A DNA stretch of 64,000 bases. It comes from Azolla caroliniana (lineage: Eukaryota; Plantae; Polypodiophyta). Shown piece by piece: positions 1 to 64,000 of the stretch; position 1 is the stretch's first letter, and the number at the start of each line of letters is the position of its first letter. The stretch spans positions 16,430,001 through 16,494,000 of the forward strand of contig JBHGNT010000002.1 in assembly GCA_043228905.1 (NCBI GenBank), in the 5' to 3' direction. A model generated the notes under the pieces. The model saw nothing but the letters and a program-made list of their open reading frames with translations, was not told the origin of the DNA and ran no database searches. A program made the position numbers and the translations under genes.

Positions 1-1933
1 AAATACTCAAATTGTTGTCATGATGCATGCATAACTCATTAAATGGAATCTAGAGACAAACCGTGTTTAACGCGTTGTTGGTTTTGTGTGATGTTGATAT
101 GTTGAGCCTCACATTTTATTTTATTCATGATAAGATTAAGACTCGGCTTTTGTCATGGTTGCATAATTGAGGTTGTTGCTCTTCTTGGTTCCTTTCTAAG
201 GAACATTTATATGGAAGTCTTAAATAGTTGTTACCTTCTAGATTTGACTCTCAACTTTTTGAACGCAAGATCATACAAATGTTTTGTGCACAAAAAAGAG
301 TGCATTTTTCTATCGTTGTCATGTGGAAAAAACTCTATCGTCCCCCTACATTCCAAATTAAGCAGAAAAAATGATGGAAAATGCAAGATGCACTTACGTT
401 ATCATTGGTCATCTTTCATGCTACAATAAAGATAGTACCTCAAATTGCAAAGTGATGAAATGGAATAATACCACCATGGGATCAAAGGCAATTGTATTTT
501 TCAGCACACAATATCTAGGGATCCATGCAATGCAATTATAGCTAAATGATCTACTAATTCTACTAGAAGGCTCGAAATAGAAAATGAAAGTCGTAACTAT
601 TGTGTTCGATAGAAATGCCAAAACACAATAATGAACACCTTAATAAAACGTGTATGCTTTATGGAGCGATTGCACAAGTCATTAAAATGTCAACACACTA
701 GCATGCTTGCAAAATATTGAATGTTTCTTTTAGATAACACCAAACTCTCAACTATGATATAGAGCACAAGCTTTACCAACACAATATCATGCTTATATAT
801 TACTTGAGTGCTGCTTTTAGATAACGTCAAATTCTCGAGTGCGATGTATGAAAGCAATGCTTCCACATTGTGCTCAGGCATGTAAGGTTGTGTTTTCTTT
901 AACATATGCCTTTGAATAAGCAAAAAGACCAAGTTTGAATTCTAGTGCTTTCTTTACATGCAATTAAATCAATAGATCGAATACACTTGGTATTTCAAGA
1001 CAAAATGTTTCTTACAACGATCATTCCATACGTACTAAGAAATTGCTACAATAAATAATGAAGTTTCCTCTTCCAAACTAGGTGTGCATTAACACGTGAT
1101 ATTCTTCAACCAATTATCAAGTTGTTATTAGGGTTTAGGAAAAAAAAAACTTATTAATTGGCATAGCATGCAATAAGACTTAGAAAACACTCGAATATAC
1201 ACTAAATATATACTAATTTCACATATCAACAATATATTTTTGTCAAATTTTGCCCCCTTCATAAATATTTCCAACTCAAATGTTCAATACTTGGATTGAC
1301 TTGAAATTTTATTGAGTAGAGTCTCTTTTCTCACGAACACTACATTAGATTCTTGCCTTTGTAAAGAAAAGAAAATAACTATTCTGGTTTTGTAAAGAAA
1401 CTCATCGAGTAGTCATTAAAGTGAAACTATCAAACAATTTGAGGAACATATTGATCGAGGAAAAGAGATTCATAATCTATTATGGCCAACCATTAATATT
1501 GTTCATGTCATTAAGGGATAAGAAGGGTACACCATTATATTGGAGTCAAAATTCAAACTGTTTATTAAGAACAAGAGCTTGAGTAAATTTTTAGAGGTAC
1601 AATCGACCAAGGTAAAAAGAGACAAAGTCTGCCCTTACTTTGTTTGTACTGGGGAATGTTTCTTAAAAAGTGGTCCCTTTATTGAAGTGATTTGAAAAGG
1701 GTAAGAAAATAATGCATTTCCATTTGCCTCGGCACAATAAATAGTTAAAGGATGATCTTTCAATCACGTGGTTAACTTATGAGAAGTTATACAAACTCTA
1801 GTTCATCAAGGTTTCTTGATCGAATCTTGCTAGAATATAAATTTTATTGATTTCAACCATGAACCAAGCAAGCATATAAAGTTGTATGTTGGCTCAAAGG
1901 TGGTTTTCAATATATTAGAAAACAAAATGAATA

Positions 1934-1995
1934 CCACTTTGCAATATACGCAAATTACAATCCTCCACTTTGCAATATACGCAATTTACAATCCT
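1934..1995. repeat. 31-bp tandem duplication
   Basis: ccactttgcaatatacgcaa(a/t)ttacaatcct occurs twice head-to-tail with one mismatch. Confidence 0.9.
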
Positions 1996-4866
1996 TATGT
2001 CACCTCTAAAACCACAAAATGCCTTGATGCTTACAAAAGCATCAAATCGAATAACTCTCTTTGAGAGTCCCAAAGAGTCAAAGTAATTTAGAGCACAAAC
2101 ACTCAGATCGGAGTTTAGAAAAGTCCAAATCTTTATGGATCCAAATAGGAGGCATGGAGAATTGGACTTGGAGAAAAACAAAGCTCTTAACTCACCTTTT
2201 CTATTTAGTTTGTGTAAATGAGGGTGATATATATGTCTACAACATAGGTAGTTAAGGCTAATAATCAAGATATCGAAGGTGCAGGAATAAAAGTATAAAT
2301 ATAGACCAAACTAAGAATGTTTGTGATTTATTGGACATGTAATTCTTATTGTAGGAGTGTAGAAATAATGAGAAATATGATTCGACACATACGTAGGAGG
2401 CAAAAAACCCATGAAAACAACATGTAATGGTATTTGTGCTAAGCAAAGCAAATAGGAGAAACTAGTAGGTCCAACATCTTTGCTCTTATTGAAATGGGTA
2501 AATATATTTTTCCTTTCTAAAACTTGATTTTTCGACAAATGTATCAACATAAAGGTTGGTTGTGTTTCATGTTAAGCAGACCAAGGTCTCAAGGAGAACC
2601 TACTCCGGTGATCGTGCATTGATGGAGAGGATTCAGAACGTTAATTTACTTTGTCAGAAAATGTTGGGAAAATAAATAAAGGGCATTTTTTGCAATTTCT
2701 CAAGACTTGTGTTTTTTCTAAGTTTCTATTTTGTTTCTTTAATGAATTAAGTTATTTCGAGGACGTTTATTTTATTTAAAAAAAGGAAGAGAGGAACTCA
2801 GACAGAGAGGAACGTTCTTGTTTCCTTCCTTTTCTATCAAACAACGAAACAAACTATGTTTTCTTTCCTTCTTTTAGTGACCAAACTCAAAACTCCTCCA
2901 TTGTCTTATATATGTGTGTTTGTATGTATCTTTGCATTATTGACTCTTGAAGGGGGCCTTCCACATTAAACACAACATGACACATGTATGTGTGCTGATG
3001 TTTCCAATATACTGCAAAAGTAAGCCTCCTCCTTTTTTACTTCACTTTAAGACCTTTTTCTCTTTTTGGAAGGTTAATGTATTGATTCACTAGCTATCCT
3101 ATACAAGACATACATGAGCCAAAAAACATCCCCCACCACCTCCCTTACAAACTCTTTCACACATCTCTTATATATATATTTGTGTCATAATGGTATCTTT
3201 GGACATCTATGTGTGTGTGTTGTCATAATGATATCATGATCAAGACTTTGAGTGTCTATATAACTTTGAGAGAGATCTAGTGTTCTTCCTTTTCCTTGTT
3301 TGTGAGATTCACATGCATATTTTGTACCTTTCTCACCTTGAGAAAATCTTGACCTTTTTCATTGTAAGTAGCTTCTTCGTAACATAGTGCCTTCTTGTAG
3401 CCGAGATGCATACGGTGACTCTCTTTTTCCCGTAAATCAATGTTTGTTATTCAAACAAGATGATAATACAACCCTTTCTATCTTCACTACTTCATAAATA
3501 GTGATAGTGCCAGGGAAACCCTTTCAAGTGTTGTAAAACTATATGACATAAGTCTATCTCCTCTTGGGACAATGTCCCCATATAACATAGTTGTGAGAAT
3601 TGCCAAACCAACTTCCCTTTCGTCCTACAGAGTTGTTGTGTTACCCCATGAATTCTATCAAACAAGAACCCATTTCTCATGGTCCAATTAAACCACATCC
3701 CCCAATACTAAGGTAGTCAAACACAACCTTATATGATGGTGCGGACATAACTTGATCCTCATCAATAAAAACCCACTTATAAGGTGACAAAATATTTCAT
3801 GTTATCGATGCATCCTTCTTTATCTTTGCAATTGCAATGTATGCAAAGGTTAAGTTTCCCTCTTACAAAAATGCCTTGCTACTTTAGTATTTTGACCAAC
3901 AAATATTGACCTTGTGCCTAGTTCAACATGCTTGTGGCAAATAAAATTTCTAAGACATGTAGGAATTGAGTTGTCACGTGTCTCTACATAGGCAACGAAT
4001 GATGTAATAGAATAGTATTAATTTTGAATTGAAAAAAAACAACTACATATAAGTCAAAGACAACATACATTGGTATCTCAATTATCCTATAGAGTTTCGA
4101 GAAGCCATGTGATGAAGAGGCAACACATAAAAGGTGAAATTGACACCTTACCATCTCACATACTTGGAATTCCCTATGCAAATAACATCCTTAAGGTCTT
4201 CGAGTTGTGCATCAAATATGAAGGCCTTACATGCAATAACCCCCAATGCCTTAAGAACTCAAAAAAATGATGTGCGTTGTGAGAATGCTTACACTCCCAT
4301 CTTTATTTTGTCTTTTTCAAAATAAAGAAGGATCAACCAACTCAAAGTTCTAATCAAACCAAATGTCAATGAAGACTTCAGAACTAATTCATGACCATTT
4401 GGCAAGGACAAGCATAAGTGCATGGGTTGCAGCTAGTGTCATCCTTTAGATTAAAAACCTTGTACTACTCCGCTTGCCACCAAACAAGGTATGTTATGCT
4501 TTCGTGGCATAAGCATGTGATGTTGAATCCATCATACACTTATGTTGAGAGATTGTTGAATATTGAACAAATGAAATAAACTTTATTTTTTTATCATTTG
4601 TCATTGAAGTACTTGGTGTTATCAATGGAGTGTTGATTCAATTTATTTGCACCAAACACAACCCAAGAGAAAATTATATATAGTCTCACACACAATTTAG
4701 TGGCGATAAGCAATAATTGTTTGTATATGCATTAGGCTTCTTCAACTCATGAAATAAACTTGAACATCATTTATAGGAAACCCAATTGGGTCAAGAATAT
4801 AAAAATGAATAAGGGGGCATTATGTCCTCCACTAAGTCAATGGAGCTTATGAAGTACATGCCAACA

Positions 4867-5527
4867 TTTTTTTTCCCAAAAAAATGTTACCCATTAGATA
4901 GGAAGAAATATATGAGGTATCGTATGTACAATGGCCATGCCTCATACATAGCTCCGTGGCTTCGATTAACTATATGGACGGTGGGGGGATGTTGCATGGG
5001 GGTAGTGCTCAGTGGGAAGAGCCATTTCGGTGGGAGATAGCACCATTGTATATTGTCGCCTTGCAATCGCGGCATGAGAGTTCCACTTCATTTCAAAATG
5101 AAGGTTGCTCGTGCCTTGTATGTTGAGTCTGTTTCACCTTGAATATCTTCATATGACCCACAAAGGAAGGCAATGAGGTGATCCCAAAGTTCCACGATTA
5201 CCTCCACCGGCGGGATGTGCTTCCCTTGGAAGATCTTGTGGCACTAGTGCTTCCATATCTGCCGTGTTGTTAGACCTGCAAGTATGGTCCACAATGACTT
5301 CAACTCTGTTGACTTTGTTTGTGACTAGGATGGATAATCGGTCGTCCTAATAGTTCCTCGCTCTAGTTGCATGAGGGGCTTGATTCGTTGAATTAGGGAA
5401 ACCATGATTCCTGGTCCGTCGTGAGCCATTGGGTCGTCTTCCATATTTCATGTGTGTGTACGCTAGACCACAAGCAATCCTAAGATGATTCAGTCGCTTC
5501 CCCACACAAGCGGCAAGTTGGGTCCAC
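4867..5527 (-). mobile_element. Decayed 3' fragment of an L1-like LINE (same clade as 49794..53891)
   Basis: Minus strand reads ...PPVEVIVELWDHL...GSYEDIQGETD...IQWCYLPPKWLFP, aligning with the C-terminus of the 1307-aa ORF2 (HPVESTRNVWMEM...GQYEDIKGETD...PKWCFAPPVWLFP). A T-run at about 4867 is the likely poly(A). Stops are present and the 5' boundary is approximate. Confidence 0.75.
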
Positions 5528-8500
5528 AATAAAAAATAAAGTGATTATGATAAACATGCATTTGCTATATTGGAGGGGGTAGATCTTTCTCTCCACTCCA
5601 TTTATTTGGAAGTTGGAAGCTATATAGATTAATTTCTTTAAGTTTTTCCCTATTCAAATTCTCATGATCCCCTCGACCCCTTTCTAAATGGCTACGTTTC
5701 ACCGTTACAACCCTTGCTCTTTGTTTTCTTCTCACTTAAGTAAAATGTGCTTACTATGTAGGTGCTTCCAACAAGTGAACAAGATTTAGTTTGATTTACT
5801 TGGCATTTATTCAAATCCTTTGAGCTCCTCATTTTCATTGATAAAAACTTTGTATCTTCCAATATAATAGGTAAAACAAAATGTATAAATAGAACATCCA
5901 AGCCATAACCCATGTGGACAACTTGTATGTATTTGCTATATCATGTCATCGTGTACATAGCAAAAAGTGCAATGATTAATTGTACAATTGTGTGATTCAC
6001 CATCAACCCAAGGTTTGTGATGCTCATCTTTAATTTATTTTTTAAAATGAATGTAACGTTGCCATGTCTACCAATAATAACCTCAAAGTAACAAAATGAA
6101 CTTGAGTTGCTTGGATGTTTGTTTCCTAAGACATTTAAAGTTTTACAACATTTAGTTGATGGATGGTGCCATAGAATTACGATGGAAGTAACTTACAATT
6201 GTACTCAAATCTACAAGTCATTCTCCTATAGATTACATCTACCGAGCATTTATAAACTCTGTCTCAGACATGTATCCATCCATTTCAATGCAGGGACGAC
6301 CAAGTATAGAAAGGTGCAACAATCTTGTTGTCGATAACAAACCGTTGGTGGAAGAAAGGGGGGAGGGAGGGAGGGGGATAACCTATATGGATAAGACAAT
6401 AAGGACACCAACGACTAGTCGCCCTTTTACTATGGAGCTTTAAATGACAAAAGCTGTGAAAAATATGTATGTCTCATATTTTCTTTCTATTAGATCGAAT
6501 CACTTTCAAGATAAACAACAAGCTTACCATATATTTATGGGTGATGTTATGGAGCATTGCATCAAAAGTTGCAGTAGAAATATCAAAAATATATTCTGGA
6601 AATTCGTTCTAGACTTAACAATGCATTACTTGCTCAAGCACATTGTAAAAGCATGTCTTTATACAATACATAATATAAAAGAAACATGTGTTTATACAAA
6701 TGATTGTTGAATATATTCATGATGTTAGCCTTATTGAAATCATAAAAGTTCAAATATACAAACATGCTCAATAATGGTAACATTAAAGCGTGCATTCAAC
6801 AAGAGGGGTTTGATGTCACCATTATAAAAGCTCTTCATACATTTAGTTCGAAACCATGCACATTGCACAACATCCACTTTCTTCTAAAGTATAGATTTGC
6901 AACATTCAGAATTTCCACAACACAACGAGTGAAAAGGATACCATCATCCTTTCAAGTGTTAACAAACAAGTACTTGTTGATCGAGTGTACATACGAAAAC
7001 ATTTCATTTCATTTTGCAACATTTTCCCAAAGTTAACCACATTCTAAATATGTATTATGTCATACATACATACATATTATCTAGCTTGCAGTTGCAAGTT
7101 AAGACAATCACATATATCCTTTGCAACAATACATGTGATATAAAGTTTTACGCAAATTGGTGATCCGGACTCTATGATTCACAATGTGTTGTGAATATAA
7201 CTCTTCTAGGATTTCATAATATAGAATTATTTTGTAAAGAAACATTAAGGTTCTTATCGTTTAAATTTTCTTTTGCTTTCCTCTTATGTATCACTAGGCT
7301 CTTCCACAAAAAGAAAAAATCCACTCACATTATTATAGAATCAACTCTAAAGATCATGGCTATACATTTGGTGACATGTGTTTAAAGAGCAATAATGTTA
7401 TCTATCATCATAAAAACCAACACAAAGGCTTAGATACTCAAGGTATGGCATTTGAAAGTCACACTATATTGCGACAATATATCTAGTCTAAGCAAATGGA
7501 CAAATTCCATATGATTCCATGTCCTCATGTATGAATGTCTTTAGGCCACTTTATAGTTTGCGGGATGTTTGTGAGTTCCCACCTTTCAAATTTTTTGGTA
7601 CACCAACTTTTTATTCGTATTCGCGTGGACCACATTTTGGTGACATATGGCAATGATGGTAAAGTTGGGATGTGTGGTGACCATTATGCATCCACCCTTT
7701 GTGTTAGCTAAAGAGAAGCATAACACATGAACCTTGAAACTTGTGATTTCCAAGATTAGCATGAGGCTAAAAGAGGTTATCTCTAAAAGGAATTGTTAAT
7801 GGTTCGTTGAGTCTTGTCTTGTCTCGACTCTTGATTGTTTTTAGATGTTTTTTTCCACTTATATATTTATGTAACAATGATAATGTTTGCCTTCTGATCT
7901 TCAAATTGCACCCATCTTTGTTCACATACCCACATTGACAATAATTTCTAAACTTGTGCTCGAGTTGCTTACGTGTGTACTTCCCATCCTCACAATCGAA
8001 AATGGGCTTCTGAAATGTTCCTCCTACTAGAAAGTGCAAGATGACAATCATATTGTCTCCCTTCTGTGGGTGTGAGAAAGACACTATACAATAAGATTAC
8101 ACTGTCGGAATTATGGAAATTATTTGTGCACTGAAAGGTACTCGAAATACATTTAAGGTGTTTATGAGGATGATGAGCCATTAAATCTTATTGTGCATCA
8201 TTAACTTGTTATGTAAAGTGAAGACTCGTAGAACCTTTCCTACCCTTATATAAGTTTAGCATGCTAAATCAAGGCCTTTATCTACTTTTATTCTCCCTTC
8301 TATTGATAAAATACAACACAAATATTCCTATCATGGATTGCGCAGTGGTGGGCCCAATCTAATGTTGTATAATAGTGTTTCACATTGTCTTCCTATTTTA
8401 TCTTGCCTTTATTGCAATCAATAATTGATAACCTTCTTCTACAAATATTATCACCACCCCGTTTGATGTGTGTTATCTAGCGACATCCACCTCACCCCAT

Positions 8501-9335
8501 ACATGGAAGGATGTTTGTGTGTGTTTTCGGGGGAGGTTGCTCCATGCTCGTTGAAGCTAACAATCTCACTTGCTTTCGTTAGGCATGCCTCATAACTATG
8601 AGAGGTTGCACCTAACCTACAGAAGCTCCATGATGCGACCATTAAGTGCTAGAATAAGCTACAAAATATAGCTAATTAAATTTGAAAACATGTTCTAAAA
8701 TGCTAGTGTTGTACTCTTCAACTAACCCTCTCTTCCTTCAAGTTGAGGCCCATTGGGTAGCTAGAGGCATGGACGACACATTCAATATGCTCAACTCTTC
8801 GTTCGTGTGCTAGGTTTAAGATGCATGCAATACAACAAGGCTAACTATAGACTATCAACCATATGGTTGTGAACTAGAGTTTAGAGAGGGTAACTATATA
8901 TATTTGAAATTATAAGATGAAATCAAATGCGGGGAACAATCCATTAAGTTGCTTCACGTATGCAAATATGATGAGTGTGTGTTCTCAAGTATCTGATGCA
9001 TTTGGTATAGGGCATGTTGAGTATGAGATAATAACCTCATCATCTAAACTTACTCTTGGTGTGTGCATGTGCATGTGTTTATGTTTGATGTGACATACCA
9101 ATTAGAGTTGATTATGCTATCTAAAAAGAGTAGAATAGAAGAGGTTGCGAGCACGGATCTAGATCGAGATTGAATAGCATTCAAAGTGCTGATATGTCAA
9201 CTAGAGGAGGTACGTATGTGATGAGGAGTTAGTTGAGGAGCGAGGAAGAGAGGCACCGGCGTAAAGAAAACAGCATATATAGTGATGGCTTTTCTTCATT
9301 CCGAAGGTGTGACTAAATATAGTGGCATGGCAGTC

Positions 9336-9347
9336 CATGCATGCATG
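9336..9347. promoter_or_regulatory. RY/Sph-like element (CATGCATGCATG)
   Basis: Exact overlapping CATGCA motifs about 620 bp upstream of the ACR ATG. Function is inferred from the motif only. Confidence 0.45.
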
Positions 9348-9555
9348 CCGGTGGGCAGAAAAGAAAAAGAGACAGATCTACATACATACAATACATACGA
9401 TGTTGTTGTTATACATATATGTACATACATATATTGACATGCATATTTCTTTTGGAGGTGTAGGTGGGTGTGTGAGTAACGAAGTAAAGTAAGTAAGTAA
9501 GTAGTAGTGTTGTTGTCGGAGAAGGCAAATTGGTGCGTGAAGAAAGGCTGCGCTT

Positions 9556-9602
9556 ACGTGGCAGGAAGTGGGATATACGTGGCGAGATGGGCATGACGTG
9601 GC
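9556..9602 (+). promoter_or_regulatory. Cluster of three ABRE/G-box-type ACGTGGC elements
   Basis: ACGTGGC at 9556, 9577 and 9596 in the same orientation, 360-400 bp upstream of the ATG. Confidence 0.65.
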
Positions 9603-9735
9603 CGAAGGAGATTCGGTCGCGGGTGCCATCGTGGACCCTTTTAGGAAGGAAGGATGGGCCAAATCAAAACGAGGGGAGGGGGGGCCCTCCTCTCAATCAA
9701 CCAATCAAAAATAAACACGCAGGAGAGCGCGAAAA

Positions 9736-9857
9736 CATACACACACACACTCTCTCCCTCTCTCTACAGTCACACACACACACACACACTCAGAGAGAGA
9801 GAGAGAGAGAGAGAGACTCTGAGGCTGTCTCTACAAAGAAAAAAAGGAAGGAAAAAA

Positions 9858-9899
<42 letters not shown>

Positions 9900-10017
9900 A
9901 GCAGCAGCAGCTGAGAGAGAGAGAGAGAGGGCCCAAGTGAGAGAGAGTGTTAGCCATGGAAGCTTCGCCGCCTGAGTTCGATGAGTATCAGAAACTAGTA
10001 TGGAGGATGAATCCTCC

Positions 10018-10062
<45 letters not shown>
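9736..10062. repeat. (CA)n/(GA)n/(CT)n microsatellites in the ACR 5' region and at the start of intron 1
   Basis: Visible dinucleotide runs, typical of plant 5'UTR and first-intron GAGA tracts. Confidence 0.9.
9956..10020 (+). CDS. ACR: ACR exon 1 ([21 protein letters not shown])
   Basis: ATG in gccATGg context, GT donor at 10021, conserved EY.KL..RMNPPR motif. Confidence 0.88.
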
Positions 10063-10065
<3 letters not shown>

Positions 10066-13000
10066 GCTTTCTGTACATCTCCCTGCCATTCCATTGTAAC
10101 TTCTTTCTGTGTTTCTTTGTCGATTCAAAAGAAACAAGTTGACTCTCTCTCTCTCTTTCTCTATGTAATCTATATATACATATGTAATAATGTATGTATA
10201 TATCTCCTTCTGTTTAAACTAGAATCATCGTGTTTTGAGAGCGTAATGTTTCTCTATCTACACACACCTCTTTCTCTCTGTGCAAATCATTAGTCCTTGT
10301 GCTATTTTAAAAGTTTCGCCTGTTCCTCTATTGCCTCACTAAGTTTTTTCTGTAAATTTTTTGGCCTTCCTCAGAGTTGTGGTCGACAATAACACCTGCG
10401 AGAACGCTACTCTCTTCAAGGTAAATAAATATATACACATATACTACTGATGCATTTCTTTGCTTTTTTCCCTCTCATTATACACCTCATAAATCTGCAT
10501 TTCTTTGATTTCTTCTTCTTCTTCCATCTTCTTCTTGCACATCTCAAGCTATCTGGATTTATTTGCGTTCTTTCTTCTTCGTCGAATTTGTATATATCTC
10601 AAAGATAAAGCACTTCTTTGAGGTATTCTTCTTCCTGTTTCTTCATCTTAGATACCTCAAAGATATGCATTTCTTTCCTTTCTTTACCTTTACCTTCACC
10701 TTCTTTCTGAATGTATACCTCAAAGATTAACACTAAGTTATGTCTGTACTTAAAATTTCTTCTTCGTCCTATATACCTCAAAGATCTTTATTTATTTTGC
10801 TTTCTTCTTTCCTCCTTTCTTTTCATATGTCTCAAAGATAAGCCCTTATTTTCGTTCTTTCTTCTTCCTGTTCTTATCTACCTCTAAGATAAGCAGTTTG
10901 CTGTTTTCTTCCCTTTCTTTTTATATATCTCAAAGATAAACATTTCTTTGCTTTCTTGTTCTTCTTGACCTTACAAATCTCTTAGATCTGGATTTCTTTG
11001 ATTTTCTCCTCCTCCTCTTCCTCAGAATATATATAAGACCTCTACTTTTTTGCTTTCTTCTTTATTTTCCTTGTGCCTTGTGTCTGCTCCTCGTTCTCTC
11101 TCTCTCTCTCTCTCTCTCTTAGGTGGTTTTGCATTCTTTGTTGTTTAGCTTTTGTTTTTGAGCAGATTGACAGTGCAAACAGACACGGAATCCTTCTAGA
11201 AGTTGTGCAACTTCTTACTGATCTCGATCTCAACATCCACAAAGCTTACATATCGTCTGACGGGGGATGGTTTATGGATGGTAATTCTTTCGAAATGTTA
11301 GAGGTTTTTTACTTTTTTTTTGTTTTGTTTCTGCATTCTTTTATTTACCATAGCTTCTGCATGCTATAACTTTATCTTTCATATTCTATACATACTTCTC
11401 TGGTTTTCATTTGTGAGCTTTCACATTTATTTCATTATTTTCTGCTAGAAATGCAAAGAATATCTAAATAGTTGTTTCTCCTTTTGCAGTTTTCCATGTG
11501 ACTGACGCAGCTGGAAATAAAGTCACAAATCAAGAATCAATTGACTTTATTGAGAAGGTATCACATTTTCACTCTCCAGGTTCCTGAATGGTCTGCATCT
11601 TATGTATAATAAATTAATTTTGATAAATCTTTACTGATATATGATAATGAAGAGCATCGTCTGTCTGTATGTATACGTTTCTGCTTATCTTTATTACTGT
11701 TATGTATTTACTTATACACAGATAAGGGGAAAACACGAAAATTCTACCAACTTTCCAATTATTTATTACGAAAAAAATAAAAAAATTCCCAAGATGCCCT
11801 CATGCTAATATGCATTCCTAATTAATTAATTAATTAATTAAGACAAGAGACATTTTAGTGTTTTTCTTTATTATATATCAATGCGGTATCACACAGCTAC
11901 TCATCATTTTTGTTGTTTTTCCCTATATAGCCATTATGGTATTATATGAGCAAGGCTATTAGTCATCATTTTGTAGTTTTTCCTATATGTAACATCATTG
12001 TGATATTGTGCATGTTATTTGCATTAGTCACCATTTTAGTGTTTTTACCCTATATATAACATCATTGTGGTATTGCGTCGCATTGGTGTTAGTCACCAAT
12101 TCAGCATGTTTTATTATATATATTATTGTTGTGGTATTGTGCATAGTATTGAAATTTGTGTTGTTTTTATGCTATATATAATATCATTTGGATATTATGC
12201 TGATAATTGGCATTAGTGTTGGTTTCTGCTCACACACACACACACACACACACATATAACATCGTTATGGTATTGTACAGAGCATTGGCATTAGTCATGA
12301 GTATCCTCGAAGAGTTGGTGTCCAATCTGCTGCAGAACATACTGTGATAGAACTAACAGGAACTGATAGACCGGGGCTCATGTCTGAGATTTCTGCCCTC
12401 TTAACCGAAATGAGATGTAATGTTGTTGCTGCTGAGCTTTGGACTCATAACATGAGAGTTGCATGTCTCCTCTATATCACTGATGAGGTTAGCAATGGAC
12501 CCATAGAAGAGAGTGAACGATTAAACAGAATCAAGGAATCCTTGTGCAACGTATTGAGAGGAGATCAAAGCTCTAGAGGTGCAAAGACTGATTTTGCCAC
12601 AACTCTCACTCACACTGAGCGACGACTCCATCAGATGATGTTTGCCGATCGCGATTATGAAAGAGAGATTGATGACGAAATGTGGGATCTTGATGGGAAG
12701 ATTTCGGTTGAGGATTGTAACGATAAAGGCTATTCAGTTGTAAATGTGGAATGCAGAAACCGCCCGAAGCTTCTTTTCGATGCACTTTGCACTCTCACGG
12801 ATATGGAATATGTGATATTCCACGCAACCATCGATACTGATGGTCATAGAGCTTTTCAAGTATGTGGATGGATTATGTAGAAAAAATAGTGCATATTATC
12901 TTATGCTAATAACAGTAAAAAAAAAGAATCATCTAGTTTCTTATGTGTGCATTTTTTCCTGGTCAGGAATATTACATTCGCCATGTCGATGGAAGGACAC

Positions 13001-13882
13001 TTGATTCGGAGGCAGAGAGGCAGAGAGTTATTCAATGTCTGAGAGCTGCGATAAAGAGACGCGTGACAGAAGTAAGTGCCAATGTAATAGCAATAATCGA
13101 GTTTGAAGGGAATATCGAAGGGAATTCTAGTAACCTTTGAAAGATGGAGGTGTGTCTCGGTAAATATGCAAAACTTTAGGGTCATATCAGTGTTTTCCTC
13201 TTCATTTTATTGCTCATTATCTTGTAGGCCCATAGATGGGCCAAAACTCTGATTTACCACTGGGTTTTTCATTGTTTCCCAAATATCCCTAAGTTTTTAC
13301 AAATACCTGGAATGCCCGTTGTCCACCCACAAAGCACAATTATTTGTGCTATTTGAGCAGTCTTTGTATCCCCATTTTCTCTCTCTGGGGATTGATCAAG
13401 GTCGTTAGTTGGAGAAACAAGGAGAGCTTGGGCATTGTGGAAGTAAACAAAAGCTCAGTCTTTAAATTAGGAATTTCCCATAAATATCATCTGGATTGTC
13501 ATCTAAATACTGACCACTATATCTTTTGCAGGGATTGAGACTTGAGTTGTGCACTAATGATAGAGTTGGACTTCTATCGGATGTAACTCGGATTTTCCGA
13601 GAACATGGTTTATCTGTGTCCAGAGCTGACGTGAATACAAGAGCTAACAAAGCAAGTAACGTCTTCTATGTAACCGATGCAGCGGGGAATGATGTAGACC
13701 TTAAGGTTATCGAAGCTGTACGGAGAGAAATCGGCCAAACTGTATTACAAGTGAAAGAACCCATAGATTGTAAATCTCCACCCAGAGAGGCATCTGTAAG
13801 GTCTAGATTCTCTATTGGCAATTTGTTCGGAAGGCCTTCCCAAGTTCTATACAATCTAGGTCTGATTAGATCCTTTTCATAG
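9956..13882 (+). CDS. ACR: ACT domain repeat (ACR) protein, four ACT domains, about 442 aa, 7 exons
   Basis: Exons 9956-10020, 10375-10420, 11166-11280, 11490-11557, 12281-12859, 12967-13071 and 13532-13882 all have GT..AG introns and join in frame. Motifs [82 protein letters not shown] and [21 protein letters not shown] are typical of plant ACRs. The specific ortholog number is not assignable. Confidence 0.95.
10375..10420 (+). CDS. ACR: ACR exon 2 ([15 protein letters not shown])
   Basis: tcag acceptor and gtaaat donor; frame consistent with exons 1 and 3. Confidence 0.9.
10478..11005 (+). repeat. Degenerate intronic minisatellite, about 10 units of 50-60 bp, core tatatacctcaaagat
   Basis: Core recurs near 10479, 10540, 10592, 10651, 10713, 10770, 10826, 10876, 10923 and 10975, separated by pyrimidine-rich tracts. 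Confidence 0.8.
11166..11280 (+). CDS. ACR: ACR exon 3
   Basis: [38 protein letters not shown], with cag acceptor and gtaatt donor. Confidence 0.95.
11490..11557 (+). CDS. ACR: ACR exon 4
   Basis: (V)[22 protein letters not shown], with ttgcag acceptor and gtatca donor. Confidence 0.92.
11850..12300 (+). repeat. Degenerate 60-65 bp tandem array in intron 4 whose last unit spans the exon-5 acceptor
   Basis: A unit like tatataacatcattgtggtattg...cattggcattagtca is repeated about 6-7 times. The last copy is catataacatcgttatggtattgtacAG/agcattggcattagtca. Confidence 0.75.
12281..12859 (+). CDS. ACR: ACR exon 5
   Basis: In frame with ORF 12344..12880; tacag acceptor at 12280, gtatgt donor at 12860. 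Confidence 0.93.
12967..13071 (+). CDS. ACR: ACR exon 6
   Basis: [35 protein letters not shown], with tcag acceptor and gtaagt donor. Confidence 0.95.
13532..13882 (+). CDS. ACR: ACR exon 7 (last ACT domain and stop)
   Basis: [15 protein letters not shown]...NLGLIRSFS*, with ttgcag acceptor. Confidence 0.95.
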   Translation, partial: GLRLELCTNDRVGLLSDVTRIFREHGLSVSRADVNTRANKASNVFYVTDAAGNDVDLKVIEAVRREIGQTVLQVKEPIDCKSPPREASVRSRFSIGNLFGRPSQVLYNLGLIRSFS

Positions 13883-15735
13883 CATTTAGCATTTGTTGGT
13901 GCTTTTGGCACTGCATATCTATCTATAAACCATATATATATATATATAACAATGAATTATCATTCTAGGTGCTTTTTTATTTAGTGGAAAGTTAGATGGG
14001 CTTACCAAAATCAAATGTATTTTTTGGATTGCCCCTCTTTACTTTCATATTGAAATTCTCTCACCCTCTCTCTCCCTCTCTCTGGCACAGTGAAGATGAT
14101 GAATGGCCAACGCCTACTGAGCAAAGATGGATAGCCTTGTACATTTGGCTTGTATTATATACTTTTATTTTAATGAACTTCCAAGTTTTAAACAAGCGTT
14201 GTTGTTTTGAGGTTTTATATGAGCATTAGAAATGTCCTGAGTGTTGCTCCATTCATGCTATTCATTCAGTTTTCCCTTGATTGCTTTGATGGTTCCAGTA
14301 TAATACTCTATGAAGACCTACTACTCCAACCTACTACAATCACCAATTCACGAAGTGTATTAAAGATTGCTGTGATCCGTCTCTTGGTTGCATTTAAAGC
14401 ACCAAGCTAAGAAAGAAGAGAGCAAACTAAATTAATCAAATGTGGGTCTATCAATCTCATAGTAGTCAATGGATATTAATTGATGGTGTTCATTGACAAA
14501 GTTGTTTCTTGTACAATGGAGAGATAATGAATCAGTTTGTCTTGTTAAACTATGTCGTGCAATAGGGTGGTATAATGAGTGAAGCTCATCAAATAATTTT
14601 TTTGCGCATTCATGATGATGATGTAGCAGTTAATCAATAAAAGTTTCAATTGGCATTTTGTGAATAGATTTGTTGAAAATAGGTGCAATCTCTTATCTAA
14701 ATCTAAGCTACATATCAATCAAAGTTCACTTTCTTGAAGTAGCAGTTCATTGGTATTGATATCCTTATCGACATCACGAAAACCACATAAAAGCGGCATA
14801 AGGATGCCATTCACTAAGAATCTTTCCATCTAATCAAGGAGGTTTCCTTTATTCCATATTTTAATTTGTAACATCACAGTGTTGATCATACAATATAATA
14901 AGAACCACAAAAGATTGTCAACATGCAAGTAAGGGAGTAAGAAGTAAGCAGGCCCTTCTTTAGTTAGCTACCCACCATGTATAATCGAAAGAAGACTTGG
15001 GAAAATGTTGTTCACTTGAGATATTGATGATAGTAAATATTCTAGAAGAATTCTATGTTACTGTGATGTCATCAATGCAGCTACCTCATTGATGTCATGT
15101 GATCTACCTCAACAAATAACATGAGGGTACACAAATATGAAAATGAGTGAAATCCAATACATGCATGTGTCTGTCTTTCTTTCACACCCTCTTTATCTTG
15201 ATTCCAATGATTTTAGAATGCAAGTGTGTTAAAACCATTAAGTTGATGATGTTCATGGTGTTTCTTCATCACTATCCTTACATAAACCTTCTATTGCCTT
15301 TAGAGTATTTCAATTCCACCATTCTCATAATCATGAAGAGGTCTCCAATAGCTATTGACTACAAGTATGCAAGGCCATTAAATTGATACTATTCATGGGT
15401 GCTAATGTGAAAAACACTAAGGATCCATTTATATTATTGTCACACCCATCAAGTATTGGAAGTTTGGGGCATAACAGTAAGGGTGTGAAATTGTAAGGTT
15501 GTAAAGTCTTCAAAAGTCGTGAGGTTGTAAGCGACTACATGCATTGTACGTATGTAAATCAAAGCATATAAAATGGAACTCCCCCAAGTTAATCTAAAGC
15601 ATATCGACACTACTCTCGGAATATATAATCATTTGCTTGCCCCTTTTTTCATTCTCTTATCTAGTTCTTGTGGTCATCTAGTGGTGCAACTATAGTGATT
15701 GTTGATAACAATAATGTAATGAATGATTTATGAAG

Positions 15736-15989
15736 TAGAGGTGTGGTTAAATATGATGATGGTGTATTAAATATATTTGAGGAGTTTGGTTTTGAAAATA
15801 ATCTTAAAGATCAGGATGATGACCAAGATCAGTGAACTTTCATCACAAGTGTGCAATTTTAGAGGTGTGGTTAAATATGATGATGGTGTATTAAATATAT
15901 TTGAGGAGTTTGGTTTTGAAAATAATCTTAAAGATCAGGATGATGACCAAGATCAGTGAACTTTCATCACAAGTGTGCAATTTTAGAGG
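15736..15989. repeat. Apparently perfect 124-bp tandem duplication bounded by TAGAGG microhomology
   Basis: Copies start at 15736 and 15860, with a third TAGAGG at 15984. Confidence 0.92.
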
Positions 15990-17256
15990 GGCTGGGTGTT
16001 GTGAAGCAATTGCTTCAAGATATGACAACAAATTTAAATAGTATGTCAAGTGTCATTTCTAAGGCTCAAACGCATGGAATTATGTCTTATACAGTATTGT
16101 ACACATGGTGACTCAGATGAGCCAACAATATGGTTGTCATGCATCACATGTAGCACATGTGTGCCAAGTGGCAATTACACATTACATGCAATACATGCGT
16201 CACATGCACTCACAGATTACATTCATCCTTACTCAAATACCTATTTAAGGAGAATGAATGGAAGCATGTAGACATCAAGAAAAATACATTTATTAATAAT
16301 TAAGAGATCAAGCTAGCTTCTTGGGAAGGTTTCTAATCTTTCAAGATAGAAGTCAATGGTTAGAGCCGAAGTATGGTGAAAATAATGTGTCATCATTACA
16401 ATGGAATGTTGTAATTTTGGTAATTAAAATCTTGTATTCCTAATTTAATATAGCATATCTTCATATATATTGTTTGCTTCTTGAATCCTACACTATCTCC
16501 TTCTCTTTTTGTGTTCCAATGCAATAGTCGCAAGCAACGATAATTGCAGTTGAGTAGCTAGTGCGCCAAGATGAGCGTGTTGTTGCTGCTCAATGCGTTG
16601 GTGCAAGGCAACAAGTTTTTCATGATCACTGTTGATGCTAGCATAAAAAGATAAAAAATAAATAAATTAGAAACAGAAAAACAAAAACGAAAACAAAAAA
16701 TTGACCACCACATCAACATCCGACATGGCTCTATATTTAGCTGTGGGGTTGTTTTGCATTTTTTTCTACCCGAGTTGGCGTGCTTTTTCCCCTAATATGG
16801 GATGTTTTTTCCCCCACTCAATTATTGAATGTGCATTTATTTATTGATATATATGTACTTTTCTCGAATGTTTTATTGTTGACTTATATGATGTGTGTGT
16901 GTGTGTGTATGTATGTACCAATGTATGGATATACATCTATATTCTCAACAATAAAATAAAATAAAATATCAACACACAAAACTACACCGTTTTGGGGGTG
17001 GTTATTTTTATGATCAGATTGGATATAAATAATTATATCTACATTGCGATAATGCTTTTCGCACTATGTTTATTCATCTTCGAATTCGATTGTTCGGATG
17101 ATGAGTTTCATGTGCAGTCAATCTACTCAGTAAAAGAAAAGAAAAATATAATTTACATCGAGATTTCCTAAACGTAAACACTTTTCTTGCATTTTTTTGG
17201 TGCAATTTGGGCTCTTGGAGTTGGATGGAAAGAGCTAAAACCACCCACGTGGGCAT

Positions 17257-17268
17257 TGTTTCCATTTC

Positions 17269-17322
<54 letters not shown>

Positions 17323-17930
17323 CCAAGAACAATCGACTGTATACAAAAAGGGTTGACAATTACAACTTACTCTAAGAGCACTTTTATACAAAGCCCGTTA
17401 TTTCTCTCATAAAAAGAGAGGGCTAACAAGAGTACAATTAGCTCATGAATGAACACTGAATTCTAGTCTAACTAGAATCTACCTAGGTCAACAGTAAAGA
17501 TAGTCGAGCTTGATATATCAACACACCCCCTCAAGCTCAAGTTGATGTTAGCTTTTGGCCCTTCCGACCTTCATCAGGTTACAACCTTTCGTCCCTATTC
17601 GGCTCTTAGCCGTTTTGGCCTTCTTCCGCTTCGAAAAGGCACCATATATGTATAGGAGTCCATGATCAAGAGTGCTGGTGACATATCACAAGATCCGATG
17701 TACGCACTACACGTGTTCGGTTGTTGGCTTCTACATGAACTGACTGATCAAGTCGACAGGATATCTGAGATACGGTCGAGTGATCATTAGAAAAATCAGC
17801 CTTTCGACAATTTGCGAGAAGTGCATTTCATCACATGCCGTTCTCGAATCATGGTGAATCTTCTGATTACGGTTGATGGGAGTTGAAATGGGTTGGCATT
17901 CCGTCATGCCGAACTTGAACAACATATCAA
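17257..17930 (-). mobile_element. Ty1/copia remnant: 3' LTR (about 17257..17524), PPT and RT fragment
   Basis: Minus strand shows a gagggggtg PPT then a TG..CA LTR resembling other copia LTRs here. RT fragment MLFKFGMTECQPISTP...ITRP..YPVDLISQFM at 17731-17930. Confidence 0.7.
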
Positions 17931-18299
17931 CACATAGTGATGTTGAGTCAGTGAAAAGAGTTATGTATGCAGAAACTAACAACAGAAGACACAACCGGCT
18001 CAACTGGACACATGTAGACAGTTAGGTATTCACAGAAGATGGAGGATACACAGTATGTGTGTGTCCGTGAGAAAGAGAGAGAGAGAGTACTAATGTGGCA
18101 ATTTTCTTTATTGGATCAAGTGAAAATTCTTTCCTCGGTGGAGTGTTCGTCTTGCCTATTGGCAATTCAACATGTTCCACTACCTGTGTAGTGTAGTTGA
18201 TAGGTGACCATACTCCATTGTCACACCTATTGTAAGTAGTGTTTTTTACACACATTTATTAATATAATTGACATGTGTTTTCACCAATTGTCTATAGTA

Positions 18300-19410
18300 T
18301 GCTATTTACTAAAATAGGAATGTAGAACTCTAATGGCATGTCGACTTCCAGCCAATCTGGTCATCGGCTTCTTCCTCCGATCCTCCTCAACTAACTCGGC
18401 TATCGGCTTCTTCCACCGATCCAGCCTACCGGCCTTTAGCTGATCCGGCTCATGTTGAGCTTGTCTCTCAACACTCCCCCTCAAGCTCAACTTGAGGTCC
18501 CTTGTCATCTCCAATTGGTCCACCGCTCCAACTTCTCCTGGCTTCACACCTCCTTGCTTGCGCTTCACGATCTGTCCGATCGGCTTGTCTGCTCCTATGG
18601 GATCTCGATGAACTTCTCCTTGCCCTTACGGAATTGGAGCCCCGTGACCCGTCGGTTCCTCCATATCAGCGTTGGCTTCAACTACATCCTTATCCGTTTG
18701 GCCTTCATATGATTCGGGTCGTTCAAATCATGCCTCTCGTTCGGATCGACCGTCTCCGATCTGTCTTCAATTAGACCTTTGACTATATAACCCCAAATCT
18801 TCTCAGCTTTCTCCGTCTTTTCGGTTCTGCTCCTATGTTCGGCTTGCTCTGACTTCGGCTCGTTTTCTTCGCCACTCCCCTTGTCGGCTGGTCTTCCCTT
18901 AGCAGCTCTTTCAGTTGTCTCCTCCTCGACTCTCCCCCTCAAGTTTGGCATATCGAGGTGTTGTAAGCAAAGAATGCCCCAGAATTGTCACAACTTCTCG
19001 AGTCCAAGGGGCTTGGTGAAGATGTCGGCCACTTGTCGATTAGTTAGAACATATAGCAGTTCCACTTCACCAGAGAGAACAACTCGCGCACAAAGTGGTA
19101 ATGCACTTTGATGTGCTTCGTCCGAGTGTGGAAGATGGGATTCTTAGTGGGATGGATGCTGCTAAGGTTGTCGCAATAGATCACTATCGGATCAAACACC
19201 TCCACCTACAGATTCTTCAGTAGCCGATTGAGCCAAATGGCTTCGCACGTTACGCAACCGCTCCTTTGTATTCAACCTCAGTGCTCGACAATGCCACTGT
19301 CGGCTGCTTCTTGCTGCACCAGGCGATCACCGAACACATGTCATGATGTTGGTCAACGATCACCTGACATGCTTTCAACCCAATCTGCGTATGTGTAGCC
19401 GACTAGTTGT
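18300..19410 (-). mobile_element. Ty1/copia remnant: RNase H, 3' UTR, PPT and start of the 3' LTR
   Basis: GYT.ADW, SKKQPTVALSS and TKHIKVHYHF-like motifs on minus; PPT ttgagggggag followed by tgttgag at about 18472; homologous to 45500-46500. Confidence 0.75.
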
Positions 19411-20445
19411 TGTTGAAGATAATAAGCGGAAGAATATGTGAGGACCTGCAAAGTGATGCCAAGCAAACAACATGTACAAGACAGAGAACTAGAATGTGCA
19501 CAATATGCAAGAAAGTAAGAAGCAAGAGAACTCAGTTGAAGCTCTAATGGAAACTTGTTGTTATTCTCTTCTGTAACTCTCTCTGTATAATTTTAGAACC
19601 TTCGAGTTGGGCTTTTATACTCAAGCCCTAACTAGGAACGAGTTCACACTAAGGATATAAAAGATGGGTGCAGTAGGCCTTTTATGCCAACAAACTCTCT
19701 TGTAAAAGGGCTACTCTATGTATGTATACATTCTATTTGGGTTATCTCCCCTGTGACCCTAGATTACAAGTCTAATCTATAGTTACAAATGTATACATAC
19801 AAGTCTATTGGCATTCAACCGAATTAGCAGAGGTATAGTCTGAATCTAGCCTAATTCGGCTAGTCATTCGGATCGTATGTTATCCGGGTTGGTCGGATTG
19901 GTTGGTTCTTTCGGATTGGCTCATGTTCAATTCTGAATCTCGGCTTCTAGTTGATCGTTTGCCCCTCATATGCGTTTGCTCTTGTGCTCCTTGTTGGATC
20001 CTGTATCTGTCTTCGGGTTCGTTCGCCCCTCAATTGTCTCCTCTCCAGACAATATTCTCTCTTAGTGCTACATCTTCAGCCTCTTGGCATTCTGATTGGT
20101 TCATTTGTTCGGGCCAATCTTCGATTTTCCTTTTGCTATTGTTCGTTGGGCTTCTTTTTGCTCGGTTGCTTGTCGTAGTCCCATCATGTTCCTCAGTGTT
20201 GTGAATCGTTGATCTGAGAGTGGCTTCGTTAGGCAATCAGAGATGTTCACCTCGGTGTCACTCTTCCGGACTTCGAGCTTCTTCTCCATTACGAGCTCCA
20301 TGATATGATGAAACCGTACCTCAATATGTTTCATCTTCACATGATAGACTGGGTTTCGAATGAGGTGTATTGTGCTCCGTCGCAATAGATGGTCGTGTTG
20401 GCATAAAAGACCGACTCCTTCCACCTTGTATCTTAGTGTGAACAC
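19411..20445 (-). mobile_element. Second copia family remnant (RNase H end plus LTR)
   Basis: ORF 20101..20445 contains NPVYH..MKHIEVRFHHI...DCLTKPL. An LTR-like region ends ...cttcaaca at 19411. Confidence 0.7.
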
Positions 20446-20988
20446 ATCTAAATAGTTAGGGCTTAGTATATAAGCTCTAACCTAACACTAACAATAATCA
20501 TCCAATCTTGTATCTAGAGTATCTGAGAGTGTAAGACTAATAGAATAATGAGAGCTTCCATTAGAGCTTGAACTGTGTCTACATTTCCATCATTATCTTC
20601 TATCATACTCTTTGTGTTGTTTGCTGTGCACATAACCTACAGGTCCCCACATACTTCCGTGTACATATCGGACTCCGTATCCTTCAACTGGTATCAGCGC
20701 GGCTTACTGTTCAGCGGCAACAAAACAATAGAGAAAGCTGAAAGAAAAGACAAGGTTAGTAAAAATCTCATTCTCAAAGAGAACATGGCTTCAACATTTG
20801 GTACAGGAGTTGAAATCCGCAAGTTTGATGGAAAAACTTTGCCTTGTGGAAGGAGATGATGCAGGATGTGTTGATCATTAGAAGACAGGTTGAAGCCATT
20901 TGACACAGTGAAAAACCTGCTTCAATGACAACCGAAGAGTGGAGATCCATAGACAAAATCATGCTCCACCATCCGAATGCATCTGGAA
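20446..20988 (+). mobile_element. Copia partial 5' LTR, PBS (iMet) and gag start
   Basis: tggtatcagcgc at 20689-20700, then MASTFGTGVEIRKFDGK...W; cut at 20988 by a TIR element. Confidence 0.75.
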
Positions 20989-21851
20989 CACGTTCGCCTT
21001 CAGAAGTGGAAGGATCGCGCATTCCACTTTTAGATTCCCTTTGTAGTCACACAATTTTAGCCTGTTGTGAAATCGAACGTGCACCAGTATCACATGATCA
21101 ACCAAAGATGGTGAATTTATTGATTTATTAATCCGATGCATCTCTATACCTAGAGAACATGCTATTTATTGGAGAAAATATAAATGTATGAGATTTATTT
21201 TTGCAATGTTTACAAATTTAGGGTTGGGGTTTACCGCGCATTCATTTGATACAAATTAATTATTTGAGGAAAGCATTAACAAACAAGGATTCCATTTTCG
21301 TGAGATGTAAAGTGCAGAGGTTTACAATGGTTAAACTTTCCAAGAGAGGTGTATATGCTATTTGAGAAATTGATATTTACATATTATTGAATACAATACA
21401 TCGTAATTAATCCTTAGTAAAGATAATTAGGATATAATACCAAATGTATATGTTCATGGCAACACATGAAAACTAGAAGTCGAAAGCGTACTCGTAACTA
21501 TTAGTTTACATGACATTAGACATAAAAGAATATACCCAAATCATATATGGCAATTATTAAGGCATAGGCAGTGCTAAATTTTTGGGTGCCAAAATAGAGA
21601 CAACACTCCCGTAGTAACGTTGAAGCATGTATTAAAATTTTCATTTGATTGTCTACACATAAACACTAAATCAAGAAGTTAAACACATATATACAAATGG
21701 AGTACTAATAATCTATATAGAACACACATTGATAGCCCTCCATACATCTAGTCCAAACAACCATCAACCATAGAAACATGATTGTTGTTGTATAATCCCC
21801 TCCAATAAAGCAAATACTCCCCAATATCTATAAACGCCTCCTTCAGTCCCA

Positions 21852-22709
21852 CTATAAGTTTTGGATGTGCAACTTATGTGGTTCTTTAATCTCCAAAGGA
21901 TGACGTCCTGTATTCTCGTCCAGAGGGGGGCGATGAATATGGGTTATCGGAAGGTTAATAACTTGCCCCTTCCGCACAAGCTTTCTATGGATGATGTCCC
22001 TTCTTATTTTATTTTGTTCCGATGACAACACACCAGACGCAAGCTCTGCTCCTGGTGTAGATCGAGCCTCATCATCTTCTATTGAACTCGATGACTCAGA
22101 ATTTGACATTCTTGTCACCTTCTTTTTTTGAGGCCCGGATTGCACAATAGATTTATTTATTGGTGCTTTAACAGGCGATAAAGAGGCTGCCTTCAGGCCT
22201 TGAATATATGGCCTCAATGTTGTTATCAGGTTGGTACTTGTCTCAATAGCATTCCGGAAGGATTCTGGCCCGCATGAATCCTTCAACAAGTAGTCTTCGG
22301 AGACGATCATCTTACGGACTCCTTTTGTACAGTTGACTAACACAATCAAATTAGTTGAGTCCGCATCTTCATAGTCAAGCCGCAAAATTTTGCCATAGCT
22401 AAATGGCTGATCTTGGGCAAGCATCCCACGTCTAGCCAGTCTGGAAACTAAGAGTACTACCTTCTTTTTTGAGTCGACATATTGCAATGCCCACTCGTGT
22501 CCAGTTAAGTCTTTGTCCAGTTGGTCTTCACCTCCTCTAGCCGTGACAAATGTCTTCTGACTAACTTCGTCAGACGGCTGCCTCATGACTTCATCCTCAA
22601 ACACGAGTTTCTTTCCCTTTTGCGGATACATGACAACAAGGATCTTTGTTGTCTCTGGAGGAGAGCTTTGATACTTAATCCAAATTCTTTTGGGTGGCAT
22701 CTCCTCCAT
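21852..22709 (-). CDS. Transposon-borne orphan protein (285-aa ORF, probably the truncated first coding exon of a longer gene)
   Basis: Long open frame with protein-like composition in AT-rich surroundings. An upstream acceptor (tttcatgtag) lies just before the ATG. The frame reads on in a protein-like way past the TAG (WGLKEAFIDIGEYLLYWRG). Confidence 0.6.
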   Translation of the reverse strand: MEEMPPKRIWIKYQSSPPETTKILVVMYPQKGKKLVFEDEVMRQPSDEVSQKTFVTARGGEDQLDKDLTGHEWALQYVDSKKKVVLLVSRLARRGMLAQDQPFSYGKILRLDYEDADSTNLIVLVNCTKGVRKMIVSEDYLLKDSCGPESFRNAIETSTNLITTLRPYIQGLKAASLSPVKAPINKSIVQSGPQKKKVTRMSNSESSSSIEDDEARSTPGAELASGVLSSEQNKIRRDIIHRKLVRKGQVINLPITHIHRPPLDENTGRHPLEIKEPHKLHIQNL

Positions 22710-23419
22710 AGGATCAGTCGATCTACATGAAATAATAGAACAGTGAACCTAAACCTACATTCTCTCAAATGATAATGTATTCTAAGATGGTAAGGTTTGG
22801 AAAATGAGAATTCAAAAAATAGTTTGGCCTCATTAAGCTCTTGCCTAACAACTTGTGTAAGGGACCTACTTAAAGGGTGTAGTAATAAGGTCAATAACCT
22901 AGTAAGAGGCACTGGAAAGGGAGTTCAGATAACAGAATAGTGAAACCTAAACCTATATCCTCGTAACTGGCAATGGTAGTAAGGTAGTAAGGTGGTATGG
23001 TAATGTTTTGGCCTCACTTCAGTCTTACAGTATGCACATTCCTAGTAAATGAAGGTGGTATGGTGTGCCAAATTAGCAATCCAGTAATGTTTTGGCCTCA
23101 TTTCAGTGTTACAATAAGCACATTCCTAGTAAGTGGTGTAAAGGACTTGTAGGATGGGTGAAAAAGGGTTGGAAACCAAGGAACTTGATTACAGGGCAAG
23201 ATAAATATATATCTAACGTCTCCGAGTTCTCTAAACCCTCAAATTACTAGAATTTTGACATCCCTATCAGTGTCCAGATCTTAGATTGTAGGTCAAATTC
23301 TACTGTATTTTGACCTTAATTTAGAATTTCTAAACATGTTTTTACTTCTTATTTTTAGCCTAATGTTTTCTTTTGTGTTTCTAATGGTGTAATGTACATT
23401 AATAGTGTGGTCTAACTAC

Positions 23420-24070
23420 CCAGTGGCTCTTTGACCCTCAACTTGATACAACATATCGAGTTGAGGTTGCGTATAGAGATAACGATAGAGAAGGAGCTAA
23501 ATAAGAAATTAGATGCCCAAGCATTAGAGCAAAAAAGAGCTAGCACCTGCTGATGATAGCAGAAACGAGGTGGCAAGGAAACTTGCAAGAATTGAAGGTG
23601 GGTATGTTAATTGGTACACCTGCTGATGATAATGAGCTGGGACATCAATTTTAGATTGGTAAGGTTTTAAATGTGGTGATGCATGAGAACCAAAGCCAAA
23701 TCCAGTCTATAAAGGTGCATTGGTACAACACTAGATGCAAAAATGCCTTATTGGCAAGTATGCATTAGAGATGATGGAATGTCCACGGTCAAGGGGGAAT
23801 AGAAAGAGGAAAAGAAATATTCGTAGCACTTCATGCCTAGACATTGGTGACGTAGATATTATTGTTTACGATTTCACACTAACAAAAGCTGGACGTCTCA
23901 GGAAGTCTACAATAGATATCATCAAGGAGAAATTACCTATTCTACAAGGGGTCTCAAGTTGAAGGCAAACAAGATCGTCAACACATAACATGGAATGTCA
24001 ACATCTAGTTTTAGATGAAGACAATGTCTTAATAGGTACATTTGAAGATGACGAGGAACAATCCGCATTG
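23420..24070 (+). pseudogene. Decayed C-terminal fragment of a probable DNA transposase or associated protein
   Basis: ELKVGMLIGTPADDNELGHQF*IGKV...IKVHWYN...DFTLTKAGRLRKSTIDII with stops and frameshifts. A homologous fragment at 33930-34050 lies inside the second copy. Transposase identity is inference. Confidence 0.5.
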
Positions 24071-24797
24071 TATATTAGTTATAGTAGTGACTCTGGATCA
24101 TGATACGGGTGATTTTTGTAAATGTTACACTCGTCAATGTAATTTTGGTATCTATTGTAAGAGAGTGCTGTTTGTAATACTCGAAAGATGTAAAAGTTAT
24201 GTTTAGAAATATTATTGCTTTGTATAAACATTGTTTGTTATAAAATACATTACTTCTTGACTTCTCAGTGATAGTGAACATTGTACCATTTGGATTATAG
24301 CTTAATTTTAGCGTTTTTTCAAGTTTAGGAAATGATGAAAATTTGAGGTTTTCCAACGGTATTTTGAGAACATGTGATACTGGTATCATTATGTTTTGTG
24401 AATAGAGTACCTAAACCAACACGTTCGCGTTCACAAGTGGAAGGATTGCGCATTCCACTTGTAGAATCTTCTTGAAAATATCCAAATATACCCTCCTGAC
24501 AAAAATTGGATGCACTAATATCATATGTTCCACAACTTGGTTAGAATTTGCAAATATAAAAATACATGATAGGTCTACGAGTGGAGATCATTAGAAATTC
24601 AAATAAGTTTGGATGTGTTGATAAGTTAATGTAGGCATAATAAAGTTCAACAATGGCTCAATATGTCACTAATGTGCGACATGGGAAACACTAAGTTAAA
24701 GACTTATATTAATTTGGTAAGTTTTACAAAAATATGAGGTGTACTTGTAACCATACTAATAAAATGAGTTATAATTTATACTTTGACCCATACTCGC

Positions 24798-25050
24798 ATG
24801 TATATAATTGTGGACAATGTAGGATAGTGCACTTTAGGATAATGTGATTGGAATAACTAACTTATTAAGATATTTAATACTTGTATTTAAAGTTGATCTA
24901 ATCTATTCCTCAGTTTGTTCATATGGGATCAAACCATATGTATATAATTGTGGACAATGTAAGACAGTGAACTTTAGGATAATGTGGTGGAAATAACAAA
25001 CCTATTAAGGCTTTCATACTTGTATTTAAAATTTATCTAATCTATTCCTT
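24798..25050. repeat. Degenerate tandem duplication, period about 140 bp
   Basis: tgtatataattgtggacaatgta...ttgtatttaaa...tctaatctattcct occurs twice. Confidence 0.8.
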
Positions 25051-25677
25051 AGGTGATTCACAAGGGATCAAACACCGAACGATAACGCTAGTGGAACTAC
25101 AAGCGTATAAAAACATGCGGATAATGCTGGTGGAACCATTATCAACACACCATAAGCATCGATTGCAGGTCGAAAAACGATCGTGGCTTCTCCCTTGTGC
25201 AAATAACCATCTGGATTGGTCCGTACCTCTGAGGTAGACCACTAAGTCACATCTGTACTATCTCGTCCTCATCCACCATCATGTTGATGGATCCTAGGGC
25301 ATCATAGATCTCCTTGATCTTGGCGATGTAGTCAGTCACCGTCATATCCCTTTTTCAGATATTGTTGAGCTCTTAACGGAGTTGCAACTTCCGGGCTGTG
25401 GTACTCGTGGCAAAAATCTTCTTCAGATTTTCCCAGAGCTCCTTGGCGTCTTTGCATCTTGTATGTAGCCCAACATCTAATTGTTCACATAGGACGCAAG
25501 ACAATAGAAAACTCTACTTGCCGCTTACTCCCACACTGGAAAGTCCTTGTGTGTCGATTCTGGTATTACTTCATTCGCACCTTCCACATAAATCCAATAT
25601 CCATGGCCGAGTAGATACTGGTGCATCTTGCTTTTTCGTTGGAAGCAAGCTACCCATTCCTTCATCCATTTTTCGTT

Positions 25678-26054
25678 GCAGGATCGGGAGAAGGTGGGTC
25701 CCCTTTTGGAGACGGGCGATGGGCTCACGGCTGACTAGGCCGTGGTAAAAAGGGTTTGCAGCCGTTTTGACAAACGGTGTGAGTGGAGAGAAGAGGGCCT
25801 ATCAGCAGCAAGACCAGAGGCGGGAAGGAAGTTTGAGGAGCTGTTGCCAGCACGAAAGGAAGAGACTCGAAGTTGGCTTGAGTTGGGCACTGCCCCGATC
25901 GGCGTGGTTAAAGGCCCGTCCAGGGGAGCGGCTCTAGAAGAGCTAACGCAGATGGTACGCGATCTCCAAATCGCATAGGCCAAGAGAGACAGTGGAGAAC
26001 AGACACACGACCGGAGGCCTCCGGTCGAACAACGATGCATGTGGTGTGGCGCGG
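25678..26054 (+). mobile_element. Gypsy gag fragment (family of 34086..36998), continuing at 33135-33148
   Basis: Highly similar to 35893-36100, then ends RCMWCGA/VSH, a zinc knuckle split by the 26055..33134 insertion. Confidence 0.8.
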
Positions 26055-26759
26055 TGTCGTGCCCTTCAGCTCCGGATCGTTGCGTGAGTCGGGTGGGAAC
26101 CGCCGAGGTTTTGGACTAGGAGGAAGAGGAATACAACTTAAGGCTAGTTATGAATAATAGGAAGAGAAGTAAGATAGTAATCTCGTGAATCCCACGAGTT
26201 TAGTGTAATTAAAACAATATTTAGATTATAAGAGTAATTTAGATGGCAAAATTCATGAATCCCACGAATATATTAGATTGATCAATCCTTGTATATTAAT
26301 CAACAACCATATACATATTTCTCTCCTCCTTATATAAAGATGGAAGAGGCTAAGCATGGCTTCATGCTTTTTCACCTAAAGTGTCCATGCACACTAAATG
26401 TGCATGTGATGCTTTGTTATTTCCTAAATATAGGGCCCATGCACGCTAGATGTGCATGAGTCACTTTTAATGTCACGTGTAAATAAAATATTCATACTCT
26501 AAAGAATACATGATTTTTACCTTTTAATAAAGGTATGTGTAAATAAAGGTCTTATACGTATTAAATCTACATTTATAACACTAAAGATAAGTTATTACAA
26601 TGGTAAAGTTAGGGTTTATTTACGTGGAGGTGCATGGTTCGAATCCTGCCCTATGCACGTGATGAATTCTTTTGATATATTATTTATTTATTTATATGTA
26701 TCTAAAATCGGATATATTATTTTATGGTTTTCACGTAGTGTGTGGAATACACTACGACA
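26055..26759 (-). repeat. 3' LTR of the gypsy element
   Basis: Direct repeat of 32430..33134, preceded on minus by the PPT. Confidence 0.97.
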
Positions 26760-29700
26760 TTCGCCCCCTCCGAACCTGCACATCCTCCGGTATGTGCCGA
26801 AGTTCTCGATCCCCCATATCCGTCTTCACCCAAAGCTTCCTCCGATTCTCCCCTTATGTCGACTATGAGTTGTAATTCACTTTCTTCGCTTCCCGCATCA
26901 CCGTGGTCTTCGTCCGATTGCTCCTCGTTGTCGGCCTTGGCTTGGATCACATAGGGTTTGTCGTCGGTCTGCTTCTTGAAAATCTTCACCCGCTTCCCGG
27001 CTATAGGCACTCGTAGTATTGTTCCATCCAACTCGGACAGTCGGTACGTTCCGTTGTCGAAGACTTTCCGAACCTCGTATGGCCCGAACCACCTTTTCGC
27101 GAATTTCCGCATCGTTGTATGTTGATGGTCCAAACTACTGTCATAGACGATCACCCAATCTCCTTCTTCAATCCTCCTCGGTCGTAGTCGGTGCTTTGTG
27201 TCGAACCGCCTTTTGTTCCTTAATCGTGCTTCTTGTTGTCGGCGTATTGCTTCCGCTATGTCTGCCGGTCTTCCCTCTAGTTGTCGTATCCGGACCGCTA
27301 GTAGTTCTTCCCGGCTCATCTCTTCCTTCCACGGTAGCATTGTCCATGTTGCGATCGCGGTTTCCGTCGGCATTACCGGTGCTTGTCCGGTCATGAGTTC
27401 TGCCGGCATGTAACCGGTTATGGAACTATGCGTCGTCCGATCCGCCCATAGTGCATACGGAAGCATCTGCGGCCAGTCCTTCACCTTTCCATCGCATGCC
27501 TTCGCAAGTGCTTTCACGATCGGACTATGTCCTCGTTCGATTTTCCCGTTGGCCTCCGGATTGTATGCCGTTGTCAGCGATAACCGAACTCCGTGTTTAG
27601 CGAAGAATCCCCTAGCTTTGTCCGAGTCGAGTTCTCCCCGGTCCGCAATCACTTGTCCTACGCACCTGTACCTGCAAAATACTTCCTCCAAAAGAAATTG
27701 GCATACCGCGGAACACGTTTTCCTCTGAAGCGCTCGACCTTCTACTTGGTTCGTGAGATCTTGCCGAGCTAATACCAAGTATTTCTTTTTCCCGATCCCG
27801 GTCGGCATGGCCACTATGTCAACCATCCACTTGAAGTTGATTGTCGGTGAGAATGTCGGATGTAACTCATCTCGATGTCGAACCCTGGAGTAGACTTGAC
27901 ATTTCTCGCAGCTTTCTGTGAACTCCGCGACATCTTTGTACATTTTCTTCCACCAATATTTTTGCTTGATCTTCACAAATGTTGCCCATGTTCCTCGGTG
28001 TCCAGCCCAATCGGATTCGTGAAACTCGGACATTATCCGGTTTCGTTGCTCTTTTGTCCCGACTACTCGAAGTGGTATACCATCCGGTCTTTTCGGCGCC
28101 CTCCATATTAATCCGTTTTCCAAGAAGAACTTTTGGACTTGTCTCTTCTTCCTTCGGATCTCAGCTCTTCTTCCTTTATCGTTTGTTGAATCCTCGGCCT
28201 CTTGTAATATCTTCCCGATCATCAAGCTTTCTCCCTCGTATTCTTGTTCCCGGAATTCCCGGATTACGTTTACTCGGCATATGTGCTCCGACGCGAAGTA
28301 GTCTTCGGAAACTTCTTCATTATCCGATTCGGTTATGTCGTCTCCGAACCGAGCCCTTGATAACATATCCGCTACCGCGTTGTCCTTCCCCGAGATGTGT
28401 CGAACCTCCGGATTAAGCGACTTGACATATGCAACCCACCTTAGCATAGCTACATCCGGTATCGTACAACACCGCATCATCCCGAGTATCAGAAGACAAT
28501 CCGTCTCGATCACCACTTCGGCTCCGATCAAATAATCCCGATCCGATTTTATCGCCGACACGACTCCCCACAGTTCTCTTTTGACTTGCGCATATCCACG
28601 TTGCCTTTCATTGAGAACCTTTGCTCCGAATCGGATCGGGTACCGCGAACCATCCGAGTCGGCTTGATTGATGACCCACCCGATACCGGTTGGACTTGTA
28701 TCAACCGTTACTATGATCGGTCGGTCATAGCTCGGCTTCTTAAGTGCTTCCGCCCTCCGAAGCGTCTTCTTCAATTTCTTCATGGCTTTGGTGTGTTCTG
28801 GTTTCCATTCGAATTTCTTACCTTTCCGCAACAAGTGGTAGAGCGGATCCGCTATATGTGCATAGTGCGGAATCCATATGTGATAGAATGCACATGCACC
28901 GAGAAACCTTCGGACTTCGGATGTTGACTCGCATACTTCCTCCATAGCTTGAATCGCATCGATCTTTGTTGGTGACGGTCTTCGGCCGTAGGGCCCACAT
29001 AGATGTCCGACCACCAATATTTCTTCTTGCCCAAATGCCGATTTCTCCCCGGAAAGTGTTAGGTGCACATCTTCTAGGTTTCGCAACACTTTCTCGCAAT
29101 CCTGAATATGGTCGACCACGAACTTCCGGCATCCCCGATCATCCATAGTCTCATCTTTTTCTTCTACCGCGCATCCTTTCATCGGAATGTCATCGAGGAA
29201 CGGCATCGTTATCTCCGGAATGCAGTCTCGAAGCACCTTGTTCATCGCGTTCATCATATGAGCAACTGAGTTTGTCGCTCCTTGTGGTAGTGTGCACATT
29301 CGGACTAATCCTATCGGTGTTCGCATGGTTGTGATGTCTCGGCTCTCCACGGCTAGTTGGAATTGGTCATACCCCGAGTATAGGTCTCCGATGGAGTATA
29401 TCGCACGACCGGCAAAAGCTTCCGCAAATTCGTCCACTATCGGACCGACTCCCGAGTTCCGGATCGTGACTTTATTCACCGGTTGCAAGTCTTGGATAAA
29501 TCGGAGTGACCCATTCTTCTTCGGAACCGTAAACCATCGATTTGAGTACGGAGCAGTTGATGGCTCTAGAATCCCCATCGCCACCTTCTCCTTGAGCAAG
29601 TCAATGACTTTCGGAATATGCGCTCGTGGCACTGGAATCGGCTTCAGGTTCCACGGTACATGGTCAATCGTGAAGATCACCATCGGCTCCACTATTCTCG

Positions 29701-30049
29701 GATCGACGCACCCTATCTCCCTTGAAGTAAATGCAAATGCTTTGCCGTATTGCTCCAACATCTCGTGAAACCGTTCTTCTTCTTTTTGTAAGAGGAACCC
29801 ACCTCCACCGATCCGAAGTTTCTTCCGGGTCTCATCCGTGAAGGCATGTCCGATATCCACGGACTTCCGAAGTGTTTGATCTCCCGAGACTTCTTTCCTC
29901 TTTTGTTCGCTATCGGAGGGTAGTGGTCCCGCGGCCGGTTTCACCTTCTTCTCCACGGTCTTGTATTTCGTACTTACCATTGCTTCTTCTTTGCGGAGCG
30001 TATCCGGCTCCATTTTCTCAATGATCTCGTACATCTCGACCGATTCCAC
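26717..30049 (-). CDS. pol: Gypsy Pol (RT - RNase H - integrase), 1110-aa ORF
   Basis: LPQG and FLDD RT motifs, DTS..GIG and ETD RNase H motifs, H-X5-H...C-X2-C zinc finger, D..ADRG..ANGKIER integrase core and WFGPY; no chromodomain. Confidence 0.95.
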   Translation of the reverse strand: MESVEMYEIIEKMEPDTLRKEEAMVSTKYKTVEKKVKPAAGPLPSDSEQKRKEVSGDQTLRKSVDIGHAFTDETRKKLRIGGGGFLLQKEEERFHEMLEQYGKAFAFTSREIGCVDPRIVEPMVIFTIDHVPWNLKPIPVPRAHIPKVIDLLKEKVAMGILEPSTAPYSNRWFTVPKKNGSLRFIQDLQPVNKVTIRNSGVGPIVDEFAEAFAGRAIYSIGDLYSGYDQFQLAVESRDITTMRTPIGLVRMCTLPQGATNSVAHMMNAMNKVLRDCIPEITMPFLDDIPMKGCAVEEKDETMDDRGCRKFVVDHIQDCEKVLRNLEDVHLTLSGEKSAFGQEEILVVGHLCGPYGRRPSPTKIDAIQAMEEVCESTSEVRRFLGACAFYHIWIPHYAHIADPLYHLLRKGKKFEWKPEHTKAMKKLKKTLRRAEALKKPSYDRPIIVTVDTSPTGIGWVINQADSDGSRYPIRFGAKVLNERQRGYAQVKRELWGVVSAIKSDRDYLIGAEVVIETDCLLILGMMRCCTIPDVAMLRWVAYVKSLNPEVRHISGKDNAVADMLSRARFGDDITESDNEEVSEDYFASEHICRVNVIREFREQEYEGESLMIGKILQEAEDSTNDKGRRAEIRRKKRQVQKFFLENGLIWRAPKRPDGIPLRVVGTKEQRNRIMSEFHESDWAGHRGTWATFVKIKQKYWWKKMYKDVAEFTESCEKCQVYSRVRHRDELHPTFSPTINFKWMVDIVAMPTGIGKKKYLVLARQDLTNQVEGRALQRKTCSAVCQFLLEEVFCRYRCVGQVIADRGELDSDKARGFFAKHGVRLSLTTAYNPEANGKIERGHSPIVKALAKACDGKVKDWPQMLPYALWADRTTHSSITGYMPAELMTGQAPVMPTETAIATWTMLPWKEEMSREELLAVRIRQLEGRPADIAEAIRRQQEARLRNKRRFDTKHRLRPRRIEEGDWVIVYDSSLDHQHTTMRKFAKRWFGPYEVRKVFDNGTYRLSELDGTILRVPIAGKRVKIFKKQTDDKPYVIQAKADNEEQSDEDHGDAGSEESELQLIVDIRGESEEALGEDGYGGSRTSAHTGGCAGSEGANVVVYSTHYVKTIK

Positions 30050-30348
30050 CGGGACTACCCGGTTTCCTTAGCTTTTATCTTCCGCAAGCTCTTCAAGTCG
30101 TTGTAGCGTGCTCCCATAGAACACTTCTTCGACTATCCCCACGATTTCTTCATCTTCTTTTATTATTGATGCCGACCGCAACTTATCCTCCACTTGTCGG
30201 TATCCTTTCTTCAATCCTCCGGTTACGGTCGTGTACGTAGATGCCCCATCCAGACCGATTCGTACATGTTTTGCTCCGAGAGTTTTCTTTCTGTGTGGGG
30301 TATCAGGGCTTCTCGGACTATCACTTCCCCACTCCGCAACAGTCCGCT

Positions 30349-32412
30349 TTAAAAATCCATTCTCACTTGGGACAAGAGTTCCCTCTTGTTCCTTTCGTGA
30401 TTTGCCGGCACCGTTAGGAATTGGACGGATTTCCCACCGTTTTGGCTCCGAATTCGCGCAAAAGCCGCATTGCTATCGAGCACCTTCGTCTCCATCCGTG
30501 ATGCCGTGATAAAGGGTTGGACGAGGATGACGGAATGTGAAACCTCATCTTGCACGAAGAAATTTTGGTCGATCTCGACATCCCCGATCTTCACCGTCAC
30601 ATCCGGACAAGCCGCAAATAGATCTTCCGTTGCTTTGGTGGCCGCCCGAATCTTCCATCCATGGTTGGTGTTAATAGGCCACTTTCCCTTCCGGTAGAAC
30701 TCCTTGGACATCAAGTTGATCTCCGATCCGTGATCAATCAATGCTAGCACGGGTTCTTTGATGTTGCCGATTCGGACCGGAGTCTCCGTAGTCGCGCGTG
30801 CCCAATGTGGCCTTGTATAGTGGGAGTTCGGAATTTCGTCCTCCACTTCGGTGTCGTTCATTAAAACGGTGTTCGCATTCACCCTTGGAGCATTTTCCTC
30901 TGTACTTTGTCTTTTTCGCTTCACGAGATCCACGAGAAGATCGTGGAACTCCTTCTTTGCTATTCCGAGTAGCTCCCGAAGCGAGAAATCTACTCGGCTA
31001 TCCAAGATTCTTTCCTCGAACACTCTTTTCAAGTCGGTTTGTTGTTCTATGTCCGAGGCGAGCTTGAATGCCGGAGTCGCCTTTTCTTTTCCCTTACCTC
31101 CGGAGTTCCAGCTTTCCGGTATCTTTGATGGCCCGGCTGCATCCTCCGTGCGTCGTCGTTTCTCGTCCACATACACCTTATGCAATTGACCTAGGGCGTA
31201 TACGCTATTCTTGTCGACAAGGCACTCCCATCCCGTAGCTTCCCGGACGCCTTCCGCGGTGCTTCGGAACTCGTTAGAGTCGGTTTTCTCGGTGTTTTCT
31301 AGAACTTCCGGCCAAAAAGACGTCTTTGCTCTCGATGACTCCCCGACACATATTCCCGCGGTTGTCGCATAGTTGCTTCTTGCTGCCAATTCCTCCTCGA
31401 GCACCTTCTTCATGCCGCCTTTCCGGAAGTTCGGTCGGAGTGGCTTCCGAGAGTCCATCGAATGAATCCGGTTTCCCTCGTAGTAGATGAGATCCCACCG
31501 TAGCGCCTCCTTATGCTCGTCGCAATCCCTCCGATCGTGTTCGGCGCTATCGCACCATATGCACCGTCGGTCCGTATACTTGGAGCTTGTGGGGCGGTCA
31601 TCCGACTTCTTCACCATCGTGATCTTCAGATTCTCCATCTCCTTCAATAGTTGCTCCACCGTAGATGCATCAATCCCCTTATCGGTTGTAGTCTCTCGAG
31701 CCCTCAGTTGATGGTCTTCCAAACCGGTTCTCGGTTTCGGAATCGGTTCCAAAACCCTCTTTTCCTCGTCGGCAAGCCATTGCCCCCTCTTCGTGTATCG
31801 CGCGACGATATCCCGCACGCTTTCCCATGTTTCGGTGAGGCCCCTCTCTGTGGTCGTGTCCTCCAAGAGCACTCCGAGATCTTTCCGGTCCCGGACGTCC
31901 ACGGCTCGCAAGAACATGATCACCTTGTCCGGTACGAGGATAGCTTGATCTCTCGCGGACAACCTCCCGAACCGGCTTTCGAATGCCGAAAACACATCAA
32001 CGACCTTCAATCCCTTGTCCGGCGTCTCCACCCAATCTTCAAATCCCCTTCGCGTCGCCTTGGACGAATCCTCGATGGCGAACGTCCTCTTTAGCTCTAC
32101 TTCAAACGCCTCCCATCTCGGATTTTGTTGTCGTAGCCCATGGATGCTTGCTTGAAGCCCGTCGGTCGCCACCCGGTTGAAGGACGTCACTTGCAGTCCT
32201 TCCGATATTCCGCACCGTAGCATCTCCGCCTTGTAGTCCTGAAGATACCGCGACACGTCTTTCCCGTTGAATTGCCCGTTTCGTTGCACGAGCCGCTCCA
32301 CTGATGCCGCTATCTCCGACATCGCACGTTGTTCTTGTAGCATGCGCTCGAACATCATCATCATGTTGCTAGCCTCCGGTTGATTTTCCATCTCCTTGCC
32401 ACCCGTTTTCAC
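30349..32412 (-). CDS. gag: Gypsy Gag-protease, 687-aa ORF
   Basis: CIWCDSAEHDRRDC zinc knuckle and LIDHGSE aspartic protease motif. The true start is probably the downstream ATG, because the GTG lies within the PBS. Confidence 0.93.
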   Translation of the reverse strand: MKTGGKEMENQPEASNMMMMFERMLQEQRAMSEIAASVERLVQRNGQFNGKDVSRYLQDYKAEMLRCGISEGLQVTSFNRVATDGLQASIHGLRQQNPRWEAFEVELKRTFAIEDSSKATRRGFEDWVETPDKGLKVVDVFSAFESRFGRLSARDQAILVPDKVIMFLRAVDVRDRKDLGVLLEDTTTERGLTETWESVRDIVARYTKRGQWLADEEKRVLEPIPKPRTGLEDHQLRARETTTDKGIDASTVEQLLKEMENLKITMVKKSDDRPTSSKYTDRRCIWCDSAEHDRRDCDEHKEALRWDLIYYEGNRIHSMDSRKPLRPNFRKGGMKKVLEEELAARSNYATTAGICVGESSRAKTSFWPEVLENTEKTDSNEFRSTAEGVREATGWECLVDKNSVYALGQLHKVYVDEKRRRTEDAAGPSKIPESWNSGGKGKEKATPAFKLASDIEQQTDLKRVFEERILDSRVDFSLRELLGIAKKEFHDLLVDLVKRKRQSTEENAPRVNANTVLMNDTEVEDEIPNSHYTRPHWARATTETPVRIGNIKEPVLALIDHGSEINLMSKEFYRKGKWPINTNHGWKIRAATKATEDLFAACPDVTVKIGDVEIDQNFFVQDEVSHSVILVQPFITASRMETKVLDSNAAFARIRSQNGGKSVQFLTVPANHERNKRELLSQVRMDF

Positions 32413-32425
32413 GTCGGGTTCACCA
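32408..32425 (-). other. Primer binding site complementary to tRNA-Trp(CCA)
   Basis: TGGTGAACCCGACGTGAA is the complement of the plant tRNA-Trp 3' end ...TTCACGTCGGGTTCA-CCA (tRNA sequence recalled from memory); 4 nt from the LTR. Confidence 0.85.
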
Positions 32426-32429
32426 ACTG

Positions 32430-33134
32430 TGTCGCGCCCTTCGGCTCCAGATCGTTGCGTGAGTCGGGTGGGAACCGCCGAGGTTTTGGACTAGGAGGAA
32501 GAGGAATACAACTTAAGGCTAGTTATGAATAATAGGAAGAGAAGTAAGATAGTAATCTCGTGAATCCCACGAGTTTAGTGTAATTAAAACAATATTTAGA
32601 TTATAAGAGTAATTTAGATGGCAAAATTCATGAATCCCACGAATATATTAGATTGATCAATCCTTGTATATTAATCAACAACCATATACATATTTCTCTC
32701 CTCCTTATATAAAGATGGAAGAGGCTAAGCATGGCTTCATGCTTTTTCACCTAAAGTGTCCATGCACACTAAATGTGCATGTGATGCTTTGTCATTTCCT
32801 AAATATAGGGCCCATGCACGCTAGATGTGCATGAGTCACTTTTAATGTCACGTGTAAATAAAATATTCATACTCTAAAGAATACATGATTTTTACCTTTT
32901 AATAAAGGTATGTGTAAATAAAGGTCTTATACGTATTAAATCTACATTTATAACACTAAAGATAAGTTATTACAATGGTAAAGTTAGGGTTTGTCTACGT
33001 GGAGGTGCATGGTTCGAATCCTGCCCTATGCACGTGATGAGTTCTTTTGATATATTATTTATTTATTTATATGTATCTAAAATCGGATATATTATTTTAT
33101 GGTTTTCACGTAGTGTGTGGAATACACTACGACA
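32430..33134 (-). repeat. 5' LTR of the gypsy element
   Basis: Direct repeat of 26055..26759, adjacent to the PBS. Confidence 0.97.
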
Positions 33135-34085
33135 GCGGTCAGCCACAACAGAAGAGTCCTTGTGTGTCGATTCTGGTACTACTTCATTCGCTCCCTCCAC
33201 ATAAATCCAATATCCATGGCCGAGTAGATACTGGTGCATCTTGTATGCCCAAGATGTGTAGTTGCTCCTATCGAGCTTTTTCGTTCGAAGCAACCTACCC
33301 ATTCCTCTGTCCATTATCTCCTTGTATGTTCTTACTGAGGTTTAAGTTTTGTCTGTGTTACAACACTTGTTGGCAGCAAAGGATTCTCAACCCTCGCGCT
33401 CTGATATACCATGAAAAGATTACCGTGGGGAAACTGAAACATACACACCCGACTTAGCCGGAAAACAACAAAAAACATAGAGAATCAAAAATGGAGATAA
33501 AACATAGCACAAGCGAGAGACAGAGAGAGCAGAAGACTAAGAACTCAATTCAAAATAAAATGTTCTCTGTACATACAAATGTGCTCAGAGAGCACTTTTA
33601 TATAAGTCCTTAGAGGACGGTCAGAAGTATTAACAGGTACTTCAATGCTCATAACTGAGCTATTAACACTAACTCCTAAGAATATAACTTCCAACTAAAC
33701 TAGAAGTGTAGTTCTCTAACGGCCTACAGGCGCTATGTGGATCTGGGCCTAGTCTATCGGTCTTCATCCGATTCAGCACATGTTCAGCTTGCTTCTCAAC
33801 ACTATACAATATTATTGTGGTTCTCAATCACCACTTCAAGCACTTAATGTTGATCTTCATAGTTTGGTCCATCCACAATAGAGTAACATTTATGTGGAAC
33901 CAAGAATGACAATACAAGCACAACTCAGGTGACAAGGAAAATTGCAAGAACTTAAGGTGGGGATATTAATAGTTATACATATAGTTGGCTATGACCTAGG
34001 GCACAAATTCTAGATTGGAAACGTTTTGGATGTGGTGATACATTAAAACTTTGTAATACATTTATCGTTGACATTAGTCAGACGT

Positions 34086-36998
34086 TGTCGTGAGGAAAAC
34101 CGGCTACGAGGTGAAACGAGGACGTGGGTGTGTGCACAGCCGCGTGCACGGATACAGGCACATTGTATTTAAACTTGTGCATAATCTAAGACTAGGCTAG
34201 GTCGGTGTGATGGGAGAACCTTAATATAGGCAAATTAAATATGTAGTCTAGTCAAACGAATCTCTGTTCGAAGCAGCTGAGAATAAAGCATGATGTAACT
34301 ATGTGATGTGACGACCCTCCTTCCTTGATCTATAAAAAGGGGAAGAGTAGGATAAAAAGGGAATTGCGCGTTGAGGGGAGAGGGAAGTGTTGTCGGACTG
34401 GGAACCGAGCACCCGCTCTTTGTCTTCTGCTTCGTTTTGTTAGCATGAACGCCTCTGCTCACGTAGGAAGCCCGTGAGCTCCCATCAGAGGCTGCCTGTT
34501 GTATCTTGGTGTGTGAGTGTGTGCGTTGTTCACTGAACTCGTAGCTCAGCCCCGGTTAAGCCGGTTGTAATTCCTGTATCATCTAATCAATTGTTGGCTT
34601 TTGTTTGCCGATCGTTTGGTGTTTGATCTCAATCACGAAAGAGCGGTTGTACCCCATACACCTTGATACCACACGTCTAATGCACCCCTCTAACTCTCCT
34701 AACTCTCCTCTTCTTCTTAAGCTCTTTGGTTCGAGGCCGCCGTGGTCCCGCCTAGCTTCACACCCGTGCGCGGAATATCGTGACATCTTTGGTGAACCCG
34801 ACGTGAAACAAGCGGCAGAGGAGTCTGAAGGATGAGGGGAAGCGAGCTTGTTGAAGCCATGGCGGTAGACGTTGATTGGCTAGTAAGCGCTCACGAGGGC
34901 ACGGGTGCCCTTGATAGGGCCATCGAAGCAATCGTCGACACGATATGCTGGTTTGGAGGAAAGAATGTGACGAGCTATCTGGAGGCCTACCGGGCCGAAA
35001 TGATAAGGAGGGACATCCCGGAGGATAGACGACTGTCAGATACCCTCGGGTAGTGACGCCGAGCATCCACATGGAGGTGCTCGAGGTGTAGGCTGGTTGC
35101 CGGACTTGGGAGGAGTTTGAGGGACAGATCCTCGAGAGGTACGGGTTCGATGACTCACTTCGGTTATCAAAATGGTAATTTATGGAATGGGTCGAAAGCC
35201 TCGGAAAGGGGAGGAACATGTCGGTGCTCCTCCAGGAGTTCGAGAAACGGTTTTCTCGGCTCTCGGCATTGGACCGGACTGTGCTCGACACGAGCCGTGT
35301 CCTCCTGCTCATCAAGTCCGTGAACGTGCAGGATCGGGAGAAGGTGGGTCCCCTTTTGGTGAACCCGACGTGAAACAAGTGGCAGAGGAGTCTGAAGGAT
35401 GAGGGGAAGCGAGCTTGTTGAAGCCATGGCGGTAGACGTTGATTGGCTAGTGAGCGCTCACGAGGGCACGGGTGCCCTTGATAGGGCCATCGAAGCAATC
35501 GTCGACACGATATGCTGGTTTGGAGGAAAGAATGTGACGAGCTATCTGGAGGCCTACCGGGCCGAAATGATAAGGAGGGACATCCCGGAGGATAGACGAC
35601 TGTCGGATACCCTTGGGTAGTGACGCCGAGCATCCACATGGAGGTGCTCGAGGTGTAGGCTGGTTGCCGGACTTGGGAGGAGTTTGAGGGACAGATCCTC
35701 GAGAGGTATGGGTTCGATGACTCACTTCGGTTATCAAAATGGTAATTTATGGAATGGGTCGAAAGCCTCGGAAAGGGGAGGAACACGTCGGTGCTCCTCC
35801 AGGAGTTCGAGAAACGGTTTGCTCGGCTCTCGGCATTGGACCGGACTGTGCTCGACACGAGCCGTGTCCTCCTGCTCATCAAGTCCGTGAACGTGCAGGA
35901 TCGGGAGAAGGTGGGTCCCCTTTTGGAGGACGGACGATGGGCTCACGACTGACTGGGCCGTGGTAAAAAGGGTCTGCAGCCGTTTCGACAAACGGTGTGA
36001 GTGGAGAGAAGAGGGCCTATCGGCAGCAGGACCAGAGGCGGCAAGGAAGTTTGAGGAGCTGTTGCCAGGGCGAAAGGAAGAGACTTGAAGTTGGCTTGAG
36101 TTGAAAGGGTTCAAGAAGCGGAAAGAGGACGAGCCGAACTCGGAGTGCGTGGACGAAAATGACGACCCGAGAAGGGTGGATGACGAAGACGGGGAGGTCG
36201 CTGGATTAGAGGACGCACAATGACAATGACCAATTTTCTCTCTCTCTCCCTCTCTCTTTCGGCACATACTAGTGGATGTGCAATTTGGTGGGGGTGGATG
36301 TCGTGAGGAAAACCGACTACGAGGTGAATCGGGGACGTGGGCGTGCGCAAAACTGCATGCACAGATACGTGTGCATTGTATTTAAGCTTGTACATAATCT
36401 AAGACTAGGCTAGGTTGGTGTGATGGGAGAACCTTAATATAGGCGAATTAAATACGTAGTCTAGTCAAATGAATCTCTGTCCGAAGCGGCTAACAATAAA
36501 GCATGATGTAACTACACGATGTGACGGCCCTCCCTCCTTGATCTATAAAAGGGGGAAGAGTAGGATGAAAAGGGAATCGCGTGTTAAGGGGAGAGGGAAG
36601 TGTTGTCAGACTGGGAACTGAGCACCCGCTCTCAGCCTTCTGCTTCGTTTTGTTAGCACGAATGCCTCTGCTCACGTAGGAAGCCCGTGAGCTCCCATCA
36701 GAGGTTTCATGTTATATCTTGGTGTGTGAGTGTGTGCGTTGTTCACTGAGCTCGTAGCTCAGCCCTGGTTGAGCCGATTGTAATTCCCGCGTCACCTAAT
36801 CAATTGTTGGCTTTTGTTTGCTGATCGTATGGTGTTTTGTCTCAATCACGGCAGAGCGGTTGTACCCCATACACCTTGATACCACATGCCTTACGCACCC
36901 CTCTAAATCTCCTAACTCTCCTCTTCTTCTTATGCTCTTCGGTTTGAGGCCCCCGTGGTCCTGCCTAACTTCACACACGTACGGGGAATATCGCGACA
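34086..36998 (+). mobile_element. Non-autonomous gag-only gypsy element (Trp PBS)
   Basis: 700-bp LTRs at 34086-34785 and 36299-36998, TSD ACGT/ACGC, PBS at 34790-34807, PPT ggtgggggtgga. Decayed gag FGGKNVTSYLEAYRAEM resembles FNGKDVSRYLQDYKAEM. No pol. Confidence 0.92.
34787..35926 (+). repeat. 567-bp tandem duplication including the PBS
   Basis: PBS copies at 34790 and 35357; TTTGG microhomology at the junction. Confidence 0.92.
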
Positions 36999-37798
36999 AC
37001 GCGATCACAATGATGTAAATAACTCTTGAATGTGTATTTTGTGCAACGATATGTGATAGATTTAGACAACATTTTATCAAATGATATAAAAAAATTCATT
37101 ATTTTGAAATCTTTGCTTCTGATTTCTTTAATATGTAAAAACTTATTAGTTGTCATTTTTCCTTAAAAATACGCAAAGTTACTTTTCGTATTTTATCAAA
37201 TTTTGGCATTTTTCAGTTTTACCAAATGGTGAGATTTTCAACTTTTTCATTAAGTTTTCTAGAACATGTTATTATGGTATAAGGTGTTTTATGAAATAGC
37301 AAAAAAAACCCCAAAATCAGATAGAATATTCCTTATCCTTCCACTTGTGAACACGAGCGTGTTCTTATAGCCATGTAATGAATTGTAATTTATATGTCAA
37401 TTTCGTTTTTCATGAAAATCATTGTAATTAAAGTTTTTTTCTTTGTAAAGTAAGTCTGATTCCATTCATTGTCTAATGCAATTGGTTTATGTAAAGTTCT
37501 AATTATTTATTCATGCGCGAGCATGTTATTAATATCAAATGTATTACATATTGAACGTATTATCTTTTTGAAAGAGGAAACATTATGTTGGGATGTTAAT
37601 AAGTGTACATTGTAATATAAGTTTCATGCTCTTACATAATGTTTTAATCAAATGTTCAATTGATCTAGTTAGTAAGTTTCTTTCTTTTCTTTGGAACTAA
37701 CACAAGTTAATGAATATTGAATGAACGATTTTTTGAACTGAATATTAAGCTTGTTTTTGAAAATTTGACTATCAACAGTCATTGTAGCAAATGTTATA

Positions 37799-37898
37799 AT
37801 CACTAAGTATTTCATTGTCCAATACTTGATCACTAAGTATTGTACCAATGATTAGAATCACTAAGTATTACACTGTCCAATACTTGATCAATAAGTAT
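37799..37898. repeat. Short tandem array, four units of about 29-30 bp (core atcactaagtat)
   Basis: The core recurs four times with alternating spacers. Confidence 0.75.
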
Positions 37899-39541
37899 AG
37901 ATATGACTTCCTCTTCTTCAACACATCACTCAATTTATAGATATAATCAATTAGTATAGATCAAACTATCAGATACGTTTTATATCTAGAGATGGTCCCC
38001 CCAACTTTCAAAAGAAAGATTGTAAGTTTAATATGAGTGTTTATACAGTTTAACTTGTGGCAAATGCCAAAACCATTGTGATATTGGTGTATTTATTACA
38101 TTTCGTTACATTGCAAAAACCATTAACTTAATGAATGATAAGAAAACTACATGTTTTGAATTTTTACCAACGTGTTAAACCTTAATTAGTCATTTATGAT
38201 GATACTGGATTTAATAATATATTGTGTTGACTAAGCTAGAGTTGAATCGGTATCCGGAACTAGAGCTAGATCGATATTAAGAAGAAAGAGCTAGATCGGT
38301 ATTCAAAACAAAGAGCCGGATCGGTGTCCGGAGAAGAGAGTCGTACCCAGAGTGCCAGATCGGAGGGCCGGACCCATGTGTGGACCGGTAGACCATTGGA
38401 AGTCTACACTTCTAGACTACTAGGTAGTTATCCGAGGAGTTATTGTCAGTAGCTCAGTATGAGCATTGAAGTACTTGTCAGTACTTCTGCCAGTCCTTTT
38501 AAGGACTTGTATAAAAGTGCTCACTGAGCACATTGTATGTACATAGTGATATTTTGTAATTTGAGTTTTATGTTGTTCTGCTCTACTCTGCTCTCTCTCT
38601 CTCTCTCTTACTCTGTGTGTGTGTAATTCAAGCTTTCCATTAAACCTAGTTCTATTTTCAGTTGTTATCCGGTAAGCCGTTTTGTCTAAGCTTCCGCACA
38701 TTAACTTTCACATGGTATTAGAGCACGAGGGTTGAGAATCGTCTGCTGTCGACAAGCAATTCGTCAAAGACAAACCCAAACCTAACACTCGATAATAATA
38801 GAAAGAAGATATGGATAGAGGGATGGAAAGCTCGCTTCCGACCGAGAAGCTCGACATGAACAACTATGCATCTTGGTCGTACAAGATGCACCAGTACCTG
38901 CTAGGGCACAATTACTGGAGTTATGTCGAAGGAGTGAACGAAGTAGCGCCGGAGCTGGCACACAAGGACTTCCCGGTGTGGGAACAAGGAGAGAGCAAGG
39001 TGTTGTATTGCCTCGTGTCATGTGTGCACGATCAGATGCTCGACTACATTAGAGACGCGAAGTCGTCGAAAGAAGCCTAGGAAAATCTGGAAATAAAAAT
39101 CGTCATCAATACCACAACCCAGAAGTTGCAACTCCAACATCTTGCAAAGGGACATGTCAGTTACAGATTACACCACCAAGATCAAGGAGATTTGCGATGC
39201 ACTAGGGTCCATCAAAGTGATGGTGGACGAAGATGAGATGGTGCAGATCTGTCTCAATGGTCTACCGCAAAGGTACGTGCCTATCCGGACGGCGATTTGC
39301 ACCCGGGAGAAGCCACCGTCATTTTTCGACCTACAATCAATGCTGATGGTCGAAGAAAACCACGCAAGTGGGTTGAGGACCACTCAATCGGACAATTGGA
39401 TGTTGTACACAGAGGAAGATTGGCCCCTTGGGTGTCAAGGATAGTACTAGAGACAAGGAGAATTAGTACTAAAGATAGAGAGGAAGAATGAGGATTAGTA
39501 CTAAGAAGGGCAAAAGTGTGTGGAGACTCACGAGAGAAGGG

Positions 39542-39606
<65 letters not shown>

Positions 39607-41581
39607 GGAGGGAGGGAGGGAGAGAGATTGATGATAACAAGTGGTATATTATATGAAGAGAAGATACAATAATAGCTAGGAGGCTTAAGATTGGAGTTGA
39701 ACCGAATTGGTTCTGAATAATGCCATGTGCCTCTATTTATAGTACTCTCAAGAGGACTCCTAAAGTTTCTAGAATGTTCCAGAGTAATCTGGAATATACA
39801 TGAATTTCCTATGGTGAAATAATAAATGAAAGTGATATCTTTTGTATTACAATGCATGGTTTAATGGTAAGGGTTCAACCCATGAAACACAAGGTCATGG
39901 GTTTGAATCTATTTGGAGCCATATCATGACACTATCCCCTCCTTCAAACGACGAGTGTTACGATTCGTCTTTGATTGAGGATCTGGTTTGTCCGAATATT
40001 GACGATGGAAGTCTTAAAGAAGAGCTCGAGCATTCGCCAAATTCGTCATTGGTTCCCAAGTATGCTCACTTGGACTATATCAAAGGCAATGGACCAAATA
40101 ATAGAGCTTGTTGTGAACAATCTTGGAGTCGAGGATGACAACAGCCTCGTACTCAAGTCCATCTTCAAGTTCGATCAGGGTAGAGGTGGTGTAATAAGAT
40201 CCGGGATAGTGTTTTCCTTATAGGGTTCTAGGAGAGGACTATGAAATACCGGATGCATCCGTAGTTTTGGAGGTAGATCAAGGCGAAAAGTAACATCATT
40301 AATTTTTCCGTTAATATGGAAAGGGCCTAATTGTCGATAATCTAGTTTGTCACACGGTCGAGTAGTCTTGATGTGTCGTTGTTATAGCCATACCCGATCT
40401 CCAATATTAAAAGAGGATTGAAGCCGATGATGATCCGCATAGTCCTGTGTTTGCTGGGCGCGATGTAGGTGGGTAAATATTTCTGCCTGAATTTGTCGTA
40501 ACTGCTCCAAATGAACCTTTGCACTCGGATTTGTAGGTATTTGAAGATTTTCTATCACACACAAGCGAGGATGATTCCTGATATAAGCAAAGTGTAGAAT
40601 ATTTACCCAATCATCTTGTTGATAGCTTAGGAAACACTGAAGATATTGTTCCAACATTTTAGTACTACGAAAATGTCTGGCTATGTATATCTCATGACAA
40701 TTTTGTACTATTTGAAGGCGGCATGAACCATTGGGAACATACAAAAGTTTCTTAAAGAGGAGTAATCCATTATGACATTTGAATTGCTAATAATCTATAC
40801 CTGGCTGTTGTGATCGTGAACAAGATGCCCGAGAAGGATCGATTTGATCTAGAATACCTTGAGCGAAAACATCCGTCTTCAAATCTTCATGTATGGTATC
40901 GATAATGCAAGAATCCAATTGAGTGTCAAAGACTTGCTTGAAGTCATGCTGAACCTAGGATTACTTGCTTTTGATTGTCAAAGGCCGGATCACTAGGACG
41001 AGGATCTAGATACGAGCGTTGTGATAATGCATCCGCCTTCCCCTGTTGCTTTCCCAGACGATATGTAATCTTGAAGTGAAAACAAGTGAGGAATTAGGCC
41101 CACCAAGCTTGTCGTCTATTTAATATGCGAGCATTTTGGAAGTAGGCAAGATTCTTGTGATCATTGAATAGAGTGACTTGATGAGGAGATTCTTCTTAAA
41201 AATGCCTCCATTGTGCAAAAGAATCCACTATTGCGAAGAGCTCCTTGTCATGTATCTTGTAGTTGATTTCGGCGACGTCAAATTTGCGCGAGTGGAAAGT
41301 CAAGTGATGTAGCTTCTCATCATTACCTTGCTGTGACAAAATACTAATGAGGGTGAAATCGGACGCGTCTGCTTCAATGATAAATGGTTTTTGTGGATCA
41401 ACATGAGCTAAAACATGAGCTGATGTAAATGCTTTCTTGAGACCCTTAATAGTTGTGTCTGCTTCCTTAGTCCAAACAAACGATTGCCCCTTCTTTGTAA
41501 GCTATGTGAGCGGCAAAATAAGCTTTGAGTAGTCCTATATAAACTGTATAAACTTGCGAATCCTAAAAAGCATTGCACATC

Positions 41582-42300
41582 TCACAATGAATGTGGAGTT
41601 TGCCACTCCAACACAATTTGGACTTTAGCTGGATCCATAGAGATGCCTTCCAATAAGATGACATAGCCTAGAAATTCCACTTGGTTATAGTCAAAGCTAC
41701 ACTTTTCCAGCTTTGCATAAAGACCATGTTCTCGTAGTCGTCTTAGTACGCATAGTACATGAGAATCATGATCCTCTTGTGTCTTTGAATAAACTAGTAG
41801 ATCATCCAAGTAGATGATCAAACAGATATCCAAAATATGTCGGAATATATTTTCCACGTGCTAGAAAAATATTGGTGCATTGGTGACGCCGAATGGCATA
41901 ACCGTATACTCGAAGTGCCCATATCGGGTGCGGAAAGCTATCTTCCATTCGTCTCCTGGTCGAATCCATACGAGGTTATATGCTCCTCGTAAGTCAATTT
42001 TTGTAAAAAACTTTGCGCCATTAATTCTTTCTAAAATATTCGAGATCAGGGAAAGTGCATACCTATTCCTAATGGTGAACTTATTCAAGCCACGGTAATC
42101 CACGACTAGACGAAGTGATCCATCTTTTTTCTTGACAAAGAAAATTGGTGCGCTAGCTGGAGATTTCGAATGTCGAATGAACCCGTTTGCCAAATTTTCC
42201 TCTATGTAAGCTCGAAGAACTTCAAGCTCAGTTGGTGACAAGTTGTAGATCGGTACCCACGGTGGCTCTTTTCCGGGTTGTAAGTCAATGGAACAATCAT
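41582..42300 (-). pseudogene. Chromovirus reverse transcriptase, frameshifted
   Basis: [46 protein letters not shown] and IYLDDLL. Confidence 0.92.
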
Positions 42301-43831
42301 ACGGTAGATGATGATGAAGAGTACTAGCTTTTACCTTATAAAAAACGTTGGCGTAATGAATGACACTTCATTAGAAGTTTAATTGTTGACTCCTCCTTAG
42401 CGGTGTTGGAAGGATTCACTGATACTGCGAATACAAACACTGCTTCCTTGCATCCTTCCTCACGCAATTGATAGAGCAAAATTGTTGAAATCTTATGTGT
42501 AGATCCTTGAGGTTGTCGATACTCGTTTTCTCTTGTTCTCCAATCTACGTCCGGATTGGGTAATTCGAACCATGGTAACCCCAAAACAATTGGATGCTCT
42601 GGACTACTAATTATATTAAATGATACTAAACATGCCAAATTATTTAGGACAACATTAATCGGCTCTGACTCTTCTACGATATTTCTGGAAGCAATGGGGT
42701 GACCATCAATGACTACTACAAAAGCTGGGCAAGGGAATTTTCTTAGGGATATCTGATGAGCTTGGGCAAAATTCTTATCCATGAAACAAGAATTGGCTCC
42801 AGAATCCAAGAGTGCTAAGACATGTACTAGAGCATTACTTTTAGTACTAATTATTACTTGAGTTAGGAAGACATTGCTAACTTGCTTAAAGGGAATGGAA
42901 CCACTAATGGGTTGCATAGATCTAGGACTGTCCAACCAAACGGCTCCTATTTTGGCTAGACTTAGTCGTTTAACCCTTCTTCTAATTGACTAAGGACTTC
43001 AAATTTGTTTGATAGGCTTGGGCTATTAAGACTATCTAACACTCCTAATGAAATAGACTTGGGTTTAGTACTATTAGTACAAGAGGCTATTTGATTTACC
43101 TGTCTTCTTGGCCTATGAGGACAGTTCACTGCAATATGCCCCGATCCACCACAATAAAGACATTGATAGTTTATTTTCTTGGTGTCGTTTCTTTTCCTCT
43201 TCCGATAATGATCCGTGACGACATGTGGTGTTGATTTCCATCAGAGTTGGAGTATTTGCTGGAGATGCATTATATGACTCTCTTGGAAAAGGTTTTGTTA
43301 TAATTTAAACGTAGGTAGGCTCTGATCTTTTCCTTGGCATTTGGAACTGATGTTTCGAATGTCGTTTGAAAAGGCGGTTATCGTGTCGTACCACTCAACT
43401 GATTGCTTCTGTGAGAAACTTTGGTTCTTCCAGGAAGCTCAAAAATAAATCCTTGACATCGTTACGTAGGCCATAGCAAAATTGCTCCATCAATGTTTGG
43501 TCATCCTAGAGAATATCAGTGCGAGAAGACGGAAATCTGCCGCATAAGCTGAGGTCGATCGATCACCTTGTCGCAGTCTTCGGATTTTGTTGATTGTCAT
43601 CCTAACGCTATTGATATCTCCAAACCATGCTTTAAACTCGCTAATAAACTCTTCAAAATTATTTAACAATGAGAAGCCTTTCTCTAAGAAAGGGGCGAAC
43701 CATGCCAGAGTTGTGCCACTAAGTAGGGTGCCTAGTAGTTCCACTCGTGATGCATCCGTGGGATATCGAGAAGGATGCATTTGAATCACCAAATATACCT
43801 GATTAAGAAATACTCTAAACTGTGATCGCAT

Positions 43832-44789
43832 TGTCGTGTGGTTTTTCACACACGATATGAAAACTAGTAAAATAATTATTTAAGATTAGCTTAATGGTTT
43901 GATATGGAAAGATAGACATCCGCAAGAGCTTCATAATGCATTTTACTACACATGAAACGGATAAACAAGTATCAAGTTATGTGTGTATAAAGTTTGAGAA
44001 GAAGAGGAAAACAAAATTGTGAGATATCCCACATAGATAGGACAACATCGGATCCTAGAGTATATAAGGAGAGCCAGAACCTATTACATTATGTTTATGT
44101 GTGAAGCATAGAATGTTTAAGGTTGGACTTGGGTTACACTATTTGAATCGATGGATGTGGCTTAATTACTCCTAATTGTTTTGGACGGGCCGGACAACGA
44201 CTGAACTGGGCCGACCGGATTGACGAACGGCAACCAGACCAGACCGGACGGGTCGGGCCGGATGCAACCAGATGGATCATGCGGCAAACTAAAGTAAAGT
44301 AAAGTAAAGGTTATGTGAACACATGCAACTAAAGTCAAACTTTATGTAAAGTAAAGGTCATGTGGATGCATGCAATTGAACTGAAGATGGAAATTGGAGT
44401 TCCTTCATGCAAGTGTGAGAAGGGAGGAGAAAAGCTAGCTCTCGATGATCCATAGATAAGAATGGGCCTTAGGGGATCGAAACCATCTTTGGGGAAAAAA
44501 CCCTAAATTTCTGATCGAAGCCATAAACCCTAATTTTCCTTACGGAAGCTATCTCTCAAAAACCCTAATTTTCCTTATCTATTAATCTCTTTAAACCTAA
44601 ACTTCTGTTATCCCAATCTTGGGATAGATTGTAATCTTTCTTTTCCTTTCTTAATGAAATTTATTAAATTTTCTCGTTTCTGTGAATTCTTAAAGTATAA
44701 ACACACGAATTTGATATCCTCTAGTTGGAGGCCCCGGGGTCCTGACTCAAGTTCACGTGTCTTCGTCATATTTTCACGACATCTTTGGT
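43832..44789 (+). mobile_element. Gypsy LTR (43832..44781) plus start of the PBS linker, rest deleted; inserted in chromovirus gag
   Basis: tgtcgtg...ttttcacgaca followed by tctttggt as in the Trp-PBS family; homologous to 61720..62920. Confidence 0.8.
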
Positions 44790-45980
44790 TCAAACTTCAT
44801 AGGAAGACCGATCTTGGGTTCTTTCGGAGTCCATTGAGTGCTTGATCCTTGTTGTTGTAGTGACACAATAGTTGTTTCAAGTTGTTGTACACGTCACGTC
44901 AATTCTCCATGTTATTGTTGTTTTTCTAGAGCTATTTGTTGAAGATTCCCCAACAGACATTGATTTTCTTGTTCTAGTGCTACAAACTCCTATTTTAAGC
45001 ACTGGAGCTCCGAGAAAACAAATTGGTATTCTTGAGCGCTAATCGTTGCCATGTAGTGTGAAGGGTAAGAGGATTAGTATGAAGGGAAGGAGGGATGTGA
45101 AATTTAGTTCTGTAAAAACAAATAGCGTGCGGAAGCAATGAAGAACAGAAAACAGAAAACAGAGAACGGGTTTAATGGAGAGCTTAACAGTACGCTGGAG
45201 AGACAGAGAGAAAAACTCTATTAAAAAATTATATCAACGCTCTGTACATCGTATGAGTTCAGCGAACTCTTTTATACAAGTTCATACGGACTGACAGAAG
45301 TACGGTGTACTTCAATGCTCACTCGAGCGTCTGACACTAACTACAAGAGTAATAAATCCCTAGTATTCTAGTTGCTACTAGGCTTCCGGTTACTGATGGA
45401 TTCGGCTAACCGGCTCCCTAGCTCACCGACTCTTTTGCTCACCGGGTGCTTACCGGGTCGCCGATCCGTCTCGCTCACCGGCTAAAGCTTATTCAGCCGA
45501 TCCGACTCCAATTGACCTTGCCGCTCAACACTCCCCCTCAAGCTCAACTTGAGGTCCGGTCGTAGTGTCAACGTCTGTGGCAACCGGTCCTTCTGCCTAG
45601 CTCCTTCTGGTGTTACTCCGCCTTGCTCGTGCTCCTCGTCTGGTCCAGTTCTGTTTGCTGCGACCCCTCTTGTTCTACGCACTTCGACCTCCTCGGTCGG
45701 CTTGTTTGCTGAACAGGCCGAATTCAGCTCCCTCGTTGCTGTGACTTCGGCGCATGCCGGTTCGCCGATTCCTTCGTGTTGGCGTCGACTTTCACTGCCT
45801 TCTCGTCCTCTTGGCCTTGAATTGATCTGGTTCTTCCGAATCTGTCTGTTGAACCAAATCTATTGTCTCCGATTCGTTCCAGCTCTTGTCTGAAACGGTT
45901 GCTCCTGATTCGTCTTCTGGTTCCAGGCCCTTCACTCGACTCCTTTCTTCTTCTTGACTCTCCCTTTGTCGGTTCTTCCC

Positions 45981-46460
45981 TCACCGGTGCAATCGACAGT
46001 CTCTTTGCCTTTGCCCGTTCCAGTGTCTTTGCCTGTTCTCCCCCTCAAGTGTGGCACGTCGAGATGCTGAACACCAAGCATTTTGGTGAAGTGCTGCAAC
46101 TTGTCCGACCCGAGCAGTTTTGGTGAAGATGTCGGCAACCTGCCAATCCGTGTGAACATACCGAAGTTCGACCTCACCACTTAGGACACGCTCACGCACG
46201 AAGTGATAGTGCAGTTCTATGTGCTTTGTGCGAGCATGGAATACGGGGTTCTTAGTGAGCTGCATGCTGCTTATGTTGTCACAGTAGATCAGAATCGGGG
46301 TCGGCACCTCGATCCGCAGATCTTGCCGCAGTCGCCGAAGCCAAATGGCTTCACTGGTGGCGACGGTAGCGCCGCGATACTCAGCCTCAGTGCTTGACAG
46401 AGCCACTGTTGGCTGCTTTTTGCTGCTCCATGCAACAGTCGAGCTACCTAGGGAGAACAT
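45981..46460 (-). pseudogene. Copia RNase H fragment
   Basis: WSSKKQPTVALSSTEAEY, YCDN, KHIELHYHF and ADIFTK. Confidence 0.93.
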
Positions 46461-46826
46461 ATAACCAGAAGTTGATCAACGATCTGATGCATCGCTGGCC
46501 CAGTTGGCATCTGTGTAACCGACCAGCTCTTCGGTTATACCGCGCCGGTATAACAGTCCCCGGTTCTTCGTGCCGTTCACATACCGCAGTATTCTGTGCA
46601 TGCACTAAAGATGCTCTATGGTCGGCTTCTGCATGAATTGGCTAATCACACCGACCGGATAGCTGATGTCAGGTCGGGTGATGGTCAAATATATAAGTTC
46701 GGAGTCGGGACGAAGCTTCTGGTTCCGGTCTAGGGGAGTAGAGATAGGTCGACATTCCGTCATGCCGAACTTGTACAACATATTCAACACATAGTGCTTT
46801 TGTGAGAGCAATATGCCGTCGGGAGT

Positions 46827-48845
46827 TCAAATCACCTCGATCCCAAGGAAATAGTGAAGGTCCTCTAGGTCCTTCATCTCAAACGCATCCGACAACTTGG
46901 ACTTGACGCGGCTAATTTCATCGAGTCCGGGTCTAGTGATGACCAGATCATCAACATACAGCAAGATGCAAACCAGACCATCCGGACCTTGCCGGATGAA
47001 CAATGAAGAGTCGGACTTGGAGGCCGCAAACCCCATCTTACGCAACCGGTGCGTGATCTTTGCATTCCAAGCTCGGGGTGCTTGCTTCAGGCCATAAAGT
47101 GACTTCTTCAGCCGGCATGCCGCCGACTTGTTCATCTCCGTCTGGAAACTGGGGGGTTGTATCATAAAGACCTCTTCTTCAAGATCTCCTTGAAGAAATG
47201 CATTCTTCACATCCATCTGGTGAAGATGCCACCCCCTTGCTGCAGCAACCGCCAGCACCACACGAACCGTCGTCATCTTCGCTACTGGAGCGAAGGTCTC
47301 GTCATAGTCGATTCCGTGGGTCTGTGTGTATCCCTTCGCCACTAACCGGACCTTGTACCGGTTAACTGAGCTGTCGACGTTGTACTTTACCTTGTACACC
47401 CACTTGCATCCGATTGGTTTACTGTGACGGGGAGGGTCAACCAGGTCCCATGTATCGTTGGCATCAAGTGCCCGCATCTCTTCTTCCATAGCAGCACGCC
47501 AATGTGTGTCCTTTGCCGCTTTTGCATAGCTCTCCGGCTCACGCACTTCCGCCACCTTGGTCATGTACACATAGTGATTCGCCATGTACTCATTGTACCC
47601 GTACCGCTTAATAGGTTCCTTCTGGCGGGTTGACCGGCGTAACTCACCGTTACCCGGTTTGAGGCCCTTCTTGGCCGGTTCGGTCTTCGGTGTCGAAGAG
47701 CCGTCATTTTCCTTTCCAGAGTCGGATCCGTTCGGATCCGACTCATCAATACCGGTTCCATAATCCGACATCTTCTTCTTCCCCTTCTCTTTGCGTGTGA
47801 ACCGTCTCCTCGGTTCCTTGCGCGGGGAGAGGACGGCAGAGTCTTCACTACTCGCCAGTTCTTCTTCTGACTGGTGGGATTGACCCAGTCTCTCGTTCGG
47901 CCCACTCAACCGAAACGATTCTGGACTCTCTTCTTGAGTCCCAGATTCATCATCTTCTGTCCTGACCGGTTCAGGCTCACTAGCCTCATCCTCCGGTATC
48001 GGGTCGGGGTCAGAAGTTGGAGCTGGTAAGGCATACCATGATGCCGTCTCATCAAATTCAACATCGTGGCTAACTCGGACCTGCTTCGTCCGGGGGTTAT
48101 AACACTTATACCCCTTTTGCTCATGTGAGTAGCCGATGAGGATGCACTTCTCCGATTTTGCATCCAGCTTCCTCCGCTTCCCATCCGGCACATGCACATA
48201 TGATATGTTGCCGAAAATCCGAAGATGTCTCAAATTCGGCTTGCGCTCGAAATACATCTCATGTGTGGGCACCTTGTCACTGATCCGGTTTTGGATGTAG
48301 GCGGCCGTTCGGACCGACTCTGCCCAGTAGAAATGGGGCATGCTCTTCTCTTCCAACATTGCCCTTGCCGTGTCGACAAGCGACTGGTTCTTTCTTTCGG
48401 CCACACCGTTTTGCTCCAGTGTGTATCTACAGCTGAACTCTCTCCGAATTCCTGTTTGCTGAAGATAACTGTTGAATTGGCCGGAAAAATATTCTTTTCC
48501 GCCATCTGACCGCAGACACTTGATCTTCCTCTCCGATTCCCGTTCCACCATGCTTTGGAGGTTCCAGAAACAGTTGAAGACTTCGCTCTTCCGCTCAATG
48601 AGGTAGATCCATGTGTGCCGGCTATAGTCGTCGATGAAGGAGACGAAGTATCGACTCCCGCCAAGACTCACGTTCTGTGCCGGTCCCCATACATCCGAAT
48701 GAATAAGGTCCAGCTTGTTACGACTACGGTTTTGTTCGGCAGGGAATGGAAGCCGATGTTGCTTCTCGAGTTGGCAGGCTTCACATACTTGGGCCTTCCG
48801 GCTACTAAACTTCGGCAAACCGAAAACAACTTGTTTCGTTTGCAA
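46827..48845 (-). pseudogene. pol: Copia integrase-RT (672-aa ORF of a disrupted pol)
   Basis: CEACQ, IHSDVWGP, RSDGGKEY, QNGVAER, MDVKNAFLQG, LYGLKQAPRAW and YVDD; stops and frameshifts flank the ORF. Confidence 0.93.
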
Positions 48846-49793
48846 GTCTTGAAGCCGCCGGTAATTGACGTGGCCGATCCGCTTGTGCCTAGGTCGACGT
48901 CCGATTCGACCTTCTGTCCTTTGGCGAACAAGGCGGTGCCAACGTCATTGGTGTCGAGGATGAACATCCTCCCATCTTTGCGCCCTTGTGCGATAATCTG
49001 GCCCTCCTCCTCAATGAAGCACCCGAGGTGCATAAACCGCACCTGCATTCCCTGGTCGACGATCTGTCCGACCAACACCAGGTTCTTCGTGATAGTCGGA
49101 ACGTGTAATATGTTCATCAACTTCCCCCTCTGTCCGACATGGCTCAGGGGAACTTCTCCGACATGCACGATTGGGTGCGGAGTGTCGTCTCCCCGGGGGC
49201 TTCACTGTTAAAACTTGTATGATAGCACGTGAGTTCATCAAAAGGGGTTTAAATTAATCAGTGAGATACAGAATATATATATATAAGGGTATTAATAAAG
49301 ATTTGAAAATATATTTACATAAGGGTATTATCAATTATGCTGGAAAAAAAAAAACATAAGCCCATGAAATATTAGATATTTCAATGAGATAGTAAAGAAT
49401 ATATTATACAAACAATACTCAAATTTGGAGTAGCATACATACATACATACATACATACATACATACATACATACATGCGTGCATGCATATACCTACATTT
49501 AAACATTACATCCATGAATATGTATATACATACATTACACCCATTTATACATGCATACTGACTAAACATAAATATATGTAGAAATATGTATTACCATATG
49601 TAAATATGTACCGACACATACATACATGCATTACATACTACATACATATTAGAATCGACCATATATATTGACATAGGAATATACATAATACATACATAAA
49701 AATTACACATTACATATATACATACACATTCTCACAAACATATTTTATATATTACATTTTTATTTTTATTTTTCCCAAAAAAGCACTAAAGCA

Positions 49794-52700
49794 TTACCAA
49801 ATGTGAAATTACAAATGCATTACCAAATGTGTCTCATTGGTGTGTTGCAGGGGATTTTAATATGCTTGAGGACCCAGAGGATAGGAAAGGTGGGAGTGTT
49901 TCAACAATTCATGGGGAGGAATTAGCAGTATGGGAACGGATGTGTTTGAAATTGAGTATTTTGGATGCATGGCATATGCCTAATGTTTATAGATCTCAGA
50001 ATTCCTTGAGTTTCTCACGTTCGGATAGGAGAATAGCTGGAACCAATCTTTCAAGATTGGATAGATTTTATGTGGGGGAGGCCTTTGTCTTAAATGGGGG
50101 AAATATCACTATTATGCCAGGCACAACTTTCTCTGATCATGCTCCTGTTATATTGAGAACCTTTGGGCAATCGAAAAGGGAGTCCATACGATTTAGGATA
50201 CCCGAAAAAGTAATGTTACATGATAGATGGTATAATCAAGTGACAGATATTTGGCAGAACAAAGATAATATGGATGCTCCCATTACAATCAAAGTGGCTT
50301 GTGCTTTGACGGAGATATCACAATATTTTGCGTTAAAATCAAGATCTGAATATATGGAATATCTGGAGAAGGAAAGAAGGATGAGGGCAAGATTGATATC
50401 TTTGCAAAGATTGCAACAGGGTCGACCAGAGTGTGCGTGGATAGCTTCACATCTTGAAGAAGCCCGAAAACAAGTTCAACATATGGAAGAATGTCGTAGT
50501 CAATTTAGGTATCACAATTCTGCTTCAAGATGGACGCAAATTGGGGATAGATGTACAAAACAATTTTTTAATATTAAAGGCCCCAAAAGAGTCTCTAATG
50601 TAACCTGTTGTTTGCGGAATGAAAATGGCGAACTTGAAATGGATCCAAATGTTGTGCGGGTAATTGCCACGAAATTCTACGCTACCCTTTTGTCAGAAGA
50701 GCCTATCTCTGAGGAGATAAGCCAAAATAGAATGAAGGTCTGGGCGGAAATTCAACCCAAGGTTACTCAAGCAATGCAAGATTCATTGTTGTCACCTATT
50801 ACAGAATTGGAGTTGGAACAAGCGCTACACTCTTTATCGGACAATAGTTGTCCTGGAGTGGATGGACTTACACCTAAATTCTACAAGAAATATTGGGGGA
50901 TACTGAAGAAAGACTTAAAAGATGCTTACCAACATATGTTTGAAAGTGGAGAGATGCCCATGTCGTTATCTGAGGGGCTTATTTATCTTATACCTAAAAC
51001 AGAAGGAGTTTCAGAAGATATTCGTAAGTGGAGGCCAATCACCCTCTTGAATACTAGTTATAAGCTATTTGCAAAGTTGCTTAGTTCTCGGTTACAAGAG
51101 GTATTACCAAAGATAATTCATGTATCGCAAACTGGTTTTATGAGGGAAAGGAGTATTATGGATAATGTTTTTACATTTTGGGAGGCTACTGCAGTAGCGG
51201 TAAAAAACAAACAAAATCTAGCCGTGTTGCTTTTAGATTTTGAGAAAGCGTATGATAGGGTTGACTGGAATTTTTTGGAAGGTACTATGCATCACTTGGG
51301 CTTCAACACGGCATGGATTAAAGGTGTTTCTTGTCTTTATAGAAATGCACACAGTCAGGTGTTGTTGGCAGGTGGAGTAGGACCTCGTTTTAACATTACT
51401 CGATCAGTTCGCCAAGGATGTCCACTTGCACCATTTTTGTTCCTTCTGTTTGCGGAAGCAATGCATGCATTTATATCATCACAATCTATAGGCTTGCGTG
51501 GTTTGGCAATGCCAATGCATGGACAAGATATATTGGACTCGGAATTTGCAGATGACACTGCATTATATGTGGATGGGACTCTAACGAATTTGCAACAAGT
51601 ACAAGGGGCTTTGTCACAGTTTTGTATAGCGTCTGGAGCTAAGTTAAATTGGGAGAAAACTGTTGCATTTTGGGTAAGCAAGGAGCCGCCGCCTTGTTGG
51701 GCACCGCATCATACTTTCCAATGGACTCAAAGAGGAGTTGCGGTTCGATATCTTGGAGTGCAGGTTGGGATTGATTTGATTCCAGAATTACATGCTGCAC
51801 CATTACTATTAACTTTGAGGAAAAAATTATTCTTGTGGAGTCATGCTAAACTATCTTTGGCCGGTAGAGTGATAATTGCCAACCATGTGCTACTATCTAC
51901 GGTGTGGTATATAGCCTCATCTTGGATCTTTTCAAAATCGTGCATTGGACAAATTCGAAGGCTGGTTAGGAATTTTATATGGGCTGGGGAAGATAAGAGT
52001 CATGTAAGAGCGAAGGTGGCTTGGAGTACATTGATAACCCCAAAACAATACGGTGGTTTGGGGATTATAGATCCATTAGACCAATGCATGGCCTTGTTAG
52101 CAAAACTAATAATTCGTGGCCTTTTACCAGGACATGCTCCTTGGAAGCAATTACTTATGCAAAGATTGTATAGTTGTGCTCCGTCGATGGGTGGATTATG
52201 GGCTGATAGCATAAGGTGGATTTTTATACCAGACAAGAAACATGTTATGTCTAGGAATTGGGAAGACAAATTTTTTAATGGTCTTCTACGAGCATGGGAG
52301 CATGTACATAAAGGGTTGGAACATGGTGTACCAACATGTGAGGACGAATACTTGAGACAAAACTTAGTGTGGAATCCGAATATGCGTTTGCCATCAGGGC
52401 ACATGTTGGGGTCCCGAACGCGATTGGATTGGGCCAAGCTCGATGTAGGGCCAGGAGCGTCCGTTGATGCATGGAAATCATTTCATACTCTGAATATAAA
52501 TGACAGATCAGAATTCTTGTCTTCCTTGAGAGGGGGGCTGATTATGTGGGACCAAGTGCAGTCAGTTTTGGGGCACTCTGACGTTACGATATGGTCCTTT
52601 AACCCTCCCAAGTGGGAAGGAGCATTTACGAGGCTTCAAGTGCTAGTGGGGGTAAGGGGACATTTGTCTTGCGGACGATGTCAAGACTATGAGGTGGAGG

Positions 52701-53891
52701 AAGATGGCAGTATAAGTAGTGCAACGATACAAACAGAGATCTTGCAATATGCTACATTTTCTAAAATAAGGGTCCTTGCTTATGACGGATCTAAGTGGCT
52801 CATCGACCCACAAGTTGAGGCGGTCAAGGAGCATTGGAAACTGAGAGTTTTTGAAAAGAAACCTTTGATAAGGTTGCAATGGGATCCGGGAGAATTTTGG
52901 TGGAAAGATCCGTTTGATCGTATGGGAAAAAGGTATGGTTTTTTCCAGTATTCAGTTAAGATGGGACGACACATTTTGGCAGCTCAACGTAGGACTACAC
53001 CACGAGCTAGTCAATTTTGGAACCACCAAGGGATCACATCAGAATTCCTAACAAAGTTTTGGGGAACATTATGGAAAAGGAAGCAAGATATGAAAATAAA
53101 TGTCTTCCAATGGTTAGTAATACATAGAGCATTGCCAATTGGCCAATGGTTGCAACAATCAGCTGCACCGACCGCATGCATCTATTGTTGTTGTCAGATG
53201 GAGACATTGAAACATTGCTTGTGGGAATGTCATGCTGCACAGCAAGTTTGGAGGCGAGTGTTCCGAGTTCTTGCCTTTATGTTTAGGGATTGCAGTTTTT
53301 CGTGGGGTATGGTAGTATGGGCCACAGTGGCACAAGTGGTGTGGCCATATGATGCATGCCCAAATGACACGATTATTAGAATTCAAAGAGGAAGGATAAT
53401 GGCGGTGCAACAAAGTCAAATGGAGGCTCCTTACATGTTAAAGACAATGCAAGAGGTATGGGAGCTACTATGCACCACCACAATGTGGTTTATTTGGACT
53501 GCTAGGTGTTCTAAGGTGTTTGGTAATACTACTATTCATCCAGTGGAAAGTACACGGAATGTCTGGATGGAGATGGTACATACCTTGAAAGGACAGTATG
53601 AGGATATTAAAGGTGAGACAGATGTTGCAGTGTTGCAACGTCTCGAATTTATTGTCTATTGGAAGAAGACCCCTTTTCTCACAATACAAAATTCAAGACC
53701 TAAATGGTGCTTCGCGCCACCAGTATGGTTGTTCCCACCACCAATCACATAACTTGGTTAAGGAGTGGTGGAGTGTTGAGGGATGGGACCTAAGGAAGAA
53801 TGCACCAGATCAATGGTAGCTTGATGGTACGTCAATTTTTTGTAATGTTGTTCATAACTAATGAAAGGATATTTTTCCCGGAAAAAAAAAA
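49794..53891 (+). mobile_element. 5'-truncated young L1-like LINE
   Basis: TSD aaaaaagcactaaagca at 49777-49793 and 53892-53908, poly(A) tail, uninterrupted ORF2. Confidence 0.95.
49829..53752 (+). CDS. LINE ORF2 (C-terminal half of APE endonuclease, RT, zf-RVT), N-terminally truncated
   Basis: GDFN, SRLDRFY and SDH endonuclease motifs; PGVDG, WRPITLLN, DFEKAYD, RQGCPLAP, FADD and YLG RT motifs; C..C...ETLKHCLWEC. Confidence 0.95.
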   Translation: MSHWCVAGDFNMLEDPEDRKGGSVSTIHGEELAVWERMCLKLSILDAWHMPNVYRSQNSLSFSRSDRRIAGTNLSRLDRFYVGEAFVLNGGNITIMPGTTFSDHAPVILRTFGQSKRESIRFRIPEKVMLHDRWYNQVTDIWQNKDNMDAPITIKVACALTEISQYFALKSRSEYMEYLEKERRMRARLISLQRLQQGRPECAWIASHLEEARKQVQHMEECRSQFRYHNSASRWTQIGDRCTKQFFNIKGPKRVSNVTCCLRNENGELEMDPNVVRVIATKFYATLLSEEPISEEISQNRMKVWAEIQPKVTQAMQDSLLSPITELELEQALHSLSDNSCPGVDGLTPKFYKKYWGILKKDLKDAYQHMFESGEMPMSLSEGLIYLIPKTEGVSEDIRKWRPITLLNTSYKLFAKLLSSRLQEVLPKIIHVSQTGFMRERSIMDNVFTFWEATAVAVKNKQNLAVLLLDFEKAYDRVDWNFLEGTMHHLGFNTAWIKGVSCLYRNAHSQVLLAGGVGPRFNITRSVRQGCPLAPFLFLLFAEAMHAFISSQSIGLRGLAMPMHGQDILDSEFADDTALYVDGTLTNLQQVQGALSQFCIASGAKLNWEKTVAFWVSKEPPPCWAPHHTFQWTQRGVAVRYLGVQVGIDLIPELHAAPLLLTLRKKLFLWSHAKLSLAGRVIIANHVLLSTVWYIASSWIFSKSCIGQIRRLVRNFIWAGEDKSHVRAKVAWSTLITPKQYGGLGIIDPLDQCMALLAKLIIRGLLPGHAPWKQLLMQRLYSCAPSMGGLWADSIRWIFIPDKKHVMSRNWEDKFFNGLLRAWEHVHKGLEHGVPTCEDEYLRQNLVWNPNMRLPSGHMLGSRTRLDWAKLDVGPGASVDAWKSFHTLNINDRSEFLSSLRGGLIMWDQVQSVLGHSDVTIWSFNPPKWEGAFTRLQVLVGVRGHLSCGRCQDYEVEEDGSISSATIQTEILQYATFSKIRVLAYDGSKWLIDPQVEAVKEHWKLRVFEKKPLIRLQWDPGEFWWKDPFDRMGKRYGFFQYSVKMGRHILAAQRRTTPRASQFWNHQGITSEFLTKFWGTLWKRKQDMKINVFQWLVIHRALPIGQWLQQSAAPTACIYCCCQMETLKHCLWECHAAQQVWRRVFRVLAFMFRDCSFSWGMVVWATVAQVVWPYDACPNDTIIRIQRGRIMAVQQSQMEAPYMLKTMQEVWELLCTTTMWFIWTARCSKVFGNTTIHPVESTRNVWMEMVHTLKGQYEDIKGETDVAVLQRLEFIVYWKKTPFLTIQNSRPKWCFAPPVWLFPPPIT

Positions 53892-53979
53892 AAAAAAGCA
53901 CTAAAGCACATAGTTATATGCATTTGGCTACATCCATTCGTTAAGTCATACAACTTAACCTTTCTATGCTCCACACATA

Positions 53980-55486
53980 GACACTTTATATATTACATAT
54001 TACACACATATATTATTATACACACAATTATATACAAATGCAAATATACAAACCAAACACGAAAAAAAAAGTACATATTTTATATATACGCATACATACA
54101 CATATACACACATTCCATACATACAATACAATACAATATATACATACACACACGAACATAACATGCATCACACATGCATATATACCTACATTCATATATC
54201 ACACGTCACACATGCGTATATACCTCTACATTCAAACATTACATCCATGAATATGTATATACATACATTACACCCATTTATACATGCATACTGACTAAAC
54301 ATAAATATATGTACAAATATATATTACCATATGAAAATATGTACATACAGATACATACATGCATTACATACTGCATACATATTAGAATCACGTTGCAACC
54401 ATATATATTGACATACATATATACATGTAACATAATACATACAATAAAATTAGATATGACATACATACATATACAAATGCATATATACATACAAAACACA
54501 GGAAAATAAATTACATATTATATATATACACATACACATACATATTAATACCTAAGACTACATATTATATCAATATGTATACAAATCTTCATACTTACAA
54601 ACAAGTTACATATATATACACGTGCACACACACAAATAAATTAGATATTACATAGCATATAATCCATACCTATTACACAATATACAAATTTACACATACA
54701 TCATTTACATATATATATATATATTACATATGTAAATACATATTCCACATATCACCATATATATAGATTATACTGGACCATACAAACCACAATACTTACA
54801 TACACACACACATTAGGTATATGTATACTTACACATACATTGGATATATACATGCATATTACGTACATATTACAAACATACATCCATATACAAACCATAT
54901 ACATACTAAACATGAAAATATCCCAAAAATATACATACATAAATACATTACATATATACGCACACATACATTCATACATTTACATACATATGACCACATA
55001 CACACATACATATACATACATTGGATATATACATACATATTACAAACACATTCATACTCATTGAATCATGTATATTGACAGATACATATATGCATACACA
55101 TACATATTCCACATATCACCATATATATACATACATATGCCTACAATGTTATAAGTTTTACAAGCATACATCCATACACATATATACATACATACATGCA
55201 TACACATAAATACGTTACATACACATACATATGTACGTTACATATGTACATACATATCATCACAAACTACAATACATACATATATACATAAATATTACAA
55301 ACAAACATCCACACACTCATGTATGCATATATGCATATACCATACACTATACACATACATACATTACATATGTACATTCATGCATGTACATACATACATT
55401 GCATATGCATATATTACAATCACACATTCATATACACTGAGTCATGTACATTGACATATGGATATATGCATACAGCTACACACATA

Positions 55487-55528
<42 letters not shown>

Positions 55529-56919
55529 TACATACATACATACATACATACATACATACATACATTACATACATTACATATGCATACATATATGTACATT
55601 TGTACATAGACATACCTATATCATTTATAGATTAGATATATACATAAATATTATGCACATATTACAATCACACATCCATACACATTGAATCGTGTACATT
55701 GTCATATGGATATATGAATACACATACATACACAGATAAATTACATATGGATATATGCATACACATATGTACATTCGCACATGGACATACATATATTCAT
55801 TTATACATTGCTACATATACATACACATATATACATTAGATATATACATAGATTTTATGTACATATGACAATCACACATCCATATACATTGAATCGTGTA
55901 CATTTACATATGCATATATGCATACATATACATACATACATTACATATATGCATACACATGTACATTCGTACATGGACATACATACTCATACATGACATA
56001 TGGATACACATATGTACATTCGTACATGAATGTTTGAATGTTATGTTTAGTATGAATGAATGAATGAATGTATGTATGTATGTATGTGCACGTAATGTAT
56101 GCATGTATGAATGAATGAATATATAAATATATGTAATGTATGCATAAAATAAGTATGCTTGCATGAATAAACGTGAATGAATGGTTGTTTCCCCCCCAAT
56201 CACACAGAATTTAAATCTTGTAAAAATGGTTACACTAATGCCAGGATATCTTCTTAAAAATAAAAATAAAAAAACTTGAATGAATGGATATATGAATGTA
56301 CATATGTAATATGTAATGTATGTATATTTATTTGTATGTGTATGCATATATGTGTGTGGATGTTTGTTTGTAATATGTATGTAAAATTAATGTATATATA
56401 TGAGCGGTATGAATGTTTAAGTTAATCTATAAAAGTGATAAGTTATAATAATGAAAACATTCTAAAGAAAAATAAAATAAAATGTGGGAGAGGGGTTTGA
56501 ATGAGAATAGGAAAAAACGGGTAAGGGGTAGGGCTAGAAATAGGAGAGGCTGAAAATAGGAGAAAGTTGGGGAGGGGTAGGGCGTAGAATATAAAGATTT
56601 TTACAAGGGGTGAGTACATAAGCTGGTGACAAATATAACACCATGCTATGCAATAGAGTGTAGGGTTGGAGATACAACATGGATAAAAATGAAATACAAA
56701 ATCTTGGCTACCATGTGTAGTCCTGGACATATGAACTACAAGAGAGATAAAGAGATATAAAAGGGAATGCATCGTTAGTAAATGTAGTCTCATGCTTACA
56801 AACAATATATATTATACATACACTGTGATACACATACATACAAATATGATATTACAAACAAACATCCACACACACATATATGTATTATGCATACACATAC
56901 ACATACAAATATACATACA

Positions 56920-57000
<81 letters not shown>

Positions 57001-57373
57001 TTGATACATGCATACATTACGTGCACATACATACATACATACATACATTCATACTAAACATAATATTCAAACATTCATGTTTTTTTTAATTTAGATTTTT
57101 GCCGCCTCCTCCTTTGCTCTACCTCCTCGCCGTTGTCGCCTCTTCTCCCCTTGTTGCTCCTGTCCTCGTTTTGCCGCCTCTGTTCTCGTTTTGCTGCCGC
57201 CGCCGCTCGCCTTGTCGTGCCTCTTTTGCTCACCATTTTTCTCTGTTGGGGTTGCCACAATTACTCTACAAATATTTTATAGGTACACATAAGTACAAAC
57301 ATCATACATAAACCAACACATAAATTCTTAGACTTACAAACACAGACACACTCACGTACATACATACATACAT

Positions 57374-57406
<33 letters not shown>

Positions 57407-57623
57407 GTATACAATCATACACATATGCCATACATACAATATATACAACAAACGAAATTAATACAATACAATACAATATGTACATACATACACACATACC
57501 TATATACACTGACATACATACACATTTACACATAACACATACATACAATACAATATGTACACACACGTGTGTGTGTGTGTAGAATATACATACACATATG
57601 GACACATATATATGTTGTATGGA

Positions 57624-57662
<39 letters not shown>

Positions 57663-57850
57663 TAACACGCATCACACATGCTATACATACAATAAATACA
57701 ATACAATACAATATGTACATACATATTACACACATACCTATATACACATGCAATACAATCCATACAATACCTATATACACATACACATACACATACACAC
57801 ACACGCGCGCACGCGCACGCCCATGCATACATACACACACACCACACATG

Positions 57851-57898
<48 letters not shown>

Positions 57899-58150
57899 CA
57901 TACCACATACAAACATATACGATGTATGGAACATACATACATACACACAAACATAAAACACAACAGACATGCATACCACATACAAACATATATGATGTAT
58001 GGAACATACATACATACGCACACAAACATAACAAACAACACACATGCATACCACATACAAACATATATGATGTATGGAACATACATACACACAAATCACA
58101 CATGAATACCACATTCACAATGCACACATACACACATATATATGATGTAT
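53980..58150. repeat. Extended degenerate (TACA)n/(CA)n/(TA)n low-complexity region
   Basis: About 4 kb of strand-biased CATA/CA repeats with internal segment duplications, e.g. 54268-54400 resembles 49533-49670. Confidence 0.92.
56025..57079. repeat. Inverted repeat / foldback
   Basis: catgaatgtttgaatgttatgtttagtatgaatg...gtgcacgtaatgtatgcatgtat at 56025 is the reverse complement of about 57005-57079. Arms continue at 56300-56380 and 56845-56925. Confidence 0.8.
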
Positions 58151-61100
58151 GATTATATGAAAAGTGATAGGTGGGTCATTCTATTTGTAGATAATGGATG
58201 GAGAATCTATTATTGAAGTGTTTGAACATGAGAGGGATGATGAAGATAAACCTTTGGGCATTGTAGGTGTGAGAGGAACTCTTACATATGCAAAGATCCG
58301 AGTCGAAATAATTGAGGACGATATATTTTATGAACCATTTTCCTTTGTGTACACAAAAAATAATATTTTGAATGGGAAACAAGAAGAGAAAAAATAATGT
58401 TACGGCTTCATATGAGTCTATCCATGAAACTAAACATAAGGTTAATTTGTTAGTAATTTCATTATTGATATGCATTTTGGATTGTTCCACGTCTGCTCTT
58501 TGAGATATATATATCAAGTTCAAGATTGTTTTATTGTAAATTACATTTTTTCTTATCACGCTATATTCTTCATATGTCTCAATAAACTAAAGAAAAAACT
58601 TATATGTGGCTTATATATATTATACCTCTAGTGTTTTGGGTAATGTTTCCTAATCGTGTGTGCATTCTTTGTACTTTACACATTGTGTTTTCAATCTATG
58701 TAGCACTTGATGAAGCATTTCTAGGAATTGCATATGATATTTAATGTTCATTCATAATTTTGCGAGTCATCAATTGTAAAGGTGGTCATTGATCCCTTCT
58801 AGGATTGGAAACTATGTGTGCATGTATATTTTATATGTAAGGGTATTTAAAATGGGTGGTTATCAAAAAATATATTGGTAGTAAGGGGTATTTTTATTAA
58901 TCTTTTTTCTACAAAAGGGTCACTAAAATAGTAAAAACCATACGTATAAGGGGTTTATAAATGATGTCATGAACGCACGTGATACAACCCTCTTATATAT
59001 AGTGGAGTCCCTGGGGTCGTCTCCTGTTTCGATAACTCTCGGTTGTTCCGGTTTCTCCAAAAAGGAGAACCACTCTTTGTGGCTCGTCATGTGATTTGAC
59101 GCACCAGAATCAACATACCACACTTCCTCCGATTTGGAAGTGGTCTTCTTCATCGAGTTTGCCTCGTGCTTCATCATCAAGGTTTGCCCTTTACCGATCT
59201 TCCCGGTTCCAGATCCTCTCGATCCTTGTGCGTAGTGCGAGCTTTGTCGGTTCTCCCGACCGGTTTTGCCGGATCCAGATCAGTACGAATCGGCGCGCTT
59301 CTTCCAGCACTCGCTTTCTCTGTGGCCCTTTTTGTCACAATACTAGCATTTCGTGGCGGATTTGTCTTGCTGGCCTCTGGCGCCACCTTGACTCCCCCTG
59401 CTTGTGGAAGTCCCGGAATTGATGTCGGTCTTGCCCTTGCCGACCGCCTCCATTGCGTGCCGACCCGCCTCGTCCACCATGCCCACGGGGCCGATCCGCC
59501 TCCATGTACAACATCTGGCTGTCGGTGGGTGCACTTGTTGACGCACCGACGTGGTTCTCCTCTACAAGGAGGATCGACTGTAAGTCGAAAAATGACGGCG
59601 TATTCTCCCTCGTACATACTGCTGCCTGGAAAGCTCAGAACTTAGATGCCAGACCCCCAAGACAGACCTGTACCATCTCGTCTTCCTCTACAATGACATT
59701 GATAGAGGCAAGTGAGTCACCGATCTCTTTGATTTGGGTCGTGTAATCAGCCACCGACATGTCCTTCTGTCAGACATTGCTCAACTCTTGTCGGAGTTGC
59801 AACTTCTGGGTTGTGGTGGTTGCGGCGAACACCTTCTTCAGGTTTCCCCAAGCCTCTTTCGGCGTCTCGGCATCTCGGACGTGGCTCAACAGCTGGTCTC
59901 CGACACTGGACACAATGCAGTACATCACTCTGCTTGCTGATTGTTCCCACACCGAGTAGTCCTTGTGTGCCGCATTAGGTGTTGTGTCGTTAGCTCCGTC
60001 AACATAGCTCTAGTAACCATGCCCAAGCAGGTGCTGGTGCATCTTGTATGACCAAGATGCGTAGTTGGTTTTGTCGAGCTTCTCCACCGGGAGCGAGCTA
60101 GCCATTCCTCTATCCATTTTCCTTTTCCTGTTCTTTACGAAAGTTTTCCTTTCAAACTATGTTGGCTGCAGAGGTTCTCAACCCTCGCGCTCTGATACCA
60201 TGTAAAAAAAAAAAGCGTGCGGAAGCAATGAAGAACAGAAAACAGAAAACAGAGAATGGGTTTAATGGAGAGCTTAACAGTACGTTGGAGAGACAGAGAG
60301 AAAAACTCTATTAAAAAATTATATCAACGCTCTGTACATCGTATGTGTTCAACGAACACTTTTATACAATTCCATACGGATTGATAGAAGTACGGTGTAC
60401 TTCAATGCTCACTCGAGCGTCTGACACTAACTACGAGAGTAATAACTCCCTAGTAGTCTAGCTGCTACTAGGCGTCTGGTTACTGATGGATTCGGCTAAC
60501 CGGCTCCCTAGCTCACCGACTCTTTTGCTCACCGGGTGCTCACCGGCTCACCGATCCTTCTCGGTCACCGACTCAGGCTTATTCAGCCGATCCGGCTCCA
60601 ATTGAGCTTGCCACTCAACAAGTTCAAACTATTAGGGATAGTACTAAAGACAGAGAATTAGTACTAAAGATAGAGAGGAATAATTAGGGTTACTATTAAG
60701 AAAGGGAAAAGTGTGTGGAGACTCACGAGAGAAGGAGAGAGAGAGAGAGAGAGAGAGAATGATGATAACAAGTGGTATATTATATGAAGAGAAGATACAA
60801 AAGTGGCTACGAGGCTTAAGATTAGCGTTAAACTGAATTGGTTCTGAATAATGCCATATGCCTCTATTTATAATACTCTCAGGAGTACTCCTGAAGTTTC
60901 TAAAATGTTCCAGAATAATCTGGAATATACATGAATTTCCTATGGTGAAATAATAAATGAAAGTAATATCTTTCATATTGCGATGCATGGTTTAATGGTA
61001 AAAGTTCAACCCATGTAACACAAGGTCATGGGTCTGAATCCTTTTGGAGCCATGCCATGTCATATCATGCAGTGGGCGTGGAGGACGAGGTGGATCAACA

Positions 61101-61719
61101 CGCAACAGTGGCAGCCGACAAGAGCGGAATCGGAGGCACAGAGATAGTGTCAATAGAAGTTCTAGACCCTCCACGAGTAGGGGGAGTCAAGGCGGCACTG
61201 GAAACTGGAAATCGAAAGCCGATACAGAATGTTGGTATTGTGGCAAGAAAGGCCACCGGGAGAGAGAGTGCTAGAAGAAGCGCGTCGATTCAAATAAATC
61301 CGGATCTAGCAAGGCCAGACAAGGAAATCGGCAAATCTCGCACTATGCAGAAGGATCAGAAGGATCTGGAACCGGAAAAACCAGAAAAGGGCTAGCCTTC
61401 GTGATGAAGCACAAGTTGAACTCGATGAAGAAGACCACTTCCAAATCGGAGGAAGTGTGGTACGTTGACTCCGGAACAATTGGAGCAACTAGGAGTTGTC
61501 GAAACTGGAGATGACACTCCACACCCAATCGAGCATGTCAGAGAAGTCCCTTTGAGTCATGTCAGACAAAAAGGAAAGCTGATGAATGTACTACATGTTT
61601 CGACTATTATGAAGAACCTGGTTTTGGTCAGACAGATTGTTGATCAAGGGATGTAGGTATGGTTTACGCATCTCGGGTTCTTCATCGAGGACAAGGGCCA
61701 GATAATCACGCAAGGGCGT

Positions 61720-62920
61720 TGTCGTGAAGATTTTCAGCGATAGTGTGTAAATTGTGAGGAACATACAAAATCGAGTGTGGTTCTTCTCACAAGATATGAA
61801 ACAATAATATTGAAGATACTATTCTAAATAAGTTTAATATCTTGGTACGAAAAGATGGAGGTCTACGAGAGCTTTCGAATACACTTTACTACATAAGAAA
61901 CAGACAACTAAGTGTCAAGTTATGTGGGTATGAAGACTGCAAAGAAGAGGTGAAAAGCAAAACTGTGAGATATTCCACATAGATAGGACAAATAAGGATC
62001 CCAGAGTATATAAGCAAACCAATATCTCTCCATAATATATCTATGTGTTTGGAGCAAAGAAAGGTTGAGTTGTATGACTTGACAAATGGATGTAGCCAAG
62101 TTCATTGGTTTTGGACGAATCCGGACAGAACCAGACTGGCGGCCGGACGAAGACGGAACCAGATGGAGATGCAGACCAGACGGAACCGGCTTGGGATGTT
62201 AGACCGGACGGAACCGGACTGGATGGCATGCAGACCAGGCCGGATCAAACGGATGGGACCGGACCAGACAGATGCAGATCGATGGACCGGACGGGTAGAT
62301 TTATCGCGACGCACGATGTCTTGAAGTTTTCCGGTGTGAAATGAACAAAATCATCTAGTTCTTTGGAGGTCAAGTGAAGGTGTAATATGCACTTAAACAT
62401 TTGTAAAAAGAAGACTAAAAAGCCTAGTAAAAGAAAATTTGTATACAAATGGGTGCAAGTAAAAATTTGAACCTTACACCTCCAAGTTGAAAGTCAATAG
62501 GCTTACCACTAAGCCAAGTCATATCTTCAAAAGTTGTACTTTGATAATTTTACATGTAAATTCTCATACATGAGAGCTTAGATGATGACATGGCAAACAT
62601 GCATTGCATGCATTTCATGCATTATGTGCATGTCTTGCACCCTCACATGCACCATATGCATGGGGGCATCTATAAAAGAGTGGAGGAATCAAGCAAGAGA
62701 AAACTAATGAAAAATTTGGGAAAAATAAGAAACTTGTTATCTTATTGTTGATGTATCTTGTCTCTCAAATCTAAAGTTAAGCTTTAATCTTTATCTCAAT
62801 CTCTCTCAATCTAGCTTAAATACTTTCTCGCTAAAGCTAGTACAAACTTCAAATCCTTCCGGTCCAGAACCCCGGCGGTTCCTCCTCACGATTCGCACAT
62901 AGTGACGGATTTTCACGACA
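61720..62920 (+). mobile_element. Gypsy solo LTR (about 1.2 kb)
   Basis: tgtcgtgaa...tttcacgaca terminal inverted ends. Flanks GCGT/ACGC are a probable decayed GCGC TSD. It interrupts copia A at QGR/..RMFIL. TATA at about 62671. Confidence 0.88.
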
Positions 62921-62947
62921 ACGCCAACTCAGGAGGATGTTCATCCT

Positions 62948-64000
62948 TGTTGAGCGGCAAGCTCAACTGGAGCCGGATCGGCTGGATAAGCCTGAGCCGG
63001 TGAGTGAGACGGATCGGTAAGCTGGTGAGCAACCGAGCCGCCAAGCAACAGAGCCGGTGAGTTGGGGACCTGGATAGCCGGATCCAATCGGTAACCGGAA
63101 GCCTAGTATTAGTTTAGACTACTAGGCAGTTATAGTCTCGTAGTAAGTGTCAGATGCTCATGTGAGCATTGAAGTACACGATACTTTTGTCAGTCCCACG
63201 AGGACTTGTATAAATAGCGCTACTGAGCATAGTTGTAATTACAGAGTGTGTATATTGTTTTGAATATAGCTTTTGCGTTCTGCTCTCTCTGTCTCTCCCG
63301 TGAACTATGTGTATTCTCTGCTTTCTCTGTTTTCTAACGCTTCCGCAAGTAATCGTTTTCATGGTATCAGAGCGCGAGGGTTGAGAACCTCTACAACTGA
63401 CAAACGCTTGAAAGCAAACCCTAACAGGTCGTAAGAACAACAAACAGAGAGAAGCGATGGATAGAGGAATGGCTAGCTCGCTCCCTGTGGAGAAACTCGA
63501 CAGATCCAACTACGCATCTTGGTCGTACAAGATGCACCAGTACCTGCTTGGGCATGGCTACTAGAGTTTCGTCGAAGGAGCCAACGAAACAACACCTGAT
63601 GCGGCACATAAGGGATTCCCAGTGTGGGAACAATCGACAAGTAGAGTGATGTACTGCTTCGCGTCCAGTGTCGGAGACCAACTGCTGAGCCACATCCGAG
63701 ATGCCAAGACACCGAAGGAGGCTTGGGGAAACCTGAAGAAGGTTTTCGCCGCGAGCACTATAGCCCAGAAGCTGCAACTCCGACAGGAGTTGAGCAATGT
63801 CCGACAGAAGGACATGTCGGTGGCGGATTACACGGCCCGGATCAAAGAGATCTGTGACTTGCTTGCCTCTATCAACGTTACTGTAGAGGAAGACGAGATG
63901 GTATAGGTCTGTCTTGGGGGCTTGGCGTCTAAGTTAAGAGTGTTCCGAATGGCGGTGTGTACAAGGGAGAATACACCGTCATTTTTCAACTTACAGTCGA
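62948..64000 (+). mobile_element. Ty1/copia element C (same family as B): 5' LTR, PBS and gag start
   Basis: LTR 62948-63361, PBS tggtatcagagc at 63362, gag ATG at 63457 (MDRGMASSLPVEKLDRSNYASWSYKMHQYLLGHGY*) with stops; runs off the window. Confidence 0.92.

What the first reader, a model, noticed from the sequence alone, without database searches (positions are those of the whole stretch)
20989..24419. Unclassified CACG-ended TIR transposon carrying a divergent orphan gene
Seen: a TIR element with a decayed + strand gene (IGKV..VHWY...FTLTKAGRLRKST) and an oppositely oriented 285-aa ORF with a 5'UTR acceptor. I cannot assign the ORF to gag, pol or a canonical CACTA TnpA/TnpD. Its C-terminal VINLPITHIHRPP...LEIKEPHKLHIQNL looks to me like the start of a ParB/Srx-like fold cut off by an internal deletion, which is unverified pattern recognition. 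CAC termini recall the CMC (CACTA/Mirage/Chapaev) group. Inference: a two-gene DNA transposon whose accessory gene may be a DNA-binding, anti-silencing or DNA-modifying cargo.
Basis: partly seen in the sequence, partly recalled or inferred. Interest (0 to 1): 0.7.

Follow-up and report, generated by a model that had tools for sequence, protein, structure and literature searches.

The report
Broken Sola transposon, ParB-methylase gene relic
This is a broken, internally deleted copy of a multi-copy plant cut-and-paste transposon whose full-length relatives carry a second gene for a bacterial-type DNA methyltransferase fused to a predicted ParB fold, which likely binds palindromes in its own first intron and would mark the element's own DNA, a design already reported from a brown alga.

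Summary
The feature is real but misfiled. It is a dead deletion derivative of a Sola1-like TIR transposon (AACACG ends, 35-bp TIR, 4-bp target duplication), not CACTA/CMC. This copy lacks its right TIR: the CACG at 24420 starts a second, younger sister element. The + strand relic is two scraps of a DDD transposase. Full-length copies continue into a beta-class N6/N4 DNA methyltransferase (PF01555; DIPY in 26 of 26). All domains are under purifying selection (dN/dS 0.03-0.12). A 17-bp palindrome array sits in the gene's first intron across diverged families. A young sister family has both genes open in 9 of 37 complete copies. Most likely the protein docks on its own palindromes and methylates adenine there to resist host silencing; this is untested. 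The ParB-methyltransferase Sola1 design is in print for Ectocarpus (PMC12477816), and this scan noted it before, in this genome and others. Verdict: new land-plant member of a known, mechanistically untested kind.

The parts
20983..20986 (.). CTGG: expected left copy of the 4-bp target-site duplication, inside a copia gag reading frame
   Evidence: sequence; family TSD length; the matching right copy was not found in the window plus 40 kb
20987..21021 (+). Left terminal inverted repeat, 35 bp, AACACG start, followed by a short hairpin to 21029
21022..21855 (-). 3' non-coding end of the cargo gene and subterminal region
   Evidence: 20987-21733 is 86% identical to the intact element in L054
21852..21860 (.). 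Deletion junction 1: about 2.7 kb lost (most of ParB fold, helical region, all methyltransferase exons); the ORF's stop codon comes from the far side of the junction
   Evidence: anchor distance 2644-2689 bp in 6 of 6 full copies versus 4 in the window; same junction in 10 of 12 loci L001-L012, window included
21852..22722 (-). Remnant of cargo exon 2: 285-aa ORF from a derived ATG (22709); predicted beta-rich domain, Ser/Glu/Lys linker, first ~55 residues of the predicted ParB/Srx fold
   Evidence: 83% identical to P0001 residues 1-263; model of P0001
22723..23466 (-). Remnant of cargo intron 1, with acceptor AG at 22724-22723
23440..23462 (.). Single degenerate copy of the family palindrome (core TCGATRC-N3-GYATCGA at 23443-23459); full-length copies hold 17-31
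23484..23547 (+). Transposase scrap 1 (around residue 355, just before the first catalytic Asp); the deletion before it removed cargo exon 1, both promoters and the transposase start
   Evidence: 75% to L054 element 6515-6594; residue numbering
23558..24103 (+). Transposase scrap 2: C-terminal domain (residues about 737-909), two internal stops and one frameshift; the DDD core is deleted
24104..24417 (+). Right subterminal region, cut 72 bp short of the family's right end; right TIR absent
24418..25097 (+). Left end of a second element of the young sister family, inserted at or replacing the right end; truncated at 25097
   Evidence: 90% to L143 element 1-678

Best explanation
The stretch is a dead, three-times-deleted copy of a Sola1-like cut-and-paste transposon whose intact form carries, head to head with its transposase, a gene for a beta-class DNA amino-methyltransferase fused to a predicted ParB/Srx fold, and that protein likely binds a palindrome array in its own first intron and would methylate the element's own DNA to resist host silencing. 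Shown: element anatomy (8.6-9.4 kb, 35-bp TIR, 4-bp TSD), the two genes, the deletions, methyltransferase motifs, purifying selection, the conserved array, and heavy CG/CHG decay of old copies (a sign of host 5mC). Predicted: the ParB fold (AlphaFold plus structure search) and splicing into one protein of about 950 aa. Inferred: the ParB-plus-helical part recognises TCGATRC-N3-GYATCGA as ParB recognises parS, which places the methyltransferase next to the shared promoter region of both genes; the mark is more likely N6-methyladenine than N4-methylcytosine; the effect is to keep the element transcribed. The window copy encodes none of this; its sub-lineage was moved in trans. Odds: identity of the element 0.95; binding of the array 0.7; active methylation with an anti-silencing effect 0.5.
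For: TSD 4 bp in 9 of 10 old-family and 32 of 35 sister-family copies with both ends. Transposase: DUF7869 E 2.7e-49; motifs DGMDQ, LDN, GHTHDHID in 8/9, 9/9, 9/9 non-redundant copies, matching by eye the Sola1 profile consensus. ParB: Foldseek best hits all ParB/Noc (7bnr E 4.4e-5; 9 matches at E<=0.001); VIA-align PadC Z 8.9, rmsd 2.9, 99 aligned. Methyltransferase: PF01555 37.1 and 37.3 bits, cut-off 26.7; DIPY 26/26, QKP 23/24, DLFSG 23/24; model of the Ginkgo homologue matches CcrM E 3.4e-14, then M.BceJIV, MboII, RsrI (all N6A), PvuII (N4C) 8.7e-10. Fusion: phase-compatible introns; the Ceratopteris annotation P0016 splices the same exons; 6 of 25 long homologues hold PF01555 in the same chain. 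Linkage: 14 of the 16 loci (of 80) with a transposase hit have it head to head with the cargo gene. Selection: median dN/dS 0.035 ParB, 0.027-0.049 MTase, 0.051 transposase core; within the sister family, ParB variants shared by 4 or more copies are 0 replacement to 15 silent, against 29 to 18 for private ones (p 1.2e-5). Palindrome: 33 of 38 loci with 500 bp or more upstream; 165 sites in 46.6 kb upstream versus 5 in 126 kb downstream and 0 in shuffles. CG 12% and CHG 10% transitions versus 0.6% at A/T in the old cargo genes.
Against: No binding, activity, transcript or base-modification data. Motif IV is DIPY, not the textbook DPPY/NPPY/SPPY (consensus recalled). The ParB nucleotide motif reads GGSHS (33 of 36) where ParB has GxxR (recalled), so CTP clamping is doubtful. 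The AlphaFold models are middling (mean pLDDT 62.5 and 63.9; pTM 0.45, 0.49), and the MTase model is of the Ginkgo homologue (DIPH), not of this family. Palindrome CpGs in dead copies are barely protected: 44/516 versus 211/1790 elsewhere (p 0.04, sites not independent, search biased to intact sites). 5 of 38 loci lack the palindrome at 1 mismatch. The shared-versus-private test is not significant for the MTase exons alone (p 0.1-1, few variants). dN/dS rests on few unsaturated pairs (1-23 per domain). In a different family, retrotransposon DAMs gave no 6mA in E. coli (10.64898/2026.05.21.726589, passage).
Confidence: 0.6

Rival explanations
1. The cargo protein is a DNA-binding transposition cofactor or self-regulator (as TnpA of CACTA, MURB, or the Myb-like protein of Harbinger); it binds the array, and its methyltransferase fold serves binding or scaffolding without catalysis.
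For: Non-canonical DIPY and GSHS motifs; homologues vary at motif IV (DFPY, DLPY, DIPH); little CpG protection at the palindromes; the array lies in the gene's own first intron, which suits autoregulation.
Against: Both the catalytic Asp..PY and the SAM-binding DLFSG(T)GT motifs are nearly invariant and the domain has dN/dS 0.03-0.05; a dead fold would be expected to lose the SAM site.
Confidence: 0.25
2. The enzyme is active but writes N4-methylcytosine, or marks elements for target-site or copy-number control (self/non-self tagging) rather than for anti-silencing.
For: PF01555 covers both chemistries; PvuII and the rotifer N4CMT score within four orders of magnitude of the best N6A hits; the palindrome holds CG sites; a land plant uses a bacterial-type 4mC enzyme (Marchantia, 10.1101/2021.02.12.428880, passages).
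Against: N4C enzymes of Marchantia carry TSPPY; this family has Asp; the top eleven structural ranks are N6A enzymes.
Confidence: 0.12
3. CMC (CACTA/Mirage/Chapaev) element carrying TnpA/TnpD or a captured host gene fragment.
For: CACG is present two bases inside the end; Chapaev also makes 4-bp TSDs (recalled).
Against: Ends are AACAC; no CACTA Pfam hit among the 2 families listed for the transposase; motifs fit the Sola1 profile; the cargo is fixed across families with transposases 50-89% identical.
Confidence: 0.02

Closest known systems
Sola1-1_Ec32 of Ectocarpus (PMC12477816; passages and supplementary table rows read, figures not seen)
   Same: Sola-1 element, 4-bp TSD, AAC-start termini (AACCG), second gene on the strand opposite to the transposase encoding ParB-like plus N4/N6 methyltransferase domains (1104 aa); self-binding and self-modification proposed there.
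   Different: 21.5 kb with 282-bp imperfect TIR versus 8.6-9.4 kb with 35-bp TIR; brown alga versus land plant; the word 'palindrom' does not occur in its main text; sequences not compared here.
Sola1-1_PPa (Repbase, Physcomitrella; named as best blastp hit in the Ectocarpus table; Sola in Physcomitrella also stated in PMC10741241, passage)
   Same: Sola1 DDD transposase with 4-bp TSD in a non-flowering land plant; may be a near relative of this family.
   Different: Sequence not available here; whether its Repbase entry notes the second gene could not be checked (Bao et al. 2009 not held).
Plavaka accessory genes PAG2/PAG3 of Bostrychia (10.1101/2025.02.11.637652; passages read)
   Same: ParB-like accessory protein beside tandem arrays of inverted repeats, plus a PF01555 methylase gene; self-binding proposed; same best ParB structure (7BNR).
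   Different: EnSpm/Plavaka host; ParB is fused to a 2OG oxygenase and the methylase to SET, in separate genes.
VANDAL/VANC of Arabidopsis (mentioned in passages of PMC12973397 and the Bostrychia preprint)
   Same: Transposon-encoded protein that targets motifs in its own element to escape silencing.
   Different: MULE superfamily; unrelated protein without methyltransferase (recalled); experimentally shown, unlike this case.
Beta-class amino-methyltransferases CcrM, M.BceJIV, M.MboII, M.RsrI, M.PvuII; ParB/Noc/PadC/Srx fold
   Same: Motif order IV...X-I and fold; ParB/Srx fold.
   Different: DIPY instead of DPPY; GSHS instead of GxxR; eukaryotic introns; extra N-terminal beta domain (weak PH/SANTA-like matches, Z 5.5 or less, inconclusive).

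Membership tests
Sola superfamily (Sola1) | 4-bp target-site duplication | tested here: met
   9 of 10 and 32 of 35 copies with both ends; feature from PMC10741241 passage
Sola superfamily (Sola1) | Terminal inverted repeats, element 2-9 kb or more | tested here: met
   35-bp TIR, 8.6-9.4 kb; the window copy itself has only the left TIR
Sola superfamily (Sola1) | DDD transposase with Sola1 motifs | tested here: met
   D383, D464 and the GHTHDHID motif at 499 line up by eye with the Sola1 profile consensus D-lqk..l.lP, ilysDnc.gqNkns, kfl..gH (PMC5751038 supplement, parts 56, 59, 60 of 94 read)
Sola superfamily (Sola1) | Scored match or phylogenetic placement against Sola1 versus Sola2/Sola3 references | not tested
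   profiles were read, not run; only nodes 1-32 of Sola2 seen; Sola3 not read; Repbase not available
CMC (CACTA/Mirage/Chapaev) | CAC-type outermost termini | tested here: not met
   outermost bases are AACAC, TSD lies outside the AA
CMC (CACTA/Mirage/Chapaev) | TnpD-type transposase domain | tested here: inconclusive
   no CACTA family listed in Pfam scan at E<=1; DUF7869 is the hit
Beta-class N6A/N4C DNA methyltransferase (PF01555) | Catalytic motif IV N-terminal to SAM-binding motifs X-I | tested here: met
   DIPY exon precedes QKP..DLFSG-TGT exons; PF01555 above cut-off
Beta-class N6A/N4C DNA methyltransferase (PF01555) | Canonical (D/N/S)PP(Y/F) tetrapeptide (recalled) | tested here: inconclusive
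   DIPY in 26 of 26: Asp, second Pro and Tyr kept, first Pro replaced
Beta-class N6A/N4C DNA methyltransferase (PF01555) | Methyl transfer to DNA | not testable with these tools
   no assay or modification data
ParB/Srx superfamily | ParB/Srx fold | tested here: met
   Foldseek E 4.4e-5 prob 1.00; VIA Z 8.9, rmsd 2.9, 99 aligned; Atlas ParB_N cluster 0.92, family on 35% of members; no Pfam ParB hit
ParB CTPase clamps | GxxR nucleotide-binding motif (recalled) | tested here: not met
   GGSHS in 33 of 36; GGGHT/GGGHC/GGNHS/GGCNS in named homologues
ParB CTPase clamps | Binding to a palindromic parS-like site | not testable with these tools
   only co-occurrence with a conserved 17-bp palindrome array
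Sola1 elements with ParB-methyltransferase accessory gene (Sola1-1_Ec32 type) | ParB plus N4/N6 methyltransferase gene on the strand opposite to a Sola1 transposase, inside the TIRs | tested here: met
   intact in L054 and in 9 of 37 complete sister-family copies besides the reference copy; only relics in the window
Sola1 elements with ParB-methyltransferase accessory gene (Sola1-1_Ec32 type) | Sequence homology to the Ectocarpus protein | not tested
   sequence not retrieved

The most novel reading that the evidence does not exclude
Land plants host an old, still-spreading transposon lineage with a self-addressed epigenetic writer: a parS-like palindrome array recruits a ParB-fused bacterial-type enzyme that lays 6mA on the element's own promoter region and offsets host 5mC silencing. 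That would be a transposon-encoded source of real 6mA (or 4mC) in a land-plant genome and a programmable site-plus-writer module.
Probability: 0.35. Interest if true: 0.85.

Novelty: new member of a known kind. Interest (0 to 1): 0.5.

Why it matters
Transposons that bind and chemically modify their own DNA are nearly unknown; VANDAL is the one case the Bostrychia preprint names. The Ectocarpus and Bostrychia papers propose the ParB-plus-modifier idea but do not test it in the passages read. This genome offers a test bed: at least 134 young sister copies, some with both genes open, a defined 17-bp candidate site, and natural deletion controls such as the window copy. A positive result would also bear on the disputed existence and source of 6mA in multicellular eukaryotes. 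The window copy itself is only a relic.

Tried and rejected
Helitron/Helentron or Replitron reading of the direct repeat and hairpin (my first idea): rejected once full copies showed TIRs and 4-bp TSDs. Selection on the truncated 285-aa ORF: rejected; of 11 other sub-lineage copies 9 have stops, 1 a frameshift, 1 is open. Cis-acting asymmetry (cargo kept while transposase decays): first 5 copies hinted at it, but 37 complete copies gave 24 lesions in 2328 bp versus 36 in 2775 bp, p 0.44; 8 of 45 copies were left out as incomplete. CpG protection at palindromes: weak and inconclusive. Right end of the window copy: not found in window plus 40 kb nor by a junction pattern genome-wide (0 matches). 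RNA: no RNA holder listed, so no reads were laid. Longer-protein word search found none, later overturned by the profile search. Pfam gave no hit for the window ORF or + strand relic. Codon-model omega was not reported by IQ-TREE, so NG86 was used. Transposase C-terminal domain: no PDB match at E<=10; a BAH/Tudor-like look is recalled only. N-terminal beta domain: only Z<=5.5 PH/SANTA matches, not folded alone. PDB search with the MTase exon alone gave only unrelated weak hits. Alignment A4 used for the second model was patchy. Bao et al. 2009 not held; Iyer et al. 2011 not read; Iyer 2016 (PMC4738411, section 8 and passages) describes other ParB-linked clades, not this one. Eight literature searches (listings only unless cited) showed no paper on this gene pair in land plants; subscription journals, Repbase and bioRxiv supplements were not searchable. 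No complex prediction was run.
Full report
Observation. The 285-aa minus-strand ORF (21852-22709) and the decayed plus-strand gene (23558-24103) are present as described. The two CACG motifs at 20989 and 24420 are direct, not inverted, repeats. A search of the genome with the left end gave 40 matches of 40 scored from 764 candidates. Other copies run 72 bases past window 24417 and end in an inverted copy of the left end. Ten long copies have a 35-bp TIR that begins AACACG, with a 4-bp duplication outside it in 9 of 10. So the family is a TIR transposon, the left end is 20987, and this copy has lost its right TIR. The element sits in a copia gag frame; CTGG would be its duplication.

What the window copy lacks. 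Six copies carry about 2.7 kb more at the point where the ORF ends; 10 of the 12 best left-end loci, the window included, share the window's junction. Mapped on an intact 8.6-kb relative (L054), the window keeps bases 1-726, 3278-4175, two small intron pieces, 6515-6594 and 7706-8566. Three internal deletions therefore removed most of the second gene, the promoter region with the first exon and transposase start, and the catalytic core. The ORF's ATG is Lys in 6 of 6 full-length copies, and the short first exon is missing in all 5 copies of the window's sub-lineage. Of 11 other sub-lineage copies only 1 keeps this ORF open. It is a relic.

Transposase. One genomic copy has a 924-codon open frame that matches DUF7869 at E 2.7e-49. 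Its motifs DGMDQ, LDN and GHTHDHID are conserved in 8, 9 and 9 of 9 non-redundant relatives and line up by eye with the Sola1 profile in the supplement of PMC5751038 (parts 56, 59, 60 read). Sola elements have a DDD transposase and 4-bp TSDs and occur in Physcomitrella (PMC10741241, passage). No scored test against Sola2 or Sola3 was run.

Second gene. A word search found 38 homologues of the long exon, 41-87% identical. An AlphaFold model of P0001 (pLDDT 62.5) matches ParB and Noc in Foldseek (best E 4.4e-5) and PadC in VIA-align (Z 8.9, rmsd 2.9, 99 aligned). The nucleotide motif is GGSHS in 33 of 36, without the Arg of ParB's GxxR (recalled). Downstream exons match PF01555 above its cut-off, with DIPY in 26 of 26, QKP in 23 of 24 and DLFSG in 23 of 24, in beta-class order. 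Intron phases fit one protein of about 950 aa (read), and the Ceratopteris annotation P0016 splices the same exons. A profile search gave 613 proteins at E<=0.001; of 25 long ones scanned, 6 carry PF01555 in the same chain, among them records named Chara braunii, Ginkgo biloba and Riccia sorocarpa. A model of the Ginkgo protein matches CcrM (E 3.4e-14) and other N6A enzymes first, PvuII at 8.7e-10; PHROG methyltransferase families match as well.

Linkage and selection. Of 80 related loci, 16 have a transposase hit and 14 of those are head to head with the cargo gene, with transposases down to about 50% identity. Pairwise NG86 dN/dS on unsaturated pairs is 0.035 for ParB, 0.027-0.049 for the methyltransferase parts, 0.12 for the N-terminal domain and 0.051 for the transposase core; frames with stops, hits under 90% coverage and near-duplicates were dropped first, and 1-23 pairs remain per domain. 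In this genome, 134 of 150 scored matches to the motif IV exon belong by score to a young sister family; I fetched 46. They are 8.6-9.4 kb, with matching 4-bp TSDs in 32 of 35, and 9 of 37 complete copies besides the reference have both genes free of stops and frameshifts; median nearest-neighbour coding identity is 99.5%. Variants shared by 4 or more copies are 0 replacement to 15 silent in ParB and 1 to 10 in the helical part, against 29:18 and 32:19 for private variants; the methyltransferase exons have too few shared variants (0:3, 0:1) for significance. The element at window 24418-25097 is a left end of this family (90%).

Palindrome. Prompted by earlier notes of this scan, I looked between the genes. 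The first intron of the cargo gene holds an array of TCGATRC-N3-GYATCGA: 17-31 copies in six full old-family elements, 1 relic in the window, 51-52 bp spacing in the sister family, and at least one site in 33 of 38 related loci, 165 sites upstream against 5 downstream and 0 in shuffles. Old copies show CG 12% and CHG 10% transitions against 0.6% at A/T, the trace of plant 5mC silencing; palindrome CpGs decay at 8.5% against 11.8% elsewhere, which is no clear protection.

Mechanism. Shown: anatomy, gene content, deletions, selection, array. Predicted: ParB fold, single spliced protein. Inferred: the ParB and helical regions bind the array, which sits next to the promoter region of both genes, and the fused enzyme methylates there, most likely adenine (Asp in motif IV; N6A enzymes rank first), helping the element stay expressed. 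Whole-mechanism confidence 0.6 for the stated reading, with about 0.5 for catalysis with an anti-silencing effect. The main rival is a non-catalytic binding cofactor (0.25).

Known systems. PMC12477816 reports the same design in Ectocarpus: Sola1-1_Ec32, with a 1104-aa ParB plus N4/N6 methyltransferase gene opposite the transposase, AACCG termini, 4-bp TSD, best hit Sola1-1_PPa, and proposes self-modification. The Bostrychia preprint reports ParB accessory genes beside inverted-repeat arrays. Eight searches listed no paper on the land-plant version; Repbase, subscription journals and bioRxiv supplements were out of reach. This scan has noted the family repeatedly, in this genome and others; those notes are leads, not support.

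Verdict. Real; a dead copy of a new land-plant member of a known but untested kind. Interest 0.5: the design is in print, yet the young intact sister copies, the defined site and the selection data make the open question directly testable.

Noticed in passing
window 24418-25097: Left end of the young sister Sola family sits exactly where the right TIR of the described copy should be; its remainder was not found within 40 kb beyond the window.
   Followed up: yes
window 37210-37363: Right end of a third related family (AACAC-type TIR, followed by CTTA) with no partner end identified in the window.
   Followed up: partly
window 33861-33970: 110-bp fragment 76% like the sister family's transposase gene.
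   Followed up: no
window 20100-20986: Copia RNase H end on the minus strand, then an LTR-like stretch and a copia gag start on the plus strand that the element interrupts.
   Followed up: no
window about 26056-33135: Gypsy-type LTR retroelement with two near-identical LTRs, nested in a copia remnant (read).
   Followed up: no
G000:C2:16502813-16502925 (L149): Another left-end-like stretch of a related family on the minus strand, 76-78% identical.
   Followed up: no
L033-L052: Most old-family copies hold large nested LTR or LINE insertions, often near the palindrome array or in the transposase gene; right flanks of the C12 and C20 copies hold further Sola-like sequence.
   Followed up: no
L054:546-905, window 23558-23950: The transposase C-terminal domain is well conserved (36 of 120 columns invariant in 11 copies) and is the part the deletion copies keep; no PDB match.
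   Followed up: partly
L077-L098 versus L053-L076: Palindrome arm is mostly TCGATAC in families close to the window's and mostly TCGATGC in distant ones; L087, L088, L096, L129 lack it at one mismatch. Possible co-evolution with the binding domain, not tested.
   Followed up: partly
P0055, P0179: A Chara protein has two tandem ParB-methyltransferase units; another homologue carries a SAM (sterile alpha) domain.
   Followed up: no
window 54001-58000: Very AT-rich stretch with strong alternating GC skew, probably simple or telomere-like repeats.
   Followed up: no
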